Positions 1 to 64,000 of a stretch of 64,000 nucleotides of DNA are shown here, piece after piece. Each line of letters begins with the position of its first letter. Positions within the stretch are counted from its first letter, which is position 1. Below the pieces are notes generated by a model, which saw only the letters and a list, made by a program, of their open reading frames with translations, was not told the origin of the DNA and did no database searches. Source of the DNA: Faecousia sp. (lineage in GTDB: Bacteria; Bacillota; Clostridia; Oscillospirales; Oscillospiraceae); NCBI GenBank assembly GCA_045612705.1, contig JAZKZN010000028.1, forward strand, positions 1,287 to 65,286, read 5' to 3'. The position numbers and the translations under genes are program-made.

Positions 1-1
1 T

Positions 2-883
2 ACCTACGAGGAGATCGTGGCGGCTATCCGCCCCAATACGAAACTGATTTTTGGCGAGACCATCGCAAATCCCGCGCTGAATGTGCTGGATATTGAGGTG
101 TTTGCCAAGGCGGCTCACGACAACGGTCTGCCCTTTATTATCGACAATACCTTTGCAACACCTGTTAACTGCCGACCCATCGAATGGGGCGCAGATATCG
201 TCACCCATTCCACCACCAAGTATATGGATGGCCACGGTGTGGCAGTTGGCGGCTGCATTGTTGACAGCGGCAAGTTTGACTGGACCAAGTATCCCGACAA
301 GTTCCCCGGCCTGTGCACTCCCGACGACAGCTATCACGGTGTCACCTACACCCAGCGCTTTGGTCTTGAAGGGGCGTTTATCACCAAGTGCACCGCACAA
401 CTGATGCGAGACCTGGGCTCTATCCAATCTCCCCAGAGCGCATTCTATCTGAATCTCGGTCTGGAGAGCCTGCCTTTCCGTATGAAGCAGCATTGCTCCA
501 ATGCGCAGGCTATCGCCCAGTTCCTCAGCGAGAATGAGAAGGTGGCGTGGGTGAAGTACGGCGGCCTAAAGGGTGATAAGTACTACGAGCGGACGCAGAA
601 GTATATGCCCAACGGCTCCTGCGGTGTTATTTCCTTTGGCCTCAAGGGCGGCAGAAAGGCTGCTGAGGTGTTTATGAAGCATCTGAAGCTGGGCTCCATC
701 GAGACCCACGTGGCCGACTCCCGCACCTGCTGTCTCCATCCCGCATCTGCCACTCACCGGCAGATGACCGATGAGCAGCTGGAAGCTGCCGGCGTGGGCG
801 CGGATCTGATCCGCCTCAGCTGCGGCCTTGAAAACAGCGAGGACCTGATTGCCGATCTGAAGCAGGCCATCGAAGCAGTATAA
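2..883 (+). CDS. metY: O-acetylhomoserine sulfhydrylase / Cys-Met metabolism PLP enzyme (5'-truncated by window edge)
   Basis: Open frame from position 2; motifs IDNTFATP, HSTTKY (PLP lysine), HPASATHRQ, IRLSCGLE. Confidence 0.9.
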   Translation, partial: TYEEIVAAIRPNTKLIFGETIANPALNVLDIEVFAKAAHDNGLPFIIDNTFATPVNCRPIEWGADIVTHSTTKYMDGHGVAVGGCIVDSGKFDWTKYPDKFPGLCTPDDSYHGVTYTQRFGLEGAFITKCTAQLMRDLGSIQSPQSAFYLNLGLESLPFRMKQHCSNAQAIAQFLSENEKVAWVKYGGLKGDKYYERTQKYMPNGSCGVISFGLKGGRKAAEVFMKHLKLGSIETHVADSRTCCLHPASATHRQMTDEQLEAAGVGADLIRLSCGLENSEDLIADLKQAIEAV

Positions 884-886
884 AAT

Positions 887-918
887 AAAAGGACGCGTCG
901 AAAAGACGCGTCCTTTTT
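887..918. terminator. Bidirectional intrinsic terminator
   Basis: aaaaggacgcgtc-gaaaa-gacgcgtcctttt hairpin between convergent genes. Confidence 0.85.
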
Positions 919-927
919 GCTTGGAGT

Positions 928-1848
928 TTAACTGTAGAGTACGCTCAGCATGGCAAACAGAACCATAGTCGCCAGTGTCAGAGCGGACAGGGCAGAGGAT
1001 ATCTGCACCCGCTCGCCCGGCTCATCTGCAAACACCGGAATAATGTAAGGGGGTGGCAGAATGAACAGAAGAACCAGCGCGCCCTCGAAGATGATGCCGC
1101 CCAGTAAGGTGCGATTCATGAGCGTCAGTATGAACAGCATCACGGCATTGATGCCAAAGCGCATAGCCATAAGACCGGCGGTCTTCCTCCAGGGGATCTC
1201 CCGGAGCACCAGGTCATAACCCACGCACAGCAAGATGATCATACCGGTGGGGGCGGAGATGAAGCTGGTGACAGAATCCAGAATGCCGCCTACGCCCCAA
1301 TCGTGGAGCTTGCCGTACAGACCGGTAGCGCCTACCACCAGACCCAGCAGAACTGCAATCAGGGTGGGGGAGGTGGTGAAGTCCTTCAAAATGGCCTTGA
1401 AATCGGTCTTGCCCACCAGCAGGGTCTTGTACAGGGTAAATACAAATAACTCCTGACCCAGCACCAGCATGGCGAACCGGGAGGCGCTTTGGTAGGGGAA
1501 TAGCAGGGCAAACAGAGAGAAACCCAGCATACCTGCTTCAAAACCAGAGGCGAGGAAGGGGGCAAGGCGGCTCTGCATATTGCTCAGGCGGATAATAAGG
1601 AAACCTATCAGGAGCATTACTGTACAGACCAGGAAAACAACGATAGGCAGAATGATGGAAGACAGGGAGTACTCCGCAGAGGCAAAAGCGTTAAACAGGA
1701 CAAAGGGCAGGGTCAGATTGATAATGACCTTTTTCAGTGTGTCCACGCCCTCCCGGGTGATGAACTTCCGGCTTCTGCACATCATGCCCATGATGAGCGC
1801 CAGAAACACCGGCAGGGCAGTTTCAATGACAGAGATCAGCTTGTTCAT
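928..1848 (-). CDS. AEC (auxin efflux carrier / malate permease) family transporter
   Basis: About 10 hydrophobic segments; N-terminal LPVFL and INLTLP signature; 2 nt downstream of the fucU stop. Confidence 0.75.
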   Translation of the reverse strand: MNKLISVIETALPVFLALIMGMMCRSRKFITREGVDTLKKVIINLTLPFVLFNAFASAEYSLSSIILPIVVFLVCTVMLLIGFLIIRLSNMQSRLAPFLASGFEAGMLGFSLFALLFPYQSASRFAMLVLGQELFVFTLYKTLLVGKTDFKAILKDFTTSPTLIAVLLGLVVGATGLYGKLHDWGVGGILDSVTSFISAPTGMIILLCVGYDLVLREIPWRKTAGLMAMRFGINAVMLFILTLMNRTLLGGIIFEGALVLLFILPPPYIIPVFADEPGERVQISSALSALTLATMVLFAMLSVLYS

Positions 1849-1850
1849 AC

Positions 1851-2297
1851 TTACTTAATGACACCCTTTTGCAGGATGATGTTGGCGTAAATAGCGGTTT
1901 CACCGGACTGGAGGATGCAGTAGCAGTCCTTTGCTTCATCGTAGAAGTCAAAGCGGTCGATGTTGCCCACAGCTTCGGCGCCTCTGGGATCGTGCTTGGC
2001 AATAATGGCCTTGTACTCATCCCATACGGGAATGACCAGATCCTTGTCACACTCCATTTTCTCCATGAGAATAGCGGGCTTTTCCACATAGGTATCCAGA
2101 GGGAACACCTGCAGGATAGCATCCAGCAGTTCGGGAACGCCGTGACCATCGGCGCGCAGGAAAATAGCGTTCTTTGCCTTTGCCATATTGGCGCCGGGGA
2201 AATTGCCGTCGCCGATGCAGATACGGTCGGAGTGGCCCATTTCAGCCAGCACCTTCAGCAATTCGGGGGAGAGAATGGCGGGGATATTTTTTAACAT
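1851..2297 (-). CDS. fucU: RbsD/FucU family mutarotase
   Basis: MLKNIPAILSPELLKVLAEMGHSD, DGNFP, RFDFY and GETAIYANIILQKGV are typical FucU motifs. Confidence 0.92.
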   Translation of the reverse strand: MLKNIPAILSPELLKVLAEMGHSDRICIGDGNFPGANMAKAKNAIFLRADGHGVPELLDAILQVFPLDTYVEKPAILMEKMECDKDLVIPVWDEYKAIIAKHDPRGAEAVGNIDRFDFYDEAKDCYCILQSGETAIYANIILQKGVIK

Positions 2298-2368
2298 AAC
2301 GAAATCCTCCTAAAGTTGATTTTTAAAAAAGAGATGATACAATAAAAGAAAACAACGGAGGTGCCACT

Positions 2369-2932
2369 ATGGATTTTGCGGCAGAACTGACGAAGTTTTC
2401 TCGATTGGCAGAAGAAAAAAGATTTGTAAACAGTCTGGAAGGGAATCTTTCGGTAATAGATCGGGCAACAGGCAATATTTACATCACCCCGTCCCATAAG
2501 GCTAAGTGCTTTTTGACCCCGGAGCAGATCTGTGTCATTGCTCCTAACGGGGAGCAGATCAGCGGTACGGAGAAGAAATCCTCGGAATTCTATCTCCATC
2601 AGGCGGCCTACCAGGCGCGCCCCGACATCACCGCTGTGATACATTGTCACACGCCTTATTTGACCGCATATGCCTTGGCATACCGGGATTTTGTCCCTCG
2701 CAAGGATTCCTTCTTATACCAGATCTTCGGCACGATCCAATGCCTGCCCTTCGGAGAGCATGGCACGCACGCCATTCATCAAGGCATCGAGGATGCGCTG
2801 CGGGGGCGTCCGGTGGCGCTTCTGGGCGGCCACGGCGTGGTGTGTGTCGGCGCGGATCTGGAGGATGCGATAGGGCTGATGGAAGCGGCGGAAAATTATG
2901 CCAAGTCCCTTTGGATCCAGAGCAGATTATAA
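2369..2932 (+). CDS. Class II aldolase/adducin family (fuculose-1-phosphate aldolase-like)
   Basis: EGNLS, YITPS, SSEFYLH, HCH and GGHG zinc ligands; GGAGG RBS. Confidence 0.85.
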   Translation: MDFAAELTKFSRLAEEKRFVNSLEGNLSVIDRATGNIYITPSHKAKCFLTPEQICVIAPNGEQISGTEKKSSEFYLHQAAYQARPDITAVIHCHTPYLTAYALAYRDFVPRKDSFLYQIFGTIQCLPFGEHGTHAIHQGIEDALRGRPVALLGGHGVVCVGADLEDAIGLMEAAENYAKSLWIQSRL

Positions 2933-2975
2933 ACTCACTTATCTGCGCTTAGGATGATAAAAGGTACGTAGTTTG

Positions 2976-3007
2976 AAAAGAGGCGGTCCGGGGACCGCCT
3001 CTTTTTT
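2976..3007. terminator. Bidirectional intrinsic terminator
   Basis: aaaagaggcggtc-cggg-gaccgcctctttt. Confidence 0.85.
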
Positions 3008-3017
3008 GTTTGGGAAA

Positions 3018-4826
3018 TTAGTATGCCTTGTACATAGGACCGTAGGCAGCGCAAGCACGGTAGTCTGCGCCTTCCTTGTCCATACCGAAGGCATTCCAGC
3101 AAGCAGGACGGAAGATGTCCTCCTCGGGAACGTTGTGCATGCATACAGGGATACGCAGCATAGAGCACAGGGTGATCAGGTCAGCGCCGATGTGACCATA
3201 GGAGATAGCGCCGTGGTTAGCACCCCAGTTGTTCATGACCTCGTAAGCGGTCTTGAAGGGGGAGCCATCCTTGCCGTCGCAGCGAGGAGCAAACCAAGTG
3301 CAGGGCCAGGTGGGGTCGGTACGCATCATCAGAGTCTTGGTGACATCGTCGGGCAGCTGCACAGTCCAGCCTTCTGCGATCTGCAGAACGGGGCCCAGAC
3401 CCTTAACCAGATTCAGACGGATCATGGTAGCGGGCATATCAGCACGGGTGGTGAAGGAGGAGGAGAATCCGCCGCCACGGAAGTAGCCGTTGTCGGCTGC
3501 GGGCCAGGTGGTAGCATCGCACATCTTCTTGATATCCTCGTCGGTGACTTCCCACCACTTCTTCATAATGCCGTTGCCGTTCTCATCCTTGCATTCGCCG
3601 CAAGCGTCCAGAGCAGTAGCGCCGGAGTTGATCAGGTGAATGAAGCCGCCATTTTCCTTAGCCTTGCCTTCGACCTTGTAGCCGGAAGCACGCTCACAAG
3701 CCTCGGGAGACCAGTAAGTACGCACGTCGGAGAACATTTGAGCGCGGTTGGTCAGAAGCTTCATGAACAGCATGCCCAGACCGTTCAGAACGTCGTTCTC
3801 GGTAGCCAGGATGTAGGGCTCGCGAGCACCGTTGTGGTCGAAGGTGGAGTTCAGCAGAGCTTCAGGGAAGTCGCAGTTGGGATAGAAGTCAGTCCACTGA
3901 CGCTGACCCTGGAAGCCGCCGGCGATAGCGTTGTGGCCAACCATCTCTTCCTCGCAACCTGCGGGCAGGTTGGGGTTGCCGTTGAACATATCCTTGATGA
4001 TGCAGTACATCTTAGCCAGGAAGTCCCACTGCTCAGCCTTCTTCTCGTCGGAGGTCTTAACGAAGTCGGGGTTCTTGTCCCAGCCCTCCTTGCAGTTTTC
4101 CTTGATCCAAGCCTTGGCACGAGCAACTTCTTCGTGATCGTAGATGCCTTCGGACATTCGACGGATGATTTCTACCTCGTCAACGGATTCAACACGCATG
4201 CCCAGGTAGGACTCGATGAATGCGGGGTCGATAATAGAACCGCCGATACCCATGCAGATGGAGCCGATCTGCAGGTAGGACTTGCCACGCATAGTTGCAA
4301 CAGCAACAGCGGCGCGGGCGAAGCGCAGCAGCTTCTCCTGTACGTCAGCGGGAATGTTGGTGACCTCGTCCAGATTCTGAACGTCGTGACCATAGATGCC
4401 GAAAGCGGGCAGACCCTTCTGTGCGTGGCTAGCCAGAACGGAAGCCAGGTACACAGCGCCGGGACGCTCAGTGCCGTTGAAGCCCCATACGCCCTTGATG
4501 GTCTGGGGATCCATATCCATAGTTTCGGAGCCGTAGCACCAGCAGGGAGTGACAGTCAGGGTGATGTCAACGCCATTCTTCTTGAACTTTTCAGCGCAGG
4601 CAGCAGCTTCTGCTACGCGGCCGATGGTGGTGTCAGCGATGATGACCTTAACGGGCTCGCCGTTGGAGTACTGCAGATTTTCTTCGAACAGCTTCTTAGC
4701 GGCCTGAGCCATTGCCATGGTCTGGTCTTCCAGGCTCTCACGAACCTTCAGAGGTCCGCGGCGGCCGTCGATGGTGGGGCGAATACCGATTACGGGGTAA
4801 TCACCGACGTATCTGTTTTTTGCCAT
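3018..4826 (-). CDS. fucI: L-fucose (D-arabinose) isomerase
   Basis: [47 protein letters not shown]; 602 aa. Confidence 0.96.
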
Positions 4827-4919
4827 TGTAATTTCCTCCTAATTTCTCGCCGCAAAACGCGGGCATAGTTTACAATATCATATAACGCGTGCGCGCTACA
4901 TACGAAAGCATAGTCTCTT

Positions 4920-5897
4920 TCACAGAGAGATGCGGCATTTTAGCCGGGTGACCCGGGGCTCGCCGTCGTAGCCGTCCAGCCGTTCCAGCAGGAACTTGGC
5001 TGCGGTGGCGCCGATCAGATGGTCCGGCTGCTGCACGACAGGCAGGGGAGGCTTCATCATAGAGCATGTCTCCACACTGTCAAAACCGAAGACGTCTACA
5101 TCCTCGGGAATCCGCAGACCCCGTTCACGGGCAGCGGTGATAAAACCAAGGGTAATGTCATAGTTGGTGGTAAACACCGCAGTGGGAGGGTTGTCCCGGA
5201 GCATCAGATGCTCGCAACCCCGATAGCCGGTGGCAAAGTCATTGCCGCCGCTGAATACCAGACCGTCATCGTAAAGAATACCGGCGTCAGACAGGGCGCG
5301 AAGATAGCCTACCATACGCTCTTTCGCTGTATACACGGACTTGGGACCGGTGATAATGGCGATCCGCTGGTGTCCGCTGCTGATCAAACGGTTGACAGCC
5401 TCATAAACAATTTCGGAATTATCTACCAGCACAGCATCAATGTTTGCGCCCGAGATATCCCGGTCAATCAGCACGATGGGAATGCCGCAGTTGGCAGTAA
5501 GCTCCTTAAACTCGTCGTGAGACAGATCTTCGGGGGCATACACCAGTCCGTCAACACCGCAGGTGAGAATAAACTTCAGATTATCCCGCTCCATACCGTG
5601 ATTTGCGCCATAGCTGGAGATCAGACAGTGGTAATCCCGTTCCCGCATAGTCCGGGCCATAGACATCACTACATTCCCGAAGAAAGGGGCGGTCATATCC
5701 GGCAGAAGAATGCCTACAGAACGATTGCGCTGGCTTTTCAGGCCTCGGGCAAAAGGGTCGGCGTGGTAATCCAAAGCCTCAATGGCTTTGCGAATGGCTT
5801 CCGCGTTTTCTTTCCGAACATTGCCACCGTTCATAAATTTCGATATTGTGGAGGGCGCAACACCGGCCATCAAGGCCACATCTTTAATTGTTGCCAT
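4920..5897 (-). CDS. LacI family transcriptional regulator
   Basis: N-terminal ATIKDVALMAGVAPSTIS HTH plus a periplasmic-binding-type domain; ATG chosen from the upstream GGGGGTG RBS. Confidence 0.92.
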   Translation of the reverse strand: MATIKDVALMAGVAPSTISKFMNGGNVRKENAEAIRKAIEALDYHADPFARGLKSQRNRSVGILLPDMTAPFFGNVVMSMARTMRERDYHCLISSYGANHGMERDNLKFILTCGVDGLVYAPEDLSHDEFKELTANCGIPIVLIDRDISGANIDAVLVDNSEIVYEAVNRLISSGHQRIAIITGPKSVYTAKERMVGYLRALSDAGILYDDGLVFSGGNDFATGYRGCEHLMLRDNPPTAVFTTNYDITLGFITAARERGLRIPEDVDVFGFDSVETCSMMKPPLPVVQQPDHLIGATAAKFLLERLDGYDGEPRVTRLKCRISL

Positions 5898-5921
5898 AGC
5901 CACACCCCCCTAAATCTTGCT

Positions 5922-5938
5922 AAAAACGAATCGTTTCG
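5922..5938. promoter_or_regulatory. Putative LacI operator O1
   Basis: aaaaacgaatcgtttcg, a pseudo-palindrome (AAACGA-A-TCGTTT); exact reverse-complement copy at 6102-6118. Confidence 0.7.
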
Positions 5939-6024
5939 CGATGTGTCGACCGTAGGACGACATTTGTTTTCTTTATAATATAAAAAGATTTTTGTACTGT
6001 CAATACAAAAGTTGAAAAAAACTA

Positions 6025-6053
6025 TTGATTTTTTTGGCAAAGTTTATTATAAT
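6025..6053 (+). promoter_or_regulatory. sigmaA promoter for the sugar ABC operon
   Basis: TTGATT-N17-TATAAT. Confidence 0.6.
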
Positions 6054-6101
6054 AACTCCGTAAGCGCGTTTGAAGCCGGTCTGCAGGTAATAGTAAATAA
6101 A

Positions 6102-6118
6102 CGAAACGATTCGTTTTT
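6102..6118. promoter_or_regulatory. Putative LacI operator O2
   Basis: cgaaacgattcgttttt, the reverse complement of O1. Confidence 0.7.
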
Positions 6119-6281
6119 GTGCAACTTGCAACAAAGCGGCACAAATTGGCAATTTTCCCCTCTTGCGCAGTCTCCGTACAATTTATATATATTGTACACA
6201 AAGGTGGGACATCGGCCGTTCCGAGGACGAAGTTTTGCGTCTGCGATCTACAATTAATGATTAAGAAAGGTGAAGTTTGGA

Positions 6282-7781
6282 ATGGGTGAAACGATTCTGA
6301 AAATGCAAGGCATTCAGAAGTATTTCTCCGGCGTTCACGCTCTTAAGGGCGTTGATTTCGAATTGAGAGCCGGCGAAGTTCATGCGCTGATGGGCGAAAA
6401 TGGTGCCGGCAAGTCCACGTTGATTAAAGTTCTCTGTGGCATACATAAGAAAGACGGCGGCTCAATTGAGTATTTCGGCGAGAATGTGGAGTTTGGCAAC
6501 ATCGCTGAATCTCAGGCAGCCGGCATTAGCGTCATTCACCAGGAGCTGAATATGATGAACCACCTGACGGTGGCTCAGAATATGTTCATTGGCCGTGAGT
6601 TTATGAACGCCGGTTTCATCAACGACAAGAAGATGGAAGAAGAGGCGCAGCAGCTGTTCGACAAGATGGGCGTAAAGATCAATCCCTCTGTGAAGCTGGG
6701 CGACCTGACTGTTGGTAAGCAGCAGATGGTTGAGATCGCAAAGGCCGTCTCCCGCGACTGCAAGCTGCTGGTTCTGGACGAGCCTACTGCGGCACTGACA
6801 CTGCCTGAAGTTGAGGAACTGTTCAACATCATGCGCGACCTTCAGAAGAAGGGCATCGGTATGATTTACATCTCCCACCGTATGGACGAGATCAACCGCA
6901 TTTCCGACCGCGTGACCGTTATGCGTGACGGCGAATATGTCGGCACGGTGAACACTGCGGAAGTGACCAAGGACGACATCGTGAAGATGATGGTCGGCCG
7001 TGTGATCATGGGTGAGCAGAAGGCCTGTAGCAATTGCCCCGCAGATGCCGATATCCTCCTGGAGGTTAAGAACCTGAACGCCGGCCGTGAAGTCAAGAAT
7101 GTGAGCTTCACCCTGCGCAGGGGCGAGATCCTGGGCTTTGCAGGTTTGATGGGCGCTGGTCGTACGGAAGTTGCCCGAGCTCTTTACGGCGCTGATCCTC
7201 GTCAGACCGGTGAGATCATCCTCAAAGGCAAGAAGGTGAAGATCAGAACCCCCGAGCAGGCTGTTAAGAATGGCATCTGCTACCTGTCCGAAGACCGTAA
7301 GCGCTACGGCCTGATGCTGGACAAGTCCGTTGCTGAAAACACTACCATCTCCTCTGTGGATTCCTTTATTACCGCAGGTCTTATCAGCGATACCAAGATG
7401 CGCAGGGCTTCTGCTGAGTTCAATGAAAAGCTGCGCACCAAAACTCCTTCTATGGAGCAGTTGCTGAAGAACCTGTCCGGCGGCAACCAGCAAAAGGTTA
7501 TCATCGCCCGTTGGCTGATGAAGAACGCTGACATCTTTATTTTTGACGAGCCTACCCGCGGCATTGACGTGGGCGCTAAGAGTGAGATCTACCGCCTGAT
7601 GGAAGAATTGGTAGAACAGGGTAAATCCATCATTATGATTTCTTCCGAATTGCCCGAAGTCCTGCGTATGAGTGACCGGATCCTGGTTATGTGCGAAGGC
7701 CGTAAGACCGGCGAACTGGACATCTCCGAGGCAACCCAGGAGAAAATTATGCAACTTGCTACAATGCGAGAGGAGAATTAA
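6282..7781 (+). CDS. Monosaccharide ABC transporter ATP-binding protein (RbsA/MglA type, two NBDs)
   Basis: GENGAGKST, LDEPT, LSGGNQQK, DEPTRGIDVGAK. Confidence 0.95.
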   Translation: MGETILKMQGIQKYFSGVHALKGVDFELRAGEVHALMGENGAGKSTLIKVLCGIHKKDGGSIEYFGENVEFGNIAESQAAGISVIHQELNMMNHLTVAQNMFIGREFMNAGFINDKKMEEEAQQLFDKMGVKINPSVKLGDLTVGKQQMVEIAKAVSRDCKLLVLDEPTAALTLPEVEELFNIMRDLQKKGIGMIYISHRMDEINRISDRVTVMRDGEYVGTVNTAEVTKDDIVKMMVGRVIMGEQKACSNCPADADILLEVKNLNAGREVKNVSFTLRRGEILGFAGLMGAGRTEVARALYGADPRQTGEIILKGKKVKIRTPEQAVKNGICYLSEDRKRYGLMLDKSVAENTTISSVDSFITAGLISDTKMRRASAEFNEKLRTKTPSMEQLLKNLSGGNQQKVIIARWLMKNADIFIFDEPTRGIDVGAKSEIYRLMEELVEQGKSIIMISSELPEVLRMSDRILVMCEGRKTGELDISEATQEKIMQLATMREEN

Positions 7782-7783
7782 TT

Positions 7784-8854
7784 ATGAGCAAAAATAAGAA
7801 CCTTGCCTCCAAGAATGTGATGGCAGGCGGCAAGCAGAGCATCGTGATCATCTTTGCTGCAATTATCCTGTTTGCAGTCTTCTACCTCATCAACCCCGGC
7901 TTCGCCAGCAGCGGCAACCTGCTGACCATGGCTAAGTCCTTCGTGCCCTACGCAATCCTGTCCCTGGGCGTCACTTTTGTTATCGCCACCGGCGGTATCG
8001 ACCTGTCCATTGGTACTGTATGTATCGGCTCCGCTGTTCTGGCAGGTGCTATTTGCAGAACCGGCGTTTCCCTGGAAGACGGTGTCCTGTGGGCAACCAT
8101 TCCCATCATCATTGTCACCGGCCTGTGCTTCGGCCTGATCAACGGCCTGCTGGTTGCTAAGTGCAAGATCGCACCCTTCATTGCAACCCTGGGTACGATG
8201 CTGGTATCCCGCGGTCTGACCGCAGTTATCTCTGAGGCGATTCGTAAGACCTCTTCCGCTGTTAAGTACCCCACTACTGGTTGGTTCCAGAAGCTGTTCA
8301 CCAACCTGAACGGTTTCCCCATCGGCATCCTGTGGGTGCTGGGCCTGACTGTGATCTGCATGATCGTGATGTACAAGACCAAGGTCGGCCGCTATATCCT
8401 GGCTATCGGCTCCAACGAAGAAGCTGCCCGCCTGTCCGGTATCAACACTGACAAGTATAAGATCATTGCTTACGCTATCTGCGGCGCTTTCGCAGGTATG
8501 GCTGCTCTGTTCTATGTGGCTTCCAACCCCTCTCTGACCATCGCAGCCGGCAACGGCATGGAACTGGACGCTGTCGCAGGCGTGTACATTGGCGGCACTT
8601 CCACCACTGGTGGTTCCGCTTCCGTCATCGGCTCCCTGCTGGGCTCCCTGATTCTGGTTGTTATTCGCCAGGGCCTGAACATCGCTCTGAGCAGCGGCAG
8701 CGTGGTTTCCGCAACCAACATCACCTACGCTGTCACCGGTGTGATTGTTGTTGGCGCTGTTATGCTGGACGTTCTGAAGAAGAAGTCCGCTGCTAAGGTT
8801 AAGATTCCTGTTGCTACCGAAAAGAAGCCCCAGGAAACCGAAACCAAGGCTTAA
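7784..8854 (+). CDS. Monosaccharide ABC transporter permease (RbsC type)
   Basis: GGIDLSIG, PFIATLG, GSNEEAARLSGI, ELDAVAG. Confidence 0.95.
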   Translation: MSKNKNLASKNVMAGGKQSIVIIFAAIILFAVFYLINPGFASSGNLLTMAKSFVPYAILSLGVTFVIATGGIDLSIGTVCIGSAVLAGAICRTGVSLEDGVLWATIPIIIVTGLCFGLINGLLVAKCKIAPFIATLGTMLVSRGLTAVISEAIRKTSSAVKYPTTGWFQKLFTNLNGFPIGILWVLGLTVICMIVMYKTKVGRYILAIGSNEEAARLSGINTDKYKIIAYAICGAFAGMAALFYVASNPSLTIAAGNGMELDAVAGVYIGGTSTTGGSASVIGSLLGSLILVVIRQGLNIALSSGSVVSATNITYAVTGVIVVGAVMLDVLKKKSAAKVKIPVATEKKPQETETKA

Positions 8855-8913
8855 AACCATTATTGTGTAATTAAAACCGCGAGGTTTTATATAAAAATTA
8901 GGAGGAAAACAAA

Positions 8914-9975
8914 ATGAAGAAAATCATCGCACTGCTTCTGGCTCTGGTCCTGGTTCTGGGCCTGGCTGCATGCAACAAGCCCGTTGAGACCCCCGACAAC
9001 ACCCAGGGTACTGAGGGCGAAAACGTAGAGACCAGCAAGGGCACCATCGCTGTCATCGCTAAGGGCGAGACTCACGCTTTCTGGCAGGCTGTTAAGGCTG
9101 GCGCTGTTGACGCTGGTAAGGCTGCTGGCTACGAGGTCACCTTCCGTGGCCCCACCGCTGAGAGCGAAGAGTACGTCAACGCTCAGCGTGAGATGGTTCA
9201 GGCTGCTCTGAACAACAAGGACACCAAGGCTCTGGTTCTGGCTACTATCGGCCTGGGCTTCGCTGATGAGCTGACCGCTGCTTTCGACAAGGGTCTGCCC
9301 GTTGTTGAGTTCGACTCCGGTCTGTACTCCGGCGGCGCTGACATCACCGAGGGCAAGGATCCCACCATCGGTGGCGTTGCAACCGACAACTATGCTGCTG
9401 CTGGCGTTGTTGCTGAGAACTTCTATGCTTACCTGAAGAACAACAACCTGGCTGTTGACGGCTACAAGGTTGGTATCATCCAGCACGACTCCACCTCCAC
9501 CGGTATCGACCGCGCTGCAGGTTTCAAGGAGAACATCGAGAAGCTGGCTCAGGCTGACAACATCACTCTGGACATCAACGTTCAGGTTAAGGCCAACAAC
9601 GCTGGCGAGTACAAGCTGGGCCTGGCTGCTCTGAAGGATTGGGGCGCACAGTCCATCTTCATGACCAACGAAGGTGTTGTTAACGAAGTCTTCCCCGAAG
9701 TCTCCGACAACGCTGCTGCTTACAAGGACATCCTGTTCGCAGGCTTCGACGCTGGCACCAACCAGTACAACTGGATGAAGGACAACGGCGCTAACTACGC
9801 ACTGCTGGTTGGCTCTGTTGCTCAGGACTCCTACTCCATCGGCTACAAGGCTGTCGAGATGGCTATCAACAAGCTGGCTGGCCAGGAAGTTTCCGATGTG
9901 GGTATCGCTGGTGTTTGGTACACTGCTGAGAACATCGACGAGCAGAGAGACAAGAACATCTTCTACATGGGCTAA
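8914..9975 (+). CDS. Sugar ABC transporter substrate-binding lipoprotein
   Basis: Lipobox LAAC; FWQAVKAGA, TDNYAAA, GFDA; strongly biased codon usage suggests high expression. Confidence 0.92.
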   Translation: MKKIIALLLALVLVLGLAACNKPVETPDNTQGTEGENVETSKGTIAVIAKGETHAFWQAVKAGAVDAGKAAGYEVTFRGPTAESEEYVNAQREMVQAALNNKDTKALVLATIGLGFADELTAAFDKGLPVVEFDSGLYSGGADITEGKDPTIGGVATDNYAAAGVVAENFYAYLKNNNLAVDGYKVGIIQHDSTSTGIDRAAGFKENIEKLAQADNITLDINVQVKANNAGEYKLGLAALKDWGAQSIFMTNEGVVNEVFPEVSDNAAAYKDILFAGFDAGTNQYNWMKDNGANYALLVGSVAQDSYSIGYKAVEMAINKLAGQEVSDVGIAGVWYTAENIDEQRDKNIFYMG

Positions 9976-10013
9976 TCCTTACTGTAGTTGAATAGTTTTT
10001 GCGGCTAAAACCG

Positions 10014-10044
10014 ACCGGCACCACTTCGGTGGTGCCGGTTTTTT
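10014..10044 (+). terminator. Intrinsic terminator after the ABC operon
   Basis: accggcaccac-ttcg-gtggtgccggt followed by a T-run. Confidence 0.85.
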
Positions 10045-10094
10045 AGAACGCCCATACACTTGAGTGCTGAAGGGCAGAAAATGTGCTTTCAGTA

Positions 10095-10123
10095 TTGAAT
10101 TGTGTGGTAAATCGTAGTATAAT
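10095..10123 (+). promoter_or_regulatory. sigmaA promoter for the kinase-SDR-PHP-reductase operon
   Basis: TTGAAT-N17-TATAAT. Confidence 0.6.
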
Positions 10124-10176
10124 AAATGGGATAAGGGGAAGATGCCTTATCTTATGCTAAAACGGGAGTGTGACGA

Positions 10177-11652
10177 ATGGAAATTGTAAGAAACTTAATC
10201 GCATTTGACCTGGGCGCCAGCAATGGACGAGCTATTTTGGGCCAGTTCGATGGCGAGAAGGTCACTATGAAGGAACTGCACCGGTTTGAGAATAATTACA
10301 TTGAGATGAACGGTGTGTTTTACTGGGACACTCCCTATCTTTACAACCAGCTGAAGCAGGGATTGCTGAAGTTTAAGCAGGGCGGCTACGGCAAGTTGGA
10401 CGCCTTCGGTATTGATACTTGGGGTGTGGATTACGGTCTGCTGGACAAGAATGGCCATCTGGCCGGCGTGCCCCGCTCCTATCGGCTGGGCGTGCAGGCG
10501 GACATTGACGCAGTGAAGGAGAAGATCCCCGCCCAGACTCTGTTCTCCCGCACAGGCATTGACACAAACCTGACCTTTAACACCATCTACCAGCTCTACC
10601 GCAGACTCCGGGAGGAGGATGCCGCGTTGGAGGTGGCAGACACCATGCTTTTGACCCCCGACCTGCTGGGCTATTTCCTTACCGGCAGCAAGGGTACGGA
10701 ATACACCATCGCAACCACAACCGGCCTTTACAATCCCACTACTAAGGATTGGGATTGGGAGACCATCCGAGAACTGGGCTTGCCGGAGAAGATCTTCACC
10801 AAGATCGATAAGACCGGCACTATCCGCGGCTACCTGAGAGAGGAACTGTGTGAAGAGATCGGCCTGAACGCCGCGCCCTTTGTGGCGGTGGGCAGTCACG
10901 ATACGGCTTCCGCAGTTGCCGCAATCCCCGGTAAGGGTAGCTTCGCGTTCTGCTCCTCCGGTACTTGGAGCCTGTTTGGTGTTGAGACGGATAAGCCTGA
11001 CCTGAGTCCCGCAGCAGCTGCGGCAGGATTCTCTAATGAGGGTACGATCCAGGGCGGTTTCCGCCCCCTGTATAACATCGTTGGCATGTGGATCGTGCAG
11101 GAATGCCGTCGAGATTGGATCAAGGCAGGGAAGAATCTCAGCTGGGACGATGTGGTGGTAGAAGCCCGGAAGGCGGAACCTCTGCGCTCCATTATTGATA
11201 CCGATGCTCCTGAGTTCTATGCAGGCGGCAATATGGAGCAGAAGATTCAGGAGTTCTGCCGCAAGACCGGTCAGCCGGTCCCCGAGACGGTGGGCGAGGT
11301 GGCCCGCTGCATCTACGAGTCCTTGGCGCTGAAGTATCGCTACGCACTGGAAGGTCTTGAAAAGATGAAGGGCGAGAAGATCCGGTCCCTGAACATTGTC
11401 GGCGGCGGCATTAACAACAAGTTCCTTGACCAGCTGGTAGCTGACGCCCTGGACCGTGAGGTTGTCACCGGCCCTGTGGAAGGCGCTGCCATCGGCAACC
11501 TTCTCACCCAGGCTATGGCCCTGGGCGATATCAAGGATTTGGATCACCTGCGTCAGGTTGTCCGCAACTCTGAAGCGGTGGAATATTGGCAGCCCAACCA
11601 CACCGAGGCTTGGGAAGCTGCTTATGAGAAATTACTTACATTTTTGAAATAA
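10177..11652 (+). CDS. rhaB: Rhamnulokinase/fuculokinase-like FGGY kinase
   Basis: AFDLGASNGR, GIDTWGVDY, GSHDTASA, SSGTWSL, IVGGG. Confidence 0.88.
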   Translation: MEIVRNLIAFDLGASNGRAILGQFDGEKVTMKELHRFENNYIEMNGVFYWDTPYLYNQLKQGLLKFKQGGYGKLDAFGIDTWGVDYGLLDKNGHLAGVPRSYRLGVQADIDAVKEKIPAQTLFSRTGIDTNLTFNTIYQLYRRLREEDAALEVADTMLLTPDLLGYFLTGSKGTEYTIATTTGLYNPTTKDWDWETIRELGLPEKIFTKIDKTGTIRGYLREELCEEIGLNAAPFVAVGSHDTASAVAAIPGKGSFAFCSSGTWSLFGVETDKPDLSPAAAAAGFSNEGTIQGGFRPLYNIVGMWIVQECRRDWIKAGKNLSWDDVVVEARKAEPLRSIIDTDAPEFYAGGNMEQKIQEFCRKTGQPVPETVGEVARCIYESLALKYRYALEGLEKMKGEKIRSLNIVGGGINNKFLDQLVADALDREVVTGPVEGAAIGNLLTQAMALGDIKDLDHLRQVVRNSEAVEYWQPNHTEAWEAAYEKLLTFLK

Positions 11653-11669
11653 TTGGAGGAGATGACATT

Positions 11670-12548
11670 ATGAGCGTAGATATGACCAAGTGGCAGGAAA
11701 TTGCCAAGGCAAACATTCATAACCGTCCCGCAGGTACTGGCCGCCTGGCCGGCAAGATCACCATCGTCACCGGCGCTGCACAAGGCTTCGGTAAGGGTAT
11801 TGCCGAGGAACTGTACGCAGAGGGCGCAACGATCATCATCGCCGATATGAACCTGCCCCTGGCAGAGTCTGTCGCTGCTGAGATGGGTGAGCGTGCCTGG
11901 GCCATCGCTGTGAACGTCTCCGACGAAGAGAGCTGCGCCAATATGGTGGCTCAGGTTGTCGAAAAGTTCGGCGGTCTGGACATCATGGTAGCTAACGCCG
12001 GCGTTGTCCGTTCCGGTCCGATTGCTGAGTTCGAGAAGAAGGACTTTGACTTTGTCACCGCCATTAACTACACAGGACTGTTCCTCACCTGCAAGTACGC
12101 AGCCATCATTATGCAGGCTCAGCACGAGGCTGACCCCGAGGCAATGTTTGACATCATCGCCATGTCCTCCAAGTCCGGTCTGGAAGGTTCTAACAAGAAC
12201 TTTGCCTATGCTGGCTCCAAGTTTGGCGCTATCGGCCTGGTTCAGTCCTTTGCTCTGGAACTGTGCGCCTACAAGATCAAGGTCAACGCAATCTGCCCCG
12301 GCAATTATCTGGACGGTCCTCTGTGGTCCGATCCCGAGCGAGGCCTGTTTGTGCAGTACCTGAATGCCGGCAAGGTGCCCGGCGCAAAGACTGTGGAAGA
12401 CGTCCGCCGTTTCTATGAGGCTAAGGCTCCCATGAATCGCGGCTGCCTGCCTATCGATGTTGCCCGCGCTGTTATGTACTGCGTGGAGCAGAAGTATGAG
12501 ACCGGCCAGGCGATCCCCGTCACCGGCGGTCAGGTTATGCTGAACTGA
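11670..12548 (+). CDS. SDR oxidoreductase, sorbitol-6-phosphate 2-dehydrogenase (SrlD)-like
   Basis: TGAAQGFG, ANAG, SSKSG...NFAYAGSKFG, CPGNYLDGPLW. Confidence 0.8.
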   Translation: MSVDMTKWQEIAKANIHNRPAGTGRLAGKITIVTGAAQGFGKGIAEELYAEGATIIIADMNLPLAESVAAEMGERAWAIAVNVSDEESCANMVAQVVEKFGGLDIMVANAGVVRSGPIAEFEKKDFDFVTAINYTGLFLTCKYAAIIMQAQHEADPEAMFDIIAMSSKSGLEGSNKNFAYAGSKFGAIGLVQSFALELCAYKIKVNAICPGNYLDGPLWSDPERGLFVQYLNAGKVPGAKTVEDVRRFYEAKAPMNRGCLPIDVARAVMYCVEQKYETGQAIPVTGGQVMLN

Positions 12549-12560
12549 TAGAGGAATACA

Positions 12561-13715
12561 ATGATCGACATTACGATTCTGAATAAACTGAATGTACCTT
12601 CCCGGCAGGAACGCCTGGAGAATCTGAAGGAAGTCCTGAAGACTGCCCAGTTCCCGCCTATGGTACCCCAGTACATCAACAACCATATCCATACTACTTA
12701 TTCTTTCTCTCCTTATTCTCCCACGGCTGCGGTTTATGCCGCCCGTATGGAGGGCCTTTGCACCGCCGGTATTATCGACCACGATTCTATCTCCGGCGCC
12801 AAGGAGTTCTTGGAGGCAGCTGCGCTGGTGGATATGCCTGTCACCATCGGCATGGAGGCCCGTATTTCCATGGATGGCACCCGTTTGGCGGGCCGTCGTA
12901 CCAACAATCCGGACCAGGTGGGCGTCAGCTATATGACCATCCAGTCTGTTCCCCACAACAAGATTGACCGGCTAACCGAGTTTTTTAAGCCTTATCAGCA
13001 GGCTCGGCACGCCCGAAATCGGAAGATGATCCAGCGCATCAACGCACTTGTGGGCGTGGAACTGGATTATGACCGGGATGTACTGCCCCTGTCTGAGGCT
13101 GCCGACAACGGCGGTGTCACCGAGCGACATCTGATGTACGCCCTGGCCATTGAGCTGGTGAAGCAGGTGGGCAAGGGTCAGAGTATGATCGATAAACTCA
13201 CGAGCCTGGGTATGGACCTGTCCGAAAAGCAGAAGACGATGCTTATGGATACCCAGTATCCTTTCTACGAGTATGATGTTCTGGGCATGCTGAAAGGCAC
13301 ATTTGTTCCCAAGATCTTCATCGATGCTACCGACGAATGCCCTAAGCTGTCCGAGGTTGTAAAGCTCTGTGAGGAAGTGGACGCCTATCTGTGCTACGCC
13401 TATCTTGGCGATGTGGGCGACTCCGTCACCGGCGACAAGAAGGCACAGAAGTTTGAAGATGAATATCTGGATGATGTGTTTGAGTGCCTGAAGGAAGAGG
13501 GCGTCAAAGCCGTCACCTATATGCCCACCCGGAATACACCCCAGCAGCTTGAGCGCCTGCGCGGCCTTTGCGAGGAATATGGTATGTTCCAGATCTCCGG
13601 CGAGGATATCAATTCTCCCCGGCAGAGCTTTGTGATCAAGGCAATGGAGAACCCCATATTCCAGAATCTGATCGATGCCACCTGGAAGCTCATTGAACAC
13701 GAGAAAAATACTTGA
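12561..13715 (+). CDS. PHP domain phosphoesterase-like protein
   Basis: NNHIHTTYS, IIDHD, IGME and SGEDINS metal-binding motifs. Confidence 0.8.
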   Translation: MIDITILNKLNVPSRQERLENLKEVLKTAQFPPMVPQYINNHIHTTYSFSPYSPTAAVYAARMEGLCTAGIIDHDSISGAKEFLEAAALVDMPVTIGMEARISMDGTRLAGRRTNNPDQVGVSYMTIQSVPHNKIDRLTEFFKPYQQARHARNRKMIQRINALVGVELDYDRDVLPLSEAADNGGVTERHLMYALAIELVKQVGKGQSMIDKLTSLGMDLSEKQKTMLMDTQYPFYEYDVLGMLKGTFVPKIFIDATDECPKLSEVVKLCEEVDAYLCYAYLGDVGDSVTGDKKAQKFEDEYLDDVFECLKEEGVKAVTYMPTRNTPQQLERLRGLCEEYGMFQISGEDINSPRQSFVIKAMENPIFQNLIDATWKLIEHEKNT

Positions 13716-13742
13716 TTTTACTATATTTAGGAGGAAACAATT

Positions 13743-14996
13743 ATGATTACCAAGGCGGTACGAATCCACGGCAAGAATGACCTGCGTCTGGAAGAGATCA
13801 ACCTTCCCGAGGTAGGCCCTGACGATGTGCAGATTGAAATCATCTGCGACTCCGTATGTATGTCCACCTATAAGGCAGCCCTGGAAGGCGAGGACCACAA
13901 GCGCGTTCCCGATGATGTGGCAGAGAATCCCACCATCGTGGGCCACGAGTTCTGCGGCAATATCGTTGCAGTCGGTGAGAACTGGCAGCACAAGTACAAG
14001 GTTGGCGACAAGTTCTCCATCCAGCCCGCCCACTTCTATAAGGGCTCTCAGCTGGCTCCCGGCTATTCTTACAAGTTCTGCGGCGGCTCCGCTCAGTACG
14101 GCAATGTGCCCATCGAGACTCTGCTGTCCGACTGCCTGCTGCCCTACAACTCCGATACCTACTTCTACGGCTCCGTTGCTGAGCCTATGAGCTGCATTAT
14201 CGGCACCTTCCACGCAATGTACCATACCAAGGCTGGCTCCTATGTCCACGATATGGGCATCAAGGAAGGCGGCAAGATGGCTCTGCTGGCATCCGTTGGT
14301 CCTATGGGCCTGGGCGCAATTGACTACGCTATCCACTGCGACCGTCGTCCCTCTCTGCTGGTTGTCACCGATATCGATGAGGCCCGTCTGGAGCGCGCCG
14401 CTTCCATCTACACCGTTGAGGAAGCCGCAAAGAACGGCGTGGAGCTGCACTATGTGAATACCCGTATGGAGAACGCCACTCAGTACCTGCGTGACCTGAC
14501 CGGCGGCACCGGCTATGACGATGTCATCTGCTTCGCCCCTGTCAAGCCCGTTGTGGAGCAGGCTGACGACATCCTGGGCTTCGACGGCTGCCTGAACTTC
14601 TTCGCAGGCCCCACCGACAGCCAGTTCAAGGCGAACTTCAACTGGTACAACGTCCACTATCTGTACACCCATGTGGTTGGCACCTCCGGCGGTAATACCG
14701 ACGATATGAGAGAGGCCATCCAGATGATGAACGCCGGCACTCTGAATCCTGCTTCCATGATCACCCACATCGGCGGCCTGAACGCCGTGGTGGACACCGT
14801 CATGAATCTGCCCAAGATTCCCGGCGGCAAGAAGCTGATCTACAACCACATCGAGCTGCCCCTGACTGCGATTGCTGACTTCGAAGAAGCCGGCAAGACC
14901 AATCCCATGTTCGCAGAACTGGACCGTATCTGCAAGGCTCACAACGGCCTGTGGAACGCAGAGGCAGAGGCTTACCTGCTGGCTAACGCAAAGTAA
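13743..14996 (+). CDS. Zinc-binding dehydrogenase, L-sorbose-1-phosphate reductase (SorE)-like
   Basis: CDSVCMSTYK, GHEF, EPMSC, GPMGLG, GTSGG, THIGGL, LPKIPGGKKLIY. Confidence 0.8.
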   Translation: MITKAVRIHGKNDLRLEEINLPEVGPDDVQIEIICDSVCMSTYKAALEGEDHKRVPDDVAENPTIVGHEFCGNIVAVGENWQHKYKVGDKFSIQPAHFYKGSQLAPGYSYKFCGGSAQYGNVPIETLLSDCLLPYNSDTYFYGSVAEPMSCIIGTFHAMYHTKAGSYVHDMGIKEGGKMALLASVGPMGLGAIDYAIHCDRRPSLLVVTDIDEARLERAASIYTVEEAAKNGVELHYVNTRMENATQYLRDLTGGTGYDDVICFAPVKPVVEQADDILGFDGCLNFFAGPTDSQFKANFNWYNVHYLYTHVVGTSGGNTDDMREAIQMMNAGTLNPASMITHIGGLNAVVDTVMNLPKIPGGKKLIYNHIELPLTAIADFEEAGKTNPMFAELDRICKAHNGLWNAEAEAYLLANAK

Positions 14997-15011
14997 GATT
15001 GCTTTTAAGAC

Positions 15012-15040
15012 CAAGCGCCCCGGTTTCCCCGGGGCGCTTG
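15012..15040 (+). terminator. GC-rich hairpin, probable terminator
   Basis: caagcgccccgg-tttcc-ccggggcgcttg. Confidence 0.65.
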
Positions 15041-15092
15041 CAGTAAAATGACAAAAATCCCTTTATAAAAGAGAAAGGTTGTGTTTTGGCAA

Positions 15093-17156
15093 ATGGATGC
15101 AAAGTATGAGGCTTTATTTACCCCCTGGAAAGTGGGCAATGTAGAGATCAAGAACAGAATTGTCCTGTGCCCTATGGGCGGTACTTCTCTGTTCGGCTGG
15201 TTCGAGCTGACGGGCTGTAAGTTTGACAAGGAGGCGGCAAAGTTCTTCCTGGAACGGGCGCAGAACAATGTGGGTCTGATTATTCCCGGCATTGCCCCTC
15301 TGCGGGATACCTTCTGGGGCAAGTGGCTGTGGCAGAATCCTAAGATGTTTGAGGATCTGAAGGAGTTTATGGAGGAGATCCATAAGACAGGCGCAAAGCT
15401 GTTTGTACAGCTTACTGCAGGTATGGGCCGCAGCTGGGCGATCACCGAGCTGGTAGCGCCTCTGCACAAGAATAAGTTCACCCGCGCCCTGATCAAGCCG
15501 ATTCTGGACACCAGCCACGAGCTGGCAAGTCCCTCTCCGCTGCCCTCCCGCTGGGATCCGGAGATCACCACTCCCGAAATGACTCTGGAGCAGATCCACG
15601 AGATTATTGAGGCCTTTGCCAAGACCGCAAAGCTCTGCAAGGATGCAGGCGTGGACGGCGTGGAGGTACACGCAGTACACGAAGGCTATCTGCTGGATCA
15701 GTTCACTATGGAGTGGACCAATAAGCGTACAGACCAGTACGGCGGCTCTTTCGAAAACCGTTATCGTTTCCCTGTGGAGATCGTACAGGCCATCAAGGCA
15801 GCCTGCGGCCAGGATTTCCCTGTTTCCCTGCGGTATTCCGTAGAGTCCAAGGTCAAGGGCTTCCGGGAAGGCGCTGTCCCTGGTGAAAAATATACCGAGG
15901 TCGGCCGTAATATGGCTGAGTCCGAGAAGGCTGCCAAGTACCTGCAGGATGCAGGCTATGATATGCTGAATGCGGACAACGGTACTTACGATTCCTGGTA
16001 CTGGGCACATCCGCCCATGTATATGCCCCAGAACTGCAACCTGGAAGATGTGGCGCATATTAAGAAGTTTGTGGACATCCCCGTGGTTTGCGCCGGTCGT
16101 ATGGAGCCGGAGGTGGGCGCCCAGGCAGTGGCAGAAGGTCGGATCGACGGCGTGGGTATCGCCCGTCAGTTCCTGGCTGATCCTCAGTGGATCACCAAGC
16201 TGCTGGAGGAGCGTCTGGAGGATATTCGCCCCTGCATTTGCTGCCATTCCGGCTGCTTCAACTTCTCATCCTCCAAGGGTCACGCCAACACCCAGGACTT
16301 GACCGATACCATGGGTCTGGCTCGCTGCGCTCTGAATCCTCAGACTATGCAGTCCAAGAAATATCATATTGAAAAGGCAAAGAAGCAGAAGAACATCGCT
16401 GTGATCGGCGGCGGTATCGGCGGTATGGAGACCGCTCTTGTCTGCGCAAAGCGCGGCCACAAGGTGACCCTCTACGAAAAGAGCGGCGAGCTGGGCGGCG
16501 TATTCATCGCTGCGGCAGCGCCCTCTTTCAAGGAAAAGGACAGAGATCTGATCACCTGGTATCGCCGTGAACTGACCAAGTATCCCGCCATCGAAGTGAA
16601 GCTGAACACAGAGGTCACCGACATCGCCGCTCTGGGCGCTGATGAGGTGGTTGTCGCCACCGGTTCCAAGGCAAACCGCATCCCCGTTCCCGGCGCGGAC
16701 AAGGCTATCCAGGCCGTGGACTTCCTGCTGGGCAAGGGTGAGGTTGGCCAGAATGTGGTGATCGTAGGCGGCGGTCTGACCGGCTGTGAGATTGCATACG
16801 AGCTGTACCTGCAGGGCAAGAATCCCACTATCGTGGAAATGATGGACGATCTGATCTGCACCCCCGGCATCTGCCTGGCAAATACCAGCTTCCTCCGGGA
16901 CTTCTTCAAGGCCAATAATGTGCCCGTTTATCTGGAGCATGGCGTGGCAGCCATCGAAGACGGCACTGTGCTGATCAAGGATAAGGTCGGCGCAAAGCAG
17001 CGCATTGCCGCTGATAGCGTGATCCTCTCTGTTGGCTATAAACCTCAGCCCGTTGCTCAGGCCGGCAAGCATGTCCACTTGGTGGGCGACTGCAGCAAGG
17101 TAGGCAATCTTCGTACTGTCATCTGGCAGGCGTGGGATGTGGCCATGAAACTGTAA
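15093..17156 (+). CDS. 2-enoate reductase-like NADH:flavin oxidoreductase (OYE barrel, 4Fe-4S, FAD domain)
   Basis: HAVHEGYLLDQF, NKRTDQYGGSFENR, CICCHSGC...C, two GGG dinucleotide-binding motifs. Confidence 0.88.
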   Translation: MDAKYEALFTPWKVGNVEIKNRIVLCPMGGTSLFGWFELTGCKFDKEAAKFFLERAQNNVGLIIPGIAPLRDTFWGKWLWQNPKMFEDLKEFMEEIHKTGAKLFVQLTAGMGRSWAITELVAPLHKNKFTRALIKPILDTSHELASPSPLPSRWDPEITTPEMTLEQIHEIIEAFAKTAKLCKDAGVDGVEVHAVHEGYLLDQFTMEWTNKRTDQYGGSFENRYRFPVEIVQAIKAACGQDFPVSLRYSVESKVKGFREGAVPGEKYTEVGRNMAESEKAAKYLQDAGYDMLNADNGTYDSWYWAHPPMYMPQNCNLEDVAHIKKFVDIPVVCAGRMEPEVGAQAVAEGRIDGVGIARQFLADPQWITKLLEERLEDIRPCICCHSGCFNFSSSKGHANTQDLTDTMGLARCALNPQTMQSKKYHIEKAKKQKNIAVIGGGIGGMETALVCAKRGHKVTLYEKSGELGGVFIAAAAPSFKEKDRDLITWYRRELTKYPAIEVKLNTEVTDIAALGADEVVVATGSKANRIPVPGADKAIQAVDFLLGKGEVGQNVVIVGGGLTGCEIAYELYLQGKNPTIVEMMDDLICTPGICLANTSFLRDFFKANNVPVYLEHGVAAIEDGTVLIKDKVGAKQRIAADSVILSVGYKPQPVAQAGKHVHLVGDCSKVGNLRTVIWQAWDVAMKL

Positions 17157-17174
17157 TGTAAAAGGAGAAAAGCC

Positions 17175-18455
17175 ATGATTTTAACACCTGAACAGCAAAG
17201 TATTCTGGACGGCGCCAAGGGTGAGATCCAGGCAAAGGTCATGAAGACTCTGGTGATGTACGGCGAGGCTTTCGGCGCTGATAAGATGGTCCCTGTCACA
17301 TCTGAATATAACCATTTGGTGACTTCTTTCGGTCTGAAGATGATGGGCCCCGTGTTTGACCTGATGCAGCAGCTGATTGACAGCGGCGCGATCTCTCAGC
17401 AGAAGTTCTCCGTTGACCCCCGTCCTTTGGATAAAAATGTCCCGGCCAACTTCCTGCAGAACTTCATTTTCAACAACTTTATGTACTCCAAGCAGGCTGA
17501 CTACGAAAAGCAGCTGCAGGCTCTGGGCCTTGTGAATGAGGATGCTTTTACCTGCGCTTGCTATTTCGACCAGGTAGGCAACACCCCCAAGAAGGGTGAT
17601 GTTCTCAGCTGGGCAGAGTCCTCTGCGGTGGTGTATGCCAACTCCGTGCTGGGCGCAAGATGCAACCGCAATTCCGGCATTATGGACATTATGGGCTCTA
17701 TCGCCGGTTTCGTTCCTTCCTTCGGCCTGCTGACCGACGAAGGCAGAAAGGCTACCTGGATCGTGAAGGTACAGACCACCAAGAAGCCGGAGGCGCAGCT
17801 GCTGGGCTCTGCTATCGGCATGAAGGTGATGGAGGATGTGCCTTACATCACCGGTCTCAGCAAGTGGATCGGCACAGAGCTGAATGAAACCGCCTGCGCT
17901 TATCTGAAGGACTTTGGCGCAGCCACCGCCTCCAATGGCGCTGTGGGTCTGTACCATGTGGAAAACCTGACTCCCGAAGCCGTGGAGCAGGGTGCAGCCT
18001 TGATCGCCGAGGGCGCAAAGGAATACATCATTGATGACGCTGAACTGGAGCGGGTGAAAAACGAGTACCCCGTGATCTGGAAGAACAAGGATGCCAAGCC
18101 CAAGCTGTGCTTTGTGGGTTGCCCCCATCTGTCTCTGCAGCAGCTGAAGGACTGGACCGATCGGGTAGAAGAGGGCCTGAAGGCTTCTGGCCTCAAGAAG
18201 GTGGCCATCCCCACTGTATTTACCACCGCTCCTGCAGTAAAGAAGGAGTTTGAAGCCACAGAATATGCCGCCCGCCTGGAAAAGATCGGTGTCATTCTCT
18301 CCTACATCTGTCCGCTGATGTATATGAATAACCCCCTGGCTGGCAAGATGCCCGTCATTACCTGTTCCAACAAGCTGCGGACCTACACCACCGCCCGTTA
18401 TTACACGGAGGACGAAATCCTTCAGCAAATCACCAAAGGAGGCGCTGTGAAATGA
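17175..18455 (+). CDS. Aconitase X catalytic (large) subunit, DUF521
   Basis: FTCACY, WAESSAVVYANSVLGARCNR, GLYHVENLTPEA, GCPHLS. Confidence 0.88.
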   Translation: MILTPEQQSILDGAKGEIQAKVMKTLVMYGEAFGADKMVPVTSEYNHLVTSFGLKMMGPVFDLMQQLIDSGAISQQKFSVDPRPLDKNVPANFLQNFIFNNFMYSKQADYEKQLQALGLVNEDAFTCACYFDQVGNTPKKGDVLSWAESSAVVYANSVLGARCNRNSGIMDIMGSIAGFVPSFGLLTDEGRKATWIVKVQTTKKPEAQLLGSAIGMKVMEDVPYITGLSKWIGTELNETACAYLKDFGAATASNGAVGLYHVENLTPEAVEQGAALIAEGAKEYIIDDAELERVKNEYPVIWKNKDAKPKLCFVGCPHLSLQQLKDWTDRVEEGLKASGLKKVAIPTVFTTAPAVKKEFEATEYAARLEKIGVILSYICPLMYMNNPLAGKMPVITCSNKLRTYTTARYYTEDEILQQITKGGAVK

Positions 18456-18895
18456 GAGAGTTCAAAGGCCGTATTGTCACTCCCGGCACTGTGACCGCAC
18501 CTGCCGTGGTCAGCCACGGAGGACTGAACACCCTGGCATCCTTCCAGAAGGCGCTGCAGTTCGGCGACAAGAAAGCCACCTGCGGTGACCAGAACAACCC
18601 CGATCTGTACGGCAAGGAGATGGCCGGCAAGGCTCTGTGCCTGCCTCAGACCATTGGCTCCACTACCGGCGGTATGGTGCTGTACTGCGCCTGCGCCATG
18701 GAGCGTCAGCCCGCTTGTATGCTCTTCAGTAATCCTATCGATTCCCTGGCCGCTGCCGGTTCGATCCTGGCCTCTGTGTGGCTGGAAGGCAGCAAAATGC
18801 CCGTTGTGGACTGCCTGGGCGAGGAGTTCCTGAACTATGTGCAGGACGGTATGATGATCACCATTCGGGAAGACGGCACTGTGTGCGTCGATTGA
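18452..18895 (+). CDS. Aconitase X swivel (small) subunit, DUF126
   Basis: LYGKEMAGKALCLP, GSTTG; directly follows the DUF521 gene. Confidence 0.85.
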   Translation: MREFKGRIVTPGTVTAPAVVSHGGLNTLASFQKALQFGDKKATCGDQNNPDLYGKEMAGKALCLPQTIGSTTGGMVLYCACAMERQPACMLFSNPIDSLAAAGSILASVWLEGSKMPVVDCLGEEFLNYVQDGMMITIREDGTVCVD

Positions 18896-18904
18896 TTCCA
18901 CAAC

Positions 18905-18938
18905 AAAAAACACCCTCAAGAGTTCTTGAGGGTGTTTT
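18905..18938. terminator. Bidirectional terminator
   Basis: aaaacaccctcaaga-gt-tcttgagggtgtttt. Confidence 0.8.
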
Positions 18939-18943
18939 GTTTT

Positions 18944-19951
18944 TTACAGAAGGGGGATTCCTGCGCAAGCGCATTTTTGAAGGGTTTCTTCATCCCAGAC
19001 GCTGGACTGCACCTCGCCGATGTGGGCGCAGCCCAGCATCAGCATGGCAAGACGGGATTGGCCAATACCGCCGCCGATGGTCAGGGGCAGTTCGTTTGCC
19101 AGAAGCATTTTGTGGAAGGGCAGTTCCCGGCGGCTATCGCAGCCGGAAAGGGTCAATTGCCGATCCATAGACTGGGCATCCACGCGGATGCCCATAGAGG
19201 AGATCTCCAAGGCGCGGTCCAAAGTTTCGTCCCAGAAGAAAATATCGCAGTTCAAGTTCCAATCGTCATAGTCCGGCGCGCGGCCGCCGTGAGGCTTGCC
19301 GGAGCGGAGCTTACCGCCGATCTGCATAATGCAGGCGGTGGGATGCTCCCGTACATAAGCGGTCTCTCGCTGGTTGCCGTCCAGCTCCGGATACAGATCC
19401 TCCAGCTCCTGGGTGGTGATAAAGCTGATCTCTCTGGAGAGCTTCGTTTGCAGCTGAGGGAAACGCACGTGCAGACGGTCACTGGTGTCGCAGATGGCCC
19501 GGACGATAGCGGTGACGATCAGCTTTAGATAGTCGAGATTTCGGTTCTGGGCGGTGATGATCTTCTCCCAGTCCCACTGGTCCACATAAATGGAGTGGAT
19601 GTTGTCCAGTTCCTCATCCCGGCGGATGGCGTTCATATCGGTGTACAGGCCTTGACCCACACTGAAACCGTAGCGCTTTAGGGCAAGACGCTTCCATTTT
19701 GCCAGGGAGTGGACTACTTCTGCGTCCATTCCCACAGCGGGGATATCAAAGTTTACCGGCCGTTCATAGCCGTTCAAGTTATCGTTCAAACCGGATGCGT
19801 CGGTGACGAACAGGGGAGCGGACACACGCTTTAAGTTCAGGGCGTGGGAAAACTCCTCCTGAAAGGCCTGTTTGATGTAGGCGATGGCCCGCTGGGTCTC
19901 ATAGGCATCCAGAGGGGGGCGATAGCCTTGGGGGATGTAGATCTGATTCAT
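18944..19951 (-). CDS. asnA: Aspartate--ammonia ligase (asparagine synthetase A)
   Basis: GLNDNLNG, VHSLAKWKR, YVDQWDWEK, RAPDYDDW, GGGIGQSR. Confidence 0.96.
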   Translation of the reverse strand: MNQIYIPQGYRPPLDAYETQRAIAYIKQAFQEEFSHALNLKRVSAPLFVTDASGLNDNLNGYERPVNFDIPAVGMDAEVVHSLAKWKRLALKRYGFSVGQGLYTDMNAIRRDEELDNIHSIYVDQWDWEKIITAQNRNLDYLKLIVTAIVRAICDTSDRLHVRFPQLQTKLSREISFITTQELEDLYPELDGNQRETAYVREHPTACIMQIGGKLRSGKPHGGRAPDYDDWNLNCDIFFWDETLDRALEISSMGIRVDAQSMDRQLTLSGCDSRRELPFHKMLLANELPLTIGGGIGQSRLAMLMLGCAHIGEVQSSVWDEETLQKCACAGIPLL

Positions 19952-20060
19952 AGGATACCATCCTTTCACCGGGATATATCCTCTATTCTATTCCATTTTT
20001 TGAGAAAATCAAGAAAAAATATCGCGGAGCGTATCTTTGATACGCCCCGCGGTCTGGTTT

Positions 20061-21248
20061 TTACGGAAGAGCATTCTGGCGCTGCTCTCCCACAGTGACG
20101 GAAAGTTCCAGCGTAGCGCCCTTGCGATAAACGGTAAGGCGGAGGATATCACCCGGAGCGGAGGCAATCACCGCGGCGGACAGGTCGTTGCTGCCGGTGA
20201 TGGGTTTGCCGTCAATGTGGGTGATGATGTCGCTGATCTGCAATCCCGCTGCTGCGGCAGGGGTGTTTTCGCCTACCGCCCGGACGGCTGCGCCCTTAGG
20301 CAGGCCGTAGCTTTGCGTTTCAGCGCTGACAGATACCACGCTGACGCCAATATAGGGCTTGGAAACATAGCCTCGCTCAATGATGCTCTCCGCAATGCTC
20401 CTGGCGCTGTTGATGGGAATGGCAAAGCCAATGTTGTCGATGGAGGCGCCGGAGCCGGAGTTGCCGGAATACTTGGCGTTGGTGATACCAATAACTTCTC
20501 CGTACAGATTAAACAGCGCCCCACCGGAGTTGCCGGAGTTGATAGCGCAGTCCGTCTGCAGCAGGCGCATGGTGGCGCCGTTGGACATAGTGACGGCTCT
20601 GTCCTTGGCGCTGATAGCACCGGAAGAGAGGGAGAAGGTCAGTTCTCCCAGGGGATTGCCGATGGCCACTACACTATCACCCACATTGAGATTATCGGAG
20701 TCACCCAAAATCACCGGCGCAAGACCCTCTGCCTCGACTTTCAGCACGGCCACATCGCTGGCTGCGTCATAACCGATGAGGGCGGCATCATAAGTTGCAC
20801 CGTCATACATGGATACCGTGATAGAGTCAGAGTCCTCTACCACGTGGAAGTTTGTGAGAATATAGCCGTCTTCGGTAAAGACAAAGCCGGAACCTGATGC
20901 GGCTGCGGTGGTCTGATATCCCCAGAAATTGGTGGTAATGGAGGTGGTGATGCCCACTGTGGAGCGGACATTGGAGGCGTAGACCTCAGCGGGGGTCATC
21001 AATTTGCCGGTGTCGATCTGGGTAATTTCCAAAACTGTGCTTTCCCGAATCCCTTCCAGCATGGTTGCGGTGTGGGATTGCCTTTGGATTGGTTGCAGAG
21101 CCAGACAGATGCCCGCCCCCAAAAGACCGCCCAGTATGCTGCAAATCAGGGCAACAGCGATGATGGCTCTGCCACGTTTGGGTTTCTTTTCGGGAAGATA
21201 CGGTTCGGTGAAATCTTCGGGGGATGTATTTTCGTAAGGATCGTTCAT
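20061..21248 (-). CDS. htrA: HtrA/DegP-like serine protease with TM anchor and one PDZ domain
   Basis: GSGF, LTNFHVV, DVAVLK, QTDCAINSGNSGG; C-terminal PDZ; start at MNDPY after AAGGAG. Confidence 0.9.
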   Translation of the reverse strand: MNDPYENTSPEDFTEPYLPEKKPKRGRAIIAVALICSILGGLLGAGICLALQPIQRQSHTATMLEGIRESTVLEITQIDTGKLMTPAEVYASNVRSTVGITTSITTNFWGYQTTAAASGSGFVFTEDGYILTNFHVVEDSDSITVSMYDGATYDAALIGYDAASDVAVLKVEAEGLAPVILGDSDNLNVGDSVVAIGNPLGELTFSLSSGAISAKDRAVTMSNGATMRLLQTDCAINSGNSGGALFNLYGEVIGITNAKYSGNSGSGASIDNIGFAIPINSARSIAESIIERGYVSKPYIGVSVVSVSAETQSYGLPKGAAVRAVGENTPAAAAGLQISDIITHIDGKPITGSNDLSAAVIASAPGDILRLTVYRKGATLELSVTVGEQRQNALP

Positions 21249-21441
21249 AGGGATACTCCTTTGCTCTTTTGTGCATATTTTACCGCAAATGGTAATTTCA
21301 ATGCGGAACAAAAGGGGAATAAACTGTAAATATTTTATTAATATTGCCCTCCAATGAAAAAAAGAATAGCGTTGCGACCACGGGAATGTTATAATGGAAA
21401 AAAAGAGGAGCTTCCTCTGTGAATTGAAAGGAGACATACAT

Positions 21442-22647
21442 ATGGGACTGATAAAAGCAGGTATTGGCGCTCTGGGTGGCACCCTTGCTGACCAGTGGAA
21501 GGAGTTTTTCTACTGCGATGCTATGGATAAGAACGTACTGGCCGTGAAGGGCGCAAAGCGGGTCTCCGGCCGTTCCTCCAACACAAAGGGACACGATAAT
21601 GTCATTTCGTCTGGCTCCGGTATCGCGGTGGCTGACGGCCAATGTATGATGATCGTGGAACAGGGCAAGGTGGTGGAAGTCTGCGCCGAACCCGGTGAGT
21701 ACACCTACGACGCCTCCACAGAACCCAGCATTTTCGCAGGCAATCTAGGCGAGAGCATTCTGGCAACCTTTAAGACTGTTGGCAAGCGCTTCACCTACGG
21801 CGGCGACACCGGCAAAGACCAGCGGGTGTACTACTTTAACACCAAAGAACTGCTGGATAACAAGTTTGGCACGCCAAATCCCGTACCCTTCCGGGTGGTG
21901 GATTCCAAGATTGGCCTGGATATTGATGTGTCCCTGCGCTGCAGCGGCGTGTATTCTTATAAATTGCAGAATCCTCTGCTGTTCTATACCAATGTTTGCG
22001 GCAATTTTGCAGATTGCTATACCCGCAGTGAGCTGGAAGGCCAGCTGAAGACCGAGTTTATCAGCGCTCTGCAGCCTGCCCTTGCCAAACTGTCTGCAAA
22101 AGAACTGCGGCCCAGCGAGATCATTGCCCACAATACCGATTTGGAACAGGCAATGAATGAAGCGCTGTCTGCGAAGTGGGCCGAACTGCGGGGCATTACC
22201 GTGGTCAGTGTAGCCATGGGTTCTGTGACTCTGCCCGACGAGGATGCAGAGATGATCAAGCAGGCTCAGCGCACGGCTATTATGCGGGATCCCACCATGG
22301 CGGCGGCTACTCTGGTGGGCGCGCAGGCAGACGCAATGAAGGCGGCGGCCTCCAACTCCGCCGGCGCTATGACCGGTTTTATGGGTATGGGTATGGCTAT
22401 GAATCAGGGTGGCGTCAATGCGCAGAATCTCTTCGCTATGGGCCAGCAGGCGCAGCCGGCAGCGCCCAGCGGCGGCTGGACTTGCAGCTGCGGCAGCGTG
22501 AATACCGGTAAGTTCTGCTCCGAATGTGGAAAAAAACGAGCTATTTACAAGTGTGACAAGTGCGGTTTCCAGCCCGCAGACCCCTTCAATCCTCCCAAGT
22601 TTTGTCCCGAGTGCGGCGATAAGTTCACGGAAGAGGACGCTCGATAA
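21442..22647 (+). CDS. SPFH/band-7 domain protein with C-terminal double zinc ribbon (YdjI-like)
   Basis: SPFH-like core, GMGM repeat, CSCG/FCSECG/CDKCG/FCPECG. Confidence 0.8.
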   Translation: MGLIKAGIGALGGTLADQWKEFFYCDAMDKNVLAVKGAKRVSGRSSNTKGHDNVISSGSGIAVADGQCMMIVEQGKVVEVCAEPGEYTYDASTEPSIFAGNLGESILATFKTVGKRFTYGGDTGKDQRVYYFNTKELLDNKFGTPNPVPFRVVDSKIGLDIDVSLRCSGVYSYKLQNPLLFYTNVCGNFADCYTRSELEGQLKTEFISALQPALAKLSAKELRPSEIIAHNTDLEQAMNEALSAKWAELRGITVVSVAMGSVTLPDEDAEMIKQAQRTAIMRDPTMAAATLVGAQADAMKAAASNSAGAMTGFMGMGMAMNQGGVNAQNLFAMGQQAQPAAPSGGWTCSCGSVNTGKFCSECGKKRAIYKCDKCGFQPADPFNPPKFCPECGDKFTEEDAR

Positions 22648-22665
22648 GCTATAAGGAGGTATCCT

Positions 22666-23751
22666 ATGGCCACATTATTGGAGTACAAATGCCCGAATTG
22701 CGGCGGCGCTCTGAGCTTTGACAGTGATACTCAGAAAATGAACTGCCCCTACTGCGACTCCGAATTGGAAGTGGCGGCCTTGCGGGAACTTGACGAGGCG
22801 CTGAATGAGCCCCAAGAGGATCGTATGGAATGGGACACCCAGCCGGAAAGCCAGTGGGATGAGGGGGAGCAGGAGCAATTTTGCAGCTATGTATGCCAAT
22901 CCTGCGGCGGTGAGCTGATCTGTGATGAGAATACCGCGGCAACGGCTTGCCCCTATTGCGACAATCCTGTGGTACTGTCAGGCCGCTTGTCCGGCAGTTT
23001 GCGGCCTGACCTGGTAATCCCATTTCAGCTGGACAAGAAAGCAGCCGAGCAGACGCTAATCAGGCATATGAGCAAAAAAGCGTTGCTGCCTAAGGCGTTC
23101 AAGGACGAAAACCATATCCAGGAGATCAAAGGCATCTATGTGCCTTTCTGGCTTTTTGATGGGGATGCCAAGGGCGATGTGCGCTACCGGGCTACACGGG
23201 TACGCACCTGGAGCGATGCCAATTATTACTATACAAGAACCAGCCACTACAGCGTCCGCCGGGCAGGGACCCTTGGTTTTTCTGGCGTACCTGTGGACGG
23301 CTCTACCAAAATGCCGGACGATCTGATGGAGTCCATCGAGCCCTTCGACCTTTCCAAAGGCGTGGATTTTCAGACGGCATACCTGGCCGGCTATCTGGCA
23401 GATAAATATGATATCTCTGCCGAGGACAGTAAACCCCGGGCCAATGACCGGATCAAAACCAGCACCTGTGACGCGCTGGCGAATACAGTGGTGGGCTATA
23501 CCAGTGTTGTTCCCGTCAGCAGCGCAGTGCAGCTGGAAAAGGGACGGGTGCGGTATGCCCTTTATCCGGTTTGGATTTTGCACACCCGCTATCGGGACCG
23601 GAATTACCGGTTCGCTATGAATGGACAGACCGGTAAGTTTGTGGGCAATCTTCCCATTGATTGGGGGAGGTTCTTCGCATACTTGGGCGCGATTACTGTC
23701 GGTGTCGGCCTGCTTGCCTGGGCGGCTGCCAAGCTTTTGGGGATCGTGTAG
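22666..23751 (+). CDS. Zinc-ribbon membrane protein (YdjG-like)
   Basis: Four CxxC pairs, YVPFWLF, PVW, MNGQTGK, C-terminal TM helix. Confidence 0.75.
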   Translation: MATLLEYKCPNCGGALSFDSDTQKMNCPYCDSELEVAALRELDEALNEPQEDRMEWDTQPESQWDEGEQEQFCSYVCQSCGGELICDENTAATACPYCDNPVVLSGRLSGSLRPDLVIPFQLDKKAAEQTLIRHMSKKALLPKAFKDENHIQEIKGIYVPFWLFDGDAKGDVRYRATRVRTWSDANYYYTRTSHYSVRRAGTLGFSGVPVDGSTKMPDDLMESIEPFDLSKGVDFQTAYLAGYLADKYDISAEDSKPRANDRIKTSTCDALANTVVGYTSVVPVSSAVQLEKGRVRYALYPVWILHTRYRDRNYRFAMNGQTGKFVGNLPIDWGRFFAYLGAITVGVGLLAWAAAKLLGIV

Positions 23752-23761
23752 GAGGTGCGGT

Positions 23762-24520
23762 ATGAAGAAATTACTGATGATTTTTCTTCTTGTCCTGTTG
23801 GTGCTTCCTGTCTGTGCGGAAACGCCTATGGTGGTGGATGAAGCGGATCTTCTGCTCCCTCAAGAGGAGCAGTATCTGACGGAGCAGTTGGAGTTGACCC
23901 GGGAGCAGTTGGGGATCGATGTGGCGGTCCTCACTGTAGAGACAATCAACGGTCAACCGGTCGGCACTTACGCTGATGACTACTATGACTACAACGGCTA
24001 CAATCCTGACGGCGTATTGCTATTGCTGGTAATGGAGAGCCGCCAGTGGTACATTTCCACAGCTGGCAGCTGTATGGCGCCCATTGATGCTGAAACCGTC
24101 GGCGATGTGATTGTGCCGTACCTTAGTCAGGGGAATTACTACGAGGCGTTCTCTTTGTTCGGCAAAATGGTGCACGAAACAATGCTCCAACCGGAAGCAG
24201 ATGGAGAATATGTGACAGATGAATACGGAAATGTTTCCCTTCGTCCTCATCAGCGCAACTGGTATGAGGGCTTGGGCATCTGCCTGCTGATCGGTCTTGG
24301 GGTGGGAGGCATTACCGTAGGCGTGATGGCATCCGGTATGAAGACCGTGCGTTCCAAGACCGGCGCGGCTGACTATGTGAAGCCAGGAAGTCTGGAGCTA
24401 TCCGTGACACAGGATATCTACCTGTACCAGACGGTCACCCGGCGGGCCAAACCGAAAAACACCGGTACTCACACCGGTTCCTCCGGACGCAGCCACGGCG
24501 GTGGAGGCGGCAGATTCTGA
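23762..24520 (+). CDS. TPM domain protein (YdjH-like)
   Basis: Signal peptide, VVDEADLL, YADDYYD, GVLLLL, TM helix, Gly-rich tail SGRSHGGGGGRF. Confidence 0.82.
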   Translation: MKKLLMIFLLVLLVLPVCAETPMVVDEADLLLPQEEQYLTEQLELTREQLGIDVAVLTVETINGQPVGTYADDYYDYNGYNPDGVLLLLVMESRQWYISTAGSCMAPIDAETVGDVIVPYLSQGNYYEAFSLFGKMVHETMLQPEADGEYVTDEYGNVSLRPHQRNWYEGLGICLLIGLGVGGITVGVMASGMKTVRSKTGAADYVKPGSLELSVTQDIYLYQTVTRRAKPKNTGTHTGSSGRSHGGGGGRF

Positions 24521-24524
24521 TACT

Positions 24525-24552
24525 ACACCCCGGATTTACCCGGGGTGTTTTT
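24525..24552 (+). terminator. Intrinsic terminator
   Basis: acaccccgg-atttac-ccggggtgt followed by a T-run. Confidence 0.8.
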
Positions 24553-24617
24553 CGGTGGGAGAAAAATGTGTGCCACCGCTTGACAAACTATGGCTTTCCG
24601 TGCTACAATACCCCAAA

Positions 24618-24880
24618 CCGATGAGGAAGAGTGAGTAGGCGTTGTACCCCTTTCTTTCAGAGAGCTGCGGATGGTGGAATCGCGGCAGAAAGCGCAGGGC
24701 CGAATGGACTTCCGAGGGCAATCAGAATGGGGTGACCTTAGTATGTGCGCCGGAGTGACCCTCCGTGATCAAAGGCCAGCATATTTTTGTATGCGTAAAA
24801 GTGGGCGCAAACGCGTCAAGCCGGGTGGCACCGCAGGATTATTGTCCTGTCCCAGCATAGAACTGGGGCAGGTTTTTTGT
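24618..24880 (+). promoter_or_regulatory. T-box riboswitch with Trp (UGG) specifier
   Basis: Stem I AGAGA and GGTGGAA motifs; specifier gaaTGGact at 24705-24707; T-box AAGCCGGGTGGCACCGC at 24818-24834; terminator cctgtcccag...ctggggcagg plus T-run; upstream promoter TTGACA(24580)...TGcTACAAT. Confidence 0.9.
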
Positions 24881-24915
24881 TTTTAGCCCCAATCTTTAGA
24901 AAAGGAGAAGGTATC

Positions 24916-26289
24916 ATGGAAAAGAAACAAATCCCCTACAAGATCTATCTGGAAGAAAGCGAGATGCCCAAATACTGGTACAATCTCCGGGCAGATATGG
25001 TGAATAAGCCTGCGCCGCTTCTTGATCCCAAGACCCGCAAGCCTATGACGGCAGAGGACTTGTCCAATGTGTTCTGCGACGCCTTAGTGCGGCAGGAACT
25101 GGACGACACCACGCCTTATTTTGAGATCCCCGAGGAGATTCTGAGCTTTTATAAGATGTACCGCCCGGCGCCTCTGGTGCGCGCTTATTGCCTGGAGGAA
25201 AAGCCCCAGACGCCGGCAAAGATCTACTATAAGTTTGAAGGCAATAATACCAGCGGCAGCCACAAGCTGAACTCCGCCATTGCCCAGGCCTACTATGCGA
25301 AAAAGCAGGGTCTGAAAGGCGTGACCACAGAGACCGGCGCCGGCCAGTGGGGCACCGCCCTTTCTATGGCCTGCGCATATCTGGGTCTTGACTGCAAGGT
25401 GTATATGGTGAAGGTGTCTTATGAGCAGAAGCCCTTCCGCCGGGAGGTTATGCGTACCTACGGCGCATCGGTCACTCCCAGCCCCTCCATGGAGACGGAG
25501 GTGGGCAAGAAGATCCTTGCCGAACACCCCGGCACCACCGGAAGTTTGGGCTGTGCCATCTCCGAGGCAGTGGAAAAAGCTACCAGCCTGCCCGGCTACC
25601 GCTATGTGCTTGGCAGTGTGCTGAATCAGGTGATGCTTCACCAGACGGTGATTGGCCTGGAGACAAAGACCGCTATGGATAAGTACGGCATTAAGCCGGA
25701 TATCATCATCGGCTGCGCCGGCGGCGGCTCCAACCTGGGCGGTCTGATCGCTCCCTTTATGGGTGAGAAGATCAAGGGAGAGGCTGATTACCGGATCATC
25801 GCCGTAGAGCCGGCTACCTGTCCCAGCTTCACCAGAGGCCAGTACGCCTATGACTACTGCGACACCGGTATGGTATGTCCTCTGTCTAAGATGTACACCC
25901 TGGGCAGCGGCTTTATTCCTGCCGGCACCCATTCCGGCGGCCTGCGGTATCACGGCATGAACTCCACACTCTCTCAGCTGTATGCTGATGGTCTGATGGA
26001 AGCCATCAGTGTTCCCCAGACAGAGGTGTTCGCAGCTGCAGAGGAGTTTGCCCGGGTGGAAGGCATTCTGCCTGCGCCTGAAAGCTCCCACGCCATTAAG
26101 GTGGCCATTGACGAGGCGCTGAAGTGCAAAGAAACCGGGGAAGAGAAAACGATTCTCTTTGGTCTGACCGGCACGGGCTACTTTGATATGATGGCCTATG
26201 AAAAGTTCCACGACGGCAAAATGGTGGACTATGTTCCTACCGATGAGGAACTGGCAAAAGGCTTCAGCTACCTGCCCAATATGGATTAA
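24916..26289 (+). CDS. trpB2: Stand-alone tryptophan synthase beta type 2 (TrpB2)
   Basis: GSHKLNSAIAQ, TTETGAGQWG, GGGSNLGG, GGLRYHG, PAPESSHA; Trp T-box upstream. Confidence 0.92.
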   Translation: MEKKQIPYKIYLEESEMPKYWYNLRADMVNKPAPLLDPKTRKPMTAEDLSNVFCDALVRQELDDTTPYFEIPEEILSFYKMYRPAPLVRAYCLEEKPQTPAKIYYKFEGNNTSGSHKLNSAIAQAYYAKKQGLKGVTTETGAGQWGTALSMACAYLGLDCKVYMVKVSYEQKPFRREVMRTYGASVTPSPSMETEVGKKILAEHPGTTGSLGCAISEAVEKATSLPGYRYVLGSVLNQVMLHQTVIGLETKTAMDKYGIKPDIIIGCAGGGSNLGGLIAPFMGEKIKGEADYRIIAVEPATCPSFTRGQYAYDYCDTGMVCPLSKMYTLGSGFIPAGTHSGGLRYHGMNSTLSQLYADGLMEAISVPQTEVFAAAEEFARVEGILPAPESSHAIKVAIDEALKCKETGEEKTILFGLTGTGYFDMMAYEKFHDGKMVDYVPTDEELAKGFSYLPNMD

Positions 26290-26292
26290 CAG

Positions 26293-26320
26293 AAGGCGTC
26301 CCGCAAGGGACGCCTTTATT
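26293..26320 (+). terminator. Intrinsic terminator
   Basis: aaggcgtccc-gcaa-gggacgcctt. Confidence 0.8.
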
Positions 26321-26326
26321 TTGTGC

Positions 26327-26381
26327 TTGACATAGGAGCCGTCGTTGTGTATACTAACTGTACTAGTACAGTTAGTACGGT
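26327..26381 (+). promoter_or_regulatory. sigmaA promoter with overlapping YtrA-type operator palindrome
   Basis: TTGACA-N17-TATACT; perfect 26-bp palindrome tactaactgtactagtacagttagta at 26352-26377. Confidence 0.8.
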
Positions 26382-26406
26382 TCATACAGATAAGGAGGAG
26401 ATGCGC

Positions 26407-26772
26407 TTGGTACAACTGGATTATCGGGACGCAAGGCCTATTTACACCCAGATTACCGACAACTTCCGCAGCCAGATCCGCACCGGTATTTTAAAGGAGG
26501 GGGATAAGCTTCCCAGCGTCCGGGAACTGGCCAGCCAGCTTGCCATCAATCCGAACACCATCCAGCGAGCCTATCGGGAGCTGGAGGCAGAGGGCTGGAT
26601 TGCTACAGTGTCCGGCAAGGGCTGCTTCGTCTGCGGAGCGCAGAAAGGCGATGCAGATATGGCGCCGTTGTGGCGGGAACTGGATGCTGCCGTGGCAGGC
26701 CTTACACAAGCCGGTGTCTCCCGGCAGGCACTGCTGCAATATTTAAAACAAGGAGGGGAAAACGATGCTTAA
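26407..26772 (+). CDS. GntR family regulator, YtrA subfamily
   Basis: PIYTQI, LPSVRELA, INPNTIQRAYRELE; short C-terminal domain. Confidence 0.9.
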   Translation: MVQLDYRDARPIYTQITDNFRSQIRTGILKEGDKLPSVRELASQLAINPNTIQRAYRELEAEGWIATVSGKGCFVCGAQKGDADMAPLWRELDAAVAGLTQAGVSRQALLQYLKQGGENDA

Positions 26773-27646
26773 GATGGAAAAGGTGACAAAGACCTTCGGA
26801 GAGTTCACCGCCCTGAAGGAATTGTCCATGAACGTACCTAAGGGCGCTGTGTATGGCCTTGTCGGCCCCAACGGCGCAGGTAAGTCTACGGCAATTCGCC
26901 TGCTCACGGGTGTGTATCGCCCCGATAGCGGCCATATCACTTTGGATGGGCAGAATGTGTACGAAAATCCCGCGGCCAAGGCGCGGATCTGCTACATCCC
27001 CGACGATATTTTCTATTTTCCCTCTGCCTCTTTGGAGGAGATGCGGAAATACTACAAGGGCTTCTACCCCGATTTCGACGATGTCCTGTTTGAACGGCTC
27101 AGCGATGTGTTTCAGTTGCCCAGGAAATCCCAAATCCGCCGGTTTTCCAAGGGCATGCAGAAGCAGGCGGCATTCCACCTGAGCATTTGCACCCGTCCGG
27201 ATGTGCTGATCCTGGATGAGCCGGTGGACGGCCTTGATCCGGTGATGCGTCGGCAGGTGTGGAGCTTGATTTTGTCCGATGTGGCCCAGCGGGAGACCAC
27301 CGTCCTCATCTCCTCCCACAACCTGCGGGAGCTGGAGGATATCTGCGACCATGTGGGCATTATGGATAAGGGTCAGATGCTGCTGGAGCGGAGTCTGGAG
27401 TCTATGCAGGGCAATACGGTGAAACTACAGATCGTGGGTGATGTGCCGCAGGATCTGGAAGTGCTCCATTCCTCAGAAACCGGCAGACTGAATACCCTGG
27501 TGATCCGGGGCACTCAGGAGGAGGTCAGGGCGAAGGCTGCTGCCACAAACCCTGTGTACTTTGATGTGCTGCCCCTGTCTCTGGAAGAGATCTTTATTTA
27601 CGAACTGGGAGGTGTGGACTATGAAGTCAAGAACATCCTTCTTTAA
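26765..27646 (+). CDS. ABC transporter ATP-binding protein (YtrB-like)
   Basis: GPNGAGKST, FSKGM, LDEPVDGLD, SSHNL, SLEEIF. Confidence 0.9.
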   Translation: MLKMEKVTKTFGEFTALKELSMNVPKGAVYGLVGPNGAGKSTAIRLLTGVYRPDSGHITLDGQNVYENPAAKARICYIPDDIFYFPSASLEEMRKYYKGFYPDFDDVLFERLSDVFQLPRKSQIRRFSKGMQKQAAFHLSICTRPDVLILDEPVDGLDPVMRRQVWSLILSDVAQRETTVLISSHNLRELEDICDHVGIMDKGQMLLERSLESMQGNTVKLQIVGDVPQDLEVLHSSETGRLNTLVIRGTQEEVRAKAAATNPVYFDVLPLSLEEIFIYELGGVDYEVKNILL

Positions 27647-29369
27647 CCCCACGGCCTTTAAAAAGACCATCACCCGGTTTGCGCCGGTGTGGGTGCTGTA
27701 TACGGTGTTCCTGCTGCTGGTGCTTTTCGGCATCCAGAGTCAAAAGTCGTACTATATGGCCAGAGATATCATCGAACTGATGAATGTAACCTGCTGGGGC
27801 AATCTGATTTATGCAGCTATCGTCGCGCTGTATCTGTTTGGCGATCTGTATAACGGACGGCTGTGCAACGCGCTGCACGCATTTCCTACCCGCCGGGAGG
27901 GCTGGCTGACGATCCAGATCGTTGCGGGCATTCTGTTCAGCCTTGTACCCAACTTGCTGCTGACGGTGATCACCGGTCTGCAGTTGGGAGAGTATAGCTA
28001 TATTGTGTGGATCTGGCTGGCAGTGGCAATGCTGCAGTATCTGTTCTTCTTTGGAACGGCGACCCTTAGCGCATTGTGCGCAGGAAACCGGCTGGGCATG
28101 GTGGCCAACTACGGCATTCTCCACTTCATTGTGGTGCTGCTGCTGGTTTTGGCAAAATTGCTCTACGAGCCTTTGCTGTATGGTGTGGAAATATCCGAGC
28201 AGGCTTTCTATCAGGCATTCCCTCTGTATCAGATGATGGAACTGGGATATGTAAACAAGGGATATGCCAGTGAAATGACGCAGATCATTTACATGGGTCT
28301 TAACGCGGACGGATGGAGACACCTGACTATCTGCGTGGCGGTGGGCATTGGATGTATGCTCCTTTCTGTGCTGGTGTATCGCCGCAGACATTTGGAGCGA
28401 GCCGGTGATTTCATCACCGTCAAACCCATTGAGCCGGTGTTCCTGGTGATCTACACGGTGGCTATGGGCGCGGTATTTTATGCATTCTCCGAAGTCATTG
28501 GAACGCCCAGCTATCTTCTGATGGCGCTGGGTCTTGCCGTTGGATTCTTTACCGGAAAAATGCTGTTGGGCCGTACGCTGCGGGTGTTTGGTAAAAAATC
28601 TGTTGCCGCCTTCGCCCTGCTGCTGGCGGTGATCGCGGGCAGCCTGGTACTGACTAAGCTGGACATCTTCGGCATCACCCGGTATGTACCGGAGGCAGAT
28701 CAGGTGGAGAGCGCTGCCATTTACGGCACGGACAGAATCAGTGTCTACAGGGATAATAACGGTTATGAGCGCTTTGAGATCACTGACCGGGAGGAGCTGC
28801 TGCAGCTGCAGGATCTCCACGGAGATTTGGTCAAGGCAGGACCTGTCCCGCAGAACGAGTATTCCTGTAAAGTGATGGTGCAGTATTGGCTGAAAGACGG
28901 TACATCTATTAAGCGCACCTACTGGGTGGATACCCGCAGTTCCGAGGGACAGGGCGTTAAGAGATGGCTCAGCGATGCCCGGTATATTTTCCAGCTGAAT
29001 GATCCTCAAATGTTGTACGATCTTTTTGAAAGATTCTATGTCAACTGGTCGGCAGACAAATACGGTGAGTATATGGACGGCACGACCGAAACGGATTCGT
29101 CGAATAAAGAGCAGCTGGATGGTCTGCTGGACGCCATCCTTGCCGACTGTGCCGCAGGCAATATGGCCCAGGAATGGGCATTCCATTTGAAGTCGGACTA
29201 CAATGAATATTCTGTCGAAACTTACCAGGTGGAACTGCTGGCTGATGAGGCCGCCTATGACAATCTCCTCTACGACACCTATCGATTCCGGTATGTGGCG
29301 ATTTGGCGTGACTCGGTCAATACCAATGCTTATCTTGACGGACTGTTTCAAGAATTGAACAACAAATAA
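27621..29369 (+). CDS. ABC transporter permease with C-terminal soluble domain
   Basis: About 10 TM segments, overlaps the ATPase stop, GGAGG RBS. Confidence 0.75.
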   Translation: MKSRTSFFNPTAFKKTITRFAPVWVLYTVFLLLVLFGIQSQKSYYMARDIIELMNVTCWGNLIYAAIVALYLFGDLYNGRLCNALHAFPTRREGWLTIQIVAGILFSLVPNLLLTVITGLQLGEYSYIVWIWLAVAMLQYLFFFGTATLSALCAGNRLGMVANYGILHFIVVLLLVLAKLLYEPLLYGVEISEQAFYQAFPLYQMMELGYVNKGYASEMTQIIYMGLNADGWRHLTICVAVGIGCMLLSVLVYRRRHLERAGDFITVKPIEPVFLVIYTVAMGAVFYAFSEVIGTPSYLLMALGLAVGFFTGKMLLGRTLRVFGKKSVAAFALLLAVIAGSLVLTKLDIFGITRYVPEADQVESAAIYGTDRISVYRDNNGYERFEITDREELLQLQDLHGDLVKAGPVPQNEYSCKVMVQYWLKDGTSIKRTYWVDTRSSEGQGVKRWLSDARYIFQLNDPQMLYDLFERFYVNWSADKYGEYMDGTTETDSSNKEQLDGLLDAILADCAAGNMAQEWAFHLKSDYNEYSVETYQVELLADEAAYDNLLYDTYRFRYVAIWRDSVNTNAYLDGLFQELNNK

Positions 29370-29373
29370 AAAG

Positions 29374-29397
29374 AACCCCCGGGTTTACCCGGGGGTT
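29374..29397. terminator. Bidirectional terminator
   Basis: aacccccggg-ttta-cccgggggtt. Confidence 0.8.
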
Positions 29398-29401
29398 TCC
29401 T

Positions 29402-29881
29402 TTATATCCGTTTGTACAGACACATTTCATACTTGATCCCATTTTCCTCTCCGGAGAGGAGGATCTCCTCCAGCTTCCACTGGGGATCTTGGTCGAGGTT
29501 GGGGAAAAAGGTGTCCGATGGAGGGCAGGCGTGAACTTTGGTCACATAGGCAGTGTCACAGTAGGGGAGCATTTGCCGGTAGATACTGCCGCCTCCGATG
29601 ACCATAGCCCGCTGGGAGGTTTCAGCAAGGGCAACTGCCTCCTCCGGACTGTGACACACCACCACGCCGTCAATGGAGGTATCCTGCCGGGTCAATACCA
29701 CATTCACCCGGTTGGGCAGGGGGCGGCCGCCGGGAAAGTCCGCGAGGGTCTTCCTGCCCACAATCACCATTGCCCCTTTGGTGGTCTCCCGGAAGAACTT
29801 CCGGTCGACGGACAAGGCTACCGGCTGAGTGCCGCAGCAGCCGATGCCCCAGTCGTCATATACAGCAACGATCAGCTCCAT
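29402..29881 (-). CDS. folA: Dihydrofolate reductase
   Basis: VIVGRKT, PLPNRVNVVLT, VIGGGSIY, DTFFP. Confidence 0.93.
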   Translation of the reverse strand: MELIVAVYDDWGIGCCGTQPVALSVDRKFFRETTKGAMVIVGRKTLADFPGGRPLPNRVNVVLTRQDTSIDGVVVCHSPEEAVALAETSQRAMVIGGGSIYRQMLPYCDTAYVTKVHACPPSDTFFPNLDQDPQWKLEEILLSGEENGIKYEMCLYKRI

Positions 29882-29889
29882 AGCGTACC

Positions 29890-30720
29890 TCAGATAGCCA
29901 TGGGGATCTCGAAATCAAAGGGATGGAACTGGTAGTTCTCCACAGTGAAGCTGTTCTTGGTGAAATCGTAGAAATCTGTGACGGAACTGTCCAGGGTCAC
30001 CTTGGGAGCGGGGAAACCTTCCTTTTCCAGCATCGCCTTTACCGCCGGGATGTGCCGGTCATAAATGTGGCAGTCGGCAATCACATGGACCAGCTCGCCG
30101 GCCCCCAGACCGGATACCTGCGCCACCATCATCAGCAGCATCGCATACTGGCAGACATTCCAGTTGTTGGCGGTGAGCATATCCTGGGAGCGCTGATTCA
30201 AAATGGCGTTGAGGGTATTGCCGGAGACATTGAAGGTCATGGAATAAGCGCAGGGATACAGATTCATCTCGTGGAGATCCTGGAAGGTGTAGATATTGGT
30301 GAGGATGCGGCGAGAAGCGGGGTTGTGCTTCAGATCATAGAGCATCCGGTCCACCTGGTCGAACATACCTTCCTTGTACTGGTGCTTTACGCCCAGCTGA
30401 TAGCCGTAGGCCTTACCGATGGTGCCGTCTTCGCCGGCCCACTCGTCCCACACATGGCTGCCCAGATCCTCAATCCGGTTGGATTTCTTCTGCCAGATCC
30501 ACAGCAGCTCGTCCAGCGCGGACTTCCAGTAGGTCCGGCGCAGAGTCATAATAGGGAACTCTTCTTTTAGGTTGTACCGGTTGACTACGCCAAACTTCTT
30601 CACAGTGTGAGCAGGTGTGCCGTCAGCCCAGCGGGGACGGACTTCCAGGTCGGTATCATAAAAACCGTTGTTCAGAATATCAAGGCAAGTTTGGCGATAC
30701 AATTCATCCGCTTTGCTCAT
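29890..30720 (-). CDS. thyA: Thymidylate synthase
   Basis: ELLWIW, AYGYQ, PASRR, LYPCAY, QRSQD, HIYDRH. Confidence 0.95.
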   Translation of the reverse strand: MSKADELYRQTCLDILNNGFYDTDLEVRPRWADGTPAHTVKKFGVVNRYNLKEEFPIMTLRRTYWKSALDELLWIWQKKSNRIEDLGSHVWDEWAGEDGTIGKAYGYQLGVKHQYKEGMFDQVDRMLYDLKHNPASRRILTNIYTFQDLHEMNLYPCAYSMTFNVSGNTLNAILNQRSQDMLTANNWNVCQYAMLLMMVAQVSGLGAGELVHVIADCHIYDRHIPAVKAMLEKEGFPAPKVTLDSSVTDFYDFTKNSFTVENYQFHPFDFEIPMAI

Positions 30721-30821
30721 AGTGATCCCCTCCATAAGTGGTCTTTTCCCCATTGTAGCATAAACAATTTTGGATTTCTATAAGAATAAAAAGAAAAACG
30801 GCGTTTTTCGCCGTTTTTCTC

Positions 30822-31697
30822 TCATTCGATATGGGTGTGATTGCTGATATGGTCTTCGCAGTAGCAGTGGTATCCCTTGCAGCGGGAGCAGTACCGGAAC
30901 TCCAGCTCCGGATTACTCACATCTGTCCGGCCGCAAACAGTACACTTGTGGGTGTAGGGTGCGGTGGGCTTTTGCACAGTAGCCTGGTAAGAGCCGGCTG
31001 CAGGGAAGGGAATAGTACCGGTCTTCTTAGCGGGCTTTTTCTGAAACAGCTTGCGTGTGTTGATCCGCCAGGAACGAGGGATCAGGTTCAGTACATCTTT
31101 TCCAAAGAAGAGGAAGTAGTTGGCGATGGCCACAAGGGAGTAAAGATTGAGAGGGAAAAATTGCATGAGCTGGAACACGGGCAGAAGGGTAAGGACAAGG
31201 TACACCAGCGCCAGCACCCAGGCCCGGATGGGAATGATAAAAAGCAACAGAAACCTGCTGTCCGGGTATAGTGTGGCATAAGCCAGCAGCAAGCTCAGGT
31301 TCAGATAGATAATATCGGCGGGCATACCTGTAGCCATAGCAAAAGCGTCCTGCAGGATCACGCCGGTGAAATAGAACAGGTTAAACCGCAGCGTGCCCCA
31401 GGCATTTTCCACGGCCCGTCCCAGGGAGAAATAGCAGAGCAGGCCGATGGCGGTGCGAAGAACATCTCCAGCGCTGTAGGTAAACATATAGGTGAACAGC
31501 CGCCATACCTGCCCCTGGAGGATCAATTCCCGGTCAAAGCACAGAGCATAGTACAATGTGTCGCTCTTGTCCATCATACTCAGCACATACACTACCGCGC
31601 TGCCCAGCACGATATACAGCATCAGATTGGGAATGCCCGCGTTCCGGTGCTGGAAACAGAAGCGGTTAAACCGCTGCCTGAGTTTTTTCAATTCCAT
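30822..31697 (-). CDS. Rhomboid/Derlin-like membrane protein with C-terminal Cys/His zinc finger
   Basis: GQVWRLFTY WR motif, about 6 TM helices, HKCTVCG...YCSRC...YCEDH...H. Confidence 0.65.
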   Translation of the reverse strand: MELKKLRQRFNRFCFQHRNAGIPNLMLYIVLGSAVVYVLSMMDKSDTLYYALCFDRELILQGQVWRLFTYMFTYSAGDVLRTAIGLLCYFSLGRAVENAWGTLRFNLFYFTGVILQDAFAMATGMPADIIYLNLSLLLAYATLYPDSRFLLLFIIPIRAWVLALVYLVLTLLPVFQLMQFFPLNLYSLVAIANYFLFFGKDVLNLIPRSWRINTRKLFQKKPAKKTGTIPFPAAGSYQATVQKPTAPYTHKCTVCGRTDVSNPELEFRYCSRCKGYHCYCEDHISNHTHIE

Positions 31698-31842
31698 CAA
31701 CTCCTTGTAAAGGTGCTAATATCATACCATTATTTCTCAAAAATGTCCATAAAGGAATTGTGAACATTTTTCCCGGAAAAACAAGAAAAAGACTTGACAT
31801 TCCTGCATTTTCGTGTAGAATAATGTAGCAACTGCATATAAG

Positions 31843-31932
31843 CCTTATCAAGAGTGGTGGAGGGAACGGCCCGATGAAACCCGGCAACCTGTTTAGTCAA
31901 GGTGCCAAATCCGGCGGCAACGAGAGATGAGG
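31843..31932 (+). promoter_or_regulatory. SAM-I (S-box) riboswitch
   Basis: CTTATCAAGAG, GAGGGA..GGCCC, GCAACC, GGTGCCAAATCC, GAGATGAG; terminator at 31944-31978; upstream of metK. Confidence 0.93.
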
Positions 31933-32010
31933 ATTCGATATAAGCGCACATCGGATCTTCGGTGTGTGCAGTTTTTTTGTGCTTATGACGTGTAATAGAA
32001 AGGAATTACT

Positions 32011-33150
32011 ATGGAAAAAAGATTGTTTACCTCTGAGTGTGTGACCTGCGGCCATCCCGACAAGGTGGCAGATGCCATCTCTGATGCGATTCTGGATGCC
32101 TGCCTGGCACAGGATGCCAATGCCCGTGTGGCCTGCGAGACCACGGTCACCACTAATTTCTGCCTGATCTGCGGCGAGATCACTACCACCGCCGTGGTGG
32201 ATTATGAGGCCGTGGCCCGGGAGGTCATTCGTTCCATTGGCTACACCAATCCTGAGGATGGTTTTGCCGCCGACACGGTGGAAATCCTCTGTAAGGTGCA
32301 TACTCAGTCTGCGGATATTGCGCTGGGCACCAACGATGAGGTGGGTGGCGCCGGTGACCAAGGTATGATGTTCGGCGGCGCCTGCACCCAGACTCCCGAA
32401 CTGATGCCTCTGCCTGCCGCCCTGGCAAGAGCATTGGCAAACCGCTTGACCCAGTGTGTGGAGAGCAACGACCTGCTGCGCCCCGATGGCAAGACCCAGG
32501 TTTCTGTGGAGTTTAACGAAGAAGGTAATGTAGTGGGCATCGATACCGTGGTGGTATCCATTATGCACAGCCCCGATTTTGAGATGGCCGAGCTGCGTCG
32601 CTACATCCGGGAGGGTGTGATCGCTCCCGTGCTGAAGCAGTATGGCTTTGATGTAGAGCAGGTTTCCAATATCCATATCAATCCCACCGGTAATTTCGTT
32701 ATCGGCGGTCCTAACGGCGATACCGGTCTCACCGGCCGCAAGATCATCGTGGACACCTACGGCGGCTACTTCTCCCACGGCGGCGGTGCTTTCTCCGGCA
32801 AGGATCCCACCAAGGTGGACAGAAGCGGCGCGTATATGGCACGGTATATGGCCAAGAATCTGGTGGCAGCAGGCCTGGCAGATAAAGTGGAAGTTCAGCT
32901 GGCTTACGCCATCGGCGTGGCGGAACCCGTGTCTGTTCGCGTCAATAGCTTTGGTACCGGCAAGATCGCTGACGAGGAGATGACTGCGCTGCTGCGGAAG
33001 TATTGCGACCTGACCCCCGGCGGCATTATCCGCAAGCTGCAGCTGCGCCGGCCTATCTACAGCCCCACCGCCCGCAACGGCCATTTCGGTGTGGAGAATC
33101 TCCCCTGGGAGCAGACCGATCTGGCAGATGCCCTGCGCAAGGCTATTTAA
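32011..33150 (+). CDS. metK: S-adenosylmethionine synthetase
   Basis: [47 protein letters not shown]. Confidence 0.97.
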
Positions 33151-33158
33151 CGAAATGA

Positions 33159-33192
33159 AAATGCCCCGGAATGAATCCATTCCGGGGCATTT
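33159..33192. terminator. Bidirectional terminator
   Basis: aaatgccccggaatg-aatc-cattccggggcattt. Confidence 0.85.
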
Positions 33193-33244
33193 GTTATTTA
33201 TTCAATGAAAAGCTGTGCACGCAGAGTCAGCGGCAACTTGCCGC

Positions 33245-34090
33245 TTAGACGCCGGAGTAGGCTGCAAAGCCGCAGTCTACGGGCAGAACCACGCCGGTGA
33301 TAGCGGAAGCGGATCGGTCGTCACACAGGAACAGAGTCGCGCCCAGCAGTTCCTCAGCATCCACAAAGCGGCCGGTAGGAGTGCCGTTCAGGATCTTGGC
33401 GGAACGGGCAGTGGGTGTGCCGTCCTCATTGAACAGCAGAGCCTTGTTCTGAGCAGATACCAGGAAACCGGGAGCAATAGCGTTGCAACGGATGCCGGTG
33501 CCTGCGAAGTGAGTGGCCAGCCACTGGGTAAAGTTGGAGATGCCTGCCTTGGCAGCAGAGTAGGCGGGGATCTTGGTCAGGGGAGTATAGGCGTTCATAG
33601 AAGAGATATTCAGAATCACGCCTGCTTTCTTGGCCACCATATCCTTGGCAAAAGCCTGGGTGGGCAGGAGAGTGCCCTGGAAGTTCAGCTTGAACACGAA
33701 GTCTACACCGCCGGCTTCCAGATCAAAGAAGGACTTGCCGCCTTCCTTGGCCTCATGCTGATACTCATTGTCGGTGGTAGCCCGGGGATTGTTGCCGCCG
33801 GCGCCGTTAACCAGAATATCGCAGGGGCCAAGATCGGCTAGCACTGCCTGATGGACGGCCTCCAAAGACTCCGGCTCCAGTACATTTGCCTTGTAGCCTT
33901 CGCAGATAAAGCCTTCTGCCTTCAGCTCGTCAGCCAGCTTCTTAACAGCATCCTCGTTCAAGTCCAGGGCAGCAACCTTGGCGCCGCTCTGGGCAAATGC
34001 GCGGGCCATAGCGCCGCAGATCAAACCGCCAGCGCCGGTGACAACGGCAACCTTGCCGGAGAAATCGATGTTCAGGGGAAGATTCAGCAT
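33245..34090 (-). CDS. uxuB: D-mannonate oxidoreductase (SDR-type UxuB)
   Basis: TGAGGLIC, NGAGGN, PLTKIPAYSAAK; adjacent to uxuA. Confidence 0.85.
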   Translation of the reverse strand: MLNLPLNIDFSGKVAVVTGAGGLICGAMARAFAQSGAKVAALDLNEDAVKKLADELKAEGFICEGYKANVLEPESLEAVHQAVLADLGPCDILVNGAGGNNPRATTDNEYQHEAKEGGKSFFDLEAGGVDFVFKLNFQGTLLPTQAFAKDMVAKKAGVILNISSMNAYTPLTKIPAYSAAKAGISNFTQWLATHFAGTGIRCNAIAPGFLVSAQNKALLFNEDGTPTARSAKILNGTPTGRFVDAEELLGATLFLCDDRSASAITGVVLPVDCGFAAYSGV

Positions 34091-34105
34091 ATCATTTACC
34101 TCCAA

Positions 34106-35194
34106 TTATTTATTGTCCAGTTTGTCCAGCATATCCCAGACGCCCAACATGTACATAATGCCCAAGGCCCGGTCATACAAGCCGTAGCCGGGACGGACCT
34201 TGCCGGGACCCTCGTCCCACAGATGACGGCCGTGGTCCGGACGGATGTAGCCTTCAAAGCCGCAGTCGTGGTAGGCCTTCAGGATCTCCAGAATACCGGT
34301 ATCGCCGTCGCAATCCCGGTGAGAGGCTTCGGAGAAGTCACCGTTCTCAAAGTGCTTCACATTGCGGATGTGGGCGAAGGCGATCCGGTCGCAGTGCTTA
34401 CGGACGATATCGGCCACATTGTTGTTGGGATCGGCGTTGAGAGAGCCGGAGCACAGAGTCAGGCAGTTGTAGGGATTGTCCACCATCTTCAGGAAACGGT
34501 CAATGTTCTCCTCGTTGATGAGCAGACGGGGCAGACCGAAGATATCCCAGGGGGGATCGTCCATATGAATGGCCATCTTCACATCGCACTCCTCGCAGGT
34601 GGGCATAATAGCCTCCAGGAAGTACTTCAGGTTGGCCCACAGCTTTTCGTGGTCCACATCCTTGTAGTCCTTAAACAACTGGTCCAGCTTTGCCATACGC
34701 TCAGGCTCCCAGCCGGGGAAGGACATATTGTACTTCTCTGTGAAATCCAGTATGTACTTAGCCATGGCATTGTAGTCATCCTGGATCATATTCTTTTCGT
34801 AGAATAGAGCGGTGGAACCGTCACCCACCGGGTGGAACAGATTGGAACGGGTCCAGTCAAAGATGGGCATAAAGTTGTAGCAAATCACCTTAACGCCGAA
34901 CTTTGCCAGATTGCGGATGCACTGCTTGTAGTTTTCGATGTACATGTCCCGGGTGGGCAGGCCGATCTTGATGTCATCGTGGACATTCACAGATTCTACC
35001 ACATCGATGGAGAAACCATACTCGTCCAGCTGACGTTTGACCTCGGCGATCTCTTCCTCTTCCCAGATTTCACCGGGCATTTTGTGGTGCAGCGCCCAGA
35101 CGATACTGGTGACACCGGGGATCTGCTTAATGTCGGACAGCTTGATGTTGTCGTTGCCCTCGCCGTACCAACGGAAACCCATTTGCATTGGCAT
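34106..35194 (-). CDS. uxuA: Mannonate dehydratase
   Basis: FRWYG, CYNFMPIFDWTR, HMDDPP, RPDHG, RPGYGLYDRALG. Confidence 0.95.
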   Translation of the reverse strand: MPMQMGFRWYGEGNDNIKLSDIKQIPGVTSIVWALHHKMPGEIWEEEEIAEVKRQLDEYGFSIDVVESVNVHDDIKIGLPTRDMYIENYKQCIRNLAKFGVKVICYNFMPIFDWTRSNLFHPVGDGSTALFYEKNMIQDDYNAMAKYILDFTEKYNMSFPGWEPERMAKLDQLFKDYKDVDHEKLWANLKYFLEAIMPTCEECDVKMAIHMDDPPWDIFGLPRLLINEENIDRFLKMVDNPYNCLTLCSGSLNADPNNNVADIVRKHCDRIAFAHIRNVKHFENGDFSEASHRDCDGDTGILEILKAYHDCGFEGYIRPDHGRHLWDEGPGKVRPGYGLYDRALGIMYMLGVWDMLDKLDNK

Positions 35195-35317
35195 AAGAAA
35201 CCCTCCATTTGTTATTTTTTTCTAAAACTAGTGTACCATTAAATAAATGCAATATAAATTGCACGAATTGCTTGAAACATTGTGAATATTGTTGTATACT
35301 TTTCGCGAGGTGATTTT

Positions 35318-36160
35318 ATGCGGGAGCGAGCGCAAAAGTTTGATCCCCGGCAGGAAATGCGGGCGGATACTTTTGAGGTGTTTCATTATAAAGAACCCCG
35401 TCCGGAGGGGGTGGAGGTGCACCACCACGACTTTTACGAGGTGTACTATCTGCTCTCCGGTCAGGTAGAATATTGGGTGGAGGGCCGCATTATCCAGATG
35501 CGACCGGGAGATCTGCTGCTGATTAACCCCATGGAGCTCCACCGGCCTATGATCGGACCTGCCCAGGCGGTGTATGAACGGATCGTGCTATGGATCAACA
35601 CGGGCTACCTGCAGAGTCTCGCCCCCAATGGTTCTTTAGCCCAGTGTTTTGATCCCAGCCTGCCAAACTTGATCTGCCCCACAGCGTCAGAACGGCCGGG
35701 GATCCATATGAAAATGAGCGACCTGGTACGGGAGTATTACAGCGGGGAATACGGCAGCGATACCTGCGCATTGGGACTGTTCTTACAGCTGATGGTGCAG
35801 CTGAACCGGATGGTACTCCATACGGGATCTCTCCGGCAGGAGCGGCAGCTGTCGCCCTTGGTGCAAAAGGCCCTCCAGCATATTGCTGGCCATATCGCTG
35901 AGGATCTGTCGCTGGACAGCATCGCCAGCGCCTGCTATATCAGCAAGTACCACCTGTCCCACGCTTTCAGCCGAGAGGTAGGCATCAGTGTTTATCGATA
36001 CATTATGCTCAAGCGTTTGCTGATGGCAAGGCAGCTTTTGGCTGCCGGTGAGCCTGCGGGTCAAGTCTGCACAATCTGCGGTTTTTCCGACTACACCAGT
36101 TTCTATCGGGCTTTTAAAGCTGAGTACGGCATCAGCCCGGGCGCTTTCGCAACGGAATAA
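35318..36160 (+). CDS. AraC family regulator with cupin sensor domain
   Basis: HHHDFYE cupin; C-terminal ISKYHLSHAF and CGFSDYTSFYRAFK HTH; divergent from uxuA. Confidence 0.9.
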   Translation: MRERAQKFDPRQEMRADTFEVFHYKEPRPEGVEVHHHDFYEVYYLLSGQVEYWVEGRIIQMRPGDLLLINPMELHRPMIGPAQAVYERIVLWINTGYLQSLAPNGSLAQCFDPSLPNLICPTASERPGIHMKMSDLVREYYSGEYGSDTCALGLFLQLMVQLNRMVLHTGSLRQERQLSPLVQKALQHIAGHIAEDLSLDSIASACYISKYHLSHAFSREVGISVYRYIMLKRLLMARQLLAAGEPAGQVCTICGFSDYTSFYRAFKAEYGISPGAFATE

Positions 36161-36163
36161 GAG

Positions 36164-36189
36164 AACTCCCGGGTAATCCCGGGAGTTTT
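36164..36189. terminator. Bidirectional terminator
   Basis: aactcccggg-taat-cccgggagtt. Confidence 0.75.
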
Positions 36190-36884
36190 TAGTGATACAG
36201 ACCGTATTTTTGAATGATCCGCTCCAGCTTGAAAAGGAGAGGCTTGCTCAACAGAAGCAGCGTCAGGAAGGTGCAGCTGGCTTGGATTACATTGACGAGA
36301 ATACCCCCGGTGAACACGGCGATGACGGATGCGGGGGTGAAAGTTGTCAGAGTGGTCAGCACAGTAGAGGTGTCTAGAAGAGGACACACCACAAACAGCA
36401 CCACCGCAAAGCCGAATAGGCCAAGACTTACAGGGTCTCTTTCGGTTTTTCCCTTGCGATAGTAGCACAGACCTGCGATCAGCCCACAGCTGCCGTAGGC
36501 CAGCATCTGCCAGGGCGTCCAGGGGCCTTGCCCAAAGAGAAAATTGCTGGTAAATGCACTGACTGCTCCTACCAGAAAACCTGCCTGGGAGCCGAAGGCG
36601 ATACCCGCGAGAATGATCACCGCATAAATGGGTTTAAAGTTGGGCAAGAAAGCAAATGCTGCCCGGGAGGCAACCGCCAGCGCGCACAACACCGCAATCA
36701 GTACCAGCTCCCGCGCCTGGGGTTTGCGTCCCTCAAAGGTCAGGAAGAAGGGGATGAGGATCCAAACAGTCACCAGTGTAGCGGTGAGATAATAGCCCCT
36801 GCCCGGAAGGTTCCTCCCCAACAGTAAGGTGGCGGGGATCAGCACCAGTACGGAGATAAGGGTGAGGAGGGTGGATTTTTTCAT
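36189..36884 (-). CDS. ECF transporter S component (CbrT-like, probably cobalamin)
   Basis: PNFKP, GQGPWTPWQM; operon lies under a cobalamin riboswitch. Confidence 0.8.
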   Translation of the reverse strand: MKKSTLLTLISVLVLIPATLLLGRNLPGRGYYLTATLVTVWILIPFFLTFEGRKPQARELVLIAVLCALAVASRAAFAFLPNFKPIYAVIILAGIAFGSQAGFLVGAVSAFTSNFLFGQGPWTPWQMLAYGSCGLIAGLCYYRKGKTERDPVSLGLFGFAVVLFVVCPLLDTSTVLTTLTTFTPASVIAVFTGGILVNVIQASCTFLTLLLLSKPLLFKLERIIQKYGLYH

Positions 36885-38536
36885 AAGTCCGCCTCCCTGT
36901 TTCGTTTACAAAGAGTCACCACATCGTCGGCGGTGACGGCATTTTGGAAGAAAGCCCGGCTCATACGGTTCGCGGCGGTGGTGTAGAAGCTATTGCCGCC
37001 GAAGAAGGTCTTGGGTGTGTGCGTGGTGAGCACTTGACCGTCGAAGAACATACTCACCCGGTCTGCGTACCGGGCGCAAAACTCCACATCGTGGGAGACC
37101 AGCAGGGTAGTGACACCCTGCTTTTTTAGTTTACATAATATTTCTGCGAGGGATTCCTTAAAGAAGCAGTCAATGCCCTTGGTGGGCTCGTCCAGCAGTA
37201 GCAGTTTTGGCTCTGTCAGAAGTACTTTGGCAAGGGCGGCGCGCTGCTGCTCACCTCCCGACAGGTCGTAGGGGTGGCGGCTGAGCAGATGGCTAATCTG
37301 ACACAGTTCGGCGGTTCCTCTAATTCGGTCTGCATCTGCGCAGACTTCCTGCAGATCCTCTTCCACCGTATCCTTAACAAACAGACACTTAGGATCCTGG
37401 GGCAGCATCGCAAGGCAATTATGGAACAAACGGCCGTTTTTGTAGGCAGCGGTATTTTTCCCGAGAACGGAGATTTTTCCGCGGTAAGGTTTACAGATGC
37501 CGCAGATGGCTTTCAGCATAGTGGACTTGCCTGCGCCGTTTCCACCCACAATGGCGTGGATGCACCCGGTGGGAACGGTGATATCCACACCCCGAAGCAC
37601 ATCCTGGGAATCCCGCTCATACCGGAACCAAACGTTCTTTAGTTCCAGGGCGGGGGAGTGGATTTCTTCATAAGTGGGGACAGGCAGATAAGTGTGTTTG
37701 GGCGCGGAGGGGAGGGTATTGCCTAGCCAGGTGCGGCCCTCTCTAACGGTGAGAGGACAGTCGCCTGTGCCGTCGGCCCGGTAAAACACCTGCATGGGGG
37801 TGGGCATAGCGGCAAACATGGGGTTTTCCTGCTGCCACAACTGTTTACCTACGGCTCGTGGCCCGTCGAGACAGACCATGCGCCCTTCGTCTACCACCGC
37901 CACAAGATCGGCGGCGGGGAGAATGTCCTCCAGGCGGTGTTCCGTGATGATCACTGTTGTGCCTAGCTCCAAATTAATCTTGCGCACGGTGTTCAGGAAG
38001 TCGGAAGCTGCCAGAGGATCCAGCTGGCTGGTGGGCTCGTCCAGGATCAGCACATCCGGCTGCATCGCCATGATGGAAGCTAGATTCAGAAGCTGTTGCT
38101 GACCGCCGGAGAGGGTGACCACATCCTTGTGAAACCAGTCTTGAATACCGAAATAGCAAGCCATTTCCGCTACCCGGGCGCGCATGGTTTGCCGGTCGCA
38201 GCCGATGCTCTCCAGGCCGAAGGCCAGTTCGTGCCACACCTTGTCAGTGACGATCTGCTCCTGGGGATTTTGCATCACATAGCCGATTTTGCTTGCCTGC
38301 TGAAGCTGAGGGATTTGTTCCAAAGGCGTACCACCAAAGAGGATGGAGCCGCTACGCTGACCGTGGGGGGTCAGTACGGATTTCAGATGCCGCAGCAGGG
38401 TGGTCTTGCCACTGCCGCTTTTACCGCAGACGGCGATATAAGCTCCCTGAGGGATATGCAGACAGATATCCTGCAGCGCAGGCGTGTCCGCGCCGGGATA
38501 GGAGAAGGTCAGATTCTTGATATGAATATGCGGCAT
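36881..38536 (-). CDS. ECF transporter fused double ATPase (A-A')
   Basis: Two Walker A motifs (GKSGSGKTT, GGNGAGKST), QNPQEQ, LSGGQQQ and LSGGEQQ. Confidence 0.9.
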   Translation of the reverse strand: MPHIHIKNLTFSYPGADTPALQDICLHIPQGAYIAVCGKSGSGKTTLLRHLKSVLTPHGQRSGSILFGGTPLEQIPQLQQASKIGYVMQNPQEQIVTDKVWHELAFGLESIGCDRQTMRARVAEMACYFGIQDWFHKDVVTLSGGQQQLLNLASIMAMQPDVLILDEPTSQLDPLAASDFLNTVRKINLELGTTVIITEHRLEDILPAADLVAVVDEGRMVCLDGPRAVGKQLWQQENPMFAAMPTPMQVFYRADGTGDCPLTVREGRTWLGNTLPSAPKHTYLPVPTYEEIHSPALELKNVWFRYERDSQDVLRGVDITVPTGCIHAIVGGNGAGKSTMLKAICGICKPYRGKISVLGKNTAAYKNGRLFHNCLAMLPQDPKCLFVKDTVEEDLQEVCADADRIRGTAELCQISHLLSRHPYDLSGGEQQRAALAKVLLTEPKLLLLDEPTKGIDCFFKESLAEILCKLKKQGVTTLLVSHDVEFCARYADRVSMFFDGQVLTTHTPKTFFGGNSFYTTAANRMSRAFFQNAVTADDVVTLCKRNREADL

Positions 38537-39384
38537 AGCAGCACCTCCTTTACGTGGATAAATGTGGGGATCAGAAGATAAAGGCAATAGATTGGCAGAA
38601 ACACCGATACCGGCGCGGCGGTGTACGCGGGAATAAACTCCGCGGCGGTAGCGCCGGAGACCGCCCCAGCAATGGTGATACCCGCGGCGATGACGGTGAC
38701 CGCCAGCAGACACCAGTCAGAGGCCTTCATTCGGTAGATATGGAAGCTGCTGCGACGGGCCGTGCCATACCCCCGGGAGCGCATAGAGTCAGCGGTGACG
38801 ATGCTACTTTCCAGCGCCCAGCCGGTGAGAGCCAGCAGGACGGTTGCGCCCTGGGAGAGTTTCTCTTTGCCGGACGCCTTTTCTCCGCCCTTTCCGATGG
38901 TCCGCCGTGCGCCCATAATTTGCTGCGCTTTGGACAGAAGATTAGGGATCAGCCGGAAGACCATCACCAGCAATAGCGACACAGAAGGCGCCAGGGAGCC
39001 GAACAGGGCGGTGAACTTATCCTCCGTCATTACACGGCTGTAGCAGCCGAACCACAAAAGAGTGATGACCAAAATAGAACCCACGGCAAAACCGTAAAGG
39101 AGAGCTTCCAAGGTATAGGGTCTGCCGAAGAGGAGAAACAGAATACGCTCTCCCCGGGTGTTAAAGAGAGGGTTGATGCAGGCAATCACCAGCAGCAGCG
39201 GTAGGAGCAGCAATATGTGACGGAGCGCCTTGCGCCCCTGTAAAAGCAGATAATAAGTGCCGGCGCACACCACCGCGCACAGCAAATACGCTGGGTGCTG
39301 AAACACAACACCAAAACAGATCGCCCCCAGGAAGAACACAAAGTTCGTCACTGGATGGCACTTGGAAAATCCGTCTTTTGCCAC
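38509..39384 (-). CDS. ECF transporter T component
   Basis: HPVTNF, NPLFN, ADSMRSRGY; GTG start after GGAGG. Confidence 0.88.
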   Translation of the reverse strand: MAKDGFSKCHPVTNFVFFLGAICFGVVFQHPAYLLCAVVCAGTYYLLLQGRKALRHILLLLPLLLVIACINPLFNTRGERILFLLFGRPYTLEALLYGFAVGSILVITLLWFGCYSRVMTEDKFTALFGSLAPSVSLLLVMVFRLIPNLLSKAQQIMGARRTIGKGGEKASGKEKLSQGATVLLALTGWALESSIVTADSMRSRGYGTARRSSFHIYRMKASDWCLLAVTVIAAGITIAGAVSGATAAEFIPAYTAAPVSVFLPIYCLYLLIPTFIHVKEVLLCRIFISRI

Positions 39385-39406
39385 AAAATCCCTCCTTTCA
39401 AAAAAG

Positions 39407-39432
39407 AAAAGTCCCCGAAAACGGGGACTTTT
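39407..39432 (-). terminator. Riboswitch expression-platform terminator
   Basis: aaaagtccccg-aaaa-cggggactttt; followed on the minus strand by a T-run. Confidence 0.75.
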
Positions 39433-39482
39433 GGCGCACGAAATACACACGAACAGACCACCCCAAGAGTCCTTCGTTTTGC

Positions 39483-39617
39483 TTCCAAGGCTGTATTCCG
39501 GCTCGTGACGCCCTGATGCAGATGCCTTCTCGAAATCATTCAATGGCAGCTGCGGCTTACTGTCACTCTACGGCGGCTTGGTACCGCTGGGATACACCCA
39601 TTCCAATTTCCTTGGAA
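39483..39617 (-). promoter_or_regulatory. Cobalamin riboswitch
   Basis: On the minus strand: P1 TTCCAAGG/CCTTGGAA, GCCGCCGTA, GCCATTG...GAGAAGGC, B12-box-like GAGCCGGAATACAGCC. Confidence 0.78.
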
Positions 39618-39748
39618 ACGCGCAATATGGATTTTGTAGTAGTGTACCACAGATTTTTCAATTATGCAATCGCTAAGACGAAAAAACCAAGTATTTACAA
39701 AAAATACCCTCTGTGGTAAAGTGGTAGAGAAGAAAGAAGGTGCAGCGT

Positions 39749-40165
39749 ATGAGCTTAATGGAGTTTTTTGCCATCAAAACGCCTCGTCAGAGGAGAGAAG
39801 AGGAGCGCATTTATGGCCTTTGGGCATTTCCCTACGGGGAAACCCAAAAGGAAAAAATGGGAGATCTGCTGAAAGCCTTGCTTCCCGGGGAAGACAAGGG
39901 CATGGCTTTGGCTATCTATCTGATGGGCAGGGAGGGGTATCGGAACGACAACCCTTTGAAAGAGCCGGCAGAGCCGGCAGGAGATCCCCTTGCCGCCGCC
40001 GCGGGAGCACTGCGGAGCGTGCTGCCCCGGAATCTGCGCAGTCAGATCCCTCTGTACCTGGCGTTGATCCAGGCAGATGCCAAAATAGACGAAAATCTCG
40101 GCTATCCTGCTGCCGAGACACTGCGGGAAACGGCCGCCACCCTGCAGCCATATATAAAGAAATGA
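39749..40165 (+). CDS. Hypothetical protein
   Basis: 138-aa ORF with upstream GAAGG and a downstream hairpin at 40166-40194; no recognised family. Confidence 0.6.
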   Translation: MSLMEFFAIKTPRQRREEERIYGLWAFPYGETQKEKMGDLLKALLPGEDKGMALAIYLMGREGYRNDNPLKEPAEPAGDPLAAAAGALRSVLPRNLRSQIPLYLALIQADAKIDENLGYPAAETLRETAATLQPYIKK

Positions 40166-40204
40166 AAAGAGGATGCAAATGCGTCCTCTTTTTTGCTTTT
40201 CCCG

Positions 40205-40242
40205 TTGACAAACAGGAGCGATTGTGTATAATTGTATACAAT
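40205..40242 (+). promoter_or_regulatory. sigmaA promoter with GntR/FadR-type operator
   Basis: TTGACA(40205)...TATAAT(40227), followed by the palindrome attgtatacaat. Confidence 0.65.
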
Positions 40243-40294
40243 GATACTGAAGCACTGAAAAACAAGATAAGATCAAGGAAGCGAGGAGATCGAA

Positions 40295-41668
40295 ATGTTA
40301 GAAATATCCAACAAGACCAACCTATTGGAGCAGAAGTCCTATAAGTACTCTCTGCAGGATATTGCCGAACCCAATCTGCAACGGGACATTTATACGGAGG
40401 GTATGGTACCCAAGGTGTCCTTTAACCACCGCCGCGTGCCTCTGAATATGCCGGAGGAGATCTGGATCACCGATACCTCTCTCCGTGATGGTCAGCAGTC
40501 TGTGGAGCCCTACAGTGTGGATCAGATTGTGAAGATCTATAAGCTGCTGAGCAAGCTGGGCGGTCCTTACGGCGTGATCCGTCAGACAGAGTTCTTTATC
40601 TACAGTCAGAAGGACCGTACTGCCATTGAAAAGTGTATGGAACTGGATCTGAAGTTCCCGGAGATCACTACCTGGATTCGGGCCAGCAAGGAAGACTTCA
40701 AGCTGGTGAAAGATATCGGCATCAAGGAGACCGGTATACTGGTCAGCTGCAGCGACTATCACATCTTCAAAAAGATGAAGATGACCCGAAAGCAGGCATT
40801 GGAGCATTATCTGGCTGCCGTATCCGATGCCTTTGAGGCCGGGATTATGCCCCGCTGCCATTTGGAAGACATCACCCGGGCAGATTTTTACGGCTTTGTC
40901 GTGCCGTTCGTCAACGAACTGCAGAAGCTCTCCCGGGATGCAGGTATTCCCGTGAAGATCCGCGCCTGTGATACCATGGGCTACGGCGTTCCCTATACGG
41001 AAGCGGCTCTGCCCCGAAGCGTTGCCGGTATTATCTATGGCTTGCAGCACTATGCCGATGTACCCAGCGATATGCTGGAGTGGCACGGACATAACGATTT
41101 CTACAAGGCTGTGGCTAACGCCTCCACCGCCTGGCTCTACGGCGCATCCGCCGTCAACTGCTCGCTGCTGGGTATCGGTGAGCGCACTGGCAATATCCCC
41201 CTGGAGGCAATGGTCTTTGAGTACGCATCTCTCCGTGGCTCTATGGATGGTATGGATCCCACAGTGATCACAGAGATTGCTGAGTTCTTCCAGAATGAGA
41301 TCAATTATCCTATCCCGGATATGACTCCTTTTGTGGGCCGCAATTTCAATGTCACCCGCGCCGGCATCCACGCCGACGGCCTGATGAAGGACCAGGAGAT
41401 CTACACCATCTTCGACACTGAGAAGCTCCTGAACCGGCCTGCCACCGTGCAGATCGGCAAGGCTTCCGGCTTGGCAGGTATTGCTTACTGGATCAATCAG
41501 AATTACCGCCTGCAGGATGACGAAAAGCTGGAAAAGCGGGATCCGCTGGTATTGGCGCTGAAGGAGTGGATCGACAAAGAATACGAGGACGGCCGGCAGA
41601 CCGTGCTGTCCAACAAAGAATTGGAAACTAAGATTGCCGAACTGGCACCCGGCAGATTTAAGGGGTAA
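40295..41668 (+). CDS. DRE-TIM metallolyase, probable Re-citrate synthase
   Basis: ITDTSLRDGQQ, HGHNDF, GIGERTGN, RAGIHADG; operon with aconitase and Idh. Confidence 0.8.
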   Translation: MLEISNKTNLLEQKSYKYSLQDIAEPNLQRDIYTEGMVPKVSFNHRRVPLNMPEEIWITDTSLRDGQQSVEPYSVDQIVKIYKLLSKLGGPYGVIRQTEFFIYSQKDRTAIEKCMELDLKFPEITTWIRASKEDFKLVKDIGIKETGILVSCSDYHIFKKMKMTRKQALEHYLAAVSDAFEAGIMPRCHLEDITRADFYGFVVPFVNELQKLSRDAGIPVKIRACDTMGYGVPYTEAALPRSVAGIIYGLQHYADVPSDMLEWHGHNDFYKAVANASTAWLYGASAVNCSLLGIGERTGNIPLEAMVFEYASLRGSMDGMDPTVITEIAEFFQNEINYPIPDMTPFVGRNFNVTRAGIHADGLMKDQEIYTIFDTEKLLNRPATVQIGKASGLAGIAYWINQNYRLQDDEKLEKRDPLVLALKEWIDKEYEDGRQTVLSNKELETKIAELAPGRFKG

Positions 41669-41682
41669 AGGGAGGAACAGAT

Positions 41683-42324
41683 ATGACTACATTTCACACC
41701 ACATCTCTGGCAGACCAGGTGTTTGAAAAGCTGGAAAATGACATTATTCACGGCGTCTATCCTCGGGGGGAAATCCTCACGGAGCTGAAGCTGGTGGAAC
41801 AACTGGGCGTGAGCCGCACCCCCATTCGGGAGGCGCTGCGCCGATTGGAGCAGGAACGGCTGATTACCGACACCGGTAAGGGCTCTATGGTTCTGGGCAT
41901 TACCGCCGACGACCTGCTGGATATTATGAACATTCGGGAAAAGATCGAGGGTTTGTCTGCCTACTATGCCTGCATCAATATGACCCCGGAGGGCCTGAAG
42001 GAATTGGAGCACATCATCGATCTGCAGGATTTCTACTACGCAAAGTGGGACACGGAGCACCTGCGCCAGGCGGACGATATGTTCCATGATGCCATCTGTG
42101 AGCTGAGTCAGCGCACAGTGATACGAGACACTCTGGTGCCCTTGCACCGCAAGACCAGACGCTACCGCAAGACCGCTATGGAAAATAAGGAGCGGGCATA
42201 TAACTCCCTGCAGGAGCACCACGCCATTCTGGCGGCAATGCAATCCAGTGATCCGGAGCAGGTGAAGAAGGCTATGGACAGGCACATTGAGAAAGTGAAA
42301 GAGAATATGCTGGAGGGTATGTAA
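41683..42324 (+). CDS. GntR family regulator (FCD domain)
   Basis: LGVSRTPIREAL; FCD motifs FH and EHHAI. Confidence 0.9.
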   Translation: MTTFHTTSLADQVFEKLENDIIHGVYPRGEILTELKLVEQLGVSRTPIREALRRLEQERLITDTGKGSMVLGITADDLLDIMNIREKIEGLSAYYACINMTPEGLKELEHIIDLQDFYYAKWDTEHLRQADDMFHDAICELSQRTVIRDTLVPLHRKTRRYRKTAMENKERAYNSLQEHHAILAAMQSSDPEQVKKAMDRHIEKVKENMLEGM

Positions 42325-42325
42325 T

Positions 42326-44254
42326 ATGGGAATGACAATCGCGCAAAAGATCATTGCCGCCCACAAGCTTGAAGGAGATATGACCCCGGGCAGCCAGGTG
42401 GCGCTGCGGATCGACCAGACGCTGACCCAGGACGCCACCGGCACGATGGCCTATCTGGAATTAGAGACGATGGGTATTGACCGGGTAAAGACAGAGCTGA
42501 GTGTGGCCTATGTAGATCACAACACCCTCCAGTCCGGCTTTGAAAATGCCGATGACCATCGGTATCTGCAGACCGTGGCGGCAAAGTATGGCGTGTATTT
42601 CTCCCGTCCCGGCAATGGCATCTGCCATCAGGTTCACCTGGAGCGGTTTGGCAAGCCCGGCAAGACCTTAATCGGTTCCGACAGCCACACCCCAACCGGT
42701 GGCGGCATCGGTATGCTAGCTTTCGGCGCAGGCGGTTTGGATGTGGCCGTTGCCATGGGCGGCGGTGCTTACTACATCAATATGCCCAAGATGTTCAAGG
42801 TGGAGCTGACAGGTAAGCTGAGACCCTATGTGACCGCCAAGGATGTGAGCCTGGAGTTGCTGCGAATCTTGTCCGTCAAGGGCGGCGTTGGCGCTATTAT
42901 TGAGTGGGGCGGCGAGGGTGTAAAAACACTGTCCGTTCCCGAGCGCGCTACTACCACCAATATGGGTACAGAGCTGGGCGCTACTACCTCTATCTTCCCC
43001 TCAGACGAGACCACTCGCGCCTTCCTGAAGGCCCAGGGCAGGGAAGAGGACTATATCCCCCTGTGCAGCGACGAGGATGCGATCTATGACCGGATTATCC
43101 CCATCGATCTGTCGGAACTGAAGCCTATGATTGCCTGCCCCCACAGTCCCGACAATGTGGTCAGCGTAGAATCTATTGCAGGCACCAAGGTAGACCAGGT
43201 GTGTATCGGCTCCTGCACCAATTCTTCCCTCTATGATATGCTGAAGGTGGCATCGATGCTGAAGGGCAAGACCATCCATCCCAGCGTGAGCCTTTCCATC
43301 TCTCCCGGCTCCAAGCAGGTTCTGCGGATGCTCTCCGATTGCGGCGCTCTGAGCTACATTCTGGCCAGCGGCGCCCGGGTGCTGGAGTGCGCCTGCGGCC
43401 CCTGCATCGGCATGGGCTTTTCTCCCAACTCCGGCGGCGTGAGCCTGCGTACCTTTAACCGGAACTTCCTTGGCCGCAGCGGTACCAAGGATGGTCAGGT
43501 GTATCTGGTATCTCCGGAAACTGCCGTGGCGGCAGCGCTCACCGGCGTGATCACCGACCCCACCACATTTGAGCCTATGGAGCCGGTGGTTATACCCACC
43601 AGCTTTACCGTGGACGATTCTGCAGTCCTGGCGCCCTTGTCCCCCGAGGAGGCAAAGGATGCTCAGGTACTGCGCGGCCCCAATATTAAAGAGTTCCCCA
43701 AGAGCAAACCATTTGAGGACACGCTGAACGCGGAACTGGTGCTGAAGGTGGGCGACAATATCACTACCGATCACATTATGCCCGCAGGCGCCAAAATCCT
43801 GCCCTACCGCTCCAACATTCCGTTTTTGTCCCAGTTCTGCTTCTCGGTCTGCGATCCGGACTTCCCGGAACGGGCCAAAGCAGCGGGCGACGGCGTGGTG
43901 ATCGGCGGCAGCAACTACGGCCAGGGCTCTTCCCGTGAGCACGCGGCTCTCGTGCCGATGTATTTGGGCATCCGGTGCGTGATCGCCAAGAGCTTTGCTC
44001 GTATCCACATTGCAAATCTGATTAACGCAGGTATTTTGCCTCTGACCTTTGCAGATCCTGCCGACTATGACACCCTGGACCAGGGCAGCAAGCTCACCTT
44101 CAAGGATTTGAAGACCGGCATTGCCACCGGCAACGTGGTGATGGTGGAAGAGTCTACCGGTCGGGAGATTGCCCTGAAGGGCGAGTTCACCCAGCGCCAG
44201 CAGCAGATCCTGCTCTGCGGTGGCTTACTGAATTACACAAAGGAGAATAGCTGA
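42326..44254 (+). CDS. Aconitate hydratase
   Basis: GICHQVH, GSDSHT, IGSCTN, CGPCIG, RTFNRNF, GQGSSREHAA. Confidence 0.93.
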   Translation: MGMTIAQKIIAAHKLEGDMTPGSQVALRIDQTLTQDATGTMAYLELETMGIDRVKTELSVAYVDHNTLQSGFENADDHRYLQTVAAKYGVYFSRPGNGICHQVHLERFGKPGKTLIGSDSHTPTGGGIGMLAFGAGGLDVAVAMGGGAYYINMPKMFKVELTGKLRPYVTAKDVSLELLRILSVKGGVGAIIEWGGEGVKTLSVPERATTTNMGTELGATTSIFPSDETTRAFLKAQGREEDYIPLCSDEDAIYDRIIPIDLSELKPMIACPHSPDNVVSVESIAGTKVDQVCIGSCTNSSLYDMLKVASMLKGKTIHPSVSLSISPGSKQVLRMLSDCGALSYILASGARVLECACGPCIGMGFSPNSGGVSLRTFNRNFLGRSGTKDGQVYLVSPETAVAAALTGVITDPTTFEPMEPVVIPTSFTVDDSAVLAPLSPEEAKDAQVLRGPNIKEFPKSKPFEDTLNAELVLKVGDNITTDHIMPAGAKILPYRSNIPFLSQFCFSVCDPDFPERAKAAGDGVVIGGSNYGQGSSREHAALVPMYLGIRCVIAKSFARIHIANLINAGILPLTFADPADYDTLDQGSKLTFKDLKTGIATGNVVMVEESTGREIALKGEFTQRQQQILLCGGLLNYTKENS

Positions 44255-44255
44255 T

Positions 44256-45368
44256 ATGGAACATATTGAAAGAGCAAAGGCCCATTTTCAGGCCCTGCTG
44301 GAAGCACAGTTCAAACGCCTGGAGACTATGGATAAGCCCCGCAAGGATTTTGCCAAGATGGATAAGATCACCATCGGCGTCTGTGGCGGCGACGGCATCG
44401 GTCCCATCATCACCCGGCAGGCTACCCGCCTTTTGGAACATCTGCTGAAGGATGACATCGCCTCCGGTAAAGTGGAGATCAAGGTGATCGACGGTCTGAC
44501 CATCGAAAACCGTCTGGCTGTGAATCAGGCTGTGCCTGCCGATGTGCTGGATGAGATCAAGACTTGCGATGTCCTGCTGAAGGGCCCCACCACCACCCCC
44601 AACGGCGGCACTATGGAAAGCGCCAATGTGACGCTGCGCCGGGAATTGGACCTGTACGCCAATGTCCGTCCTGTGAACATCCCGGAGCTGGGTATTGATT
44701 GGATGTTCTACCGTGAGAATACCGAGGGTGAGTATGTGCTTGGCAGCAAGGGCATTGACCTGCCCGGTATGGCCGTGGACTTCAAAGTGACTACTGATGC
44801 CGGCACCAAGCGGATTGCCCGGGCGGCCTTTGATTACGCCAAGCAGAACGGCAAGACCAAGGTGACGGTGGTCACCAAGGCCAATATTATGAAGAAGACC
44901 GACGGTAAGTTCTCTGACCTGTGCAAGGAGATTGCCGCGGAGTACCCCGGCATCGAGACCGACGAGTATTACATCGATATTATGACGGCAAAGCTGCTGG
45001 ATGAGCGAGTGCGCAACCAGTTCCAGGTCTTTGTGATGCCCAACCTGTACGGCGACATCATCACCGACGAGGCTGCCCAGATCCAGGGCGGTGTTGGTAC
45101 CGCCGGTAGCGCCAACATCGGTGATCAGTATGCTATGTTTGAAGCCATCCACGGCTCTGCGCCCAGAATGCTGGAGCGGGGTATGGGCGATTACGCCAAT
45201 CCCTCCAGCATCATCAAAGCCGGCGCTATGCTCCTGCGGCACATCGGTAAAACTGCAGAGGCGGGAAAGTTGGAGTACGCCCTGGAAAACTGCCCGGTGG
45301 TCATCACCGGCAAGACCGACGGCCCTAACGCAATCCAGTATACCGACGCGCTGCTGGCGATGCTATAA
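44256..45368 (+). CDS. Isocitrate/isopropylmalate dehydrogenase family (probable Idh)
   Basis: GDGIGP, RENTEGEY, NLYGDIITD, FEAIHGSAP. Confidence 0.88.
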   Translation: MEHIERAKAHFQALLEAQFKRLETMDKPRKDFAKMDKITIGVCGGDGIGPIITRQATRLLEHLLKDDIASGKVEIKVIDGLTIENRLAVNQAVPADVLDEIKTCDVLLKGPTTTPNGGTMESANVTLRRELDLYANVRPVNIPELGIDWMFYRENTEGEYVLGSKGIDLPGMAVDFKVTTDAGTKRIARAAFDYAKQNGKTKVTVVTKANIMKKTDGKFSDLCKEIAAEYPGIETDEYYIDIMTAKLLDERVRNQFQVFVMPNLYGDIITDEAAQIQGGVGTAGSANIGDQYAMFEAIHGSAPRMLERGMGDYANPSSIIKAGAMLLRHIGKTAEAGKLEYALENCPVVITGKTDGPNAIQYTDALLAML

Positions 45369-45372
45369 AACA

Positions 45373-45406
45373 AAAAGGTTTCCCCGGCTTCGGGGAAACC
45401 TTTTTG
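45373..45406 (+). terminator. Intrinsic terminator
   Basis: aaaaggtttcccc-ggcttc-ggggaaacctttt. Confidence 0.8.
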
Positions 45407-45510
45407 TCCCGGGTAAGGGGAAAGACGCGGCAGCGCAACTGTTTTTGATTGCATTTCTATCGCCTGTGTGCTATAATTTTATCACAGCTTAGGAAAGAGA
45501 GGTACATACT

Positions 45511-46248
45511 ATGCCGTTTATGGATCCTGATTCTTATGTGACAATTGGTACCGGCAACGCAGCCGGCGTGATTGGTCTTATCGTTGTTATTTATTTGATT
45601 GTGGTTCTGGCAATCGCTTTGTTTGGCATTGTTAGCTATGTGCTGCAAGCGCTGGGTATGTATACCATCGCTGAGCGCCGGGGCATTCGCAACGGTTGGT
45701 TGGCATTTATTCCCTTTGGCGCGGCCTGGATTCTGGGCAGCATTGCGGACCAGTACCAATATGTGGCAAAGGGCAAGGTCAAGAACCGTCGCAAGTGGCT
45801 TTTGGGCCTGAATATTGCCCTCGTTGTGGGATATTTTGCCTGGTTCATTGTCTTTATGGCAACAGGCATCTTTGCAGCCCCTGGTGCGGGAAGCGAAAAC
45901 ACCGCGATCGCAGTCGCCGTCATTGGCGCTTCGGTATTTTTTGCGCTGGCTATCGTGTTGTACGTGGTTTACTACATCAGCCTGTATAACTTGTTCGTCT
46001 CTTGTGAGCCGGACAATGCAACGCTCTATCTGGTGCTGGGCATTCTGTTCTCGGTAGCGCTGCCGTTCTTCATTTTTGCCGCCCGGAAGAAGGACAACGG
46101 TATGCCCCCCAGAAAGGTAGAATCTGTTGCCCAGATCGCCGAGCCGGTGGCAGAGGCTGCCGAGCCTGCAGAAGAAGCTCCTGCTGAGGAAGAATCCGCG
46201 CCTACGGAAGAAGGGTTTGCCAACCCCGAAGAGTTTGAAGAAGAATAA
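45511..46248 (+). CDS. Hypothetical membrane protein with acidic C-terminal tail
   Basis: About 5 TM segments, WLAFIP motif, Glu/Ala/Pro-rich tail. Confidence 0.7.
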   Translation: MPFMDPDSYVTIGTGNAAGVIGLIVVIYLIVVLAIALFGIVSYVLQALGMYTIAERRGIRNGWLAFIPFGAAWILGSIADQYQYVAKGKVKNRRKWLLGLNIALVVGYFAWFIVFMATGIFAAPGAGSENTAIAVAVIGASVFFALAIVLYVVYYISLYNLFVSCEPDNATLYLVLGILFSVALPFFIFAARKKDNGMPPRKVESVAQIAEPVAEAAEPAEEAPAEEESAPTEEGFANPEEFEEE

Positions 46249-46279
46249 AAGAAGAAGCACCGCATTGGCGGTGCTTCTT

Positions 46280-46993
46280 TCATTTGCCGAACAGAGGCCT
46301 TGCCACCCGCTTATACAGCAGCAAGGTCAGTACAGATACGCTCACGCCCTTGATCAGATTTAACGGGGCGACAGCCAGCAGCACAAAACTCTGCAGAGAG
46401 GAGATGTTGCCGTTGATCTTACCGCCCATAGCGATAATAGCGTCAAGGGGCAGGTTGTAAAGCTGAGAGAACTTGGGAAGCAAATATACGGCGTTGAACA
46501 GGCTGCCGAAGACGGTCAAAAAGACAGTTCCCGTCACCAGTCCCCAAAGGGCGCTGATCCTGGTCTTTTTGGTGTGGTATACAATGGCTGCCGGCAGCAC
46601 CAAACTGCAGCCAACGGCAAAGTTGGCAAAATCCCCTACAAAGGCGGTAGATGTGCCTTTCAGCAGCAGTTTCAGCAGAATCTTTACTCCTTCGCATGCC
46701 ACCGCAGCAGAAGGTCCCAGGTAAAAGCCGCAGAGCATCACCGGCAGCTCGGAAAAGTCCAGCTTGTAAAACTCCGGCGCAAGGAAAACGAGGGGGAAAT
46801 CCAGCATATGCAGCACCGCCGCGATGGCGGAGCAGATGGCGATTGTACATACTCGTCGTGCCTGGGAGGTGCGCCTGGTGGCAGGCAGAAACCGTTCTGC
46901 GATCCGGGCAAGAATGCCGAGAGCGGCCATAATTCCCACGCAACACAGAAAGAATACAAGATTTTCTTTTAGCTGATTCCAAAATATTGCCAT
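46280..46993 (-). CDS. ribU: ECF S component for riboflavin
   Basis: KLDFSELP, VGDFANF, PLNLIKG; FMN riboswitch upstream. Confidence 0.88.
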   Translation of the reverse strand: MAIFWNQLKENLVFFLCCVGIMAALGILARIAERFLPATRRTSQARRVCTIAICSAIAAVLHMLDFPLVFLAPEFYKLDFSELPVMLCGFYLGPSAAVACEGVKILLKLLLKGTSTAFVGDFANFAVGCSLVLPAAIVYHTKKTRISALWGLVTGTVFLTVFGSLFNAVYLLPKFSQLYNLPLDAIIAMGGKINGNISSLQSFVLLAVAPLNLIKGVSVSVLTLLLYKRVARPLFGK

Positions 46994-47063
46994 ACAATCA
47001 CCTCATCCATAAAAATGAGCCCCGGGCATACAGATACCCAGGGCGTAAAAATACAATACAAAC

Positions 47064-47173
47064 ATCTTCTTCCATCCTGACTGTACAGTCGGTATCGGAA
47101 TTGCACCGATTCAGCGCCGAAGCGCTCGCGGACTTTTACCGCCGGTCGGGGATTGCACCCTGCCCTGAAGATA
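47064..47173 (-). promoter_or_regulatory. FMN (RFN) riboswitch
   Basis: On the minus strand: TATCTTCAGGGCAGGGTGCAATCCCCGACCGGCGGTAAAAGTCCGCGA...ACAGTCAGGATGGAAGAAGAT. Confidence 0.95.
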
Positions 47174-47250
47174 CATTATGAACTTGTGGTCAGCATAGCA
47201 TATTCTGTGCGCCTTGTCAAGGTGGCGTTTGTGTGGTACAATGAGTACGG

Positions 47251-47742
47251 CTATTCCTGGGCAGGAGCCGGGGATGGTACTTGCCCTCGCCGGATCAGTG
47301 CCTGCATAGTGCCGTTTGCCGCGGTGTTTGTAATGTCACCGCCAACGACCTGATTTTTGTAGATCAGCAGCGTGGCGTATACCGGCTCCGTTGCATCGGG
47401 ATAGTTATTGACCTTGTATACATAGCGCATAACGGTTTTGCCGGCGTATTGACTTAAGTCAAAGCCAGCGCTCTTTTGCAGCTCGTTATACCGGGCGAAG
47501 ACCTGATTCTGCTCCTGCGGGATCCGCACCTGGGAGGACTCTGTGGGCGAAGCGCTGACCTCCCAGCCCAGATCTTTCAGAAACTGCACCCGTCCGTCAT
47601 TTCCGGCTAACGATGGAGAAGCCGTAGGCGCAGAGGAGTTTCCGCCACCCAGCAGCAGAATCAGCCCAATGACGACCCCCGCCACAGCGGCCAGTGCGAT
47701 CAGTATTTTCTTAATATCGACCTTAGCGGTCATTACCATCAT
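47251..47742 (-). CDS. DUF4830-like membrane-anchored protein
   Basis: N-terminal TM; FLKDLGW, YNELQK..GFDL..YAGK, YKVNNYP, VGGDI. Confidence 0.65.
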   Translation of the reverse strand: MMVMTAKVDIKKILIALAAVAGVVIGLILLLGGGNSSAPTASPSLAGNDGRVQFLKDLGWEVSASPTESSQVRIPQEQNQVFARYNELQKSAGFDLSQYAGKTVMRYVYKVNNYPDATEPVYATLLIYKNQVVGGDITNTAANGTMQALIRRGQVPSPAPAQE

Positions 47743-47810
47743 AATAAATCCCCCCGTTCAGATTCACACTACAATGTATTCGTAATTCGGGGGCGGTAGA
47801 ACGGAGAAGT

Positions 47811-48506
47811 ATGGAACGACTAGACAAATATCTGTGCGATTGCGGCGCGGGCACAAGAAGCCAGGTGAAAACAATGATCAAAGCGGGCAGGGTGACTGTG
47901 GACGGCAGACCCGAGCGGGATGGCGGCCGGAAGATCGATCCGGATATCCATACCGTTGCGCTGGACGGTGAAGTGCTGCGTCACCGGGGCGTGGTGGTTA
48001 TGATGCTCAATAAGCCGGCAGGTTTCGTCACAGCTACGGAGGACAAATCCGAGAAGACGGTGATGGAACTGCTCCCGGCAGAGTATAAACATCTGGACCT
48101 GAAGCCGGTGGGCCGTTTGGATAAAGCTACAGAGGGCTTGCTTCTCTTTACCAATGACGGCGATCTGCTTCACAGACTGATCTCCCCCAAAAAGGAAGTG
48201 CCAAAGCGATACTACGCCCGACACGAAGGGACGGCAAACGAGGAGGATGTGGCAGCGTTCGCTCAAGGACTTACATTGGGCGATGGAACGGTTTGCCTGC
48301 CGGCAGTACTGGAACCCATCGGCCCCGGAGAAAGTTTTGTGACTGTCTGTGAGGGGAAATATCATCAGGTGCGCCGGATGCTGGCCAGCCGAGGTATGTC
48401 GGTCACTTATCTGGAACGGCAGCAGGAGGGGGCGCTCTTTTTGGGTGAACTACCCCGGGGAAAGGCCCGTGAGCTGACGGAGGAGGAACGGAAAACCCTT
48501 ATCTGA
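47811..48506 (+). CDS. rsuA: 16S rRNA pseudouridine synthase (RsuA family)
   Basis: S4 domain RLDKYL, NKPAG, VGRLDKATEGLLL, EGKYHQVRRM. Confidence 0.88.
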   Translation: MERLDKYLCDCGAGTRSQVKTMIKAGRVTVDGRPERDGGRKIDPDIHTVALDGEVLRHRGVVVMMLNKPAGFVTATEDKSEKTVMELLPAEYKHLDLKPVGRLDKATEGLLLFTNDGDLLHRLISPKKEVPKRYYARHEGTANEEDVAAFAQGLTLGDGTVCLPAVLEPIGPGESFVTVCEGKYHQVRRMLASRGMSVTYLERQQEGALFLGELPRGKARELTEEERKTLI

Positions 48507-48723
48507 TTGGCAAAATGACGAAAAATACAAGGCAGAAACCGTTGGGGTTTCTGCCTTTTTTGCCGGCCGATGCCTGCGCTCATCGGTAAATTACATAAAA
48601 AAGATGATACTTTTTGCATTAAAATGTCAAAAAGTGCTTGCAAAATGTGCAAATTAGATATATAATGACAGGACAATTTTGTGTAATACGCATTTGTGCA
48701 ATTTACTAAGGAGGCTCGGGAAA

Positions 48724-49812
48724 ATGTCTAACAGTGTTTTTCAGAGTGTGATTCAGCAATTGAAAGATGTTTCCGACCGCGTGTTTGGCGTGGTGGACAA
48801 CGAGGGCTGCGTGATTTCCTGCACAGAGGTATCTTTGCTGGGTGAGCGCTGGACTGACGCCGTGCGGAAGGTCGCAGGTGTCGGTGAACAGACCGTGGTC
48901 TTCGGTCAGAAGACCTTTCGGGCAATTATGAACAATGCCAACCTGTTTGAGTATGCTGTGTTCTGCACCGGCGACGACGAGCAGGCAAAGGTGTTCTGCA
49001 ACATGGCGTACATAGCCCTAAATGATGCAAAGACCTATTACGAGGAAAAGCACGACCGGGGCACTTTTGTAAAGAACATCATTATGGACAATATCCTGCG
49101 GGGCGATATCTATATCCGCGCCAAGGAACTGCGTTTTGCCACCGATGCTCCCCGGGCCGTATTTTTGGTGCGGCAGGTGGGCCGCAGTGACGTAGCTGCA
49201 ATTGATGTGCTGTCCGGATTGTTCCCCGATAAGCTCCAGGACTTTGTGCTGAGCATTAATGAAACGGATATTGCCGTGGTCAAGCAGCTGAACAAAGCCG
49301 CTGAGGCGGAGGAGCTGGAGGCGATTGCCCGCAATGTGGAAGATGCCCTGAAGAACGAACTGTTCATCAAGGTCGTGATCGGTATCGGTACTGTGGCGGA
49401 GCATCTCCGGGATCTGGCAGATGCCTATAAGGAAGCCCAGACTGCCATTGAGGTGGGCAAGGTCTTCGACACCGAGAAGAGCATTATCAACTATGAAAAC
49501 TTGGGAATCGGCCGCTTGATCTACCAGCTTCCCAACACCCTGTGTGAGATATTCCTTTCGGAAGTGTTCAAGAAGAGCACCATCGATGCTTTGGATCAGG
49601 AGACCCTGTTTACTATCAACAAGTTCTTCGAGAATAACCTGAATGTGTCTGAAACCTCCCGGAAGCTTTTCGTGCACCGCAATACCCTGGTGTATCGCTT
49701 GGAGAAGATTAAAAAGCTCACCGGCCTGGATTTGCGGCAGTTTGATCATGCCATTGTTTTCAAGGTCGCGCTGATGGTTCGCAAGTACCTGTCCTCCCGG
49801 GAAACCAGATGA
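48724..49812 (+). CDS. CdaR/PucR family transcriptional regulator
   Basis: C-terminal NLNVSETSRKLFVHRNTLVYRLEKI; upstream promoter TTGCAA(48638)-N17-TATAAT. Confidence 0.88.
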   Translation: MSNSVFQSVIQQLKDVSDRVFGVVDNEGCVISCTEVSLLGERWTDAVRKVAGVGEQTVVFGQKTFRAIMNNANLFEYAVFCTGDDEQAKVFCNMAYIALNDAKTYYEEKHDRGTFVKNIIMDNILRGDIYIRAKELRFATDAPRAVFLVRQVGRSDVAAIDVLSGLFPDKLQDFVLSINETDIAVVKQLNKAAEAEELEAIARNVEDALKNELFIKVVIGIGTVAEHLRDLADAYKEAQTAIEVGKVFDTEKSIINYENLGIGRLIYQLPNTLCEIFLSEVFKKSTIDALDQETLFTINKFFENNLNVSETSRKLFVHRNTLVYRLEKIKKLTGLDLRQFDHAIVFKVALMVRKYLSSRETR

Positions 49813-49917
49813 TTATCCTTTGAGCCGCACAGAACAAGTGCGGCTCAAAGTTGCGTTTTGATCAAGAAAGTTTACGGTCTGTTCACACCCTTCCAGTATT
49901 TTTCAAAGGGGGTGTTG

Positions 49918-49955
49918 TTGACAAGACAATTACAATGTATTACAATATGGTTACA
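49918..49955 (+). promoter_or_regulatory. ftsE promoter with WalR-like direct repeat
   Basis: TTGACA-N17-TACAAT; minus-strand TGTAAC-N5-TGTAAT at 49939-49955. Confidence 0.55.
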
Positions 49956-49977
49956 TTATTTTGGTGGAGAAATTGCT

Positions 49978-50658
49978 ATGATTGAGTTTACCGATGTAGA
50001 AAAATCTTATTCAGTCGGCACCCACGCCCTGCGTGGCGTTTCCATGCAGATCGAAGATGGCGAGTTTGCCTTTTTGGTAGGCCCTTCCGGTTCCGGAAAG
50101 TCTACGATTATTAAGTTGATCACCGGCGAGCTGAAGCCCACCGGCGGTACGGTTCATGTAAACGGCTACTCTTTGGAGCGGATCCGCAAGCGGGAGATCC
50201 CTTACCTTCGCCGCACCATCGGCGTTGTTTTCCAGGATTTCCGGCTGATTGATACCAAGACGGTTTATGAAAATGTGGCCTTTGCTATGCGGGCCATCGG
50301 CGCACGGGAACGGGAGATCCGGGAGCGCGTGCCCTACATTTTGCAGCTGGTCGGCCTTGAAAACAAGAGCCGCCGTCACCCTACGGAGCTGTCCGGCGGC
50401 GAACAGCAGCGGCTGGCTATTGCCAGAGCGCTGGTAAACAATCCGTCTACGATTATTGCCGACGAGCCTACGGGCAACCTTGACCCTGCCAGGTCCCTGG
50501 AGATTATGAATCTGCTGCAGGAGATCAATAACCTTGGCACCACGATGCTGGTGGTCACCCACGAGCGGGATCTGGTGGAGCGTTTTGGCAAGCGAGTCAT
50601 CGCCATCGACGAAGGTTTGGTGGTCCATGACGGAATGGATGGGTATTACAAGCTATGA
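49978..50658 (+). CDS. ftsE: Cell division ATP-binding protein FtsE
   Basis: GPSGSGKST, IGVVFQDFRL, LSGGEQQR, ADEPTGNLDP. Confidence 0.95.
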   Translation: MIEFTDVEKSYSVGTHALRGVSMQIEDGEFAFLVGPSGSGKSTIIKLITGELKPTGGTVHVNGYSLERIRKREIPYLRRTIGVVFQDFRLIDTKTVYENVAFAMRAIGAREREIRERVPYILQLVGLENKSRRHPTELSGGEQQRLAIARALVNNPSTIIADEPTGNLDPARSLEIMNLLQEINNLGTTMLVVTHERDLVERFGKRVIAIDEGLVVHDGMDGYYKL

Positions 50659-51542
50659 AAATAACAAACCTGGGATATTTGATGAAAGAGGGCGTCCGCG
50701 GAATCTTCCTCCACGGCTTTATGTCCTTCGCCGCTGTGATCGTCACGGTGGCCTGCCTGCTGATGGTGGGCAGCTTCTCCAGCCTGGTGTACAATGTAAG
50801 CATTATGGTGGAGGATTTGAATAAGACCAATGAGGTGATGGCCTACGTGGATAGCAACCTGTCCGACGCGGAGGCTAGAAGTATCGGTACGAAGATCAAT
50901 CAAATTGAAAATGTGTACAAAGCCGAGTTTAAGTCCCGGGAGCAGGCACTTGAGGAGTTCGTGGCAGACCATGCTGACGACCCTGCGTTCAAAGGTCTGG
51001 TTCCTTCCGATCTCCGTCACCGCTATGTGGTGGTGCTGGAGGATAATGCCATGATGGCGGAAACCGTGGCGCAGCTGGAGACCATCCCCGGTGTGGTGAA
51101 GGTCAATGCTGCTTTTGAACTGGCAGAAGGCTTTGTCACCTTGCAGAGCATTTTGCGCATTGCCTCCATCGCCGTGATCGGCGTGCTGCTGATCGTGAGC
51201 CTTTTGATCATTTCCAATACGGTCAAACTGGCAATGTACGATCGCAAGGATGAGATTGCCATTATGAAAATGGTGGGTGCAACCAACGGCTTTATCCGCC
51301 TGCCCTTTGTGGTGGAAGGCTTTCTGCTGGGTATGTTGGGCGCAACGGCTGCATTCTTCCTGGAATGGGGTATGTACAACGGGCTGGTGAACCGCCTTGC
51401 AGCGGTAGACACGCTGAAGCTGTTCAGCTTTGTGCCTTTTACAGAGCTGCTGGTGCCTATGGTGGTCACCTTTGCTGCCGCAGGCTTGTTCGTGGGTATT
51501 GTTGGCAGCTGGACTTCTATCCGGAAGTTTATGAACGTATAA
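50655..51542 (+). CDS. ftsX: Cell division permease FtsX
   Basis: ISNTVKL, EIAIMKMVGAT, PFVVEG. Confidence 0.95.
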   Translation: MKITNLGYLMKEGVRGIFLHGFMSFAAVIVTVACLLMVGSFSSLVYNVSIMVEDLNKTNEVMAYVDSNLSDAEARSIGTKINQIENVYKAEFKSREQALEEFVADHADDPAFKGLVPSDLRHRYVVVLEDNAMMAETVAQLETIPGVVKVNAAFELAEGFVTLQSILRIASIAVIGVLLIVSLLIISNTVKLAMYDRKDEIAIMKMVGATNGFIRLPFVVEGFLLGMLGATAAFFLEWGMYNGLVNRLAAVDTLKLFSFVPFTELLVPMVVTFAAAGLFVGIVGSWTSIRKFMNV

Positions 51543-51605
51543 TTTTATCAGGCAAGATTCCGGGGCCGCTTGGGTGTTTCGGTTTTGAGCGGCATAGGAG
51601 GATAT

Positions 51606-52865
51606 ATGAAACAGAGAAAATTATGGGCCAGCATTATCGCCGGTTTGCTGGCGGCATTGATGATCCTGGGCATCATCGCCAGCGTGATCCCTGTCAACGC
51701 CAGCGATGACAGATCATCTGAAGAGATTAAACAGGAGATCGACAAGCTGAAAGAAGAGCAAGAGAAAAACCAGGCGGAGATCGAAAAACTGGAAGGCCAG
51801 CTCTCTGACAATATGGACGAGATGGAGAAGATCGTGGCCCAAAAGAATGTGATCGACCAGCAGGTTTTTCTGCTGCATCAGCAGATTCAGAATATCAACG
51901 ATCAGATCACTGCTTACAGTAATCTGATTGCGGACAAGCAGGCTGAACTGGACGAAGCGGTTGCCCACTGGCAGGAGCTGAGTGATAAATATAAAGAGCG
52001 AATTCGGGCTATGGAGGAGGACGGCAAGCTGTCCTACTGGTCGGTGCTCTTTAAGGCTAACAGCTTCTCTGACCTGTTGGATCGGCTGAATATGATCGAG
52101 GAGATCGCGGCTTCCGACCAGCGTCGTCTGGCGGAGCTGAATGAAGCCGCCGCTGTGGTGGAGGAGGCCAAAGGCGCTCTGGAGACAGAGAAGGCCCAGT
52201 TAGAGCTGAGCAAAAAAGATCTGGAGGAGGCTTCCGCGGAGTTAGCAGTCGCCAGCGCTGAGGCAGATGCCCTGTTGAAAGAACTCATTGCCATCGGCGC
52301 TGAGTTCCAGGCGCTGATTGATGAGGCGGAGCTGAAAGAGAGCGAGACGGCTGGCAAACTGGATGACCTGGAGGCCGAGTTTGACGAGGCCAAGGAGAGA
52401 GAGTATCAGGAGTGGCTGGATTCCCAGCGTCCTACATACAACACCGGCTACAGCAAGATCGTTAACGGTGTGGAATGGCTTCTGCCTATGGCATATACCC
52501 ATTTTTCCAGCCCCTTTGGTTATCGCTGGCATCCCATTCACGGTGATTGGCGATTCCACTACGGCGTAGACTTGTCCGCCCCCCAGGGTACGCCTATTGT
52601 CGCCGCCCGTAGCGGCGTTGTCACCGCGGCGACCTATGAAGCAGGCGGCGCAGGCTGGTATGTGAACATCGACCATCGGGACGGCTATGCTACCCGTTAT
52701 ATGCACATGACCCACTTTATTGTCTCCTACGGTCAGTATGTGCAGGCCGGTGAAGTGATTGGCTATTGCGGCTCTACCGGCGCATCCACCGGCCCGCACC
52801 TTCACTATGGTGTGTATTTGAACGGTGTGGCGGTGAATCCTGCTGACTATATCATCGTATACTAA
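51606..52865 (+). CDS. Coiled-coil M23 peptidase (EnvC-like FtsEX partner)
   Basis: Signal/TM segment, long coiled coil, HYGVD and HLH zinc motifs. Confidence 0.9.
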   Translation: MKQRKLWASIIAGLLAALMILGIIASVIPVNASDDRSSEEIKQEIDKLKEEQEKNQAEIEKLEGQLSDNMDEMEKIVAQKNVIDQQVFLLHQQIQNINDQITAYSNLIADKQAELDEAVAHWQELSDKYKERIRAMEEDGKLSYWSVLFKANSFSDLLDRLNMIEEIAASDQRRLAELNEAAAVVEEAKGALETEKAQLELSKKDLEEASAELAVASAEADALLKELIAIGAEFQALIDEAELKESETAGKLDDLEAEFDEAKEREYQEWLDSQRPTYNTGYSKIVNGVEWLLPMAYTHFSSPFGYRWHPIHGDWRFHYGVDLSAPQGTPIVAARSGVVTAATYEAGGAGWYVNIDHRDGYATRYMHMTHFIVSYGQYVQAGEVIGYCGSTGASTGPHLHYGVYLNGVAVNPADYIIVY

Positions 52866-52912
52866 ACGGGCAGGGGAACGCGTTGCATAAAATCTTTAAG
52901 GTGAGTGAAACT

Positions 52913-53650
52913 ATGAACCAAGTCAATAAGTGGCAGCGGGTCTCCCGGATTTTGAAGACCGGTGCCACTTACCTGCTGGTGGCATTGCTGGCATCTTCTG
53001 TGACACTGGCTGTGTTGCTTCAGGCGCAAAACCAAAAGCAAAAGCAACTGATGGAACTTGTAGACCGGCAGCTGGAAAACCATGCTAACGTGGAGCAGGT
53101 CCAGGATGAAACAGCCAGGATGATGGCGGAGCTGATGGCCAGCAACAGTGATCTGCAGGAACTTTTGAGCGAAGCGGAATCCAGAGAAGTTATGTTAACT
53201 GAAAAGATCAATGAGCTGAATGCCGCCTACAATGAGGTTCGGGCAAAGGAGACCCAGAGATGGGTGCTGCCCATACAGTACATTGTGTGCACCAGCTTCT
53301 ATGGCAGTCGGGAGAACCCTACCGTCGGCGCAACCAGCTTCCACTATGGCGTGGACCTGGCAGCGGATGAGGGAACGCCCGTTGTGGCCAGCCGCAGCGG
53401 AACAATCAAAGCTACGGAATATGAAGCCGACGGTGCAGGCTACTATGTGGTCATTGACCATCTGGACGGCTACACTTCCCGATACTTGCACTTAAGCGGA
53501 GATATTGTTGAACCCGGCCAGTTTGTATTTGCCGGCCAGATCATCGGTTATTGCGGCTCCACCGGCGTGTCTACCGGCGCGCATCTGCATTTTTGCATCT
53601 ACAAAGACGGCGAACCCCAAGACCCTGCCGATTATATCGATTTGTATTAA
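52913..53650 (+). CDS. Membrane-anchored M23 peptidase, apparent CtpA(N)-EnvC(C) chimera
   Basis: Intact HYGVD and HLH; N-terminus resembles downstream CtpA, remainder resembles the upstream M23 protein. Confidence 0.85.
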   Translation: MNQVNKWQRVSRILKTGATYLLVALLASSVTLAVLLQAQNQKQKQLMELVDRQLENHANVEQVQDETARMMAELMASNSDLQELLSEAESREVMLTEKINELNAAYNEVRAKETQRWVLPIQYIVCTSFYGSRENPTVGATSFHYGVDLAADEGTPVVASRSGTIKATEYEADGAGYYVVIDHLDGYTSRYLHLSGDIVEPGQFVFAGQIIGYCGSTGVSTGAHLHFCIYKDGEPQDPADYIDLY

Positions 53651-53712
53651 CATTGTCCCACAGTCCGATCTCGGGCTGTGGGAACTTTCCATATCATAGA
53701 GGTGAAGGATTT

Positions 53713-54885
53713 ATGAGGATATTTCCCAAATGGCTACGATTTTTAGGAAAAAGTCTTTCTTATCTGCTGGTGGCCGCGCTGGCATCCGCCCTCACCCTGG
53801 CGATGCTGCCTGACACGGACTACAAACTCCGGGAACTGGAAGAAGTGATTGCAGAGAAGTTCATCGGCCAGGAAAATGTGGAGCAGATACGCGACGCGGC
53901 GGCGAGCGCTATGGTGGACGCCCTGGGAGACCAATGGAGCTATTATGTTTCCGCTGAGGAATATGCTGCCTACACGGAAAATAAGAACAATAGCTATGTA
54001 GGCATCGGCGTCACAGTGGCGCAGTTGCCGGACGGCTCCGGCTTTGACATTCAGCAGGTGGACCCCGGCGGATCCGCCAAGGAAGCCGGCATCCTGCCCG
54101 GGGATATCATCATTGCGGTGGAAGATACACCGGCATCGGAACTGGATTTGAACGGAATCAGCAATATGATCCGGGGCGAGGTGAATACCCGGGTGACCAT
54201 TACGGTGCTCCGGGACGGAGAGAAGATACCCTTCATTTTGCAGCGCCGCACCATCAAAGTAGTGGTGGCCTCCGGCCAGATGCTGCCCGGTGACATCGGC
54301 CTGGTGCAGATCACAAACTTCCACAGCGGCTGCGCAAAAGAGGCGATTGCACTGATCGACCAGCTGCAAGAGGCGGGTGCAAAGGCGCTGATCCTGGATG
54401 TGCGAAACAATCCCGGCGGTTATGTCCATGAAATGGTGGGACTGCTGGATTATCTGTTGCCGGAAGGCGTTTTGTTTCGGGAAATGAACTATGAGGGCAA
54501 GGAGGGGAAGCGGGTCTCTGATGCCGATTGCCTGAAATTGCCGATGGCCGTGCTGGTCAATGGCAACAGCTACTCCGCCGCGGAGTTCTTTGCCGCCTGC
54601 CTGCGGGAATACGATTGGGCAACGGTGGCTGGTGAGCAGACCACAGGTAAGGGCTATTATCAGGAGGCTGTGCGCCTGTCAGACGGTTCGGCAGTCAATT
54701 TGTCCACCGGCAAATACTTTACCCCCAATGGCGTCAGCCTGACAGAGGCGGGTGGCATCACGCCGGATGTGGTGATCCCTGTGGATGAGGATACTGCGGC
54801 GATGATCTATGGAAAGCTTCTGCCGGCTGAGGAAGACCCCCAAATCCGGGCAGCGATGGAGATTCTTGCGGAAAAGCTGGGTTAA
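53713..54885 (+). CDS. ctpA: S41 family C-terminal processing protease with PDZ domain
   Basis: GIGV PDZ loop, LDVRNNPGG, SYSAAE, TTGKG, GITPDV. Confidence 0.9.
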   Translation: MRIFPKWLRFLGKSLSYLLVAALASALTLAMLPDTDYKLRELEEVIAEKFIGQENVEQIRDAAASAMVDALGDQWSYYVSAEEYAAYTENKNNSYVGIGVTVAQLPDGSGFDIQQVDPGGSAKEAGILPGDIIIAVEDTPASELDLNGISNMIRGEVNTRVTITVLRDGEKIPFILQRRTIKVVVASGQMLPGDIGLVQITNFHSGCAKEAIALIDQLQEAGAKALILDVRNNPGGYVHEMVGLLDYLLPEGVLFREMNYEGKEGKRVSDADCLKLPMAVLVNGNSYSAAEFFAACLREYDWATVAGEQTTGKGYYQEAVRLSDGSAVNLSTGKYFTPNGVSLTEAGGITPDVVIPVDEDTAAMIYGKLLPAEEDPQIRAAMEILAEKLG

Positions 54886-54910
54886 AATCCCGGAAAAGGT
54901 GGAAAAAATC

Positions 54911-54939
54911 TTGACTTGAGGTCATTTTTTCTCTATAAT
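54911..54939 (+). promoter_or_regulatory. sigmaA promoter of greA-lysS
   Basis: TTGACT-N17-TATAAT. Confidence 0.7.
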
Positions 54940-54981
54940 GTTTGAAGCTATGGAATGTTTTAAGTAAGGAAGGGTTTATTT

Positions 54982-55458
54982 ATGGCTAAGGAATTTAAGA
55001 TTACCAGTTTGCGTCTCGCTGACCTGGAAAAGGAACTGAATTATTTGAAGACCACCCGTGAGCGCGAGGTCGCTGCGATGATCGCAGAGGCCCGTTCCTA
55101 CGGCGACTTGTCCGAAAACTCCGAGTACGATGAGGCAAAAAACGAGCAGGCTCGTCTTTACGGCCGTATTGCCGAGATCGAGGAGATTCTGTCCCATGCT
55201 GTGATTATCGAGGACGAGAACGAGGCCTCCGGCCGCGTGGGCCTGGGCTGCACCGTGGTGGTGGAGAACGAGCAGGGCAAGCAGACTACCTACAAGATCA
55301 CCGGCTCTCAGGAAGCAAATCCCATGGAGTTCAAGCTGTCTGACGACTCTCCCTTCGGCCGCGCCGTTGTGGGTAAGTCCATCGGCGACACATTCACCGT
55401 CAATGCCCCCTCCGGCTCTTACAGCATGAAGGTGGTCGACATTGTTCGCGAGGGCTAA
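54982..55458 (+). CDS. greA: Transcription elongation factor GreA
   Basis: ARSYGDLSENSEYDEAK, SDDSPFG. Confidence 0.96.
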   Translation: MAKEFKITSLRLADLEKELNYLKTTREREVAAMIAEARSYGDLSENSEYDEAKNEQARLYGRIAEIEEILSHAVIIEDENEASGRVGLGCTVVVENEQGKQTTYKITGSQEANPMEFKLSDDSPFGRAVVGKSIGDTFTVNAPSGSYSMKVVDIVREG

Positions 55459-55461
55459 ACT

Positions 55462-56955
55462 ATGGCTAACTTTGTACCGCAGGCAGAGCTGCCTGTATCA
55501 GAGCAGGCTCAGATCCGCCGGGACAAGCTGGCGGCACTGCAGGCCGAAGGCCGCGACCCTTTTGTGCAGACTAAGTTTGATTTCAATGCAGACTCTGCCG
55601 GAATTAAGGCTGATTACGAAGGCTATGAGGGCAAGACCGTCCGCGTGGCCGGCCGCTTGATGAGCAAGCGCGGACAGGGCAAGGTTATGTTCTGCGATCT
55701 GCAGGACAGCACCGGCCGCATCCAGTTGTTTGTGAAGATCGACGAGCTTGGAGAAGAGGAGTACAATCGCTTCAAGAAGAACGATATTGGTGACATTTTG
55801 GGCGTGGAAGGTGAGGTCTTCAAGACTAAGACCGAGGAGATCTCCGTCCGGGCAAAGTCTGTCACACTGCTGTCCAAGTCCCTGCTGCCTCTGCCGGAAA
55901 AGTACCACGGTCTGACCGATAAGGAAATGCGTTTTCGTCAGAGATATGTGGATTTGATGGTGAATCCCGAAGTGAAGCAGAACTTCGTGATCCGCTCCAA
56001 GTTCATCAAGTTCATGCGCAACTATCTGGACAATATGAATTACATCGAGGTAGAGACCCCGGTGCTGAATACCATCGCCGGCGGCGCATCTGCCCGTCCT
56101 TTTATCACGCACCACAACACCCTGGACATTGATATGTATATGCGAATCGCCACCGAACTGCCTCTGAAGCGGCTGATCATCGGTGGTATGGACAGAGTGT
56201 ATGAGATCGGCCGTATCTTCCGTAATGAGGGTATGGATCCCAAGCATAACCCTGAGTTCACCTCTGTGGAGCTGTACCAGGCTTATGCGGATTTCCACGA
56301 TATGATGGATATTGCCGAGGGCATCATCTCCGGCGCTGCCAAGGAGATCCTGGGTACCTACGAAGTGGAGTGGATGGGCGAAAAGATCAATCTGGCTCCC
56401 GGCTGGCGCCGTATGACTATGGTGGAAGCTGTTAAGGAGTATGTGGGCATTGATTTCGGTGCAATTACCGATGATGCAGAGGCTGTTGCCGCTGCCAATG
56501 CCAAGGGTGTGGAACTGGCCGATGCCGCAGAAAAGACCTGGGGCAACGCTCTGTACGCCTGCTTCGATCAGCGGGTGGAGGAGCATCTGATCCAGCCTAC
56601 CTTCATCACAATGTACCCTGTTGAGGTCAGTCCTCTGACCAAGCGCAGCCCCTTGGACAGCCGCCTTACCGAGCGCTTCGAGCTGTTTATCTGCCACAGT
56701 GAGTTGGCCAACGCCTACTCCGAGCTGAACGACCCCATTGATCAGAGAGGCCGTTTCATGAAGCAGGTGGAGCAGCGTGAGCGCGGTGATGACGAGACCG
56801 AGATGCTGGACGAGGATTTCCTCACTGCTATGGAATACGGTATGCCTCCTACGGGTGGTATGGGCATTGGCATTGACCGCTGCGTTATGCTCCTGACTGG
56901 CAATGACACCATCCGCGAAGTCATCCTGTTCCCCACGATGAAGCCGTTGGACTAA
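55462..56955 (+). CDS. lysS: Lysine--tRNA ligase (class II)
   Basis: RQRYVDL, GGASARPF, FRNEGMD, YGMPPTGGMGIGIDR, VILFPTMKPLD. Confidence 0.97.
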   Translation: MANFVPQAELPVSEQAQIRRDKLAALQAEGRDPFVQTKFDFNADSAGIKADYEGYEGKTVRVAGRLMSKRGQGKVMFCDLQDSTGRIQLFVKIDELGEEEYNRFKKNDIGDILGVEGEVFKTKTEEISVRAKSVTLLSKSLLPLPEKYHGLTDKEMRFRQRYVDLMVNPEVKQNFVIRSKFIKFMRNYLDNMNYIEVETPVLNTIAGGASARPFITHHNTLDIDMYMRIATELPLKRLIIGGMDRVYEIGRIFRNEGMDPKHNPEFTSVELYQAYADFHDMMDIAEGIISGAAKEILGTYEVEWMGEKINLAPGWRRMTMVEAVKEYVGIDFGAITDDAEAVAAANAKGVELADAAEKTWGNALYACFDQRVEEHLIQPTFITMYPVEVSPLTKRSPLDSRLTERFELFICHSELANAYSELNDPIDQRGRFMKQVEQRERGDDETEMLDEDFLTAMEYGMPPTGGMGIGIDRCVMLLTGNDTIREVILFPTMKPLD

Positions 56956-56962
56956 AAATTTT

Positions 56963-56990
56963 AACACCCTATGGCAAATGCCATAGGGTG
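56963..56990. terminator. Terminator after the current lysS end
   Basis: acaccctatggc-aaat-gccatagggtgt. Confidence 0.85.
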
Positions 56991-57031
56991 TGTTTTATGT
57001 TATTAAACTGACCGACAAATTGGAATTTATT

Positions 57032-57349
57032 TCACTCGGAGAGGTCTTTGGCCATGACATGTTCAACGATTCCGTTGTCGTCGTAATAGACTATAACGTG
57101 TTTGTTTTTTTCGCTTACTAATTGCCAAATTTCACCCCAGAAGCCAGAAAGCTGACCGTCGGGTTCTCCCCAAGCATCCAATATGTCTTCTCGTGAAATA
57201 CCAATGAGTTTTTCGCCCAATTCCTCTTGGCTGCATTCGTTGACTTTTTCTAATGGTAAAATTTGTTTATTTGCATCTTCCTTTGTGTTACATGCACATA
57301 GACCAAGTACACAGACCAACGCTAAAACTAATGCTATCAACTTTTTCAT
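57032..57349 (-). CDS. Small lipoprotein (cassette 1 cargo)
   Basis: Lipoprotein signal MKKLIALVLALVCVLGLCAC; AAAGGAG RBS; AT-rich. Confidence 0.75.
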   Translation of the reverse strand: MKKLIALVLALVCVLGLCACNTKEDANKQILPLEKVNECSQEELGEKLIGISREDILDAWGEPDGQLSGFWGEIWQLVSEKNKHVIVYYDDNGIVEHVMAKDLSE

Positions 57350-57407
57350 ACAATCCCGCTCCTTTCTCAAATTCTTATTTATCGACCTAACTGCATTATA
57401 CCATTGC

Positions 57408-57436
57408 ATTATACCATATATCTTTCAAAACCGCAA
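57408..57436 (-). promoter_or_regulatory. sigmaA promoter for cassette 1 gene
   Basis: Minus strand TTGCGG-N17-TATAAT with extended TG. Confidence 0.65.
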
Positions 57437-57451
57437 TGTTTTGTAAAAATA

Positions 57452-57640
57452 TGAGTTTTGGGCCATTTTTAGACCATTTCAGAGGTATGATATATCCCGA
57501 AAAAGCAAGTTGAGGTAAGATAATTTTTGGGGTAAAAACGGTGTGCTTTTAGTGGGTAAGAAAAAGCACAAAAAAGCAAGATTAGGTAAGATATTTGCCG
57601 AGGCGATTTTAAGCCCTTTCATACTCCCCACGATGAAGCC
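57452..57640 (+). repeat. 189-bp direct repeat, copy 1 (att arm plus lysS-end core)
   Basis: Matches 58359-58547 with 7 mismatches by my count; internal AAAAAGCAAG-N3-AGGTAAGATA pair. Confidence 0.95.
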
Positions 57641-57654
57641 GTTAGATTAAAATG

Positions 57655-57688
57655 AAAGGACTATGACCGAAAAGTCATAGTCCTTTTT
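57655..57688. terminator. Terminator after lysS-end copy 1
   Basis: aaaggactatgac-cgaaaa-gtcatagtccttt. Confidence 0.85.
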
Positions 57689-57700
57689 GTTTGTAAAAAA

Positions 57701-58291
57701 TTAGATGGCACCCATTTCTTTCATTGCATTGATATATGTATCTGCTTCTCCGTTGGGGTTGGCTTGTTGGGTTGCCTCGATATCATACCAAGCACACTCA
57801 AGACCGTGAATGATGATAGGGAGTGGCTTTTTGAATTGGTTTTTAATAAAGCCTTCTTCTTGCAGTTTCTTGGCAACATTGGCGGCAACTCCAAGCAATT
57901 CATAATGACCGACAGGTCCCTTGCCGATGTAGTTGTAATCTTCATCATACATATTATCCATATCTTCAAAGCCTATGTTTTCAATGCCTTGCTCTGCATA
58001 CCATTTATACAAGGTTTCGGTGCATTCGTTAGGCTCGTCAATGTCAATTATGCTTGTTTCGTCCTGTCTCCAAAAAGCATAGTTCCATCTTTCTTCATCA
58101 AGTGGGCCTGCTCCCTCACAATCTGCCTCAGTGTTGTAACTTATTGCCCAAGTTGATACATTAGTGAAGTTTTTAAACTCGTATGCCTCGTTGGAATATA
58201 TAAAAAACGAAATGGCATAAATGCCATCCTCATTCCATTGGGATATTTCATATTTGACTTTTTCATACAAAATATGTTCAATATCAATCAT
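57701..58291 (-). CDS. Acidic hypothetical protein, possibly DUF4303/immunity-like (cassette 2 cargo)
   Basis: 196 aa, GGAGG RBS, YAISF...YNTE...ERWNYAFW; the family assignment is tentative. Confidence 0.65.
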   Translation of the reverse strand: MIDIEHILYEKVKYEISQWNEDGIYAISFFIYSNEAYEFKNFTNVSTWAISYNTEADCEGAGPLDEERWNYAFWRQDETSIIDIDEPNECTETLYKWYAEQGIENIGFEDMDNMYDEDYNYIGKGPVGHYELLGVAANVAKKLQEEGFIKNQFKKPLPIIIHGLECAWYDIEATQQANPNGEADTYINAMKEMGAI

Positions 58292-58321
58292 ATTATAACC
58301 TCCGTAATACTTGGCAACTTT

Positions 58322-58350
58322 ATTATATCACAAACCACTCAAAACAGCAA
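58322..58350 (-). promoter_or_regulatory. sigmaA promoter for cassette 2 gene
   Basis: Minus strand TTGCTG-N17-TATAAT. Confidence 0.65.
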
Positions 58351-58358
58351 CATTATAT

Positions 58359-58547
58359 TGAGTTTTGGGCCATTTTTAGACCATTTCAGACGTATGATAT
58401 ATCCCGAAAAAGTAAGTTGAGGTAAGATAATTTTTAGGGTAAAAACGGTGTGCTTTTAGTGGGTAAGAACAATCACAAAAAAGCAAGATTAGGCAAGATA
58501 TTTGCCGAGGCGATTTTAAGCCCTTTCATACTCCCCACAATGAAGCC
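58359..58547 (+). repeat. 189-bp direct repeat, copy 2
   Basis: 907 bp downstream of copy 1. Confidence 0.95.
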
Positions 58548-58565
58548 CCTTGCAGAGTAATATTA

Positions 58566-58603
58566 AGCCGAAAACGCCTATTTCAATGCGTTTTCGGCTT
58601 TTT
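58566..58603 (+). terminator. Terminator after lysS-end copy 2
   Basis: aagccgaaaacgc...gcgttttcggctt followed by a T-run. Confidence 0.8.
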
Positions 58604-58633
58604 GTTTATCCAAATTATTGCTTAAAAATGTGG

Positions 58634-58703
58634 TTTGCGACAGATTTACGACGAATGAGCAGGTCAACAGTCCTTGGAAATTACGACAATAAGGTGTCGC
58701 AAA
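58634..58703. repeat. Cluster of TT(A/G)CGAC(A/G) arm-type repeats, left end of cassette 3
   Basis: tttgcgaca 58634, tttacgacg 58645, ttacgaca 58681, inverted tgtcgcaaa 58695. Confidence 0.7.
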
Positions 58704-58833
58704 CGTAGCCTTAACAATGTACCAACAGAATTGCCGCTTACATATGAAATAGAACCGAATAGATGAAAAATAAGATTTTTCATAATTGAAATGCTATAAT
58801 TCAGTAAACACATTTACTGAAAGGACAGATTGT

Positions 58834-59562
58834 ATGTATGCCATAAGGACTGCTAATCTAACTAAAAAATATAAGGATACAGTTGCGGTAGACCAATTAA
58901 ATTTGCAGGTTAAAAAAGGCGAATTGTTTTCTCTGCTCGGTGTAAATGGTGCCGGTAAAACGACAACAATTAAAATGCTGTCCTGTCTTGCACAACCTAC
59001 AGGCGGAGATGCCTTTCTTAACGGAAAAAGCATTTGCAAAGATACAGCCGCTGTAAAATCGCTAATTGCCGTTTCTCCGCAGGAAACTGCGGTCGCATCC
59101 GGACTTTCGGTTCGGGAGAATCTTGAGCTGATGTGCGGGGTTCACGGCTTTACAAAAGACAAGCAAAATATGAAAATTGCAGAACTGACCGAACGACTCG
59201 GACTTAAATCTGTTATGAAGAAAAAGGCAGGTAAACTGTCGGGTGGTTGGCAACGCAGACTGAGTATTGCCATGGCACTGATCAGCGAACCGGAGATATT
59301 GTTTCTTGACGAGCCAACGCTTGGTCTTGATGTACTTGCCCGAAGCGACTTGTGGGATTTGATACGTTCTCTTAAAGGGAAGGTTACCATTATTCTGACT
59401 ACGCACTATATGGAAGAAGCGGAAGCGCTCTCTGATCGTATCGCGATTATGAAAGAGGGAAAACTACTGATTTGTGATACTGCTGATAAGATAAAAGAAG
59501 CGGCAGGTACGGACAGTTTTGAGCAAGCCTTTGTGCGTATTGTTAAGGGGGTGGCAGAATGA
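58834..59562 (+). CDS. ABC-2 type exporter ATP-binding protein (cassette 3 cargo)
   Basis: GVNGAGKTT, LSGGWQRR, LDEPTLGLD, TTHYMEEAE. Confidence 0.92.
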   Translation: MYAIRTANLTKKYKDTVAVDQLNLQVKKGELFSLLGVNGAGKTTTIKMLSCLAQPTGGDAFLNGKSICKDTAAVKSLIAVSPQETAVASGLSVRENLELMCGVHGFTKDKQNMKIAELTERLGLKSVMKKKAGKLSGGWQRRLSIAMALISEPEILFLDEPTLGLDVLARSDLWDLIRSLKGKVTIILTTHYMEEAEALSDRIAIMKEGKLLICDTADKIKEAAGTDSFEQAFVRIVKGVAE

Positions 59563-60287
59563 GAATGCTGATATTTGCAAATAGAAACACAAAAGAAATA
59601 TTACGGGATCCGTTGAATTTGTTCTTTGGGCTCGGTTTTCCACTCGTTCTGATGCTATTGCTCAGTGCTATACAAGCAAATATCCCAGTAGAGCTGTTTG
59701 AAATACAACACCTGACTCCGGGTATAACCGTTTTCGGTTTGGCATTTGTGACATTGTTTTCTGCAACCATTATCGCAAAAGACAGAGGTAGTTCATTGCT
59801 TCAGCGTTTATATACCACGCCACTTACTCCAATGGATTTCATTCTCGGTTATACGCTGCCTATTATTCCAGTTTCTGTCGCTCAATGCGCTATCTGCTAT
59901 ATTGCGGCAATCTTTCTTGGCCTAAATATTAAGGTAAATATTTTATATGCTGTCGTATTCATTATACCTGTATCCATTCTCTACATTGCGTTAGGACTCC
60001 TTTGCGGAAGTGTATTGAATGATAAGCAGGTAGGCGGGATTTGTGGTGCTTTGCTTACCAACCTTTCAGCATGGTTGTCTGGCATTTGGTTTGATCTTGA
60101 CCTTGTAGGAGGTGCTTTCAAGAAGATAGCATACACACTTCCGTTTGTTCACGCAGTAGAGATGGAACGTGCGGTGCTCGCAGGAGATTATTCAGCAGTT
60201 TTCCCTCATCTTTGGTGGGTGCTTGGATATGCCGCTATTCTGCTCGTGTTAGCGGTGCTGCTATTCTTGCGACAAATGAAGAAATAG
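59559..60287 (+). CDS. ABC-2 type exporter permease (cassette 3 cargo)
   Basis: LRDP, six TM segments, LSGIWF; ATGA overlap with the ATPase. Confidence 0.88.
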   Translation: MRMLIFANRNTKEILRDPLNLFFGLGFPLVLMLLLSAIQANIPVELFEIQHLTPGITVFGLAFVTLFSATIIAKDRGSSLLQRLYTTPLTPMDFILGYTLPIIPVSVAQCAICYIAAIFLGLNIKVNILYAVVFIIPVSILYIALGLLCGSVLNDKQVGGICGALLTNLSAWLSGIWFDLDLVGGAFKKIAYTLPFVHAVEMERAVLAGDYSAVFPHLWWVLGYAAILLVLAVLLFLRQMKK

Positions 60288-60346
60288 TATTTATATAGTT
60301 TAGGGGATATGTATTTCTTTGTTGGACAATGAAAACGCCCTCGTTT

Positions 60347-60387
60347 TTTACGACAATTCTTACGACAAACCCAATAAAGTTATGACA
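60347..60387. repeat. Cluster of TTA(C/T)GACA arm-type repeats, right end of cassette 3
   Basis: tttacgaca 60347, cttacgaca 60359, gttatgaca 60379. Confidence 0.7.
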
Positions 60388-60485
60388 TTCTATGTGAGGT
60401 TATGTACTTTAATGAAAACGGGTTGGATTAACGAAGTCAGGAAATGAGAGGTTAAATCAATGTATAAGACATACTCAGTGGAAAT

Positions 60486-60510
60486 CCCCAGGATGAAGCC
60501 GTTGGATTGA
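60486..60510 (+). repeat. Fourth lysS-end copy (probable displaced original 3' end, attR)
   Basis: ccccaggatgaagccgttggattga reads P-R-M-K-P-L-D-stop; hairpin gcccctg...caggggc follows. Confidence 0.8.
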
Positions 60511-60655
60511 TGTGAATTACGCCCCTGCGTATCATGAATACACAGGGGCATTTTCGTATAAGTATGCAAAAAGAAAGACGTAGTTTCTGGTCCGTCAAGA
60601 CCCTTGCGAAAAGTAAAGTGTTGTGGTAAACTGAAAGAAAAAGGAGGTGGCTTTG

Positions 60656-61513
60656 GTGACAAGGAAAGCGAAAAAGGGGTTGGCTTTATCTGCGGCAGGC
60701 ATCTTGCTGCTGGCCAGCATACAGGTAATTTGGGGCAATACTGCGCTGGAAGTCACCACGCAGAGGATTGTCAGCGACCGCCTTCCGGAAACCTTTGACG
60801 GCTATCAAATCGCCCACATTTCCGATCTCCACAACGCCACCTTTGGCAAGGACAATAGTCAGCTTTTGGCGCTGCTTCGGGAAGCAAAGCCGGATATGAT
60901 CGCCATCACAGGGGATTTAATCGACTCCAGAAACACTGATATAGCAATAGCTTTGGCCTTTGCGGAGCAGGCAGTAGAGATCGCTCCCTGCTACTATGTG
61001 CCCGGCAACCACGAATCCCGGATAGGGGAGTATGAACAATTAAAAGAGGGACTGATTCGCTTGGGTGTCACTGTTTTAGAGGATACAAAGATTCGCCTTG
61101 ACCGCGGAGAGGAGAGCGTCTCTCTTGCGGGCGTCAGCGATCCCAGCTTTCAGACAGGGTATCCCGACGGGGAAGATGAAGCCGTGATGGAAGTTAAACT
61201 ACAGCAGCTGGGCGACAATGCCTCCTTCACGATCTTGTTGTCCCACCGCCCGGAGCTTATGAATGTTTATGCGAAATACGGTGTTGATCTTGTCCTCTCC
61301 GGACACGCCCACGGAGGTCAATTCCGCCTGCCTTTTATAGGAGGATTGGTCGCCCCAAACCAGGGATTTTTCCCGGCATATGACGCAGGCGTCTACCGAG
61401 AAAACGGTACGCAAATGGTAGTGAGCCGGGGAATCGGAAAGAGCATAATCCCGCTACGCTTTAATAACCGTCCGGAGATTGTGCTGATCCAGCTGAAATA
61501 CAAGGACGCATAA
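60656..61513 (+). CDS. Metallophosphoesterase (YkuE-like)
   Basis: ISDLH, TGDLID, GNHE, LSHRP, SGHAHGGQ, VSRGIG. Confidence 0.9.
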   Translation: MTRKAKKGLALSAAGILLLASIQVIWGNTALEVTTQRIVSDRLPETFDGYQIAHISDLHNATFGKDNSQLLALLREAKPDMIAITGDLIDSRNTDIAIALAFAEQAVEIAPCYYVPGNHESRIGEYEQLKEGLIRLGVTVLEDTKIRLDRGEESVSLAGVSDPSFQTGYPDGEDEAVMEVKLQQLGDNASFTILLSHRPELMNVYAKYGVDLVLSGHAHGGQFRLPFIGGLVAPNQGFFPAYDAGVYRENGTQMVVSRGIGKSIIPLRFNNRPEIVLIQLKYKDA

Positions 61514-61516
61514 AGT

Positions 61517-61546
61517 ACCCCCGGCACAGTTTTGTGCCGGGGGTAA
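61517..61546. terminator. Bidirectional terminator
   Basis: tacccccggcaca-gttt-tgtgccgggggta. Confidence 0.8.
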
Positions 61547-61551
61547 ACTAT

Positions 61552-62853
61552 TTAGTCGATAGCTGCCTTTGCGATCTTTGCGGCACCTACTGCGCCTGCA
61601 AAGCCCTGGTGTTTGGTGGTCACTGAAATGTTGCAGGCTTGTCCAATCAGATGCGCCCAGTAGGGATCCTCCGACGGTCCACCCACCATCACTGCTTCGG
61701 TGGCGGAAATGCCAACTGCTGCCAGCTTATCCAGACGGATTTTTAGCAGAGAAACCGCACTTTCCATAATGGCCCGCGCAATTTCTGCTTTGCCAAAGCC
61801 TGACATAGCAGCATCGTTCGGCTCGTCCAGCAGGTCAATCTGCAACCCGCCGGCGCCGGGGGTGCTTTGCTGCGCCAGGGAGGACATGACTTGGAAAGCT
61901 TCCTGAGAATCGTCAACATAGCGCCAAACATACAGCTTGAGACGGTCCGATAACGAAGCCACAGAGGTCATTGCGCCCCAACAACCTTCGGGAGAGAGAA
62001 AAGGATCCACAAGAAGCCGGGCATCCACCGCTTTTTGGCGATCCCGGACAGGGAAGAAGGCCACCCAGGATGTGCCGCAGGACAAAAGCATTTGCCCTTC
62101 TTGGGTCACATCAACACCTCGCGCAGCGGAGGGGTGATCAAAGCTGCCCAATATGACCGGCGTGTTTTCCGGCAGACCGCATTGCGCTGCTCCGCTTTCG
62201 GTCACATATCCCACAATGGACCCGCAGGCCATAACCGGCGGGAGTTTTGCTTCCGGCAGCTCCAAAGCCGCTAAAACTTCCGGGATATATGCGCCCTGCA
62301 CCTGGTCCAGCAGGTAAGAGGGCGTTGCCGCAGATGCGCTGATGCCCCATTTTCCGGTCAGTGTGTAGAAAAGATATTCTGTGGACATGCATACCATGGC
62401 GCAATTGACGAGCTGCTCCGGCGTATGCTTTTTAATATAGCAAAGCTGGGCCAGAGGGAAACTGCGTCCACCGAAAGGCCAGCCTGCCTTGCGGTAAAGG
62501 CATTCAGTGTCCACACAGGCCAAAACCTCCGCAGATTCCGTAGTGCCGCGACTATCCTGCCAGCCGATGATGTTGCACATTGGCCGGTCATTCTGATCCA
62601 GAAGCAAAAGGTTTCCGCTGGCAGAGGAGGCGCAAATGCCTGCGACTGCACCATCGCAGGCGTGGGAGGCCAGCTCCCGGATGGTATCAAAGCATACCTG
62701 CAGATATGCCTCGGGAGACAGCTCTACGATGCCACCTTTTTTGCGAATGTAAGAAAATATGCCTTTGGCAGTGTGCACTACTTCACCGTCGCCCCGGGTC
62801 AATACGCCCTTGACGGAGGAGGTGCCGATGTCCAATCCAATTATGTACTGCAT
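61552..62853 (-). CDS. FGGY family carbohydrate kinase (xylulokinase-like)
   Basis: GLDIGTSSVKG, WQDSR, FDHPSAA, SCGTS, VGG. Confidence 0.85.
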   Translation of the reverse strand: MQYIIGLDIGTSSVKGVLTRGDGEVVHTAKGIFSYIRKKGGIVELSPEAYLQVCFDTIRELASHACDGAVAGICASSASGNLLLLDQNDRPMCNIIGWQDSRGTTESAEVLACVDTECLYRKAGWPFGGRSFPLAQLCYIKKHTPEQLVNCAMVCMSTEYLFYTLTGKWGISASAATPSYLLDQVQGAYIPEVLAALELPEAKLPPVMACGSIVGYVTESGAAQCGLPENTPVILGSFDHPSAARGVDVTQEGQMLLSCGTSWVAFFPVRDRQKAVDARLLVDPFLSPEGCWGAMTSVASLSDRLKLYVWRYVDDSQEAFQVMSSLAQQSTPGAGGLQIDLLDEPNDAAMSGFGKAEIARAIMESAVSLLKIRLDKLAAVGISATEAVMVGGPSEDPYWAHLIGQACNISVTTKHQGFAGAVGAAKIAKAAID

Positions 62854-62862
62854 ACAAACTCC

Positions 62863-64000
62863 TTACTCCAGGACAACGACATCCATACCCAGGATCCGAC
62901 CTGTGAAAGCCAGTTCCTCGGGGGTCGCACCGTAGACAAAAATGCCATGGTGGGTCGCGCCGTGTATGCTGTGCGCCTCCAAAAACTCTGCGGTAGTCAT
63001 GTTGTCCGGTTTCATCCAGCCGCGGATGCACTTTGGGAAATTGTCGGTAGGGTAGTCCACAATCTGGCCGGAGGCCAGGAACATCTGATAGTTGTCCTTG
63101 CCGCGGCTGATATTTACATACACGCCTCGGCCGCCCATCATAGGCGCATAGGCTGCAAATGTATCTACGTGACCGCCCTTTTTACATAACAGAGGATGCC
63201 CCTTGGTGATGCTGTAGTTAACCTCGCCCATATGGCTCAGGAAGACCATGTCATTCTTCCAGTCGGGACAGAAGATCTCGACGAAGGAGGTGTTGGGGTA
63301 GGCAGACATGATCGCGCCCACAAAGGGGGAGGTGAGACCGTCGCCTTCGCCGGCATACCCGATGCCCCGGGACATAGCCTTGCAGCACTCAATAAAGGGC
63401 ATAAAGGGAACGGTGCGGAAATTAACGGAGAATGCAGTGCAGGCATGATCTTCTAAATAGCGACGCAGGGCAAGGCAGTTTTTGACTGCCGCTTCGTATT
63501 CCACATAGTCGATACCTTCGTCAAATTGGAAAAAGCGCTGATTTTCAGCAAGTTCAGCCTGCAGATCCGCCTGGCTGACCTGTTGAGCATAGGCGGTCAA
63601 AACCTCCGGAGCGACATAATCTGTGGTGATGCCAAAGCGTGTCTTCAGTTCCTGTGGATCGACGATAAAATCGCCCATTCCGTCAAAAGAACCGCCAAAT
63701 AGCGCTACCTTTGCGCCGTGAAGGGCCTTTGCCACAGATGCAGCTTTTATGTAGTCGCAGGCTTTTTCAATATAGCCGGGTTCTTCATAATGGCCGGCCA
63801 AAATCTTGTAGGGTTTTCCCCGGCGCTTCAGCATGCTGCACATATCCATAACGCCGTGGATGCCGTGATTATAGGAGATCTCCCTGCTGTCCTGCTCGTT
63901 GGTAAACTCCAGTGTTTCGGTGGTATCCAGCACGATGATGGGCAGCTGGGTTTTGCACAGAACATCAATAGACTCAAGAGAAGGGGAGTAGGCCATATGA
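62863..64000 (-). CDS. L-arabinose/L-fucose isomerase family protein (5'-truncated by window edge)
   Basis: NHGIHG, GYAGEGD, SHMGE, GATHH. Confidence 0.75.
   Translation of the reverse strand, partial: HMAYSPSLESIDVLCKTQLPIIVLDTTETLEFTNEQDSREISYNHGIHGVMDMCSMLKRRGKPYKILAGHYEEPGYIEKACDYIKAASVAKALHGAKVALFGGSFDGMGDFIVDPQELKTRFGITTDYVAPEVLTAYAQQVSQADLQAELAENQRFFQFDEGIDYVEYEAAVKNCLALRRYLEDHACTAFSVNFRTVPFMPFIECCKAMSRGIGYAGEGDGLTSPFVGAIMSAYPNTSFVEIFCPDWKNDMVFLSHMGEVNYSITKGHPLLCKKGGHVDTFAAYAPMMGGRGVYVNISRGKDNYQMFLASGQIVDYPTDNFPKCIRGWMKPDNMTTAEFLEAHSIHGATHHGIFVYGATPEELAFTGRILGMDVVVLE

Follow-up and report, generated by a model that had tools for sequence, protein, structure and literature searches.

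The fucI locus of Faecousia sp. carries, beside its fucose genes, a kinase gene followed by three genes of SrlD, PHP and SorE type, which raises the question of which sugar these enzymes process and what becomes of it. We analysed a window of 64,000 nt from contig JAZKZN010000028.1 (assembly GCA_045612705.1, 87% complete; genome G000), and all coordinates are positions in this window. An earlier note on this DNA had proposed that the kinase product is reduced and then reoxidised, with D-arabinose or L-galactose as the sugar and L-fucose left to an aldolase. Our preferred answer, to which we give a probability of roughly 0.6, is a flip and cleavage route for 6-deoxy-L-hexoses. We infer that import, activation and rearrangement of the sugar, one half of this aldolase-independent route, are encoded in the window, and the cleavage half on another contig.

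Genes and layout of the locus

Profile searches confirmed all genes named in the earlier note, as follows.

1851–2297, minus strand: fucU, L-fucose mutarotase family (PF05025, 9e-43)
2369–2932, plus strand: class II aldolase, FucA-like (PF00596)
3018–4826, minus strand: fucI, L-fucose isomerase (TIGR01089 and PRK10991, both over cut-off)
4920–5903, minus strand: LacI-family regulator (PF00356, PF00532)
5927–5938, no strand assigned: candidate LacI operator 1, CGAATCGTTTCG
6102–6113, no strand assigned: candidate LacI operator 2, CGAAACGATTCG, inverted copy of operator 1
6270–7781, plus strand: monosaccharide ABC transporter ATPase (PF00005, twice)
7784–8854, plus strand: ABC permease (PF02653)
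8914–9975, plus strand: sugar-binding lipoprotein (PF13407)
10177–11652, plus strand: RhaB/FucK-type ketose 1-kinase (TIGR02627, 432 bits, cut-off 528)
11670–12548, plus strand: SrlD-like SDR, predicted 1-deoxy-hexitol-6-P 2-dehydrogenase (PRK12384, PDB 5O3Z)
12561–13715, plus strand: PHP-fold protein forming a separate family, core gene of the module; predicted to be a C3 epimerase, or else a later-acting isomerase or phosphatase
13743–14996, plus strand: SorE/YggP-family MDR, predicted 6-deoxy-ketose-1-P reductase

FucI scored 949.9 bits against TIGR01089 (equivalog cut-off 850) and thus belongs to this family, and the kinase matched E. coli RhaB at 2.5e-91 and the FucK structure 4C23 at 2e-86. 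The fucU gene lies after fucI in 13 related loci, and a LacI gene adjoins fucI in about 20. An operator-type palindrome was found upstream of 20 of the 20 orthologous lacI genes examined; the only two exact operator copies in the genome are those at the coordinates given above, and neither the kinase operon nor the E1 cluster described below was found to have one ahead of it. The binding lipoprotein ranges from 28 to 86% among orthologous loci, and its relatives in the PDB were too distant to name a ligand.

The genes for the kinase, SDR, PHP and MDR are separated by 17, 12 and 27 bp and carry ribosome-binding sites, a promoter-like site (10095–10123) precedes the kinase and a hairpin lies 3' of the MDR gene, indicating that the four form one operon, as had been proposed. 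The reported lack of lactaldehyde reductase and microcompartment genes was likewise confirmed for window positions 1–22000. In the genome (87% complete), no lactaldehyde reductase gene exceeded its cut-off, and a search for a propanediol microcompartment returned the ethanolamine (eut) locus as the sole microcompartment.

The MDR shares 46.5% identity with Klebsiella SorE over 415 aa and 54.6% with E. coli YggP, and its active-site motifs are nearly the same as those of SorE, placing it in the SorE family. The top model for the SDR was sorbitol-6-P dehydrogenase PRK12384 (209 bits, under the cut-off of 307), and its top PDB match was 5O3Z. By sequence, both enzymes resemble sugar-phosphate enzymes most, not lactaldehyde enzymes, and a reduce-then-reoxidise flip of the kinase product, as the earlier note had it, is supported at this level. 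The L-sorbose pathway of Klebsiella, E. coli and Lacticaseibacillus (SorE with SorD/SrlD) follows the same logic, whereas in the window an isomerase and a kinase of RhaB type supply the substrate, the SDR stands at 27% to Klebsiella SorD, the PHP protein is extra and a lipoyl complex is linked. Neither a mannose-family PTS nor a SorC regulator is present in the locus, where an ABC transporter and LacI stand in their place.

The window SDR stands alone (154 bits against the RhaEW model TIGR02632), and in many relatives it is fused behind a class II aldolase-fold domain, a layout shared with the RhaEW aldolase/dehydrogenase. However, the fused relative scored 269 bits against a TIGR02632 cut-off of 568, far outside that family; its SDR part is SrlD-like, and the N-terminal domain is missing from fucI-only loci.

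The predicted structure of the PHP protein (pLDDT 95) confirmed a PHP barrel and aligned with 3O0F at Z 26.1 and rmsd 2.7 (272 aligned). A motif reading indicated that H42, H44, H74, E99 and D349 are retained, whereas the SDG Asp is replaced by Phe49, the motif-III His by Tyr281 and the DxH His by Asn351, relative to the canonical metal-ligand set. These substitutions recur in most of 31 PHP sequences, which thus lack the full trinuclear set, and the loss of three canonical ligands fits a non-hydrolytic role. Counting against an epimerase, the nearest solved relatives are phosphoesterases; structure and Atlas searches returned only phosphoesterase-type PHP folds and unnamed clusters, and we know of no PHP-family epimerase. 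Long PHP fusions mostly have unrelated partners, and only an MtlD-like fusion sits in a module locus.

A conserved module and its E1/E2/E3 partner

We sampled 300 genomes of one order (58 PHP-positive, 242 PHP-negative), which are related and mostly metagenome bins, so that the counts overstate independence and absences mean "not found". A fused E1alpha-beta was present in 55 of 58 PHP-positive and 34 of 242 PHP-negative genomes, and phylum-wide in 14/14 PHP-positive against 3/386 PHP-negative genomes; it was also found in all ten genomes with window-like fucI loci. Counting against a strict link, half of the 34 PHP-negative genomes with E1 had no fucI or rhaA. Co-occurrence of the module with fucI, which the earlier note had put forward as a check, held (46/58 PHP-positive genomes), with rhaA in 45/58 and either gene in 54/58, compared to fucI or rhaA in 13 of 46 control genomes that lack PHP as well as E1. 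Among 150 PHP-centred loci, many of them incomplete, an SDR was present in 111 and an MDR in 95. Kinase, SDR, PHP and MDR form a module whose conservation is far above chance.

In the window's genome, the partner locus lies on another contig (G000:C13) in the order deoR-E2-E3-fused E1alpha-beta with a lipoate ligase, so that E1alpha, E1beta, lipoyl E2 and E3 are all present. The fused E1 (~824 aa) is under all PDH cut-offs (TIGR03182, 211 against 394; PRK09212, 240 against 321). In other genomes the E1 gene is often co-operonic with the PHP module: five loci (L157, L164, L167-169) carry single operons E2-E3-E1-MDR-SDR-PHP-kinase-rhaA, and two distant records carry deoR-E2-E3-E1-PHP-SDR-MDR. 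Acetoin dehydrogenase (AcoABCL) likewise combines E1alpha/beta, lipoyl E2, E3 and lipoate ligase, and the partner complex is proposed to cleave a methyl ketol to acetyl-CoA and an aldehyde in the same manner; unlike it, the partner locus has a fused E1, DeoR/SorC sugar-phosphate regulators and a predicted sugar-phosphate substrate. In several loci, TalC/FSA or PFK genes lie beside E1, which is what disposal of erythrose-4-P would need.

The same gene set by content occurs in the Caldicellulosiruptor rhamnose cluster (Csac_0865-0876, Athe_0702-4). Seven loci presumed from gene order to be of this genus (L103-L109) hold MDR, SDR, PHP and class II aldolase-fold genes, lipAB, E2-E3-E1 and rhaA, whereas the window belongs to a fucose version whose genes sit on two contigs and which has ABC and LacI genes but neither rhaA nor a RhaE-like gene. 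This cluster has already been noted in papers without an assigned function, being described as rhamnose-induced and functionally unclear (PMC4187192, PMC8579813).

A proposed route for 6-deoxy-L-hexoses

In the proposed route, L-fucose would be imported by the ABC transporter and converted through FucU and FucI to L-fuculose, which the kinase would phosphorylate to L-fuculose-1-P; these steps are well supported by family assignments. Inversion of the old C3 would then lead to 6-deoxy-L-sorbose-1-P, the PHP protein being the simplest candidate for such a 3-epimerase, and the SorE-like MDR would reduce C2 to yield 1-deoxy-D-glucitol-6-P. In a stereochemical comparison, these two compounds agreed with the substrates of SorE and SrlD at all centres. 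The SrlD-like SDR would oxidise the carbon beside the methyl group to give 1-deoxy-D-fructose-6-P, a methyl ketol. The earlier note had held that L-fuculose-1-P has no terminal-hydroxyl route of this kind to a standard intermediate; our analysis does not support its exclusion from the flip, because the SDR would act on the secondary hydroxyl at old C5 and no terminal hydroxyl is needed. Finally, by analogy with acetoin dehydrogenase on acetoin, the thiamine/lipoate complex may split 1-deoxy-D-fructose-6-P into acetyl-CoA, NADH and D-erythrose-4-P.

The chances that the PHP step lies at this position are about even. Alternatively, an unepimerised flip would give 1-deoxy-D-tagatose-6-P, whose cleavage would release D-threose-4-P for repair afterwards.

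By the same stereochemical comparison, fucose requires one inversion and rhamnose two. In rhamnose users, a class II aldolase-fold protein would invert C4, converting rhamnulose-1-P to fuculose-1-P. The gene for this second candidate epimerase comes after rhaA at all 21 loci and after fucI at none of 23 (genome-level counts: 43, 2, 5 and 8), the pattern that the stereochemistry requires. RhaE is a demonstrated aldolase (PMC3870299), and the rhaA-linked domain may simply cleave, given the Glu at its aldolase position and its likeness to RhaE.

YbiW/PflD anhydroglycolysis also passes through 1-deoxyfructose-6-P, formed by YbiW and PflD, but begins with radical ring opening of 1,5-anhydrohexitols; there, an aldolase is known to split the product into hydroxyacetone and GAP (PMC13450708). 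One genome has these E1/E2/E3 genes between PflD and YbiW orthologs; no general link was found, this being the only such genome of 37.

The wider claim is tentative, and we lean against it: a third route for L-fucose and L-rhamnose, widespread in anaerobes and running through 6-deoxy-L-sorbose-1-P and 1-deoxy-D-fructose-6-P. It would involve a sugar-phosphate 3-epimerase of PHP fold and a thiamine/lipoate complex cutting a sugar phosphate to acetyl-CoA and erythrose-4-P, both of them activities not described before, the complex being a general 1-deoxyketose-phosphate dehydrogenase that serves other feeders (YbiW/PflD). Literature searches on SorE with fucose isomerase, yggP/cmtA, the Caldicellulosiruptor lipoate cluster and 6-deoxy-L-sorbose or 1-deoxyfructose-6-P intermediates, which left most subscription papers outside their scope, found no description of the route, and rhamnose is not covered by the modelling paper on C. 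bescii.

Competing explanations and biological meaning

The classical route (FucI-FucK-FucA-FucO, with or without a microcompartment) shares fucU, fucI, the kinase and a class II aldolase with the window. Here, FucA/RhaE-like aldolases would yield DHAP and L-lactaldehyde, the MDR and SDR would convert lactaldehyde, propanediol and acetol into one another, and the acetoin-dehydrogenase-like complex would either oxidise one of the three or supply NADH from pyruvate; in a variant, an aldolase would split the flip product into acetol and GAP. It is the published guess for C. bescii Athe_0702-4 (PMC8579813), and the RhaEW layout of the fusions speaks for it. C. saccharolyticus induced its cluster on rhamnose yet formed 1,2-propanediol and acetate 1:1 (PMC4187192), suggesting that, in this species and under the conditions used, most of the flux does not go through cleavage to acetyl-CoA.

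The window aldolase, which is intact, also favours the classical route: its catalytic Glu and the three His residues are conserved, although its PRK06833 score is 86 bits, against 264, and it is the only PF00596 gene in the genome. However, it is inserted between fucI and fucU in the opposite orientation, has orthologs in only two sister genomes (70–74%), is absent from most sister loci and is missing at the same spot in loci L017, L020, L022, L032, L058 and L063. On this sequence comparison it is a lineage-limited insert, which may provide a parallel classical route for its lineage. A tandem FucA-like protein is encoded in many genomes with the module, which counts against an aldolase-free route; yet no class II aldolase-fold gene was found in G576 and G660 (98% complete), which have fucI and E1, AraD is the only aldolase-family gene in G718 and in Flintibacter muris DSM 110149, which has E1 and the complete locus L063, and none of these four has a lactaldehyde reductase over cut-off. 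The classical route also fits poorly with the sugar-phosphate-type MDR and SDR and the low RhaEW score of the fusion, and it leaves PHP without a role. We consider it unlikely. The window differs from the classical gene set in its four further conserved enzymes, and in the 87% complete genome no FucO over cut-off and no propanediol microcompartment were found.

The version in which the aldolase takes fucose, and the flip handles D-arabinose (giving D-xylulose-5-P) or L-galactose (giving tagatose-6-P or fructose-6-P), is quite improbable. In its favour, both sugars are FucI substrates, and the operon has its own promoter-like site without a LacI operator. For D-arabinose, however, D-arabitol-1-P shows the wrong face to an SrlD-type enzyme, and D-ribulose could be phosphorylated directly by an AraK-like ribulokinase that many sister loci encode in addition. 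L-galactose is a plausible side substrate, since L-tagatose-1-P gives the right face, but neither a D-xylulose-5-P nor a tagatose-6-P product would need the near-constant (95%), often co-operonic lipoyl partner. Nor does a fucI-centred target explain why the module occurs equally often with rhaA. The sugar named in the earlier reading is thus probably not the right one, and that reading covered one half of the system.

Overflow or repair, in which the MDR reduces surplus ketose-1-P, PHP dephosphorylates it, fucitol or rhamnitol exits the cell and the SDR re-oxidises free polyol, is highly improbable: PHP has a phosphoesterase fold and E. coli yggP also adjoins phosphatase and kinase genes, but such a scheme costs ATP without yield, leaves aldolase-free genomes without a catabolic route and sits badly with the three altered PHP ligands. 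An L-sorbose route that needs no PTS (import by the ABC transporter, phosphorylation to L-sorbose-1-P, then SorE and SrlD to fructose-6-P, with fucI a mere neighbour) is hardly credible, for although the nearest characterised MDR and SDR homologs act on exactly these compounds, RhaB/FucK-type kinases such as this one take the other C3 configuration, and the fucI, rhaA and E1 links go unexplained.

Fucose from mucin and rhamnose from pectin are among the main sugars of the gut and rumen, and in current models half of their carbon is lost as propanediol, propionate or lactate. The proposed flip and cleavage route, if true, would be common to many anaerobes with fucose or rhamnose as entry sugar, would use all six carbons through acetyl-CoA and erythrose-4-P and would bypass lactaldehyde. 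By our estimate the ATP yield would roughly double, and predicted products and hydrogen yield would change. Its marker gene, PHP, occurs in 58 of the 300 sampled genomes of the order. Such a route would also give functions to the genes left unexplained in the Caldicellulosiruptor rhamnose cluster, offer a clue to the role of E. coli YggP and account for the PDH-like complex that strict anaerobes retain.

Fucose locus and its four-gene operon

The fucose locus of the window comprises the following genes:
1851-14996 (aldolase gene on the opposite strand): fucU, class II aldolase, fucI, LacI regulator, three-gene sugar ABC transporter, then kinase, SDR, PHP-fold protein and MDR

Profile searches placed the fucI product over its equivalog cut-off, and profile and homology searches assigned the kinase to the RhaB/FucK type. 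For the SDR, sorbitol-6-phosphate dehydrogenase was both the top model and the top solved relative, with a score under the cut-off. The MDR shared 46.5% identity with Klebsiella SorE and 54.6% with E. coli YggP, and sequence comparison revealed nearly unchanged active-site stretches. YggP, its nearest named relative, is encoded within cmtBA-yggP-yggF-fumE-yggC (L002:5127-10481). As the earlier note had proposed, the kinase, SDR, PHP and MDR genes form one operon, because their gaps are short (17, 12 and 27 bp), a promoter-like site lies upstream and a hairpin ends the run. Palindromes at 5927 and 6102, with counterparts recurring 5' of orthologous lacI genes, are likely operators. The base composition of the locus matches the remainder of the contig, and its nearest loci were in ruminant-gut Faecousia and related Oscillospiraceae; an AT-rich island lies elsewhere, at 57000-61000 (GC 0.37-0.44 vs 0.54 over the remaining contig). 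Completeness of the window's genome is 87%.

Conservation of the module and its partner complex

The four-gene module, marked by its PHP gene, extends beyond the window. Among 150 PHP-centred loci, many interrupted by contig ends, an SDR gene adjoined in 111 and an MDR gene in 95. Further common neighbours were the kinase, fucI or rhaA, a RhaE-like aldolase-fold gene (free or SDR-fused), and a fused E1alpha-beta (~824 aa) of a thiamine/lipoate dehydrogenase complex, whose lipoyl E2 and E3 genes lay nearby together with lipoate genes. Several clostridial genomes carried the complete operon E2-E3-E1-MDR-SDR-PHP-kinase-rhaA, and two distant records deoR-E2-E3-E1-PHP-SDR-MDR. In the window's genome, the complex lies on a separate contig:
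G000:C13:398-8222 (L111): deoR, E2 (three lipoyl domains), E3 and fused E1, with lplA divergent

Whole-genome searches within the order detected E1 in 55/58 PHP-positive vs 34/242 PHP-negative genomes, and across the phylum in 14/14 vs 3/386, counts that include kin and hence non-independent genomes. E1 was also present in 10/13 less complete close relatives and in all 10 genomes with a window-like fucI locus. The PHP-E1 pattern spans many families and outlasts splitting of the operon. About half of the genomes with E1 and no PHP also lacked fucI or rhaA, and E1 therefore serves other feeders. Three E1 loci without PHP (L126, L127, L261) also contain genes for sugar kinases and for xylose-isomerase-like barrel epimerases; among them is Rhizobium plasmid pRL8, where a 52% identical E1 is accompanied by a lipoyl domain plus an alpha/beta hydrolase.

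Several other arrangements were observed. A metallo-beta-lactamase-fold gene directly follows E1 on C13, is kept in the lineage (six loci), and also follows a second E1 3' end on contig C51. An enoate-reductase-like gene and a two-subunit aconitase X lie 3' of the MDR gene (15081-18895), as in L020; the first of this trio also occurs in L019, and in L195 an enoate-reductase-like and two aconitase X genes adjoin lplA-deoR-E2-E3-E1. Either a link to the module or shared ancestral synteny may account for the trio. In five loci where no PHP gene was found, MDR-E2-E3-E1-lplA precedes an MtlD-like dehydrogenase gene; elsewhere an MtlD-like domain is fused to PHP (L118:10001-12523), and on contig C57 of the window's genome an MtlD-like gene adjoins a PfkB kinase. 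The MtlD-like variants perhaps perform a D-series flip via deoxy-mannitol phosphate.

Among the 58 PHP-positive genomes, 46 carried fucI, which bears out the module's co-occurrence with this gene, 45 rhaA and 54 either; in 46 genomes lacking both PHP and E1 the figures were 6, 10 and 13. 6-Deoxy-L-hexoses are the natural substrate class common to FucI and RhaA.

Proposed flip and cleavage of 6-deoxy sugar phosphates

The best explanation, at a probability of roughly 0.6, is that a 6-deoxy sugar phosphate would be flipped and then cleaved to acetyl-CoA and a tetrose phosphate. SorE converts L-sorbose-1-P to D-glucitol-6-P, which SrlD then oxidises at C2. The resemblance of the MDR to SorE and of the SDR to sorbitol-6-phosphate dehydrogenase supports the reduce-then-reoxidise flip that the earlier note had predicted. 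Its exclusion of L-fuculose-1-P, which was to go to the aldolase, does not stand: SrlD acts on a secondary alcohol, and the flip is therefore open to 6-deoxy sugars. The product would be a methyl ketone, which a complex of the acetoin-dehydrogenase type would split to acetyl-CoA and an aldehyde. In stereocentre book-keeping, 6-deoxy-L-sorbose-1-P and 1-deoxy-D-glucitol-6-P exactly match the SorE and SrlD substrates, and the putative sequence is 6-deoxy-L-sorbose-1-P to 1-deoxy-D-glucitol-6-P to 1-deoxy-D-fructose-6-P to D-erythrose-4-P.

Compared with 6-deoxy-L-sorbose-1-P, L-fuculose-1-P differs at C3 only and L-rhamnulose-1-P at C3 and C4. One unassigned gene, PHP, was present in all loci, and a second, the RhaE-like domain, in 21/21 rhaA loci and 0/23 fucI loci. 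From these genes we infer that gene content parallels the number of centres to invert (fucose one, rhamnose two). By genome, partly from match counts, 43 had rhaA and the domain, 2 rhaA only, 5 the domain only and 8 neither; both rhaA-only genomes carry a RhaD-sized aldolase. The PHP fold resembles YciV/BAD_1165 phosphoesterases in structure comparison, and Phe, Tyr and Asn replace residues at three canonical ligand positions, leaving room for a non-hydrolytic role. Because one inversion is left over in all loci and the metal ligands are altered, PHP is proposed as a 3-epimerase that would convert L-fuculose-1-P to 6-deoxy-L-sorbose-1-P; the odds are about even between this and PHP acting after cleavage of 1-deoxy-D-tagatose-6-P to D-threose-4-P.

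In one genome of 37 tested (G346), E2-E3-E1 lies between PflD and YbiW orthologs, enzymes that produce 1-deoxyfructose-6-P (PMC13450708), an independent hint at the E1 substrate. This arrangement, with a fructose-type PTS as a further flank at L131:1305-17217, is a possible aldolase-free end to anhydroglycolysis. Transaldolase/FSA or PFK genes adjoin E1 in other loci. The window's genome gave no TalC match; its transketolase, class II FBA and PFK would in principle suffice for erythrose-4-P disposal via sedoheptulose bisphosphate.

In the D-arabinose version of the earlier note, the face offered to an SrlD-type enzyme would be the wrong one, and 12 loci have an AraK-like ribulokinase, probably a direct entry for D-ribulose derived from D-arabinose; this gene lies 3' of the MDR gene in eight loci. 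L-Galactose could reach fructose-6-P through the same enzymes as a side substrate.

Possible classical cleavage and the contribution of the window

Less probably, classical aldolase cleavage may operate instead, with the RhaE-like domain as aldolase and a dehydrogenase removing lactaldehyde, the role that Rodionov and colleagues guessed for the three-subunit enzyme (PMC8579813). The domain has the aldolase-type Glu, and RhaE is a demonstrated aldolase (PMC3870299). In C. saccharolyticus, the matching cluster is induced on rhamnose, yet propanediol and acetate form 1:1 (PMC4187192); this species has several aldolase-fold genes, and therefore both routes may coexist or the flip-and-cleavage reading may be wrong. 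In the window aldolase the catalytic Glu and three His are conserved; its gene is an insert with counterparts in just two sister genomes, and most orthologous loci lack it. Searches for class II aldolase-fold genes found none in G576 and G660 (98% complete, with fucI and E1) and AraD alone in G718 and Flintibacter muris, and no lactaldehyde reductase exceeded the cut-off in any of these or in the window's genome. Some module genomes thus seem to have no other means of using 6-deoxy-L-hexoses. Module genomes commonly encode a tandem two-domain class II aldolase (~430 aa; L233, L244, L104:7133-8419), often near rhaA and a RhaE-like gene, and the window's genome encodes an ethanolamine utilisation microcompartment (eutB, eutC, aldehyde dehydrogenase, Fe-ADH; G000:C1:27800-36200, L142).

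The module is built from members of known families, and its cluster had already been seen in Caldicellulosiruptor. A literature search, mostly outside subscription journals, found no paper describing the route; the module is real and conserved and, as far as that search reaches, biochemically undescribed. To this the window adds a fucose-only form split between contigs and a sugar stereochemistry apparently matched by gene content, together with aldolase-free genomes, a cultured strain among them, and the YbiW/PflD hint.

Follow-up and report, generated by a model that had tools for sequence, protein, structure and literature searches.

A flavin-dependent ene-reductase and a two-subunit AcnX protein of an uncharacterised subclass are encoded side by side in Faecousia sp. 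and in its gut relatives, and their partnership most likely serves the CoA-independent conversion of a β-hydroxy acid, through a 2-enoate, into the saturated acid. This reading draws on the linkage and co-occurrence of the two genes, on their conserved catalytic residues and on the missing substrate signatures of both known AcnX types, all of them seen directly in the sequences compared. No description of such a cassette pathway was found in the literature searched.

Organization of the three-gene unit

Within the window, the 64,000-nucleotide stretch of DNA that was analysed, the trio occupies positions 15093-18895 and is bounded by two hairpins:

15012-15040, plus strand: GC-rich hairpin with a stem of 12 bp and a loop of 5 nt, in the gap that separates the upstream Zn-ADH gene from the reductase gene
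15093-17156, plus strand: reductase gene, ATG start, 687 aa (Pfam Oxidored_FMN 8e-59, Pyr_redox_2 1.9e-32)
17175-18455, plus strand: AcnX large (catalytic) subunit gene, DUF521, 426 aa (Pfam AcnX PF04412 1.3e-92)
18452-18895, plus strand: AcnX small (swivel) subunit gene, DUF126, 147 aa (Pfam AcnX_swivel_put PF01989 1.6e-11)
18907-18938, both strands: bidirectional intrinsic terminator (14-bp stem, U tracts on both strands), closing the trio (plus) and asnA (minus)

The reductase gene, ahead of which an in-frame GTG occurs at 15081, is separated from the AcnX large subunit gene by 18 nt. The AcnX genes share 4 nt (ATGA), an overlap that couples translation of the small subunit to that of the large one. 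The upstream hairpin is stable (-25.9 kcal/mol, z -5.2; 0/200 shuffles as stable); it lacks a U tract, so that it probably either terminates leakily or stabilises the RNA. In the stretch from there to the reductase start codon, no sigma-70-like promoter was predicted. The downstream terminator, shared with the convergent asnA gene, has a folding energy near -22 kcal/mol and a z near -5 whichever strand is folded, and 0/200 shuffles matched it in the fold and terminator scan. Gene calls, Pfam matches and hairpin folds thus confirm the first-pass annotation, which had described a hairpin-bounded unit of three genes with a reductase of the HAVHEGY type followed by DUF521 and DUF126 genes.

The AcnX subunits

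The best solved relative of the large subunit is TkAcnX (7cnr_A, 2.3e-41, about 34% identity), and the small subunit matches TK1248 (7cnr_B, 9.3e-5). In the alignment to TkAcnX, with residue roles taken from the published list (PMC8184944), C127/C316/C379 correspond to the Tk cluster ligands C110/C283/C342, E148-S149-S150 to E129-S130-S131, and K400/Y404 to K361/Y365. In the small subunit, S70-T71 align with the Tk Ser-Thr pair, S70 being the position of the catalytic serine of both TkAcnX and AtAcnX. All the features of a two-subunit type II AcnX are therefore present (separate adjacent DUF521 and DUF126 genes, three Cys as ligands of a [4Fe-4S] or [3Fe-4S] cluster, Glu-Ser-Ser, Lys/Tyr and Ser). 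The large-subunit residues, together with T50-S51-F52-G53 and D81, are invariant in 100 members of the AcnX clade, and the small-subunit loop T67-I-G-S70-T71-T72-G-G in 95.

The residues aligned with the distal substrate pocket differ from those of the two characterised types, which represent the only known AcnX activities; types IIc-IIf are listed as uncharacterised (PMC8184944). The phosphate-binding residues of TkAcnX are substituted: Gly48-Val49-Ser50 by Ser51-Phe52-Gly53, Asn53 by Met56 (Val or Ala in relatives) and Asn79 by the invariant Asp81, which is followed by a conserved insertion of about 12 residues relative to TkAcnX. These substitutions, and the lack of a UbiD partner, argue against the mevalonate-5-phosphate dehydratase type. 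UbiD (PF01977) was not found in the Faecousia assembly (G000, 86.7% complete), in a search whose control matched 9 of 14 reference genomes. Of the AtAcnX substrate contacts, Asp203 and Ile206 are replaced by the invariant Thr50 and Gly53, Trp35 is not alignable, and only Thr72 has an equivalent. The small-subunit Thr72 is the predicted counterpart of this AtAcnX residue, which contacts the ring nitrogen. Taken together, Thr50-Ser51-Phe52-Gly53, Asp81 and Thr72 speak against a phosphorylated or polycarboxylate substrate and favour a tail that is hydrophobic, or hydrogen-bond-donating or cationic.

The phylogenetic comparison with characterised AcnX types suggested by the first-pass annotation places the window protein in a clade with 99-100% SH-aLRT support, far from the Thermococcus-type representative. 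It is assigned to an uncharacterised type II subclass and represents neither characterised type.

The only AcnX activity known from bacteria is that on hydroxyproline (PMC5144071, PMC8184944), and a route in which AcnX converts a 3-hydroxyproline isomer to pyrroline-2-carboxylate (or the 2,3-enamine), to be reduced to proline by the flavoenzyme, has to be considered. The nitrogen-binding Thr72 speaks for it, as do sporadic peptidase or amidase neighbours (M20, M18, CBAH) and one distant locus (L103, 53% identity), the only one with a proline-racemase-family neighbour, in convergent orientation and with an OCD/mu-crystallin gene nearby. We nevertheless consider this route improbable. The protein scores 135.6 bits against a cut-off of 700 in the NCBIfam equivalog for the dehydratase acting on cis-3-hydroxy-L-proline (NF051439) and resembles AcnX of that type weakly (about 1e-13 to 1e-15 over 200 residues); two of the AtAcnX contact positions are substituted, as described above, and the three-Cys pattern is that of the archaeal [4Fe-4S] type. 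Proline racemase (PF05544) was not found in the Faecousia assembly at its 86.7% completeness, and the window holds no Lhp hydroxyproline cluster (proline-racemase-family and Pyr2C reductase genes). The statement of the first-pass annotation that neither proline racemase nor UbiD/UbiX is encoded nearby is borne out. Furthermore, the Pyr2C reductases described so far are of a simple NAD(P)H-dependent kind, and this route would have no need of an Fe-S flavoenzyme.

The reductase partner

The preferred reading, dehydration to a 2-enoate followed by its reduction, assigns the second step to the flavoenzyme; 2-enoates are the substrate class of 2-enoate reductases. The protein carries an OYE FMN barrel with HAVHEGY at residues 193-199, a Cys-x2-Cys-x3-Cys...Cys [4Fe-4S] motif (CICCHSGC...C, 381-412) and a C-terminal FAD/NAD(P)H domain with GGGxxG dinucleotide folds at 439 and 559. 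By these motifs it can be assigned to the FMN/[4Fe-4S]/FAD-NAD(P)H flavoenzymes of the 2-enoate reductase / FadH / BaiCD / BilR superfamily, here called type A. None of the curated NCBIfam equivalog cut-offs is reached: the bilirubin reductase model BilR-long gives 365.5 against 750, and that of the bile-acid flavoenzyme BaiCD, the second-best model, 349.8 against 825.

All of 78 partner reductases retain H193, H196, E197, G198, Y199 and Y299. The His193/His196 pair is likely to bind a carboxylate or carbonyl, as in OYEs, and with the invariant Tyr199 it suggests reduction of a free 2-enoate by NADH (EC 1.3.1.31) as a candidate activity. A counterpoint is that the best solved relatives, FadH (1ps9) and naphthoyl-CoA reductase (NCR, 6qkg), to which the protein aligns over its full length (about 204 bits), act on CoA thioesters. 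The reductase might therefore use a CoA or other thioester, like FadH and the Bai enzymes, in a pathway that is not CoA-independent; AcnX would then supply or remove a free-acid intermediate before its activation by an unlinked ligase or transferase. The rank of BaiCD among the NCBIfam models fits this alternative. So does one operon (L078) in which an Fe-ADH and a 460-aa aldehyde dehydrogenase are inserted, the latter of PduP/EutE size and possibly CoA-acylating. It is still unlikely: FadH has Met and Ser in place of the invariant His193-x-x-His196, which is typical of OYEs acting on free carbonyls or carboxylates, and no CoA ligase or CoA transferase occurs among about 100 annotated neighbour genes at any locus.

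The reactions could also run in another direction, the flavoenzyme desaturating an acid or oxidising an amine, as trimethylamine dehydrogenase does, and AcnX hydrating or isomerising the product. AcnX and aconitase reactions are reversible, the architecture is shared with amine dehydrogenases (TMADH and histamine dehydrogenase are among the matches) and the reductase gene comes first. We give this possibility little credence: both the proton-donating Tyr and the two His residues suit ene-reduction, no electron acceptor (ETF, cytochrome) is linked, and for a fermentative anaerobe the oxidation of a saturated acid by NAD+ is thermodynamically steeply uphill.

Conservation and spread of the cassette

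Loci were counted as informative when they came from different species and offered at least 2.1 kb of upstream sequence (n=64). In 62 of these 64, a type-A reductase (60-90% identity) lies directly upstream of the AcnX large subunit gene, at a spacing of 14-294 nt across loci and of 993 nt in one; the small subunit gene is always 3' of the large one where the reductase is linked. When AcnX is unlinked, a reductase of 59-71% identity is encoded elsewhere in six of seven genomes. In a sample of 41 relatives the presence patterns of the two genes agree: reductase orthologues with 60% identity or more are confined to AcnX-positive genomes with one exception, which is cut by a contig end. The first-pass annotation had named a non-conserved pairing as a refutation of its proposal; linkage and co-occurrence both show that the pairing is conserved.

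More distant members of the AcnX clade (54-72% identity) are paired, in either gene order, with a second reductase lineage only about 30% identical to type A, which is a new observation. Throughout, neither the pocket residues of AcnX nor the H-x-x-H-E-G-Y of the reductase vary.

The subclass is abundant, with at least 591 relatives among one-genome-per-species records. It occurs in about 7% of the Clostridia sampled, with hosts among the gut bacteria of humans, ruminants and chicken; hundreds of Clostridia from gut and rumen carry the cassette. The flanks of the cassette are unrelated from locus to locus (among them lanthionine synthetase, GGDEF, SHMT, ParAB, GH31 and tRNA synthetase); those of the window's trio recur only in L021, its closest Faecousia relative, and no transporter accompanies the cassette among the loci compared. 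The cassette is autonomous and horizontally mobile between families. Two cases speak against the proposed partnership: in one genome (G827/L049) AcnX follows a TAXI-TRAP transporter, and a search there gave no reductase; in a Bacteroidota-like clade of 45% identity, represented by short contigs, no reductase is adjacent.

Regulation and the upstream sugar cluster

Immediately upstream of the trio, on the same strand, are five genes of sugar catabolism (FGGY kinase, SDR, PHP, Zn-ADH), with an ABC transporter ahead of them; the five went unmentioned in the first-pass annotation. The trio could be a functional extension of this fucose/rare-sugar operon, acting on a sugar-derived hydroxy acid. The gap is 96 nt, with no predicted promoter and a hairpin that lacks a U tract; the neighbours recur in the nearest relative, and a GH95 fucosidase gene is directly upstream in one other locus. 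This explanation is nevertheless very improbable. The sugar genes are missing from the flanks of other loci (>100 retrieved in all), a U-tract terminator and an own promoter (TTGACT-17-TATACT) set the trio off from the Zn-ADH gene in L021, and genomes of 0.9-1.1 Mb keep the cassette in surroundings that are unrelated. On these comparative data, the sugar genes are not part of the trio unit.

In 11 loci a MarR gene is located ahead of the cassette, and about 10 loci without an adjacent MarR gene carry its palindromic operator, TTGTTGA-N4-TCAACAA, at the promoter of the reductase gene. In many relatives, MarR would be a dedicated repressor of the cassette acting at this predicted operator, which is, with the second reductase lineage, a point new in this analysis. 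The bilirubin reductase locus is likewise a MarR-led operon. Both repressor and operator are absent from the Faecousia genome, where transcription of the trio may consequently come by read-through from the fucose-type cluster ahead of it.

Proposed pathway

In the proposed pathway, the two AcnX subunits would form a [4Fe-4S] dehydratase whose cluster acts as Lewis acid on the hydroxyl group, while Ser70 of the small subunit takes the α-proton, so that a β-hydroxy carboxylic acid loses water to give a 2-enoate. Such dehydration is the chemistry of both characterised AcnX enzymes (PMC8184944). In the flavoenzyme, NAD(P)H electrons would reach FMN by way of FAD and then [4Fe-4S]. Hydride transfer from FMN to C-β and protonation of C-α by Tyr199, with the carboxylate held by His193/His196, would yield the saturated acid. 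The net reaction would be a CoA-independent reductive β-dehydroxylation consuming one NAD(P)H, probably used as an electron sink or for detoxifying or converting an acid derived from diet, host or microbes; in the Faecousia genome, the genes for it would probably be transcribed by read-through from the fucose-type cluster. The overall reading of the first-pass annotation, which likewise places AcnX before the flavoenzyme, is supported by the conserved pairing and by an AcnX of neither known type; we infer the reaction order, the free-acid substrate, the CoA-independence and the role as electron sink.

Three candidate conversions agree with MarR control and with the invariant pocket of Asp81, Thr72, Phe52 and Phe78: that of 3-hydroxy-3-arylpropionates into arylpropionates, that of N-acyl-lipid-derived 3-hydroxy fatty acids into saturated ones, and that of carnitine or 4-amino-3-hydroxybutyrate into γ-butyrobetaine or GABA. 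From the constant ene-reductase partnership the reaction class can be predicted closely enough to allow a targeted screen of substrates, and the conserved MarR and operator offer a second handle, the inducer being likely to be the substrate or product. It is tentatively suggested that the cassette represents a third AcnX activity and a CoA-free reductive β-dehydroxylation accounting for an orphan β-hydroxy acid conversion in gut or rumen; if so, it would be an NADH sink for hundreds of Clostridia species, including those with 1-Mb genomes. Assigning the substrate would give a function to thousands of 'DUF521/DUF126/oxidoreductase' annotations and could explain a gut metabolite conversion currently without a known enzyme.

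Comparison with known systems

The closest counterpart is the archaeal (R)-mevalonate-5-phosphate dehydratase, AcnX type IIb (Thermococcus kodakarensis TK1249/TK1248, PDB 7cnr/7cns; Aeropyrum pernix). It too has two subunits, with the same three cluster Cys, Glu-Ser-Ser, Lys/Tyr and small-subunit Ser-Thr, and dehydrates a β-hydroxy acid to a 2-enoate. However, its partner is the UbiD/UbiX decarboxylase rather than an ene-reductase, and its hosts are archaeal, whereas those of the Faecousia type are gut-associated bacteria linked by horizontal transfer. The proline-type AtAcnX belongs to the same superfamily and shares the catalytic Ser, Glu and Lys and the Thr72 equivalent, but has a different Cys pattern.

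With clostridial 2-enoate reductases (EC 1.3.1.31), FadH, BaiCD/BaiH and BilR, the reductase has in common the FMN TIM barrel, the 4-Cys [4Fe-4S] motif, the FAD/NAD(P)H domain and the Tyr proton donor in an E-G-Y context. It differs from them in that the His-x-x-His of classical OYEs stands together with an E-G-Y of the FadH type, and in having AcnX as its dedicated partner, which the literature searched reports for none of these enzymes.

The same logic of dehydration followed by reduction, as an anaerobic electron sink, is found in the Cai pathway of E. coli (carnitine to crotonobetaine to γ-butyrobetaine) and in reverse β-oxidation (hydroxyacyl-CoA dehydratase and enoyl-CoA reductase). Both require CoA esters and enzymes of the crotonase and acyl-CoA-dehydrogenase folds, so that their likeness to the AcnX-reductase cassette is one of functional analogy and not of homology.

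Organisation of the trio

The reductase gene and the two AcnX subunit genes form a compact unit between two hairpins.

Features of the trio and its boundaries (window coordinates)
15012-15040, upstream hairpin: 12-bp GC stem, -25.9 kcal/mol, without a U tract
15093-17156, + strand, reductase gene: 687 aa, Oxidored_FMN and Pyr_redox_2 domains
17175-18455, + strand, AcnX large subunit gene (AcnXL): 426 aa, AcnX/DUF521 (1.3e-92)
18452-18895, + strand, AcnX small subunit gene (AcnXS): 147 aa, AcnX swivel/DUF126
18907-18938, downstream bidirectional U-tract terminator, common to the trio and the convergent asnA

The genes are co-oriented, with a gap of 18 nt between reductase and AcnXL and an overlap of 4 nt between AcnXL and AcnXS, and neither hairpin was equalled in any of 200 shuffles. 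Gene calls, Pfam matches and folding against these 200 shuffles thus bear out the three-gene unit with bounding hairpins described in the first-pass annotation, and the HAVHEGY motif by which the reductase had been typed is found at residues 193-199. Directly 5' of the trio, on the same strand, lie genes for a sugar ABC transporter, an FGGY kinase, an SDR, a PHP-domain protein and a Zn-ADH. Further upstream in the window, between a class II aldolase and a LacI regulator, a 631-aa ORF without Pfam match (2973-4868, +) is overlapped by a 602-aa ORF on the other strand (3018-4826, -), so that the coding strand is ambiguous.

Linkage and distribution

Relatives were searched among one-genome-per-species records using an alignment of eight sequences. 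At least 591 were found in these records, all those returned having 75% identity or more, and the linkage counts rest on the best 80 of these loci. Every one of the 80 comes from a gut or rumen MAG, the hosts being Faecousia, other Oscillospiraceae, Acutalibacteraceae, Lachnospiraceae, Christensenellaceae, Ruminococcus, Subdoligranulum and others. Where enough upstream sequence was available, an orthologous reductase (60-90% identity) lies immediately 5' of AcnXL in 62 of 64 loci, always with AcnXS 3' of AcnXL. The reductase-AcnX pairing postulated from the single locus is therefore conserved, and the reading of the trio as dehydration by AcnX coupled to reduction of the resulting product by the flavoenzyme is supported. 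Full-text searches of the literature found no paper describing such a pairing.

The flanks of the cassette differ from locus to locus and consist of unrelated genes. The sugar genes of the window recur beside it only in the nearest Faecousia relative, where the Zn-ADH gene and the trio are separated by a terminator with a U tract and by a good promoter. Cassette AcnX is patchily distributed among the genomes sampled (6/24 of the genus, 28/399 of the Clostridia and 6/401 of the phylum), and in a quick tree of AcnX the Lachnospiraceae sequences are nested among those of Oscillospiraceae, which indicates that the cassette has spread horizontally.

Association beyond gene linkage

Seven genomes carry an AcnX pair without an adjacent reductase, and six of these encode elsewhere a reductase of the same lineage as that of the window (type A; 59-71% identical). 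Among these six are the complete genomes of two Clostridia, with sizes of only 0.9 and 1.1 Mb (G540 and G776, AcnX loci L110 and L111); retention of both components there suggests that the route is important even where genomes are strongly reduced. In the seventh case (L049:6870-11717), no reductase homologue was found in the MAG; a TAXI-type TRAP transporter, composed of an NMT1_3 binding protein and a fused DctQM of 651 aa, occupies the usual reductase position directly 5' of AcnXL-AcnXS. Conversely, in a sample of 41 genomes of relatives, orthologues of the reductase (60% identity or more) are confined to AcnX-positive genomes, with one exception that is cut by a contig end.

A second lineage of OYE/FadH-type reductases, of about 730-750 aa and about 30% identical to type A, takes the place of type A beside AcnX clade members of 54-72% identity (L101, L102, L107-L109, L112, L116 and L117). 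It is found in either gene order, sometimes 3' of the AcnX genes. Together with the unlinked co-occurrence, this implies that the association has survived unlinking, rearrangement and replacement of the partner. A metagenome scan with a Bacteroidota-like AcnX representative (P0131) yielded short contigs only, with no reductase on them.

More distant AcnX homologues (about 40% identity) at L113-L115, in genomes G508, G477 and G442, keep the cysteines, have lost Glu148, Lys400 and Tyr404, and have no adjacent reductase. They may have a different chemistry or be non-catalytic.

A candidate MarR regulator

A MarR-family gene comes first in 11 loci (L033, L041, L042, L048, L054, L055, L063, L064, L067, L070 and L078), and the MarR promoter contains the palindrome TTGTTGA-N4-TCAACAA, or a close variant, in all 11. 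The linked MarR proteins are only 33-72% identical to one another, with the same palindrome kept. About ten loci that lack a neighbouring MarR gene, including L028, L073, L040, L090, L060, L066, L088, L057 and L052, also have the palindrome, in their case overlapping the reductase promoter. Sites with at most three mismatches from the palindrome are present in 14 of 68 upstream regions, against 1.2 expected from shuffles. A Rex (NADH-sensing) box was considered and dropped because the palindrome precedes every linked MarR gene, a position that designates it instead as the predicted MarR operator. Since it is present at both MarR and reductase promoters, a dedicated repressor would control the cassette in cis and in trans. 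This putative repressor and its predicted operator are new findings of the present analysis. The closest solved MarR structure is that of C. difficile CD630_04730 (8xt8/8xta), at 46 bits, a match too remote for the ligand inference that had been considered.

The window itself departs from this scheme: a search of its assembly (G000) for the cassette MarR found no orthologue, the operator of the cassette is missing as well, a scan of the assembly for Rex-like motifs returned nothing near the trio, and the stretch behind the U-less upstream hairpin has no predicted promoter. Transcripts of the trio probably arise by read-through from the sugar-cluster promoter at 10095-10123, an arrangement that we read as an accident of insertion and not as a pathway shared with the sugar cluster. 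A well-matching member of the palindrome class, ATGTTGA-N4-TCAACAT, is located about 1 kb past the end of the window (G000:C28:66294).

Neighbouring genes as clues to the substrate

Hints from the neighbourhood are sporadic and none is recurrent enough for naming a substrate. A CBAH/Ntn amidase gene is inside the operon in four loci of the Subdoligranulum/Ventricola branch, PALP enzymes adjoin two unlinked AcnX pairs, and M20/M18 peptidases and GH95 are found at one locus each. Sigma-54/PAS activators precede two distant loci. At one (L103:1805-12368), the activator is followed by reductase, AcnXL and AcnXS, with a convergent gene of the proline-racemase family and an ornithine cyclodeaminase/mu-crystallin (OCD) gene 5 kb upstream; no other locus has a hydroxyproline-like context. 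The second of these distant loci comes after genes for an aminotransferase, an amino-acid dehydrogenase and two M20 peptidases. A tightly packed six-gene operon (L078:4798-11712) encodes MarR, an Fe-containing alcohol dehydrogenase, a 460-aa aldehyde dehydrogenase, reductase, AcnXL and AcnXS, a hint that in this species the precursor may be at the alcohol or aldehyde level.

Proposed reaction

In the proposed route, AcnX would remove water from a beta-hydroxy acid and give a 2-enoate, the reaction type of both characterised family members, and the flavoenzyme would then reduce the C=C bond of the 2-enoate using NAD(P)H. The net result would be loss of the beta-hydroxyl group without CoA or ATP. 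The two steps fit together in that the product class of the first is the substrate class of the second, and the carboxylate-binding histidines of the reductase are consistent with this. No CoA ligase or transferase occurs among about 100 annotated neighbour genes, which agrees with a CoA-free reaction.

Comparison with characterised enzymes

All parts of the FMN/[4Fe-4S]/FAD-NAD(P)H architecture are present in the reductase, which scores under every curated equivalog cut-off (BilR 365/750, BaiCD 350/825), and its matches in the protein atlas are generic 'oxidoreductase' clusters only. It has Glu-Gly-Tyr in common with FadH but also the classical OYE His-x-x-His pair, which is absent from FadH; both sets of residues are invariant across the two partner lineages.

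AcnXL is nearest to the Thermococcus mevalonate-5-phosphate dehydratase (TkAcnX; 2.3e-41), with a far weaker likeness to the Agrobacterium hydroxyproline dehydratase (AtAcnX), and the window's AcnX scores 135.6 bits with the NCBIfam model of the latter activity, whose cut-off is 700. The first-pass annotation had remarked that UbiD and proline-racemase partners are missing from the neighbourhood, and neither turned up in the assembly, which is 86.7% complete. With functional positions assigned from the residue lists of PMC8184944, AcnXL keeps the cluster cysteines C127, C316 and C379, Glu148-Ser149-Ser150, Lys400 and Tyr404, and AcnXS the catalytic Ser70-Thr71, all invariant in 95-100 clade members. 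The substrate pocket differs from both known types. The phosphate loop of TkAcnX is replaced by invariant Ser51-Phe52-Gly53, its Asn53 by Met/Val/Ala and its Asn79 by invariant Asp81; the equivalents of Asp203 and Ile206 of AtAcnX are Thr50 and Gly53. As far as alignment shows, invariant Asp81 and Thr72 (of AcnXS), with hydrophobic Phe52, Phe78 and Met/Leu57, argue for a substrate tail that would be hydrophobic, or hydrogen-bond-donating or cationic, and against phosphate or extra carboxylates on the substrate. Conversion of citrate or aconitate to tricarballylate and of malate to succinate look unlikely, as the distal pocket appears, by alignment, hydrophobic with an invariant Asp and not Arg-rich. 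By its sequence, the window's AcnX fits the description of subclasses IIc-IIf, which are uncharacterised and have no landmark residue of either known activity (PMC8184944).

Follow-up and report, generated by a model that had tools for sequence, protein, structure and literature searches.

Short-junction tandem duplications in S. aureus have been described that give rise to the gene order sigH, nusG'-'sigH, nusG, in which both parental genes are left intact and the chimera takes the translation start of the downstream gene (PMC3486894). The topology of these chimeras, nusG'-'sigH as well as rplK'-'sigH, with the 5' part of the downstream gene joined to the 3' part of the upstream gene, is identical to that of a gene of Faecousia analysed here. 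The S. aureus variants are reversible products of laboratory cultures, only a few generations old and with preserved junction repeats (PMC3486894). In contrast, the Faecousia chimera is fixed, old (dS is saturated), distributed throughout a subclade and subject to purifying selection, and the DNA of its junction is no longer recognisable.

In EnvC the sites contacting FtsX are located at residues 114-127 and 142-160 near the tip of the coiled-coil hairpin, and an autoinhibitory restraining arm extends from residue 222 to 278 (PMC7668044). The EnvC construct 222-419, which consists of the restraining arm and the LytM domain, is autoinhibited and cannot be activated by FtsEX; as FtsEX has lost its means of acting on the construct, the inhibition persists (PMC7668044). 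By position, the Faecousia chimera keeps approximately this portion of E. coli and V. cholerae EnvC (6tpi, 8tzl). Two differences from EnvC are evident: the LytM domain of EnvC is catalytically dead and activates amidases, whereas the catalytic residues are kept both in the long EnvC-like protein of Faecousia and in the chimera, and EnvC is periplasmic and held by FtsX, whereas the chimera is predicted to be anchored by a foreign transmembrane (TM) helix.

The sporulation proteins SpoIVFA and SpoIIQ (PMC3808539) have in common with the chimera a topology of TM helix, linker and extracytoplasmic LytM-type domain. CtpB, a homologue of CtpA, cuts SpoIVFA in the linker between its TM and LytM parts (PMC3808539), which sets a precedent for a C-terminal processing (CTP) protease and a LytM protein being functionally linked, although locus and origin differ from those of the chimera. 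Identity of the chimera with SpoIIQ or SpoIVFA was rejected on score (52.5 bits with the NCBIfam SpoIIQ model, against a cut-off of 250). A second precedent is the CtpA-LbcA system of P. aeruginosa, where a C-terminal processing protease controls cell-wall hydrolases by degradation (PMC8764530, PMC11021448). That system is consistent with the conserved adjacency of M23 gene and ctpA, which reaches out to Desulfovirgula; it differs in being Gram-negative, periplasmic and adaptor-dependent, and it is not known to include a chimera carrying the protease's own N-terminus. Among NCBIfam models and known structures, the catalytic domain of the chimera is matched best by M23 DD-endopeptidases of the MepM/ShyA type, and the active site is intact; the chimera reaches 90 bits against an equivalog cut-off of 341 bits, however, and the N-terminal architectures differ.

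The chimeric gene is located in a window (the whole stretch of DNA that was analysed, 64,000 nucleotides) which originates from a metagenome-assembled genome of Faecousia (Oscillospiraceae), a gut bacterium. The gene order on the + strand is ftsE, ftsX, a gene for a long EnvC-like M23 protein (P0002), the chimera (P0001) and ctpA (P0003), followed by greA and lysS. The features of the locus are as follows:

49818-49850: terminator-like hairpin upstream of the promoter-like site of ftsE
49918..49946, + strand: promoter-like site TTGACA-17-TACAAT ahead of ftsE, the likely operon start
49978..50658, + strand: ftsE, ABC ATPase, conserved as the leading gene across 63 related loci
50655..51542, + strand: ftsX, membrane partner of the coiled-coil hydrolase
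51606..52865, + strand: presumed parent 1, long EnvC-like M23 protein P0002, 419 aa, Pfam PF24568 and PF01551
52155: nucleotide position of residue ~184 of presumed parent 1, where the homology to the chimera starts in less derived relatives
52260..52862, + strand: segment of presumed parent 1 homologous to the 3' part of the chimera (residues ~219-419)
52913..53650, + strand: chimeric gene P0001, 245 aa, stop codon included
52913..53104, + strand: CtpA-derived module of the chimera, residues 1 to ~64, comprising a cytoplasmic tail rich in Lys/Arg, the TM helix and, outside the membrane, the first helix and the beginning of the second
52967-53020, + strand: predicted TM helix of the chimera (residues ~19-36)
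53105..53257, + strand: EnvC-derived helix of the chimera, residues ~65-115, equivalent to the last ~50 residues of helix II of the long protein
53258..53647, + strand: M23 (LytM-type) metallopeptidase domain of the chimera, residues 116-245, PF01551, with H144-x3-D148, H193 and H224-x-H226
53713..54885, + strand: presumed parent 2, ctpA, S41 C-terminal processing protease P0003, 390 aa, with TM helix, N-terminal helices, PDZ and S41 domains
53713..53895, + strand: segment of ctpA homologous to the 5' part of the chimera (residues 1 to ~61)
54911-54939: next strong promoter-like site, before greA

The ATG of the chimera is preceded by AAGGTGAG. No convincing terminator stem was found between the promoter-like sites of ftsE and greA, and because neither a strong promoter-like nor a convincing terminator-like site lies in between, the five genes ftsE, ftsX, long M23, chimera and ctpA look like one operon. 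In Pfam searches a PcsB-type coiled-coil domain and Peptidase_M23 were assigned to P0002, PDZ and Peptidase_S41 to P0003, and Peptidase_M23 alone to P0001 (103.5 bits against a cut-off of 28.7, residues 143-238). An assignment of the chimera as an S41 protease was rejected, PF01551 being the only family found.

The sequence-only reading of the window had proposed that the N-terminus of CtpA was fused here to the C-terminal part of the upstream M23 protein. The M23 side of this proposal was confirmed by all comparisons. Residues 41-245 of P0001 align with residues 193-419 of P0002 at 41% identity (E 2e-59), and in a profile-profile comparison of the short (chimera) and long families, residues 46-245 of P0001 correspond to residues 184-419 of P0002 with 100% probability (E 9e-90). 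In the earliest-branching short form (locus L020), residues 73-279 match residues 184-418 of the long protein encoded next to it with 51% identity (E 7e-86). Across 52 family members the residues H144, D148, H193 and H224 do not vary, and at least 90% of these members have H226; the frame and the zinc ligands are intact, as had been proposed. We take the five residues H144/D148/H193/H224/H226 to be the equivalents of H210/D214/H260/H291/H293 of LytM. The long neighbour likewise keeps all M23 catalytic residues. A Foldseek search with the model of the short protein returned M23 structures (E ~3e-11, rmsd ~2 A); its hits were M23 domains only, and the helices gave no informative match. Judged by these alignments and conserved residues, P0001 is a bona fide member of the M23 family.

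For the N-terminus, pairwise comparison of P0001 with CtpA gave 36-38% identity over 64-76 aa at E-values of 0.007-0.07, which is marginal when taken alone. Since TM helices are alike in composition, such values would also be compatible with a generic or convergent signal-anchor, the gene then being a truncated M23 paralogue. The resemblance is specific, however. A six-frame search of the whole genome with P0001 recovered the N-terminus of CtpA at E 3.1e-6. With an N-terminal profile of the short family (111 members, the window's protein and its three close relatives being left out), the CtpA N-terminus was the top match among 14,954 six-frame ORFs of the genome (E 4.4e-7), and the long protein's own signal peptide was not matched (E 0.84). 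In the opposite direction, a profile of CtpA residues 1-70 made from only the 35 Faecousia genomes without the short gene found CtpA genome-wide at 3e-20, then residues ~6-71 of P0001 at 4.9e-8, and the next match at E 1.6; across both genome-wide searches, the matches following CtpA and the short protein had E-values of 0.15-1.6. When the CtpA profile was lengthened to 110 columns, the alignments to divergent short proteins always ended at CtpA positions 59-69. Comparison of the two families with hhalign yielded a probability of 93.5% and an E-value of 2.3e-7 for the tail and the TM helix. In L020, residues 19-79 of the short protein correspond to residues 1-61 of its own CtpA from the initiator Met onwards without a gap, at 43% identity and 72% positives over 61 aa (E 2e-15).

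The match to CtpA thus starts at Met1 and runs for ~30 residues past the TM helix, into the motif K-L-x-E-L-x3-I-x2-K-F-x-G-Q. In a subset of the short family this region is retained as L-T-E-L-x3-D-W-K-F-x-G-Q-A-S-x-E, the equivalent of the motif S-K-L-x-E-L-x3-I-x3-F-x-G-x-x-D of CtpA. Homology of residues 1 to ~64 of P0001 to the N-terminus of CtpA is clearly significant in these stricter tests. The reading as a generic signal-anchor is effectively refuted by the CtpA profile (4.9e-8) and by L020 (2e-15) and is almost certainly wrong. The CtpA motif occurs in every Faecousia CtpA, whether a chimera is present or absent, and its occurrence in the chimera-less genomes too points to a transfer from ctpA to the chimera. 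From residue ~38 onwards CtpA aligns with the crystallised CtpB chain, starting at CtpB residue 12, and the first two helices of this chain belong to an N-terminal four-helix bundle for dimerisation (PMC3808539). The chimera carries the first of these CtpA helices and the start of the second; as also seen with Pfam, it is devoid of the PDZ and S41 domains, only CtpA residues 1 to ~61 being represented.

In the window, the junction between the two parts was located at ~53090-53125 (residues ~60-71), in agreement with the 53095-53130 given before. In L020 the CtpA and EnvC-like homology blocks abut with a seven-residue overlap, and for this reason the ancestral junction was placed at CtpA codon ~55-61 and EnvC-like codon ~184-190. 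Relative to L020, the window's protein is without approximately three heptads directly after the junction, hence its EnvC-derived part starts at about residue 65, equivalent to residue ~219 of P0002. According to this alignment, the lineage of the window lost about three heptads just past the junction at a later time.

A match to ctpA at the DNA level had also been claimed. The quoted identities (23 of 27 bases where the TM helix is encoded, and AAYGTGGAGCAG) are real, but they result from amino-acid identity and codon bias, are therefore not independent evidence, and do not belong to a long repeat. A dot-plot and repeat search of positions 51500-54950, which had been suggested as a check, detected no residual duplicated DNA and no long direct repeats, only short motif-level matches such as a 16-mer coding for GSTG. 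As no junction is preserved (dS is ~1 or higher and long repeats are missing), the duplication was deduced from protein homology and gene order. For an event of this age the loss of junction repeats is expected, and it is no argument against an origin by duplication.

Relatives of P0001 are present in public data in the hundreds, with lengths of ~250-265 aa and 40-55% identity, and are recorded under the name "peptidoglycan DD-metalloendopeptidase family protein". Common to them is a tail carrying W-K motifs, followed by the TM helix, a coiled-coil helix and the M23 domain. The frame is intact and the length is that of the short form (225-300 aa) in 115 of the best 120 database clusters. Full-length short forms were found in 10 of 151 Faecousia species representatives (E <=1e-99, the long forms starting at 1.6e-68) and were missing from all 395 genomes sampled in 133 other genera of the family. 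The origin suggested for the window, a chimera made by tandem duplication, is supported by independent profile searches, two gene trees and the synteny of 63 related loci; the gene is not private to this genome, however, but belongs to an ancient family of a Faecousia subclade.

Gene order was compared for the region from ftsEX to ctpA in 63 loci of Faecousia and Oscillospiraceae, of which ~20 contain a long and a short M23 gene, 23 two long genes and 21 a long gene only. The long-short loci have the order ftsE-ftsX-long-short-ctpA-greA-lysS. Since ftsE-ftsX-M23-ctpA also occurs in a relative as distant as Desulfovirgula, this order represents the older state. The sequence of long M23 gene, chimera and ctpA is exactly the product expected from duplicating a segment that reaches from the middle of envC to early ctpA, as pointed out for the window at the outset, and it recurs in ~20 loci.

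A maximum-likelihood tree was calculated for the region common to the short and long proteins, and a second tree for the catalytic part of CtpA, which has no residues in common with the chimera; both were obtained with 'quick' searches. In the first tree all 21 short forms are placed in one clade (SH-aLRT 100) on a long stem (0.55), nested in a group of 45 sequences (support 91) whose other members are exactly the 20 long neighbours and four loci with a single long gene. The M23 domain consequently groups with its own neighbours and not with distant homologues, the latter being the outcome that would have spoken against a local origin. In the CtpA tree the same set of genomes, 19 chimera-bearing ones and the same four, forms one clade (support 98). 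From these placements the four nested loci with a single long gene are most simply explained by loss of the short gene. The N-terminal profile of the short family scored ~31 bits against CtpA N-termini of its own clade, ~9 bits against those of other Faecousia and ~0 against outgroups, a comparison in which related sequences are not independent and the p-value is only indicative. The M23 tree, the CtpA tree and the clade specificity of the N-terminal profile agree in tracing each half of the chimera to the adjacent parent gene in its own lineage.

These data bear on two other ways in which the gene could have arisen. Firstly, a complete duplication of the envC-like gene could have been followed by loss of the 5' half of the second copy and gain of the 5' end of ctpA. 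Complete tandem duplicates are frequent in Faecousia, being present at 23 of 63 loci, and genome G005 shows that this slot can also receive a shortened M23 paralogue of independent origin. Moreover, an AU test on the helix and M23 region, in which the short clade was constrained to group with the second of the two long copies (B2) in the long-long genomes, did not reject this arrangement as one clade (delta lnL 27.3, p-AU 0.109). In the free tree, however, the two copies of the long-long genomes (B1 and B2) form separate clades that are each other's nearest (support 82), and the short forms are joined with their own long neighbours (support 91). As the B1 and B2 clades are closest to each other, the long-long copies come from an independent full duplication. 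In addition, long-long and chimera-bearing genomes are separated into different CtpA clades (support 98). The two-step route needs at least two rearrangements and still a join that copies the 5' end of ctpA, whereas one duplication explains both the breakpoints and the gene order. We regard this route as unlikely. With full duplicates, the chimera and the independent short form of G005 all located between envC and ctpA, this slot looks like a hotspot for the birth of paralogues.

Secondly, a short M23 gene that already existed could have received its N-terminus later from ctpA by conversion or recombination, or conversion or co-evolution could be continuing. The short N-terminus is most similar to CtpA of its own clade, and recurrent exchange would generate the same pattern. 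On the other hand, within the clade the identity of a short N-terminus to the CtpA N-terminus of its own genome was 0.340, compared with 0.334 for those of other genomes (permutation p 0.28), and this missing own-genome excess gives no hint that conversion is continuing or that the two co-evolve tightly. All short forms observed inside the clade have the CtpA-type N-terminus. A later acquisition of the N-terminus is therefore rated as very improbable.

That the gene is under selection had been suspected from its intact frame. For eight ortholog pairs dN/dS was 0.08-0.18 for the short gene, 0.03-0.13 for the long gene and 0.08-0.18 for ctpA; pooled by region, the N-terminus, the helix and the M23 domain of the short gene had values of 0.20, 0.10 and 0.105, respectively. 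With dS near saturation (~1 or higher) these ratios are rough, and all of them are far below 1. Branches were ~4 times longer than those of the long parent in the pair of the window and L018, and dN was higher in most pairs. The faster evolution would fit a functionless by-product of the duplication in a state of decay. Against this stand the dN/dS of 0.08-0.18 in 8 of 8 pairs and of at most 0.2 in every region, the frame kept intact in the 115 of the best 120 clusters and the 10 species representatives, and the invariant catalytic residues. From one nested lineage the gene seems to have disappeared altogether instead of persisting as a wreck. The decay reading is effectively refuted by these data and has next to no likelihood. 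Because dN/dS is far below 1 and the zinc ligands and catalytic histidines of the M23 domain are invariant or nearly so, the chimera is regarded as functional and constrained. It has evolved ~2-4 times faster than its long parent, under purifying selection.

The preferred reading is a joint explanation consisting of a single tandem duplication, a membrane-anchored M23 product and a regulation deduced from its parts, to which we assign a probability of roughly 0.8. In the ancestor of one Faecousia subclade a tandem copy would have been made from the middle of the envC-like gene (~codon 184-190) through the intergenic region to early ctpA (~codon 55-61). Such a duplication would leave both parents intact and create at the join the in-frame fusion ctpA'(1 to ~58)::'envC(~187-419), with the new gene taking over the ribosome-binding region and the start codon of ctpA. 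The chimera would then have been passed on vertically, with the later loss of about three heptads beside the junction in the window's lineage. It would be expressed from one operon together with ftsEX, the long hydrolase and CtpA, and its activity would probably be gated by the retained helix, by proteolysis or by both.

The structural consequences of the fusion were derived from predicted models. The AF2 model of the long protein consists of helix I (38-138), a tip (139-153), helix II (154-273) and the M23 domain (283-419). The long protein has a signal peptide of the cleavable type ending in V-N-A. The long protein is collinear with EnvC of FtsEX-EnvC structures (8tzl_E, Z 21.2; 6tpi_A, Z 18.1), also by sequence, and its LytM domain (284-417) is equivalent to EnvC 291-418. 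A search of the PDB with the coiled coil of the long protein alone gave chance coiled-coil hits only and did not recover EnvC; for this reason the mapping onto EnvC is based on the full-length sequence and structural alignments. The model of the chimera contains long helices at 3-55 and 60-114, followed by the M23 domain, and profile-profile comparison shows helix 60-114 to be a homologue of the final part of helix II in the long protein. By the collinear mapping, we infer that this retained helix lies at the position of the restraining arm of EnvC.

Helix I (38-138) and the tip (139-153, within the PF24568 match 126-187) are not part of the chimera, in line with the earlier statement that most of the FtsX-binding coiled coil is missing. 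Since the coiled-coil hairpin is absent, the chimera is not an FtsX client of the EnvC/PcsB type, and since helix I and the FtsX-binding tip are missing, it is most likely not driven mechanically by FtsEX; the models thus indicate that it is most likely not directly coupled to FtsX. Lys/Arg residues precede its hydrophobic helix and a cleavage site similar to V-N-A is missing, and on these grounds the N-terminus was read as a signal-anchor of N-in/C-out orientation. The chimera would accordingly be predicted as a bitopic membrane protein in which the CtpA-type signal-anchor and first helix run on into a single long helix bearing the M23 domain outside the membrane, and its conserved catalytic residues suggest an active membrane-tethered peptidoglycan endopeptidase.

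The helices equivalent to those inherited from CtpA build the dimerisation bundle in CtpB, and in the chimera the anchor and helices might be more than a membrane tether and dock the hydrolase on CtpA itself, which might hold, trim or release the M23 domain. We consider this idea doubtful. A prediction of the complex of CtpA and the chimera (full-length, family alignments) had a score of 0.04 (mark 0.32) and speaks neither for nor against binding. If the idea were true, the result would be a dedicated protease-hydrolase pair that is independent of FtsEX, gated by proteolysis and born in one mutational step.

The mechanism by which the gene originated is already known; what is new here is its old, fixed and selected natural product. 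No description of the fused origin of the chimera was found in a literature search. Chimeras made at the join of a duplication are well documented in eukaryotes and in laboratory bacteria, and fixed natural cases in bacteria have seldom been described in this way. The locus presents a rare combination: the product is still flanked on either side by a parent, its birth can be assigned to a single genus and long-term purifying selection is measurable, and it is an unusually clean natural case of bacterial gene birth. It indicates that a single rearrangement is enough to send half of an FtsEX-controlled hydrolase to the membrane with the signal-anchor of a neighbouring gene. With its composition the chimera is a natural counterpart of the engineered EnvC 222-419, and it raises the question how an M23 domain is controlled that keeps a putative autoinhibitory helix but is without the handle for FtsX. 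It likewise raises the question whether the conserved adjacency of M23 gene and ctpA reflects control of the hydrolase by the protease.

The position between the long EnvC-like M23 gene and ctpA, which is occupied in the window by the chimera, was found to carry a different short M23 gene in another Faecousia species, and this gene is distinct from the window chimera:
L098:1520-2224 (corresponding to G005:C33), minus strand, short M23 paralogue of 234 aa, flanked by the long M23 gene and ctpA.
The encoded protein has its own cleavable-type signal peptide followed by a low-complexity linker rich in Ala, Gln and Glu, and both the coiled coil and the CtpA-like N-terminus are absent. It represents a shortening independent of the chimera, and the slot therefore looks like a hotspot for the birth of M23 paralogues.

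Moreover, in about one third of the related loci (L008-L012, L016, L042, L043, L051-L056, L058-L063, L065, L067 and L083) two full-length EnvC-like M23 genes are located in tandem ahead of ctpA. The copies from these loci group into two clades, each the nearest relative of the other, which points to a distinct duplication of the whole gene in a different Faecousia lineage. Four loci from ruminant-gut Oscillospiraceae MAGs (L041, L045, L046 and L049) contain only the long gene and, in the M23 tree as well as in the CtpA tree, are nested within the clade of chimera carriers; their lack of the chimera is most likely due to secondary loss.

The cytoplasmic tails of many members of the short family, i.e. 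the chimera and its relatives, contain 2-5 copies of a short unit with W-(K/Q/R), for example P-D-W-K-K-L (N-terminal tails of P0007, P0012, P0017, P0049, P0055 and P0059), while the tail of the window chimera has a single unit, K-W-Q-R. The copy number differs among species, as if the units had expanded through small tandem duplications.

The 62 nt spacer between the chimera stop codon and the ctpA start contains the following element:
53657-53682, inverted repeat of 7 bp, CCCACAG ... CTGTGGG.
No T-run follows 3′ of this repeat, which might act in the processing or stability of the RNA instead of serving as a terminator.

In the FtsEX-linked long protein of the window (51606-52865) all M23 catalytic residues are retained, whereas E. 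coli EnvC differs in this respect; H318, D322, H367, H398 and H400 are invariant across 51 relatives. What FtsEX of this clade drives is probably an endopeptidase, directly, and not an activator of amidases.

Follow-up and report, generated by a model that had tools for sequence, protein, structure and literature searches.

Three units of foreign AT-rich DNA stand in tandem behind lysS, delimited by copies of the 3′ end of this gene. We consider it probable that site-specific recombination led to their accretion at this site, with units 1 and 2 belonging to a family of miniature cassettes and unit 3 being a CIME.

Organization of the lysS locus

The lysS 3′ end was found four times in a repeat scan of the window (the whole 64,000-nucleotide stretch of DNA analysed here), with copies 695, 907, and 1953 bp apart (core starts at 56930, 57625, 58532, and 60485). 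The core pattern consists of TCCCCA, two variable bases, and ATGAAGCC, running to the stop codon, and the encoded ends of copies 1 to 4 are PTMKPLD-stop, PTMKPLD-stop, PTMKPLAE-stop, and PRMKPLD-stop; a previous sequence-only reading had described the same ends and spacing. The strict pattern had no further match in the 1.69-Mb genome bin outside the lysS array. These four att-type direct repeats delimit three units, which are thus flanked by attL/attR-type repeats as a CIME is. The neighbours of the array are greA and lysS upstream and a metallophosphoesterase gene downstream.

55462..56955, plus strand: lysS, class II lysyl-tRNA synthetase, 497 aa (Pfam tRNA-synt_2, 3.6e-91, and OB-fold anticodon-binding domain)
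56930..56955, plus strand: core copy 1, attL-type, the working lysS 3′ end (last 26 nt), containing TTCCCNACNATGA
57625..57650, plus strand: core copy 2 (repeat scan)
58532..58560, plus strand: core copy 3, with the PLAE-stop end (repeat scan)
60485..60510, plus strand: core copy 4, attR-type (repeat scan)
60521..60548, plus strand: GC-rich hairpin (read by eye)

The GC content was 0.31-0.49 over positions 56950-60550 vs 0.52-0.59 in both flanks. It climbs to the host level just past core copy 4, which is probably the original lysS end, and the hairpin at 60521-60548 is probably the native lysS terminator. As had been noted before, a distinct hairpin follows each of the four core copies; two of them pass the terminator scan, one is a perfect inverted repeat, and one was read by eye. 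Inside the units, Pfam matched nothing beyond the ABC ATPase and the ABC-2 permease of unit 3. No recombinase, excisionase, relaxase, or conjugation genes were detected in units 1 to 3 from ORFs and Pfam, and PF00589 was absent from the array contig, all eight tyrosine-recombinase matches of the genome being located on other contigs. The data support the earlier proposal of AT-rich, att-flanked units devoid of recombinase and accreted at the lysS 3′ end. An Rfam search over the region gave a chance-level match only.

The lysS 3′ end as an integration target

ICEs integrate at the 3′ end of lysS (PMC4701971), where vanD islands exhibit 13-bp repeats TTCCCAACAATGA (PMC8301612). Comparison with Table 3 of the latter work revealed that the cores of the window contain TTCCCNACNATGA, the repeat published for this target (13 bp, TTCCCNACAATGA). 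On the right side of ATGAAG, core divergence tracks the host or whichever element comes next, which places the crossover within this published stretch.

Elements bearing an integrase are present at lysS in relatives (G and L numbers designate genomes and loci, respectively). In the congener G422, the order is lysS, a 28-kb element, a core, a family-1 cassette (one sharing the backbone of units 1 and 2), a core, and an ABC transporter pair, and the 28-kb element ends in a 452-aa integrase with PF02920 and PF00589. Homologues of this integrase were found in 60 of the 400 genomes sampled from the bacterial family, and no close homologue in the source genome bin. A lysS-type core adjoined 21 of the 30 Tn916-type integrase loci that were fetched, with arm repeats specific to each lineage. 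Two other types of recombination were discarded: Xer/dif-type hijacking, as the core, judged by eye, is unlike the dif consensus, and a serine recombinase, as a long common core with arm repeats is a tyrosine-integrase feature.

In the explanation that we propose, a large clade of tyrosine integrases of the Tn916 type would use the lysS 3′ end as attB site, and three non-autonomous elements would have accreted by site-specific recombination within the ~13-bp TTCCCNACNATGA, each incoming element supplying a replacement lysS end and its own terminator. We infer that recombination took place, which integrase was responsible, and in what order the units were inserted. As no recombinase is encoded in units 1 to 3, only two routes of movement are left: the units could be moved in trans by a cognate integrase, or, after integration of an ICE/IME alongside, the composite could be excised and transferred (cis-mobilization). 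The IME and cassette found side by side in G422 constitute the arrangement that cis-mobilization requires.

A common backbone in units 1 and 2

The following features were identified in units 1 and 2.

56964..56991, no strand: left end of unit 1, two-way terminator hairpin of ACACCCTATGGC type (passes terminator scan)
57013..57028, no strand: trailer half of a 16-nt inverted repeat around the unit 1 ORF
57032..57349, minus strand: lipoprotein of 105 aa carried by unit 1, with signal peptide and lipobox Cys
57369..57384, no strand: leader half of the unit 1 inverted repeat
57395..57436, minus strand: predicted promoter of unit 1 (TTGCGG, 17 nt, TGGTATAAT)
57452..57624, plus strand: unit 1 arm, P-arm type, with two distal repeats (GGCCATTT / GACCATTT) and several GGTA[AT]GA repeats
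57654..57687, no strand: left end of unit 2, two-way terminator hairpin of AAAGGACTATGAC type (passes terminator scan)
57701..58291, minus strand: acidic protein of 196 aa carried by unit 2, from a large, unnamed protein family of Clostridia
58322..58350, minus strand: predicted promoter of unit 2 (TTGCTG, 17 nt, TGTGATATAAT)
58359..58531, plus strand: unit 2 arm, 96% identical to the unit 1 arm

The order of parts is common to both units: terminator hairpin, minus-strand ORF, fixed promoter (TTGCNG, 17 nt, TATAAT), direct-repeat arm of ~190 nt, and core. The arms belong to a 189-nt direct repeat, 96% identical, that lies immediately to the left of cores 2 and 3 (57452-57640 and 58359-58547); the sequence-only reading had seen the shared backbone in part and had missed this repeat in its array finding. 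The -10 box of unit 1 is doubled through a 13-bp tandem repeat. In the layout of the arm, distal direct repeats are followed by several ATATGAT/GGTAAGAT-like repeats, as in integrase-adjacent arms, and no obvious arm repeats were observed on the hairpin side of family-1 cassettes. In the proposed circular form, a backbone of ~330 bp would run contiguously through promoter, P-type arm, core, and terminator hairpin, and a single ORF with its ribosome-binding site, changing from cassette to cassette, would lie between promoter and terminator.

Regarding cargo, the unit 1 lipoprotein had no Pfam family and only weak BLIP/BamE-like leads. The unit 2 acidic protein did not match any Pfam family either; a protein atlas gave a DUF4303 lead at a 27% share, and its homologues in other contigs come after a 2156-aa repeat-bearing surface protein. 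It is possibly an immunity-type protein, these leads being suggestive only.

The backbone recurs with unrelated genes in other genomes

The family-1 backbone was found in about ten other species-level genomes and seven metagenome contigs, usually behind lysS; the arm was present in seven other species (junction-pattern search), in G425 and G725, and in the seven metagenome contigs. Units of 603-1052 bp lie immediately 3′ of lysS in L052, L053, L058, L062, and L065. The hairpins also recur: the ACACCCTATGGC type is a conserved feature of cassettes and comes after cores in L040, L056, L063, and G416, and the AAAGGACTATGAC type is present in L052, L053, L062, and L065. In 12 cassettes, the -35/-10 boxes occupy a constant position relative to the arm with unrelated ORFs behind them; the family-1 ORFs, examined with Pfam, include lipoproteins, acetyltransferases, a methyltransferase, a kinase, and a nitroreductase-like protein. 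The lysS genes of the hosts of this conserved backbone are only 66-84% identical.

These observations bear on the possibility that units 1 to 3 are classical CIMEs, each left separately by deletions in larger ICEs/IMEs at lysS, with no dedicated cassette family involved. Such decay is how elements with att flanks but no integrase usually arise (PMC5704250, PMC7563491), unit 3 agrees with it, and the G414 and G425 arrays show deletions fusing neighbouring elements as well as decaying cores. However, independent deletions would be expected to end variably, whereas the 12 cassettes keep both the arm and the promoter position in front of unrelated ORFs, and leader and trailer are also common to several cassettes. 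Furthermore, no larger element with the family-1 arm, and no larger relative of units 1 and 2, appeared among ~20 loci. We therefore regard decay as an unlikely origin for the whole array.

The DNA of the unit 2 ORF is 83-85% identical to the same gene in eight loci lacking a core. In six of them, the similarity stops about 10 nt outside the ORF on both sides, and in L104 and L105 it continues through the downstream hairpin. The earlier suggestion that the units are minimal cassettes, built rather than decayed, is supported for units 1 and 2 by these boundaries and by the 12 cassettes with the same arm, fixed promoter, and unrelated ORFs, and is not supported for unit 3, for which a longer TetR-bearing form exists in G414 and whose arms are of the TTACGAC type.

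An inverted repeat, GAYAAAYTKGAATTT, brackets unrelated ORFs in four cassettes (unit 1, L056, L058, and L063), with 13/16 to 17/21 matches. An alternative explanation is that modules with a 16-21-nt inverted repeat (mobile insertion cassette or MITE-like) enter a fixed spot of the backbone, or that homologous recombination between arms, which at 83-96% identity are suitable substrates, reshuffles the arrays, with integrase traffic playing a minor part. The bracket is absent from another subgroup (unit 2, L052, L053, L062, L065, and G422), no target-site duplication was seen at the inverted-repeat ORF modules, and the duplication of the core at each unit boundary would still need site-specific recombination; we find this explanation improbable, even somewhat more so than decay.

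The content, number, and order of the units behind lysS differ among relatives, the variation that the sequence-only reading had proposed to look for. An array stitched together by assembly from strains with different single lysS cassettes, through the common arm and core, would be conceivable in a genome binned as 59 contigs with 87% completeness, and the contigs of many relatives do break directly after lysS. Nevertheless, the arms of units 1 and 2 differ at seven positions, and multi-unit arrays were found in the independent assemblies L058, G422, and G425, which makes such an artefact very improbable.

Unit 3 as a probable decayed element

Unit 3 differs from the previous units in its arms and cargo.

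58565..58600, no strand: left-end hairpin (perfect 13-nt inverted repeat, then T run)
58646..58687, plus strand: left arm, two TTACGAC repeats, same in G414
58822..59562, plus strand: ABC transporter ATPase (Pfam ABC_tran, 2.1e-31)
59559..60287, plus strand: ABC-2 type permease (Pfam ABC2_membrane, 1e-22)
60340..60484, plus strand: right arm, two TTACGAC repeats at 60348-60366

The congener G414 harbors a longer version with the same ends and a TetR gene, ~700 bp including TetR being absent from unit 3; in G414, the unit-3-like element abuts lysS, which also ends in PLAE-stop. The right arm resembles in layout the integrase-adjacent arm of L144. The longer G414 form and the likeness of the arms to integrase-bearing L144 point in part to a derivation by deletion, and, as read from these sequences, unit 3 is probably an ordinary decayed element (CIME) of TTACGAC arm type that lost its TetR regulator.

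Comparison with known systems

The closest known kind of element for the units is the CIME, which accretes in tandem. Both have att-type repeats of the target-gene end, lack integrase and transfer genes, stack in tandem, and carry cargo, and an autonomous element nearer the target gene, as in G422, is also found with CIMEs. In contrast to units 1 and 2, the CIMEs of the literature are either regarded as products of decay, 1.2-13 kb in size, or are segments of 130-220 bp devoid of genes, whereas family-1 units measure 0.6-1.05 kb and have exactly one ORF and a conserved promoter-arm-core-terminator backbone; such fixed boundaries argue against independent deletion for units 1 and 2. ICE_SsuGZ1_lysS and its relatives (PMC4701971) and the vanD islands Tn6711-Tn6713 (PMC8301612) share with the units the target and the same short repeat in the last lysS codons, and tyrosine-integrase chemistry is implied for all of them. 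Unlike the units of the window, which encode none, these elements are 100-kb-scale or conjugative and have their own integrase, as do the lysS elements of relatives.

The array had been called integron-like, and it does resemble an integron in its small, mostly single-gene units, repeated recombination sites, single platform, and varied cargo of unknown or modifying function. The term can stand as an analogy only: no platform integrase or IntI-type gene adjoins the array (none on the contig), every cassette has its own -35/-10 pair as predicted promoter, and recombination sites that combine arm repeats with a housekeeping-gene core are of attP-like type and not folded attC. They are made of direct repeats, and the arm folded as ssDNA gave z = -0.78 vs shuffles, with no attC-like fold. 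The rAID-1 arrays of Bacteroidales (10.1101/471110) and the tycheposon islands of Prochlorococcus (10.1101/2020.12.28.424599) also show repeated integration at one site, skewed GC, repeated intergenic sequence, and remnants bounded by partial target-gene copies. However, a conserved XerD-type recombinase is retained at rAID-1 arrays (10.1101/471110), tycheposons carry integrases and target tRNA genes (10.1101/2020.12.28.424599), and expression cassettes with one ORF are described for neither of them.

We tentatively propose, as a reading that falls somewhat short of an even chance, that gut Clostridia (Oscillospirales-type) possess purpose-built one-ORF expression cassettes with lysS as common landing pad, moved by Tn916-type integrases in trans. 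Such a cassette would combine a fixed promoter, a swappable ORF (with its own inverted repeat in one subgroup), a terminator, and a full attP-type arm. Functionally, such cassettes would then amount to a second cassette-array system, evolved independently of integrons. If single cassettes move, gut Clostridia would exchange individual genes, ready for expression, at a safe site in the chromosome and be spared the cost of a whole element, a gene-flow route overlooked by ICE, IME, and integron finders; if they are immobile, the locus still illustrates clearly how integration hot spots gather stranded cargo. The backbone is small, defined, and testable, and could be used as a natural vector to integrate one gene at a time in hard-to-engineer organisms.

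Search for cognate integrases and mobility

Integrases acting in trans on the units are inferred from sequence, and no cognate integrase was found in the searched loci: none with family-1 repeats in its arm was present at any locus examined, and the predicted lysS-integrated element combining the family-1 arm with an integrase was not recovered. Likewise, no integrase common to the arm-bearing genomes was found, G444 had zero tyrosine-recombinase matches, and G425 and G725 (96-97% complete) had no Tn916-type arm-binding domain, all genomes being metagenome bins from which mobile DNA may be missing and whose arrays have no read check. With these integrases absent from their hosts, most cassettes would sit in genomes unable to move them.

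The arm DNA had no match in plasmid and phage collections, two arm patterns had none in viral contigs, and a search of the 400-genome family sample gave matches at lysS ends only. Homologues of the downstream metallophosphoesterase in the genus are ~65% identical and lie away from lysS; no empty site could be demonstrated, as the available relatives differ in the order of the flanking genes. Among public sequencing runs, none contained more than 23% of the sampled words of the stretch and the source run was not located, and matching Logan contigs are short and from many organisms. Logan joints skipping exactly unit 1 (56960/56961 to 57655/57656, two studies) were discarded as proof of excision, since their support is limited to 24-30 letters within the repeated core; no circle junction could be demonstrated. 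A single Logan record, a contig that "goes back 266", may represent a cargo-free backbone.

Repeated copies of the lysS 3′ end in the window

The array is anchored in the following gene of the window:

55462-56955, lysS, the last 26 nt of which form the core (core 1, starting at 56930)

A repeat search of the window revealed that this 26-nt lysS end recurs at positions 57625, 58532 and 60485 (cores 2 to 4), with copy-to-copy distances of 695, 907 and 1953 bp (units 1, 2 and 3, respectively). No occurrence of the strict core pattern outside the array was found in the whole 1.69-Mb metagenome bin. GC content between core copies was 31-49%, in comparison with 52-59% in both flanks. Analysis of ORFs and Pfam domains identified as cargo the genes of a lipoprotein (105 aa), an acidic protein (196 aa) and an ABC ATPase with its permease, and no recombinase gene between the core copies; of the eight tyrosine-recombinase matches in the genome, none was on the window's contig. 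The hairpins after the core copies differed from copy to copy, and a 189-nt direct repeat (96% identical), absent from the sequence-only reading, was located directly left of cores 2 and 3, hereafter the arm. These data bear out the sequence-only reading on the spacing of the lysS-end copies, the AT-rich cargo units devoid of a recombinase and the different hairpin after each copy, and indicate that the array is real.

The lysS 3′ end as an integration site

The lysS 3′ end is used as a target by streptococcal ICEs (PMC4701971), and enterococcal vanD islands show 13-bp repeats (TTCCCAACAATGA or TTCCCCACAATGA) at the lysS end (PMC8301612); comparison with the latter revealed that this repeat corresponds to the left portion of the window's core. 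Right of ATGAAG, the core sequence diverged according to the host or the element that came next, as expected if strand exchange falls in the published 13-bp stretch. Foreign DNA was found directly behind nearly every lysS of the genus. The direct repeats behind the lysS genes of congeners were, case by case, TTGACAACAA, TTTACCAA, TATAAGAA or TTTACGACA; some congeners had a second core farther downstream, and contigs frequently broke right behind lysS. In the related genome G422, a 28-kb element with a terminal 452-aa integrase lay behind lysS; next came a small cassette between two cores, and then an ABC pair. This integrase contains a Tn916 arm-binding domain and a catalytic domain. Its homologues were present in 60 of 400 sampled genomes of the bacterial family, and a lysS-type core adjoined the integrase in 21 of 30 fetched loci, indicating that the lysS 3′ end is a major hot spot with a diversified integrase clade.

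Two more arm-repeat types, CTACGCCA and TTTACCCCAG, were observed at lysS cores of two loci (L064, after position 864, and L063, 2130-2290), which would point to many integrase specificities for one target. In two congeners, at loci L048 (G415) and L051 (G412), the lysS frame continued beyond the usual stop with a C-terminal extension of at least ~100 aa, giving ORFs of >600 aa that ran off the contig end.

Spread and layout of the cassette family

The arm-core junction pattern of units 1 and 2 (family-1) was matched in seven more species-level genomes, from sources including cattle, buffalo and deer caecum, and the distal-arm pattern in seven metagenome contigs; G425 and G725 were further arm carriers, detected in a sample of the order. 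Units of 603-1052 bp were located directly behind lysS in five loci (L052, L053, L058, L062 and L065). On the cargo strand the cassettes had a constant order: distal arm repeats, TTGCNG followed after 17 nt by an extended TATAAT, a short leader and RBS, one ORF, hairpin and core. The arm, made of two distal direct repeats and then several GGTA[AT]GAT-like repeats (arm repeats GGCCATTT/GACCATTT and GGTAAGAT), resembles in layout those between integrase genes and cores of autonomous elements. Folding of the arm as single-stranded DNA gave no significant structure, and no Rfam family matched it.

In unit 1 the ORF is bracketed by an inverted repeat:

57013-57028 and 57369-57384, inverted repeat GAYAAAYTKGAATTT (16 nt), in the trailer and leader of the unit 1 ORF

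The same repeat, conserved and 16-21 nt long, brackets four unrelated ORFs (window unit 1, L056, L058 and L063) in one cassette subgroup, and could mark an inner exchange module or serve mRNA 5′-3′ end pairing. A 13-bp tandem duplication (TGCATTATACCAT twice, 57392-57417) gives the unit 1 promoter a second −10 box. A second family of mini-units at lysS, with one gene each and TATAAGAA arm repeats at both ends, was observed in L042/G416 (2106-2888, 782 bp) and L058 (5549-6478, 928 bp).

Cassette cargo

The cassette ORFs were mutually unrelated, and included lipoproteins, a hexapeptide acetyltransferase, a SAM methyltransferase, a TM1586-type nitroreductase-like protein, an AAA_18 kinase, a zinc-ribbon protein and membrane proteins. 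In two arrays, genes of the GNAT and DUF4279 types were located just past arm-core junctions, and in L061 a UDG-family ORF abuts the arm on the opposite strand. The unit 2 ORF showed 83-85% DNA identity to the same gene in eight core-less contigs, in six of which the similarity ended ~10 nt beyond the ORF on both sides. One lipoprotein cassette was 83% identical in two hosts, in comparison with 76% for their lysS genes, which align over a short stretch only. In L098 (333-8591), a 2156-aa Listeria-Bacteroides-repeat protein and a 293-aa protein are encoded ahead of the nearest homologues of the unit 2 product, a layout that recalls a possible toxin-immunity locus.

Mechanism, mobility and known systems

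The best reading of these sequences is that the array would have grown by accretion in tandem through a tyrosine integrase acting at the lysS 3′ end. Two of the three units are members of a non-autonomous cassette family, movement of which would need either an integrase in trans or an incoming ICE or IME for cis-mobilization, the latter as described for cis-mobilizable elements (CIMEs; PMC5704250). An integrase with family-1 arm repeats was not found in the integrase-bearing loci and arm-bearing genomes searched, and a Tn916-type integrase was absent from several of the cassette-host genomes searched, indicating that the cassettes are mostly stranded. Neither circle junctions nor an empty site were seen in public runs holding at most 23% of the window's sampled words and in relatives without conserved flanking gene order. 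The significance of the array hinges on mobility.

The units are CIMEs by operational definition, and tandem accretion of CIMEs is already known (PMC7563491). In the literature searched, we found no description of a recurrent cassette below ~1 kb that carries one ORF behind a fixed promoter, has a full arm and shows precise ORF replacement. In outcome, the lysS array is parallel to the rAID-1 arrays (10.1101/471110) and to tycheposon islands (10.1101/2020.12.28.424599). The sequence-only reading is supported in part. It had likened the array to an integron; its att-bounded accretion at the lysS end agrees with the best reading, and integron identity was rejected because each defining test failed, the likeness being kept as an analogy.

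Unit 3 and an older array

The sequence-only reading had counted unit 3 among the minimal cassettes, a view not sustained by the presence, directly behind lysS in G414, of the same element with a TetR gene absent from the window and its right end fused to another element. TTACGAC repeats were found in both unit 3 arms, and also in the integrase-adjacent arm of L144. Judging from these sequence features, unit 3 is apparently a conventional decayed element.

An older array was observed behind lysS in L155 (G425:C32, 4690-7100), with two short-form family-1 arms and a serine-recombinase fragment. Its cores are decayed, with one C lost or CCCC changed to TTTT, and a TTACGAC left-arm piece is joined to a family-1 hairpin with the core absent between them.
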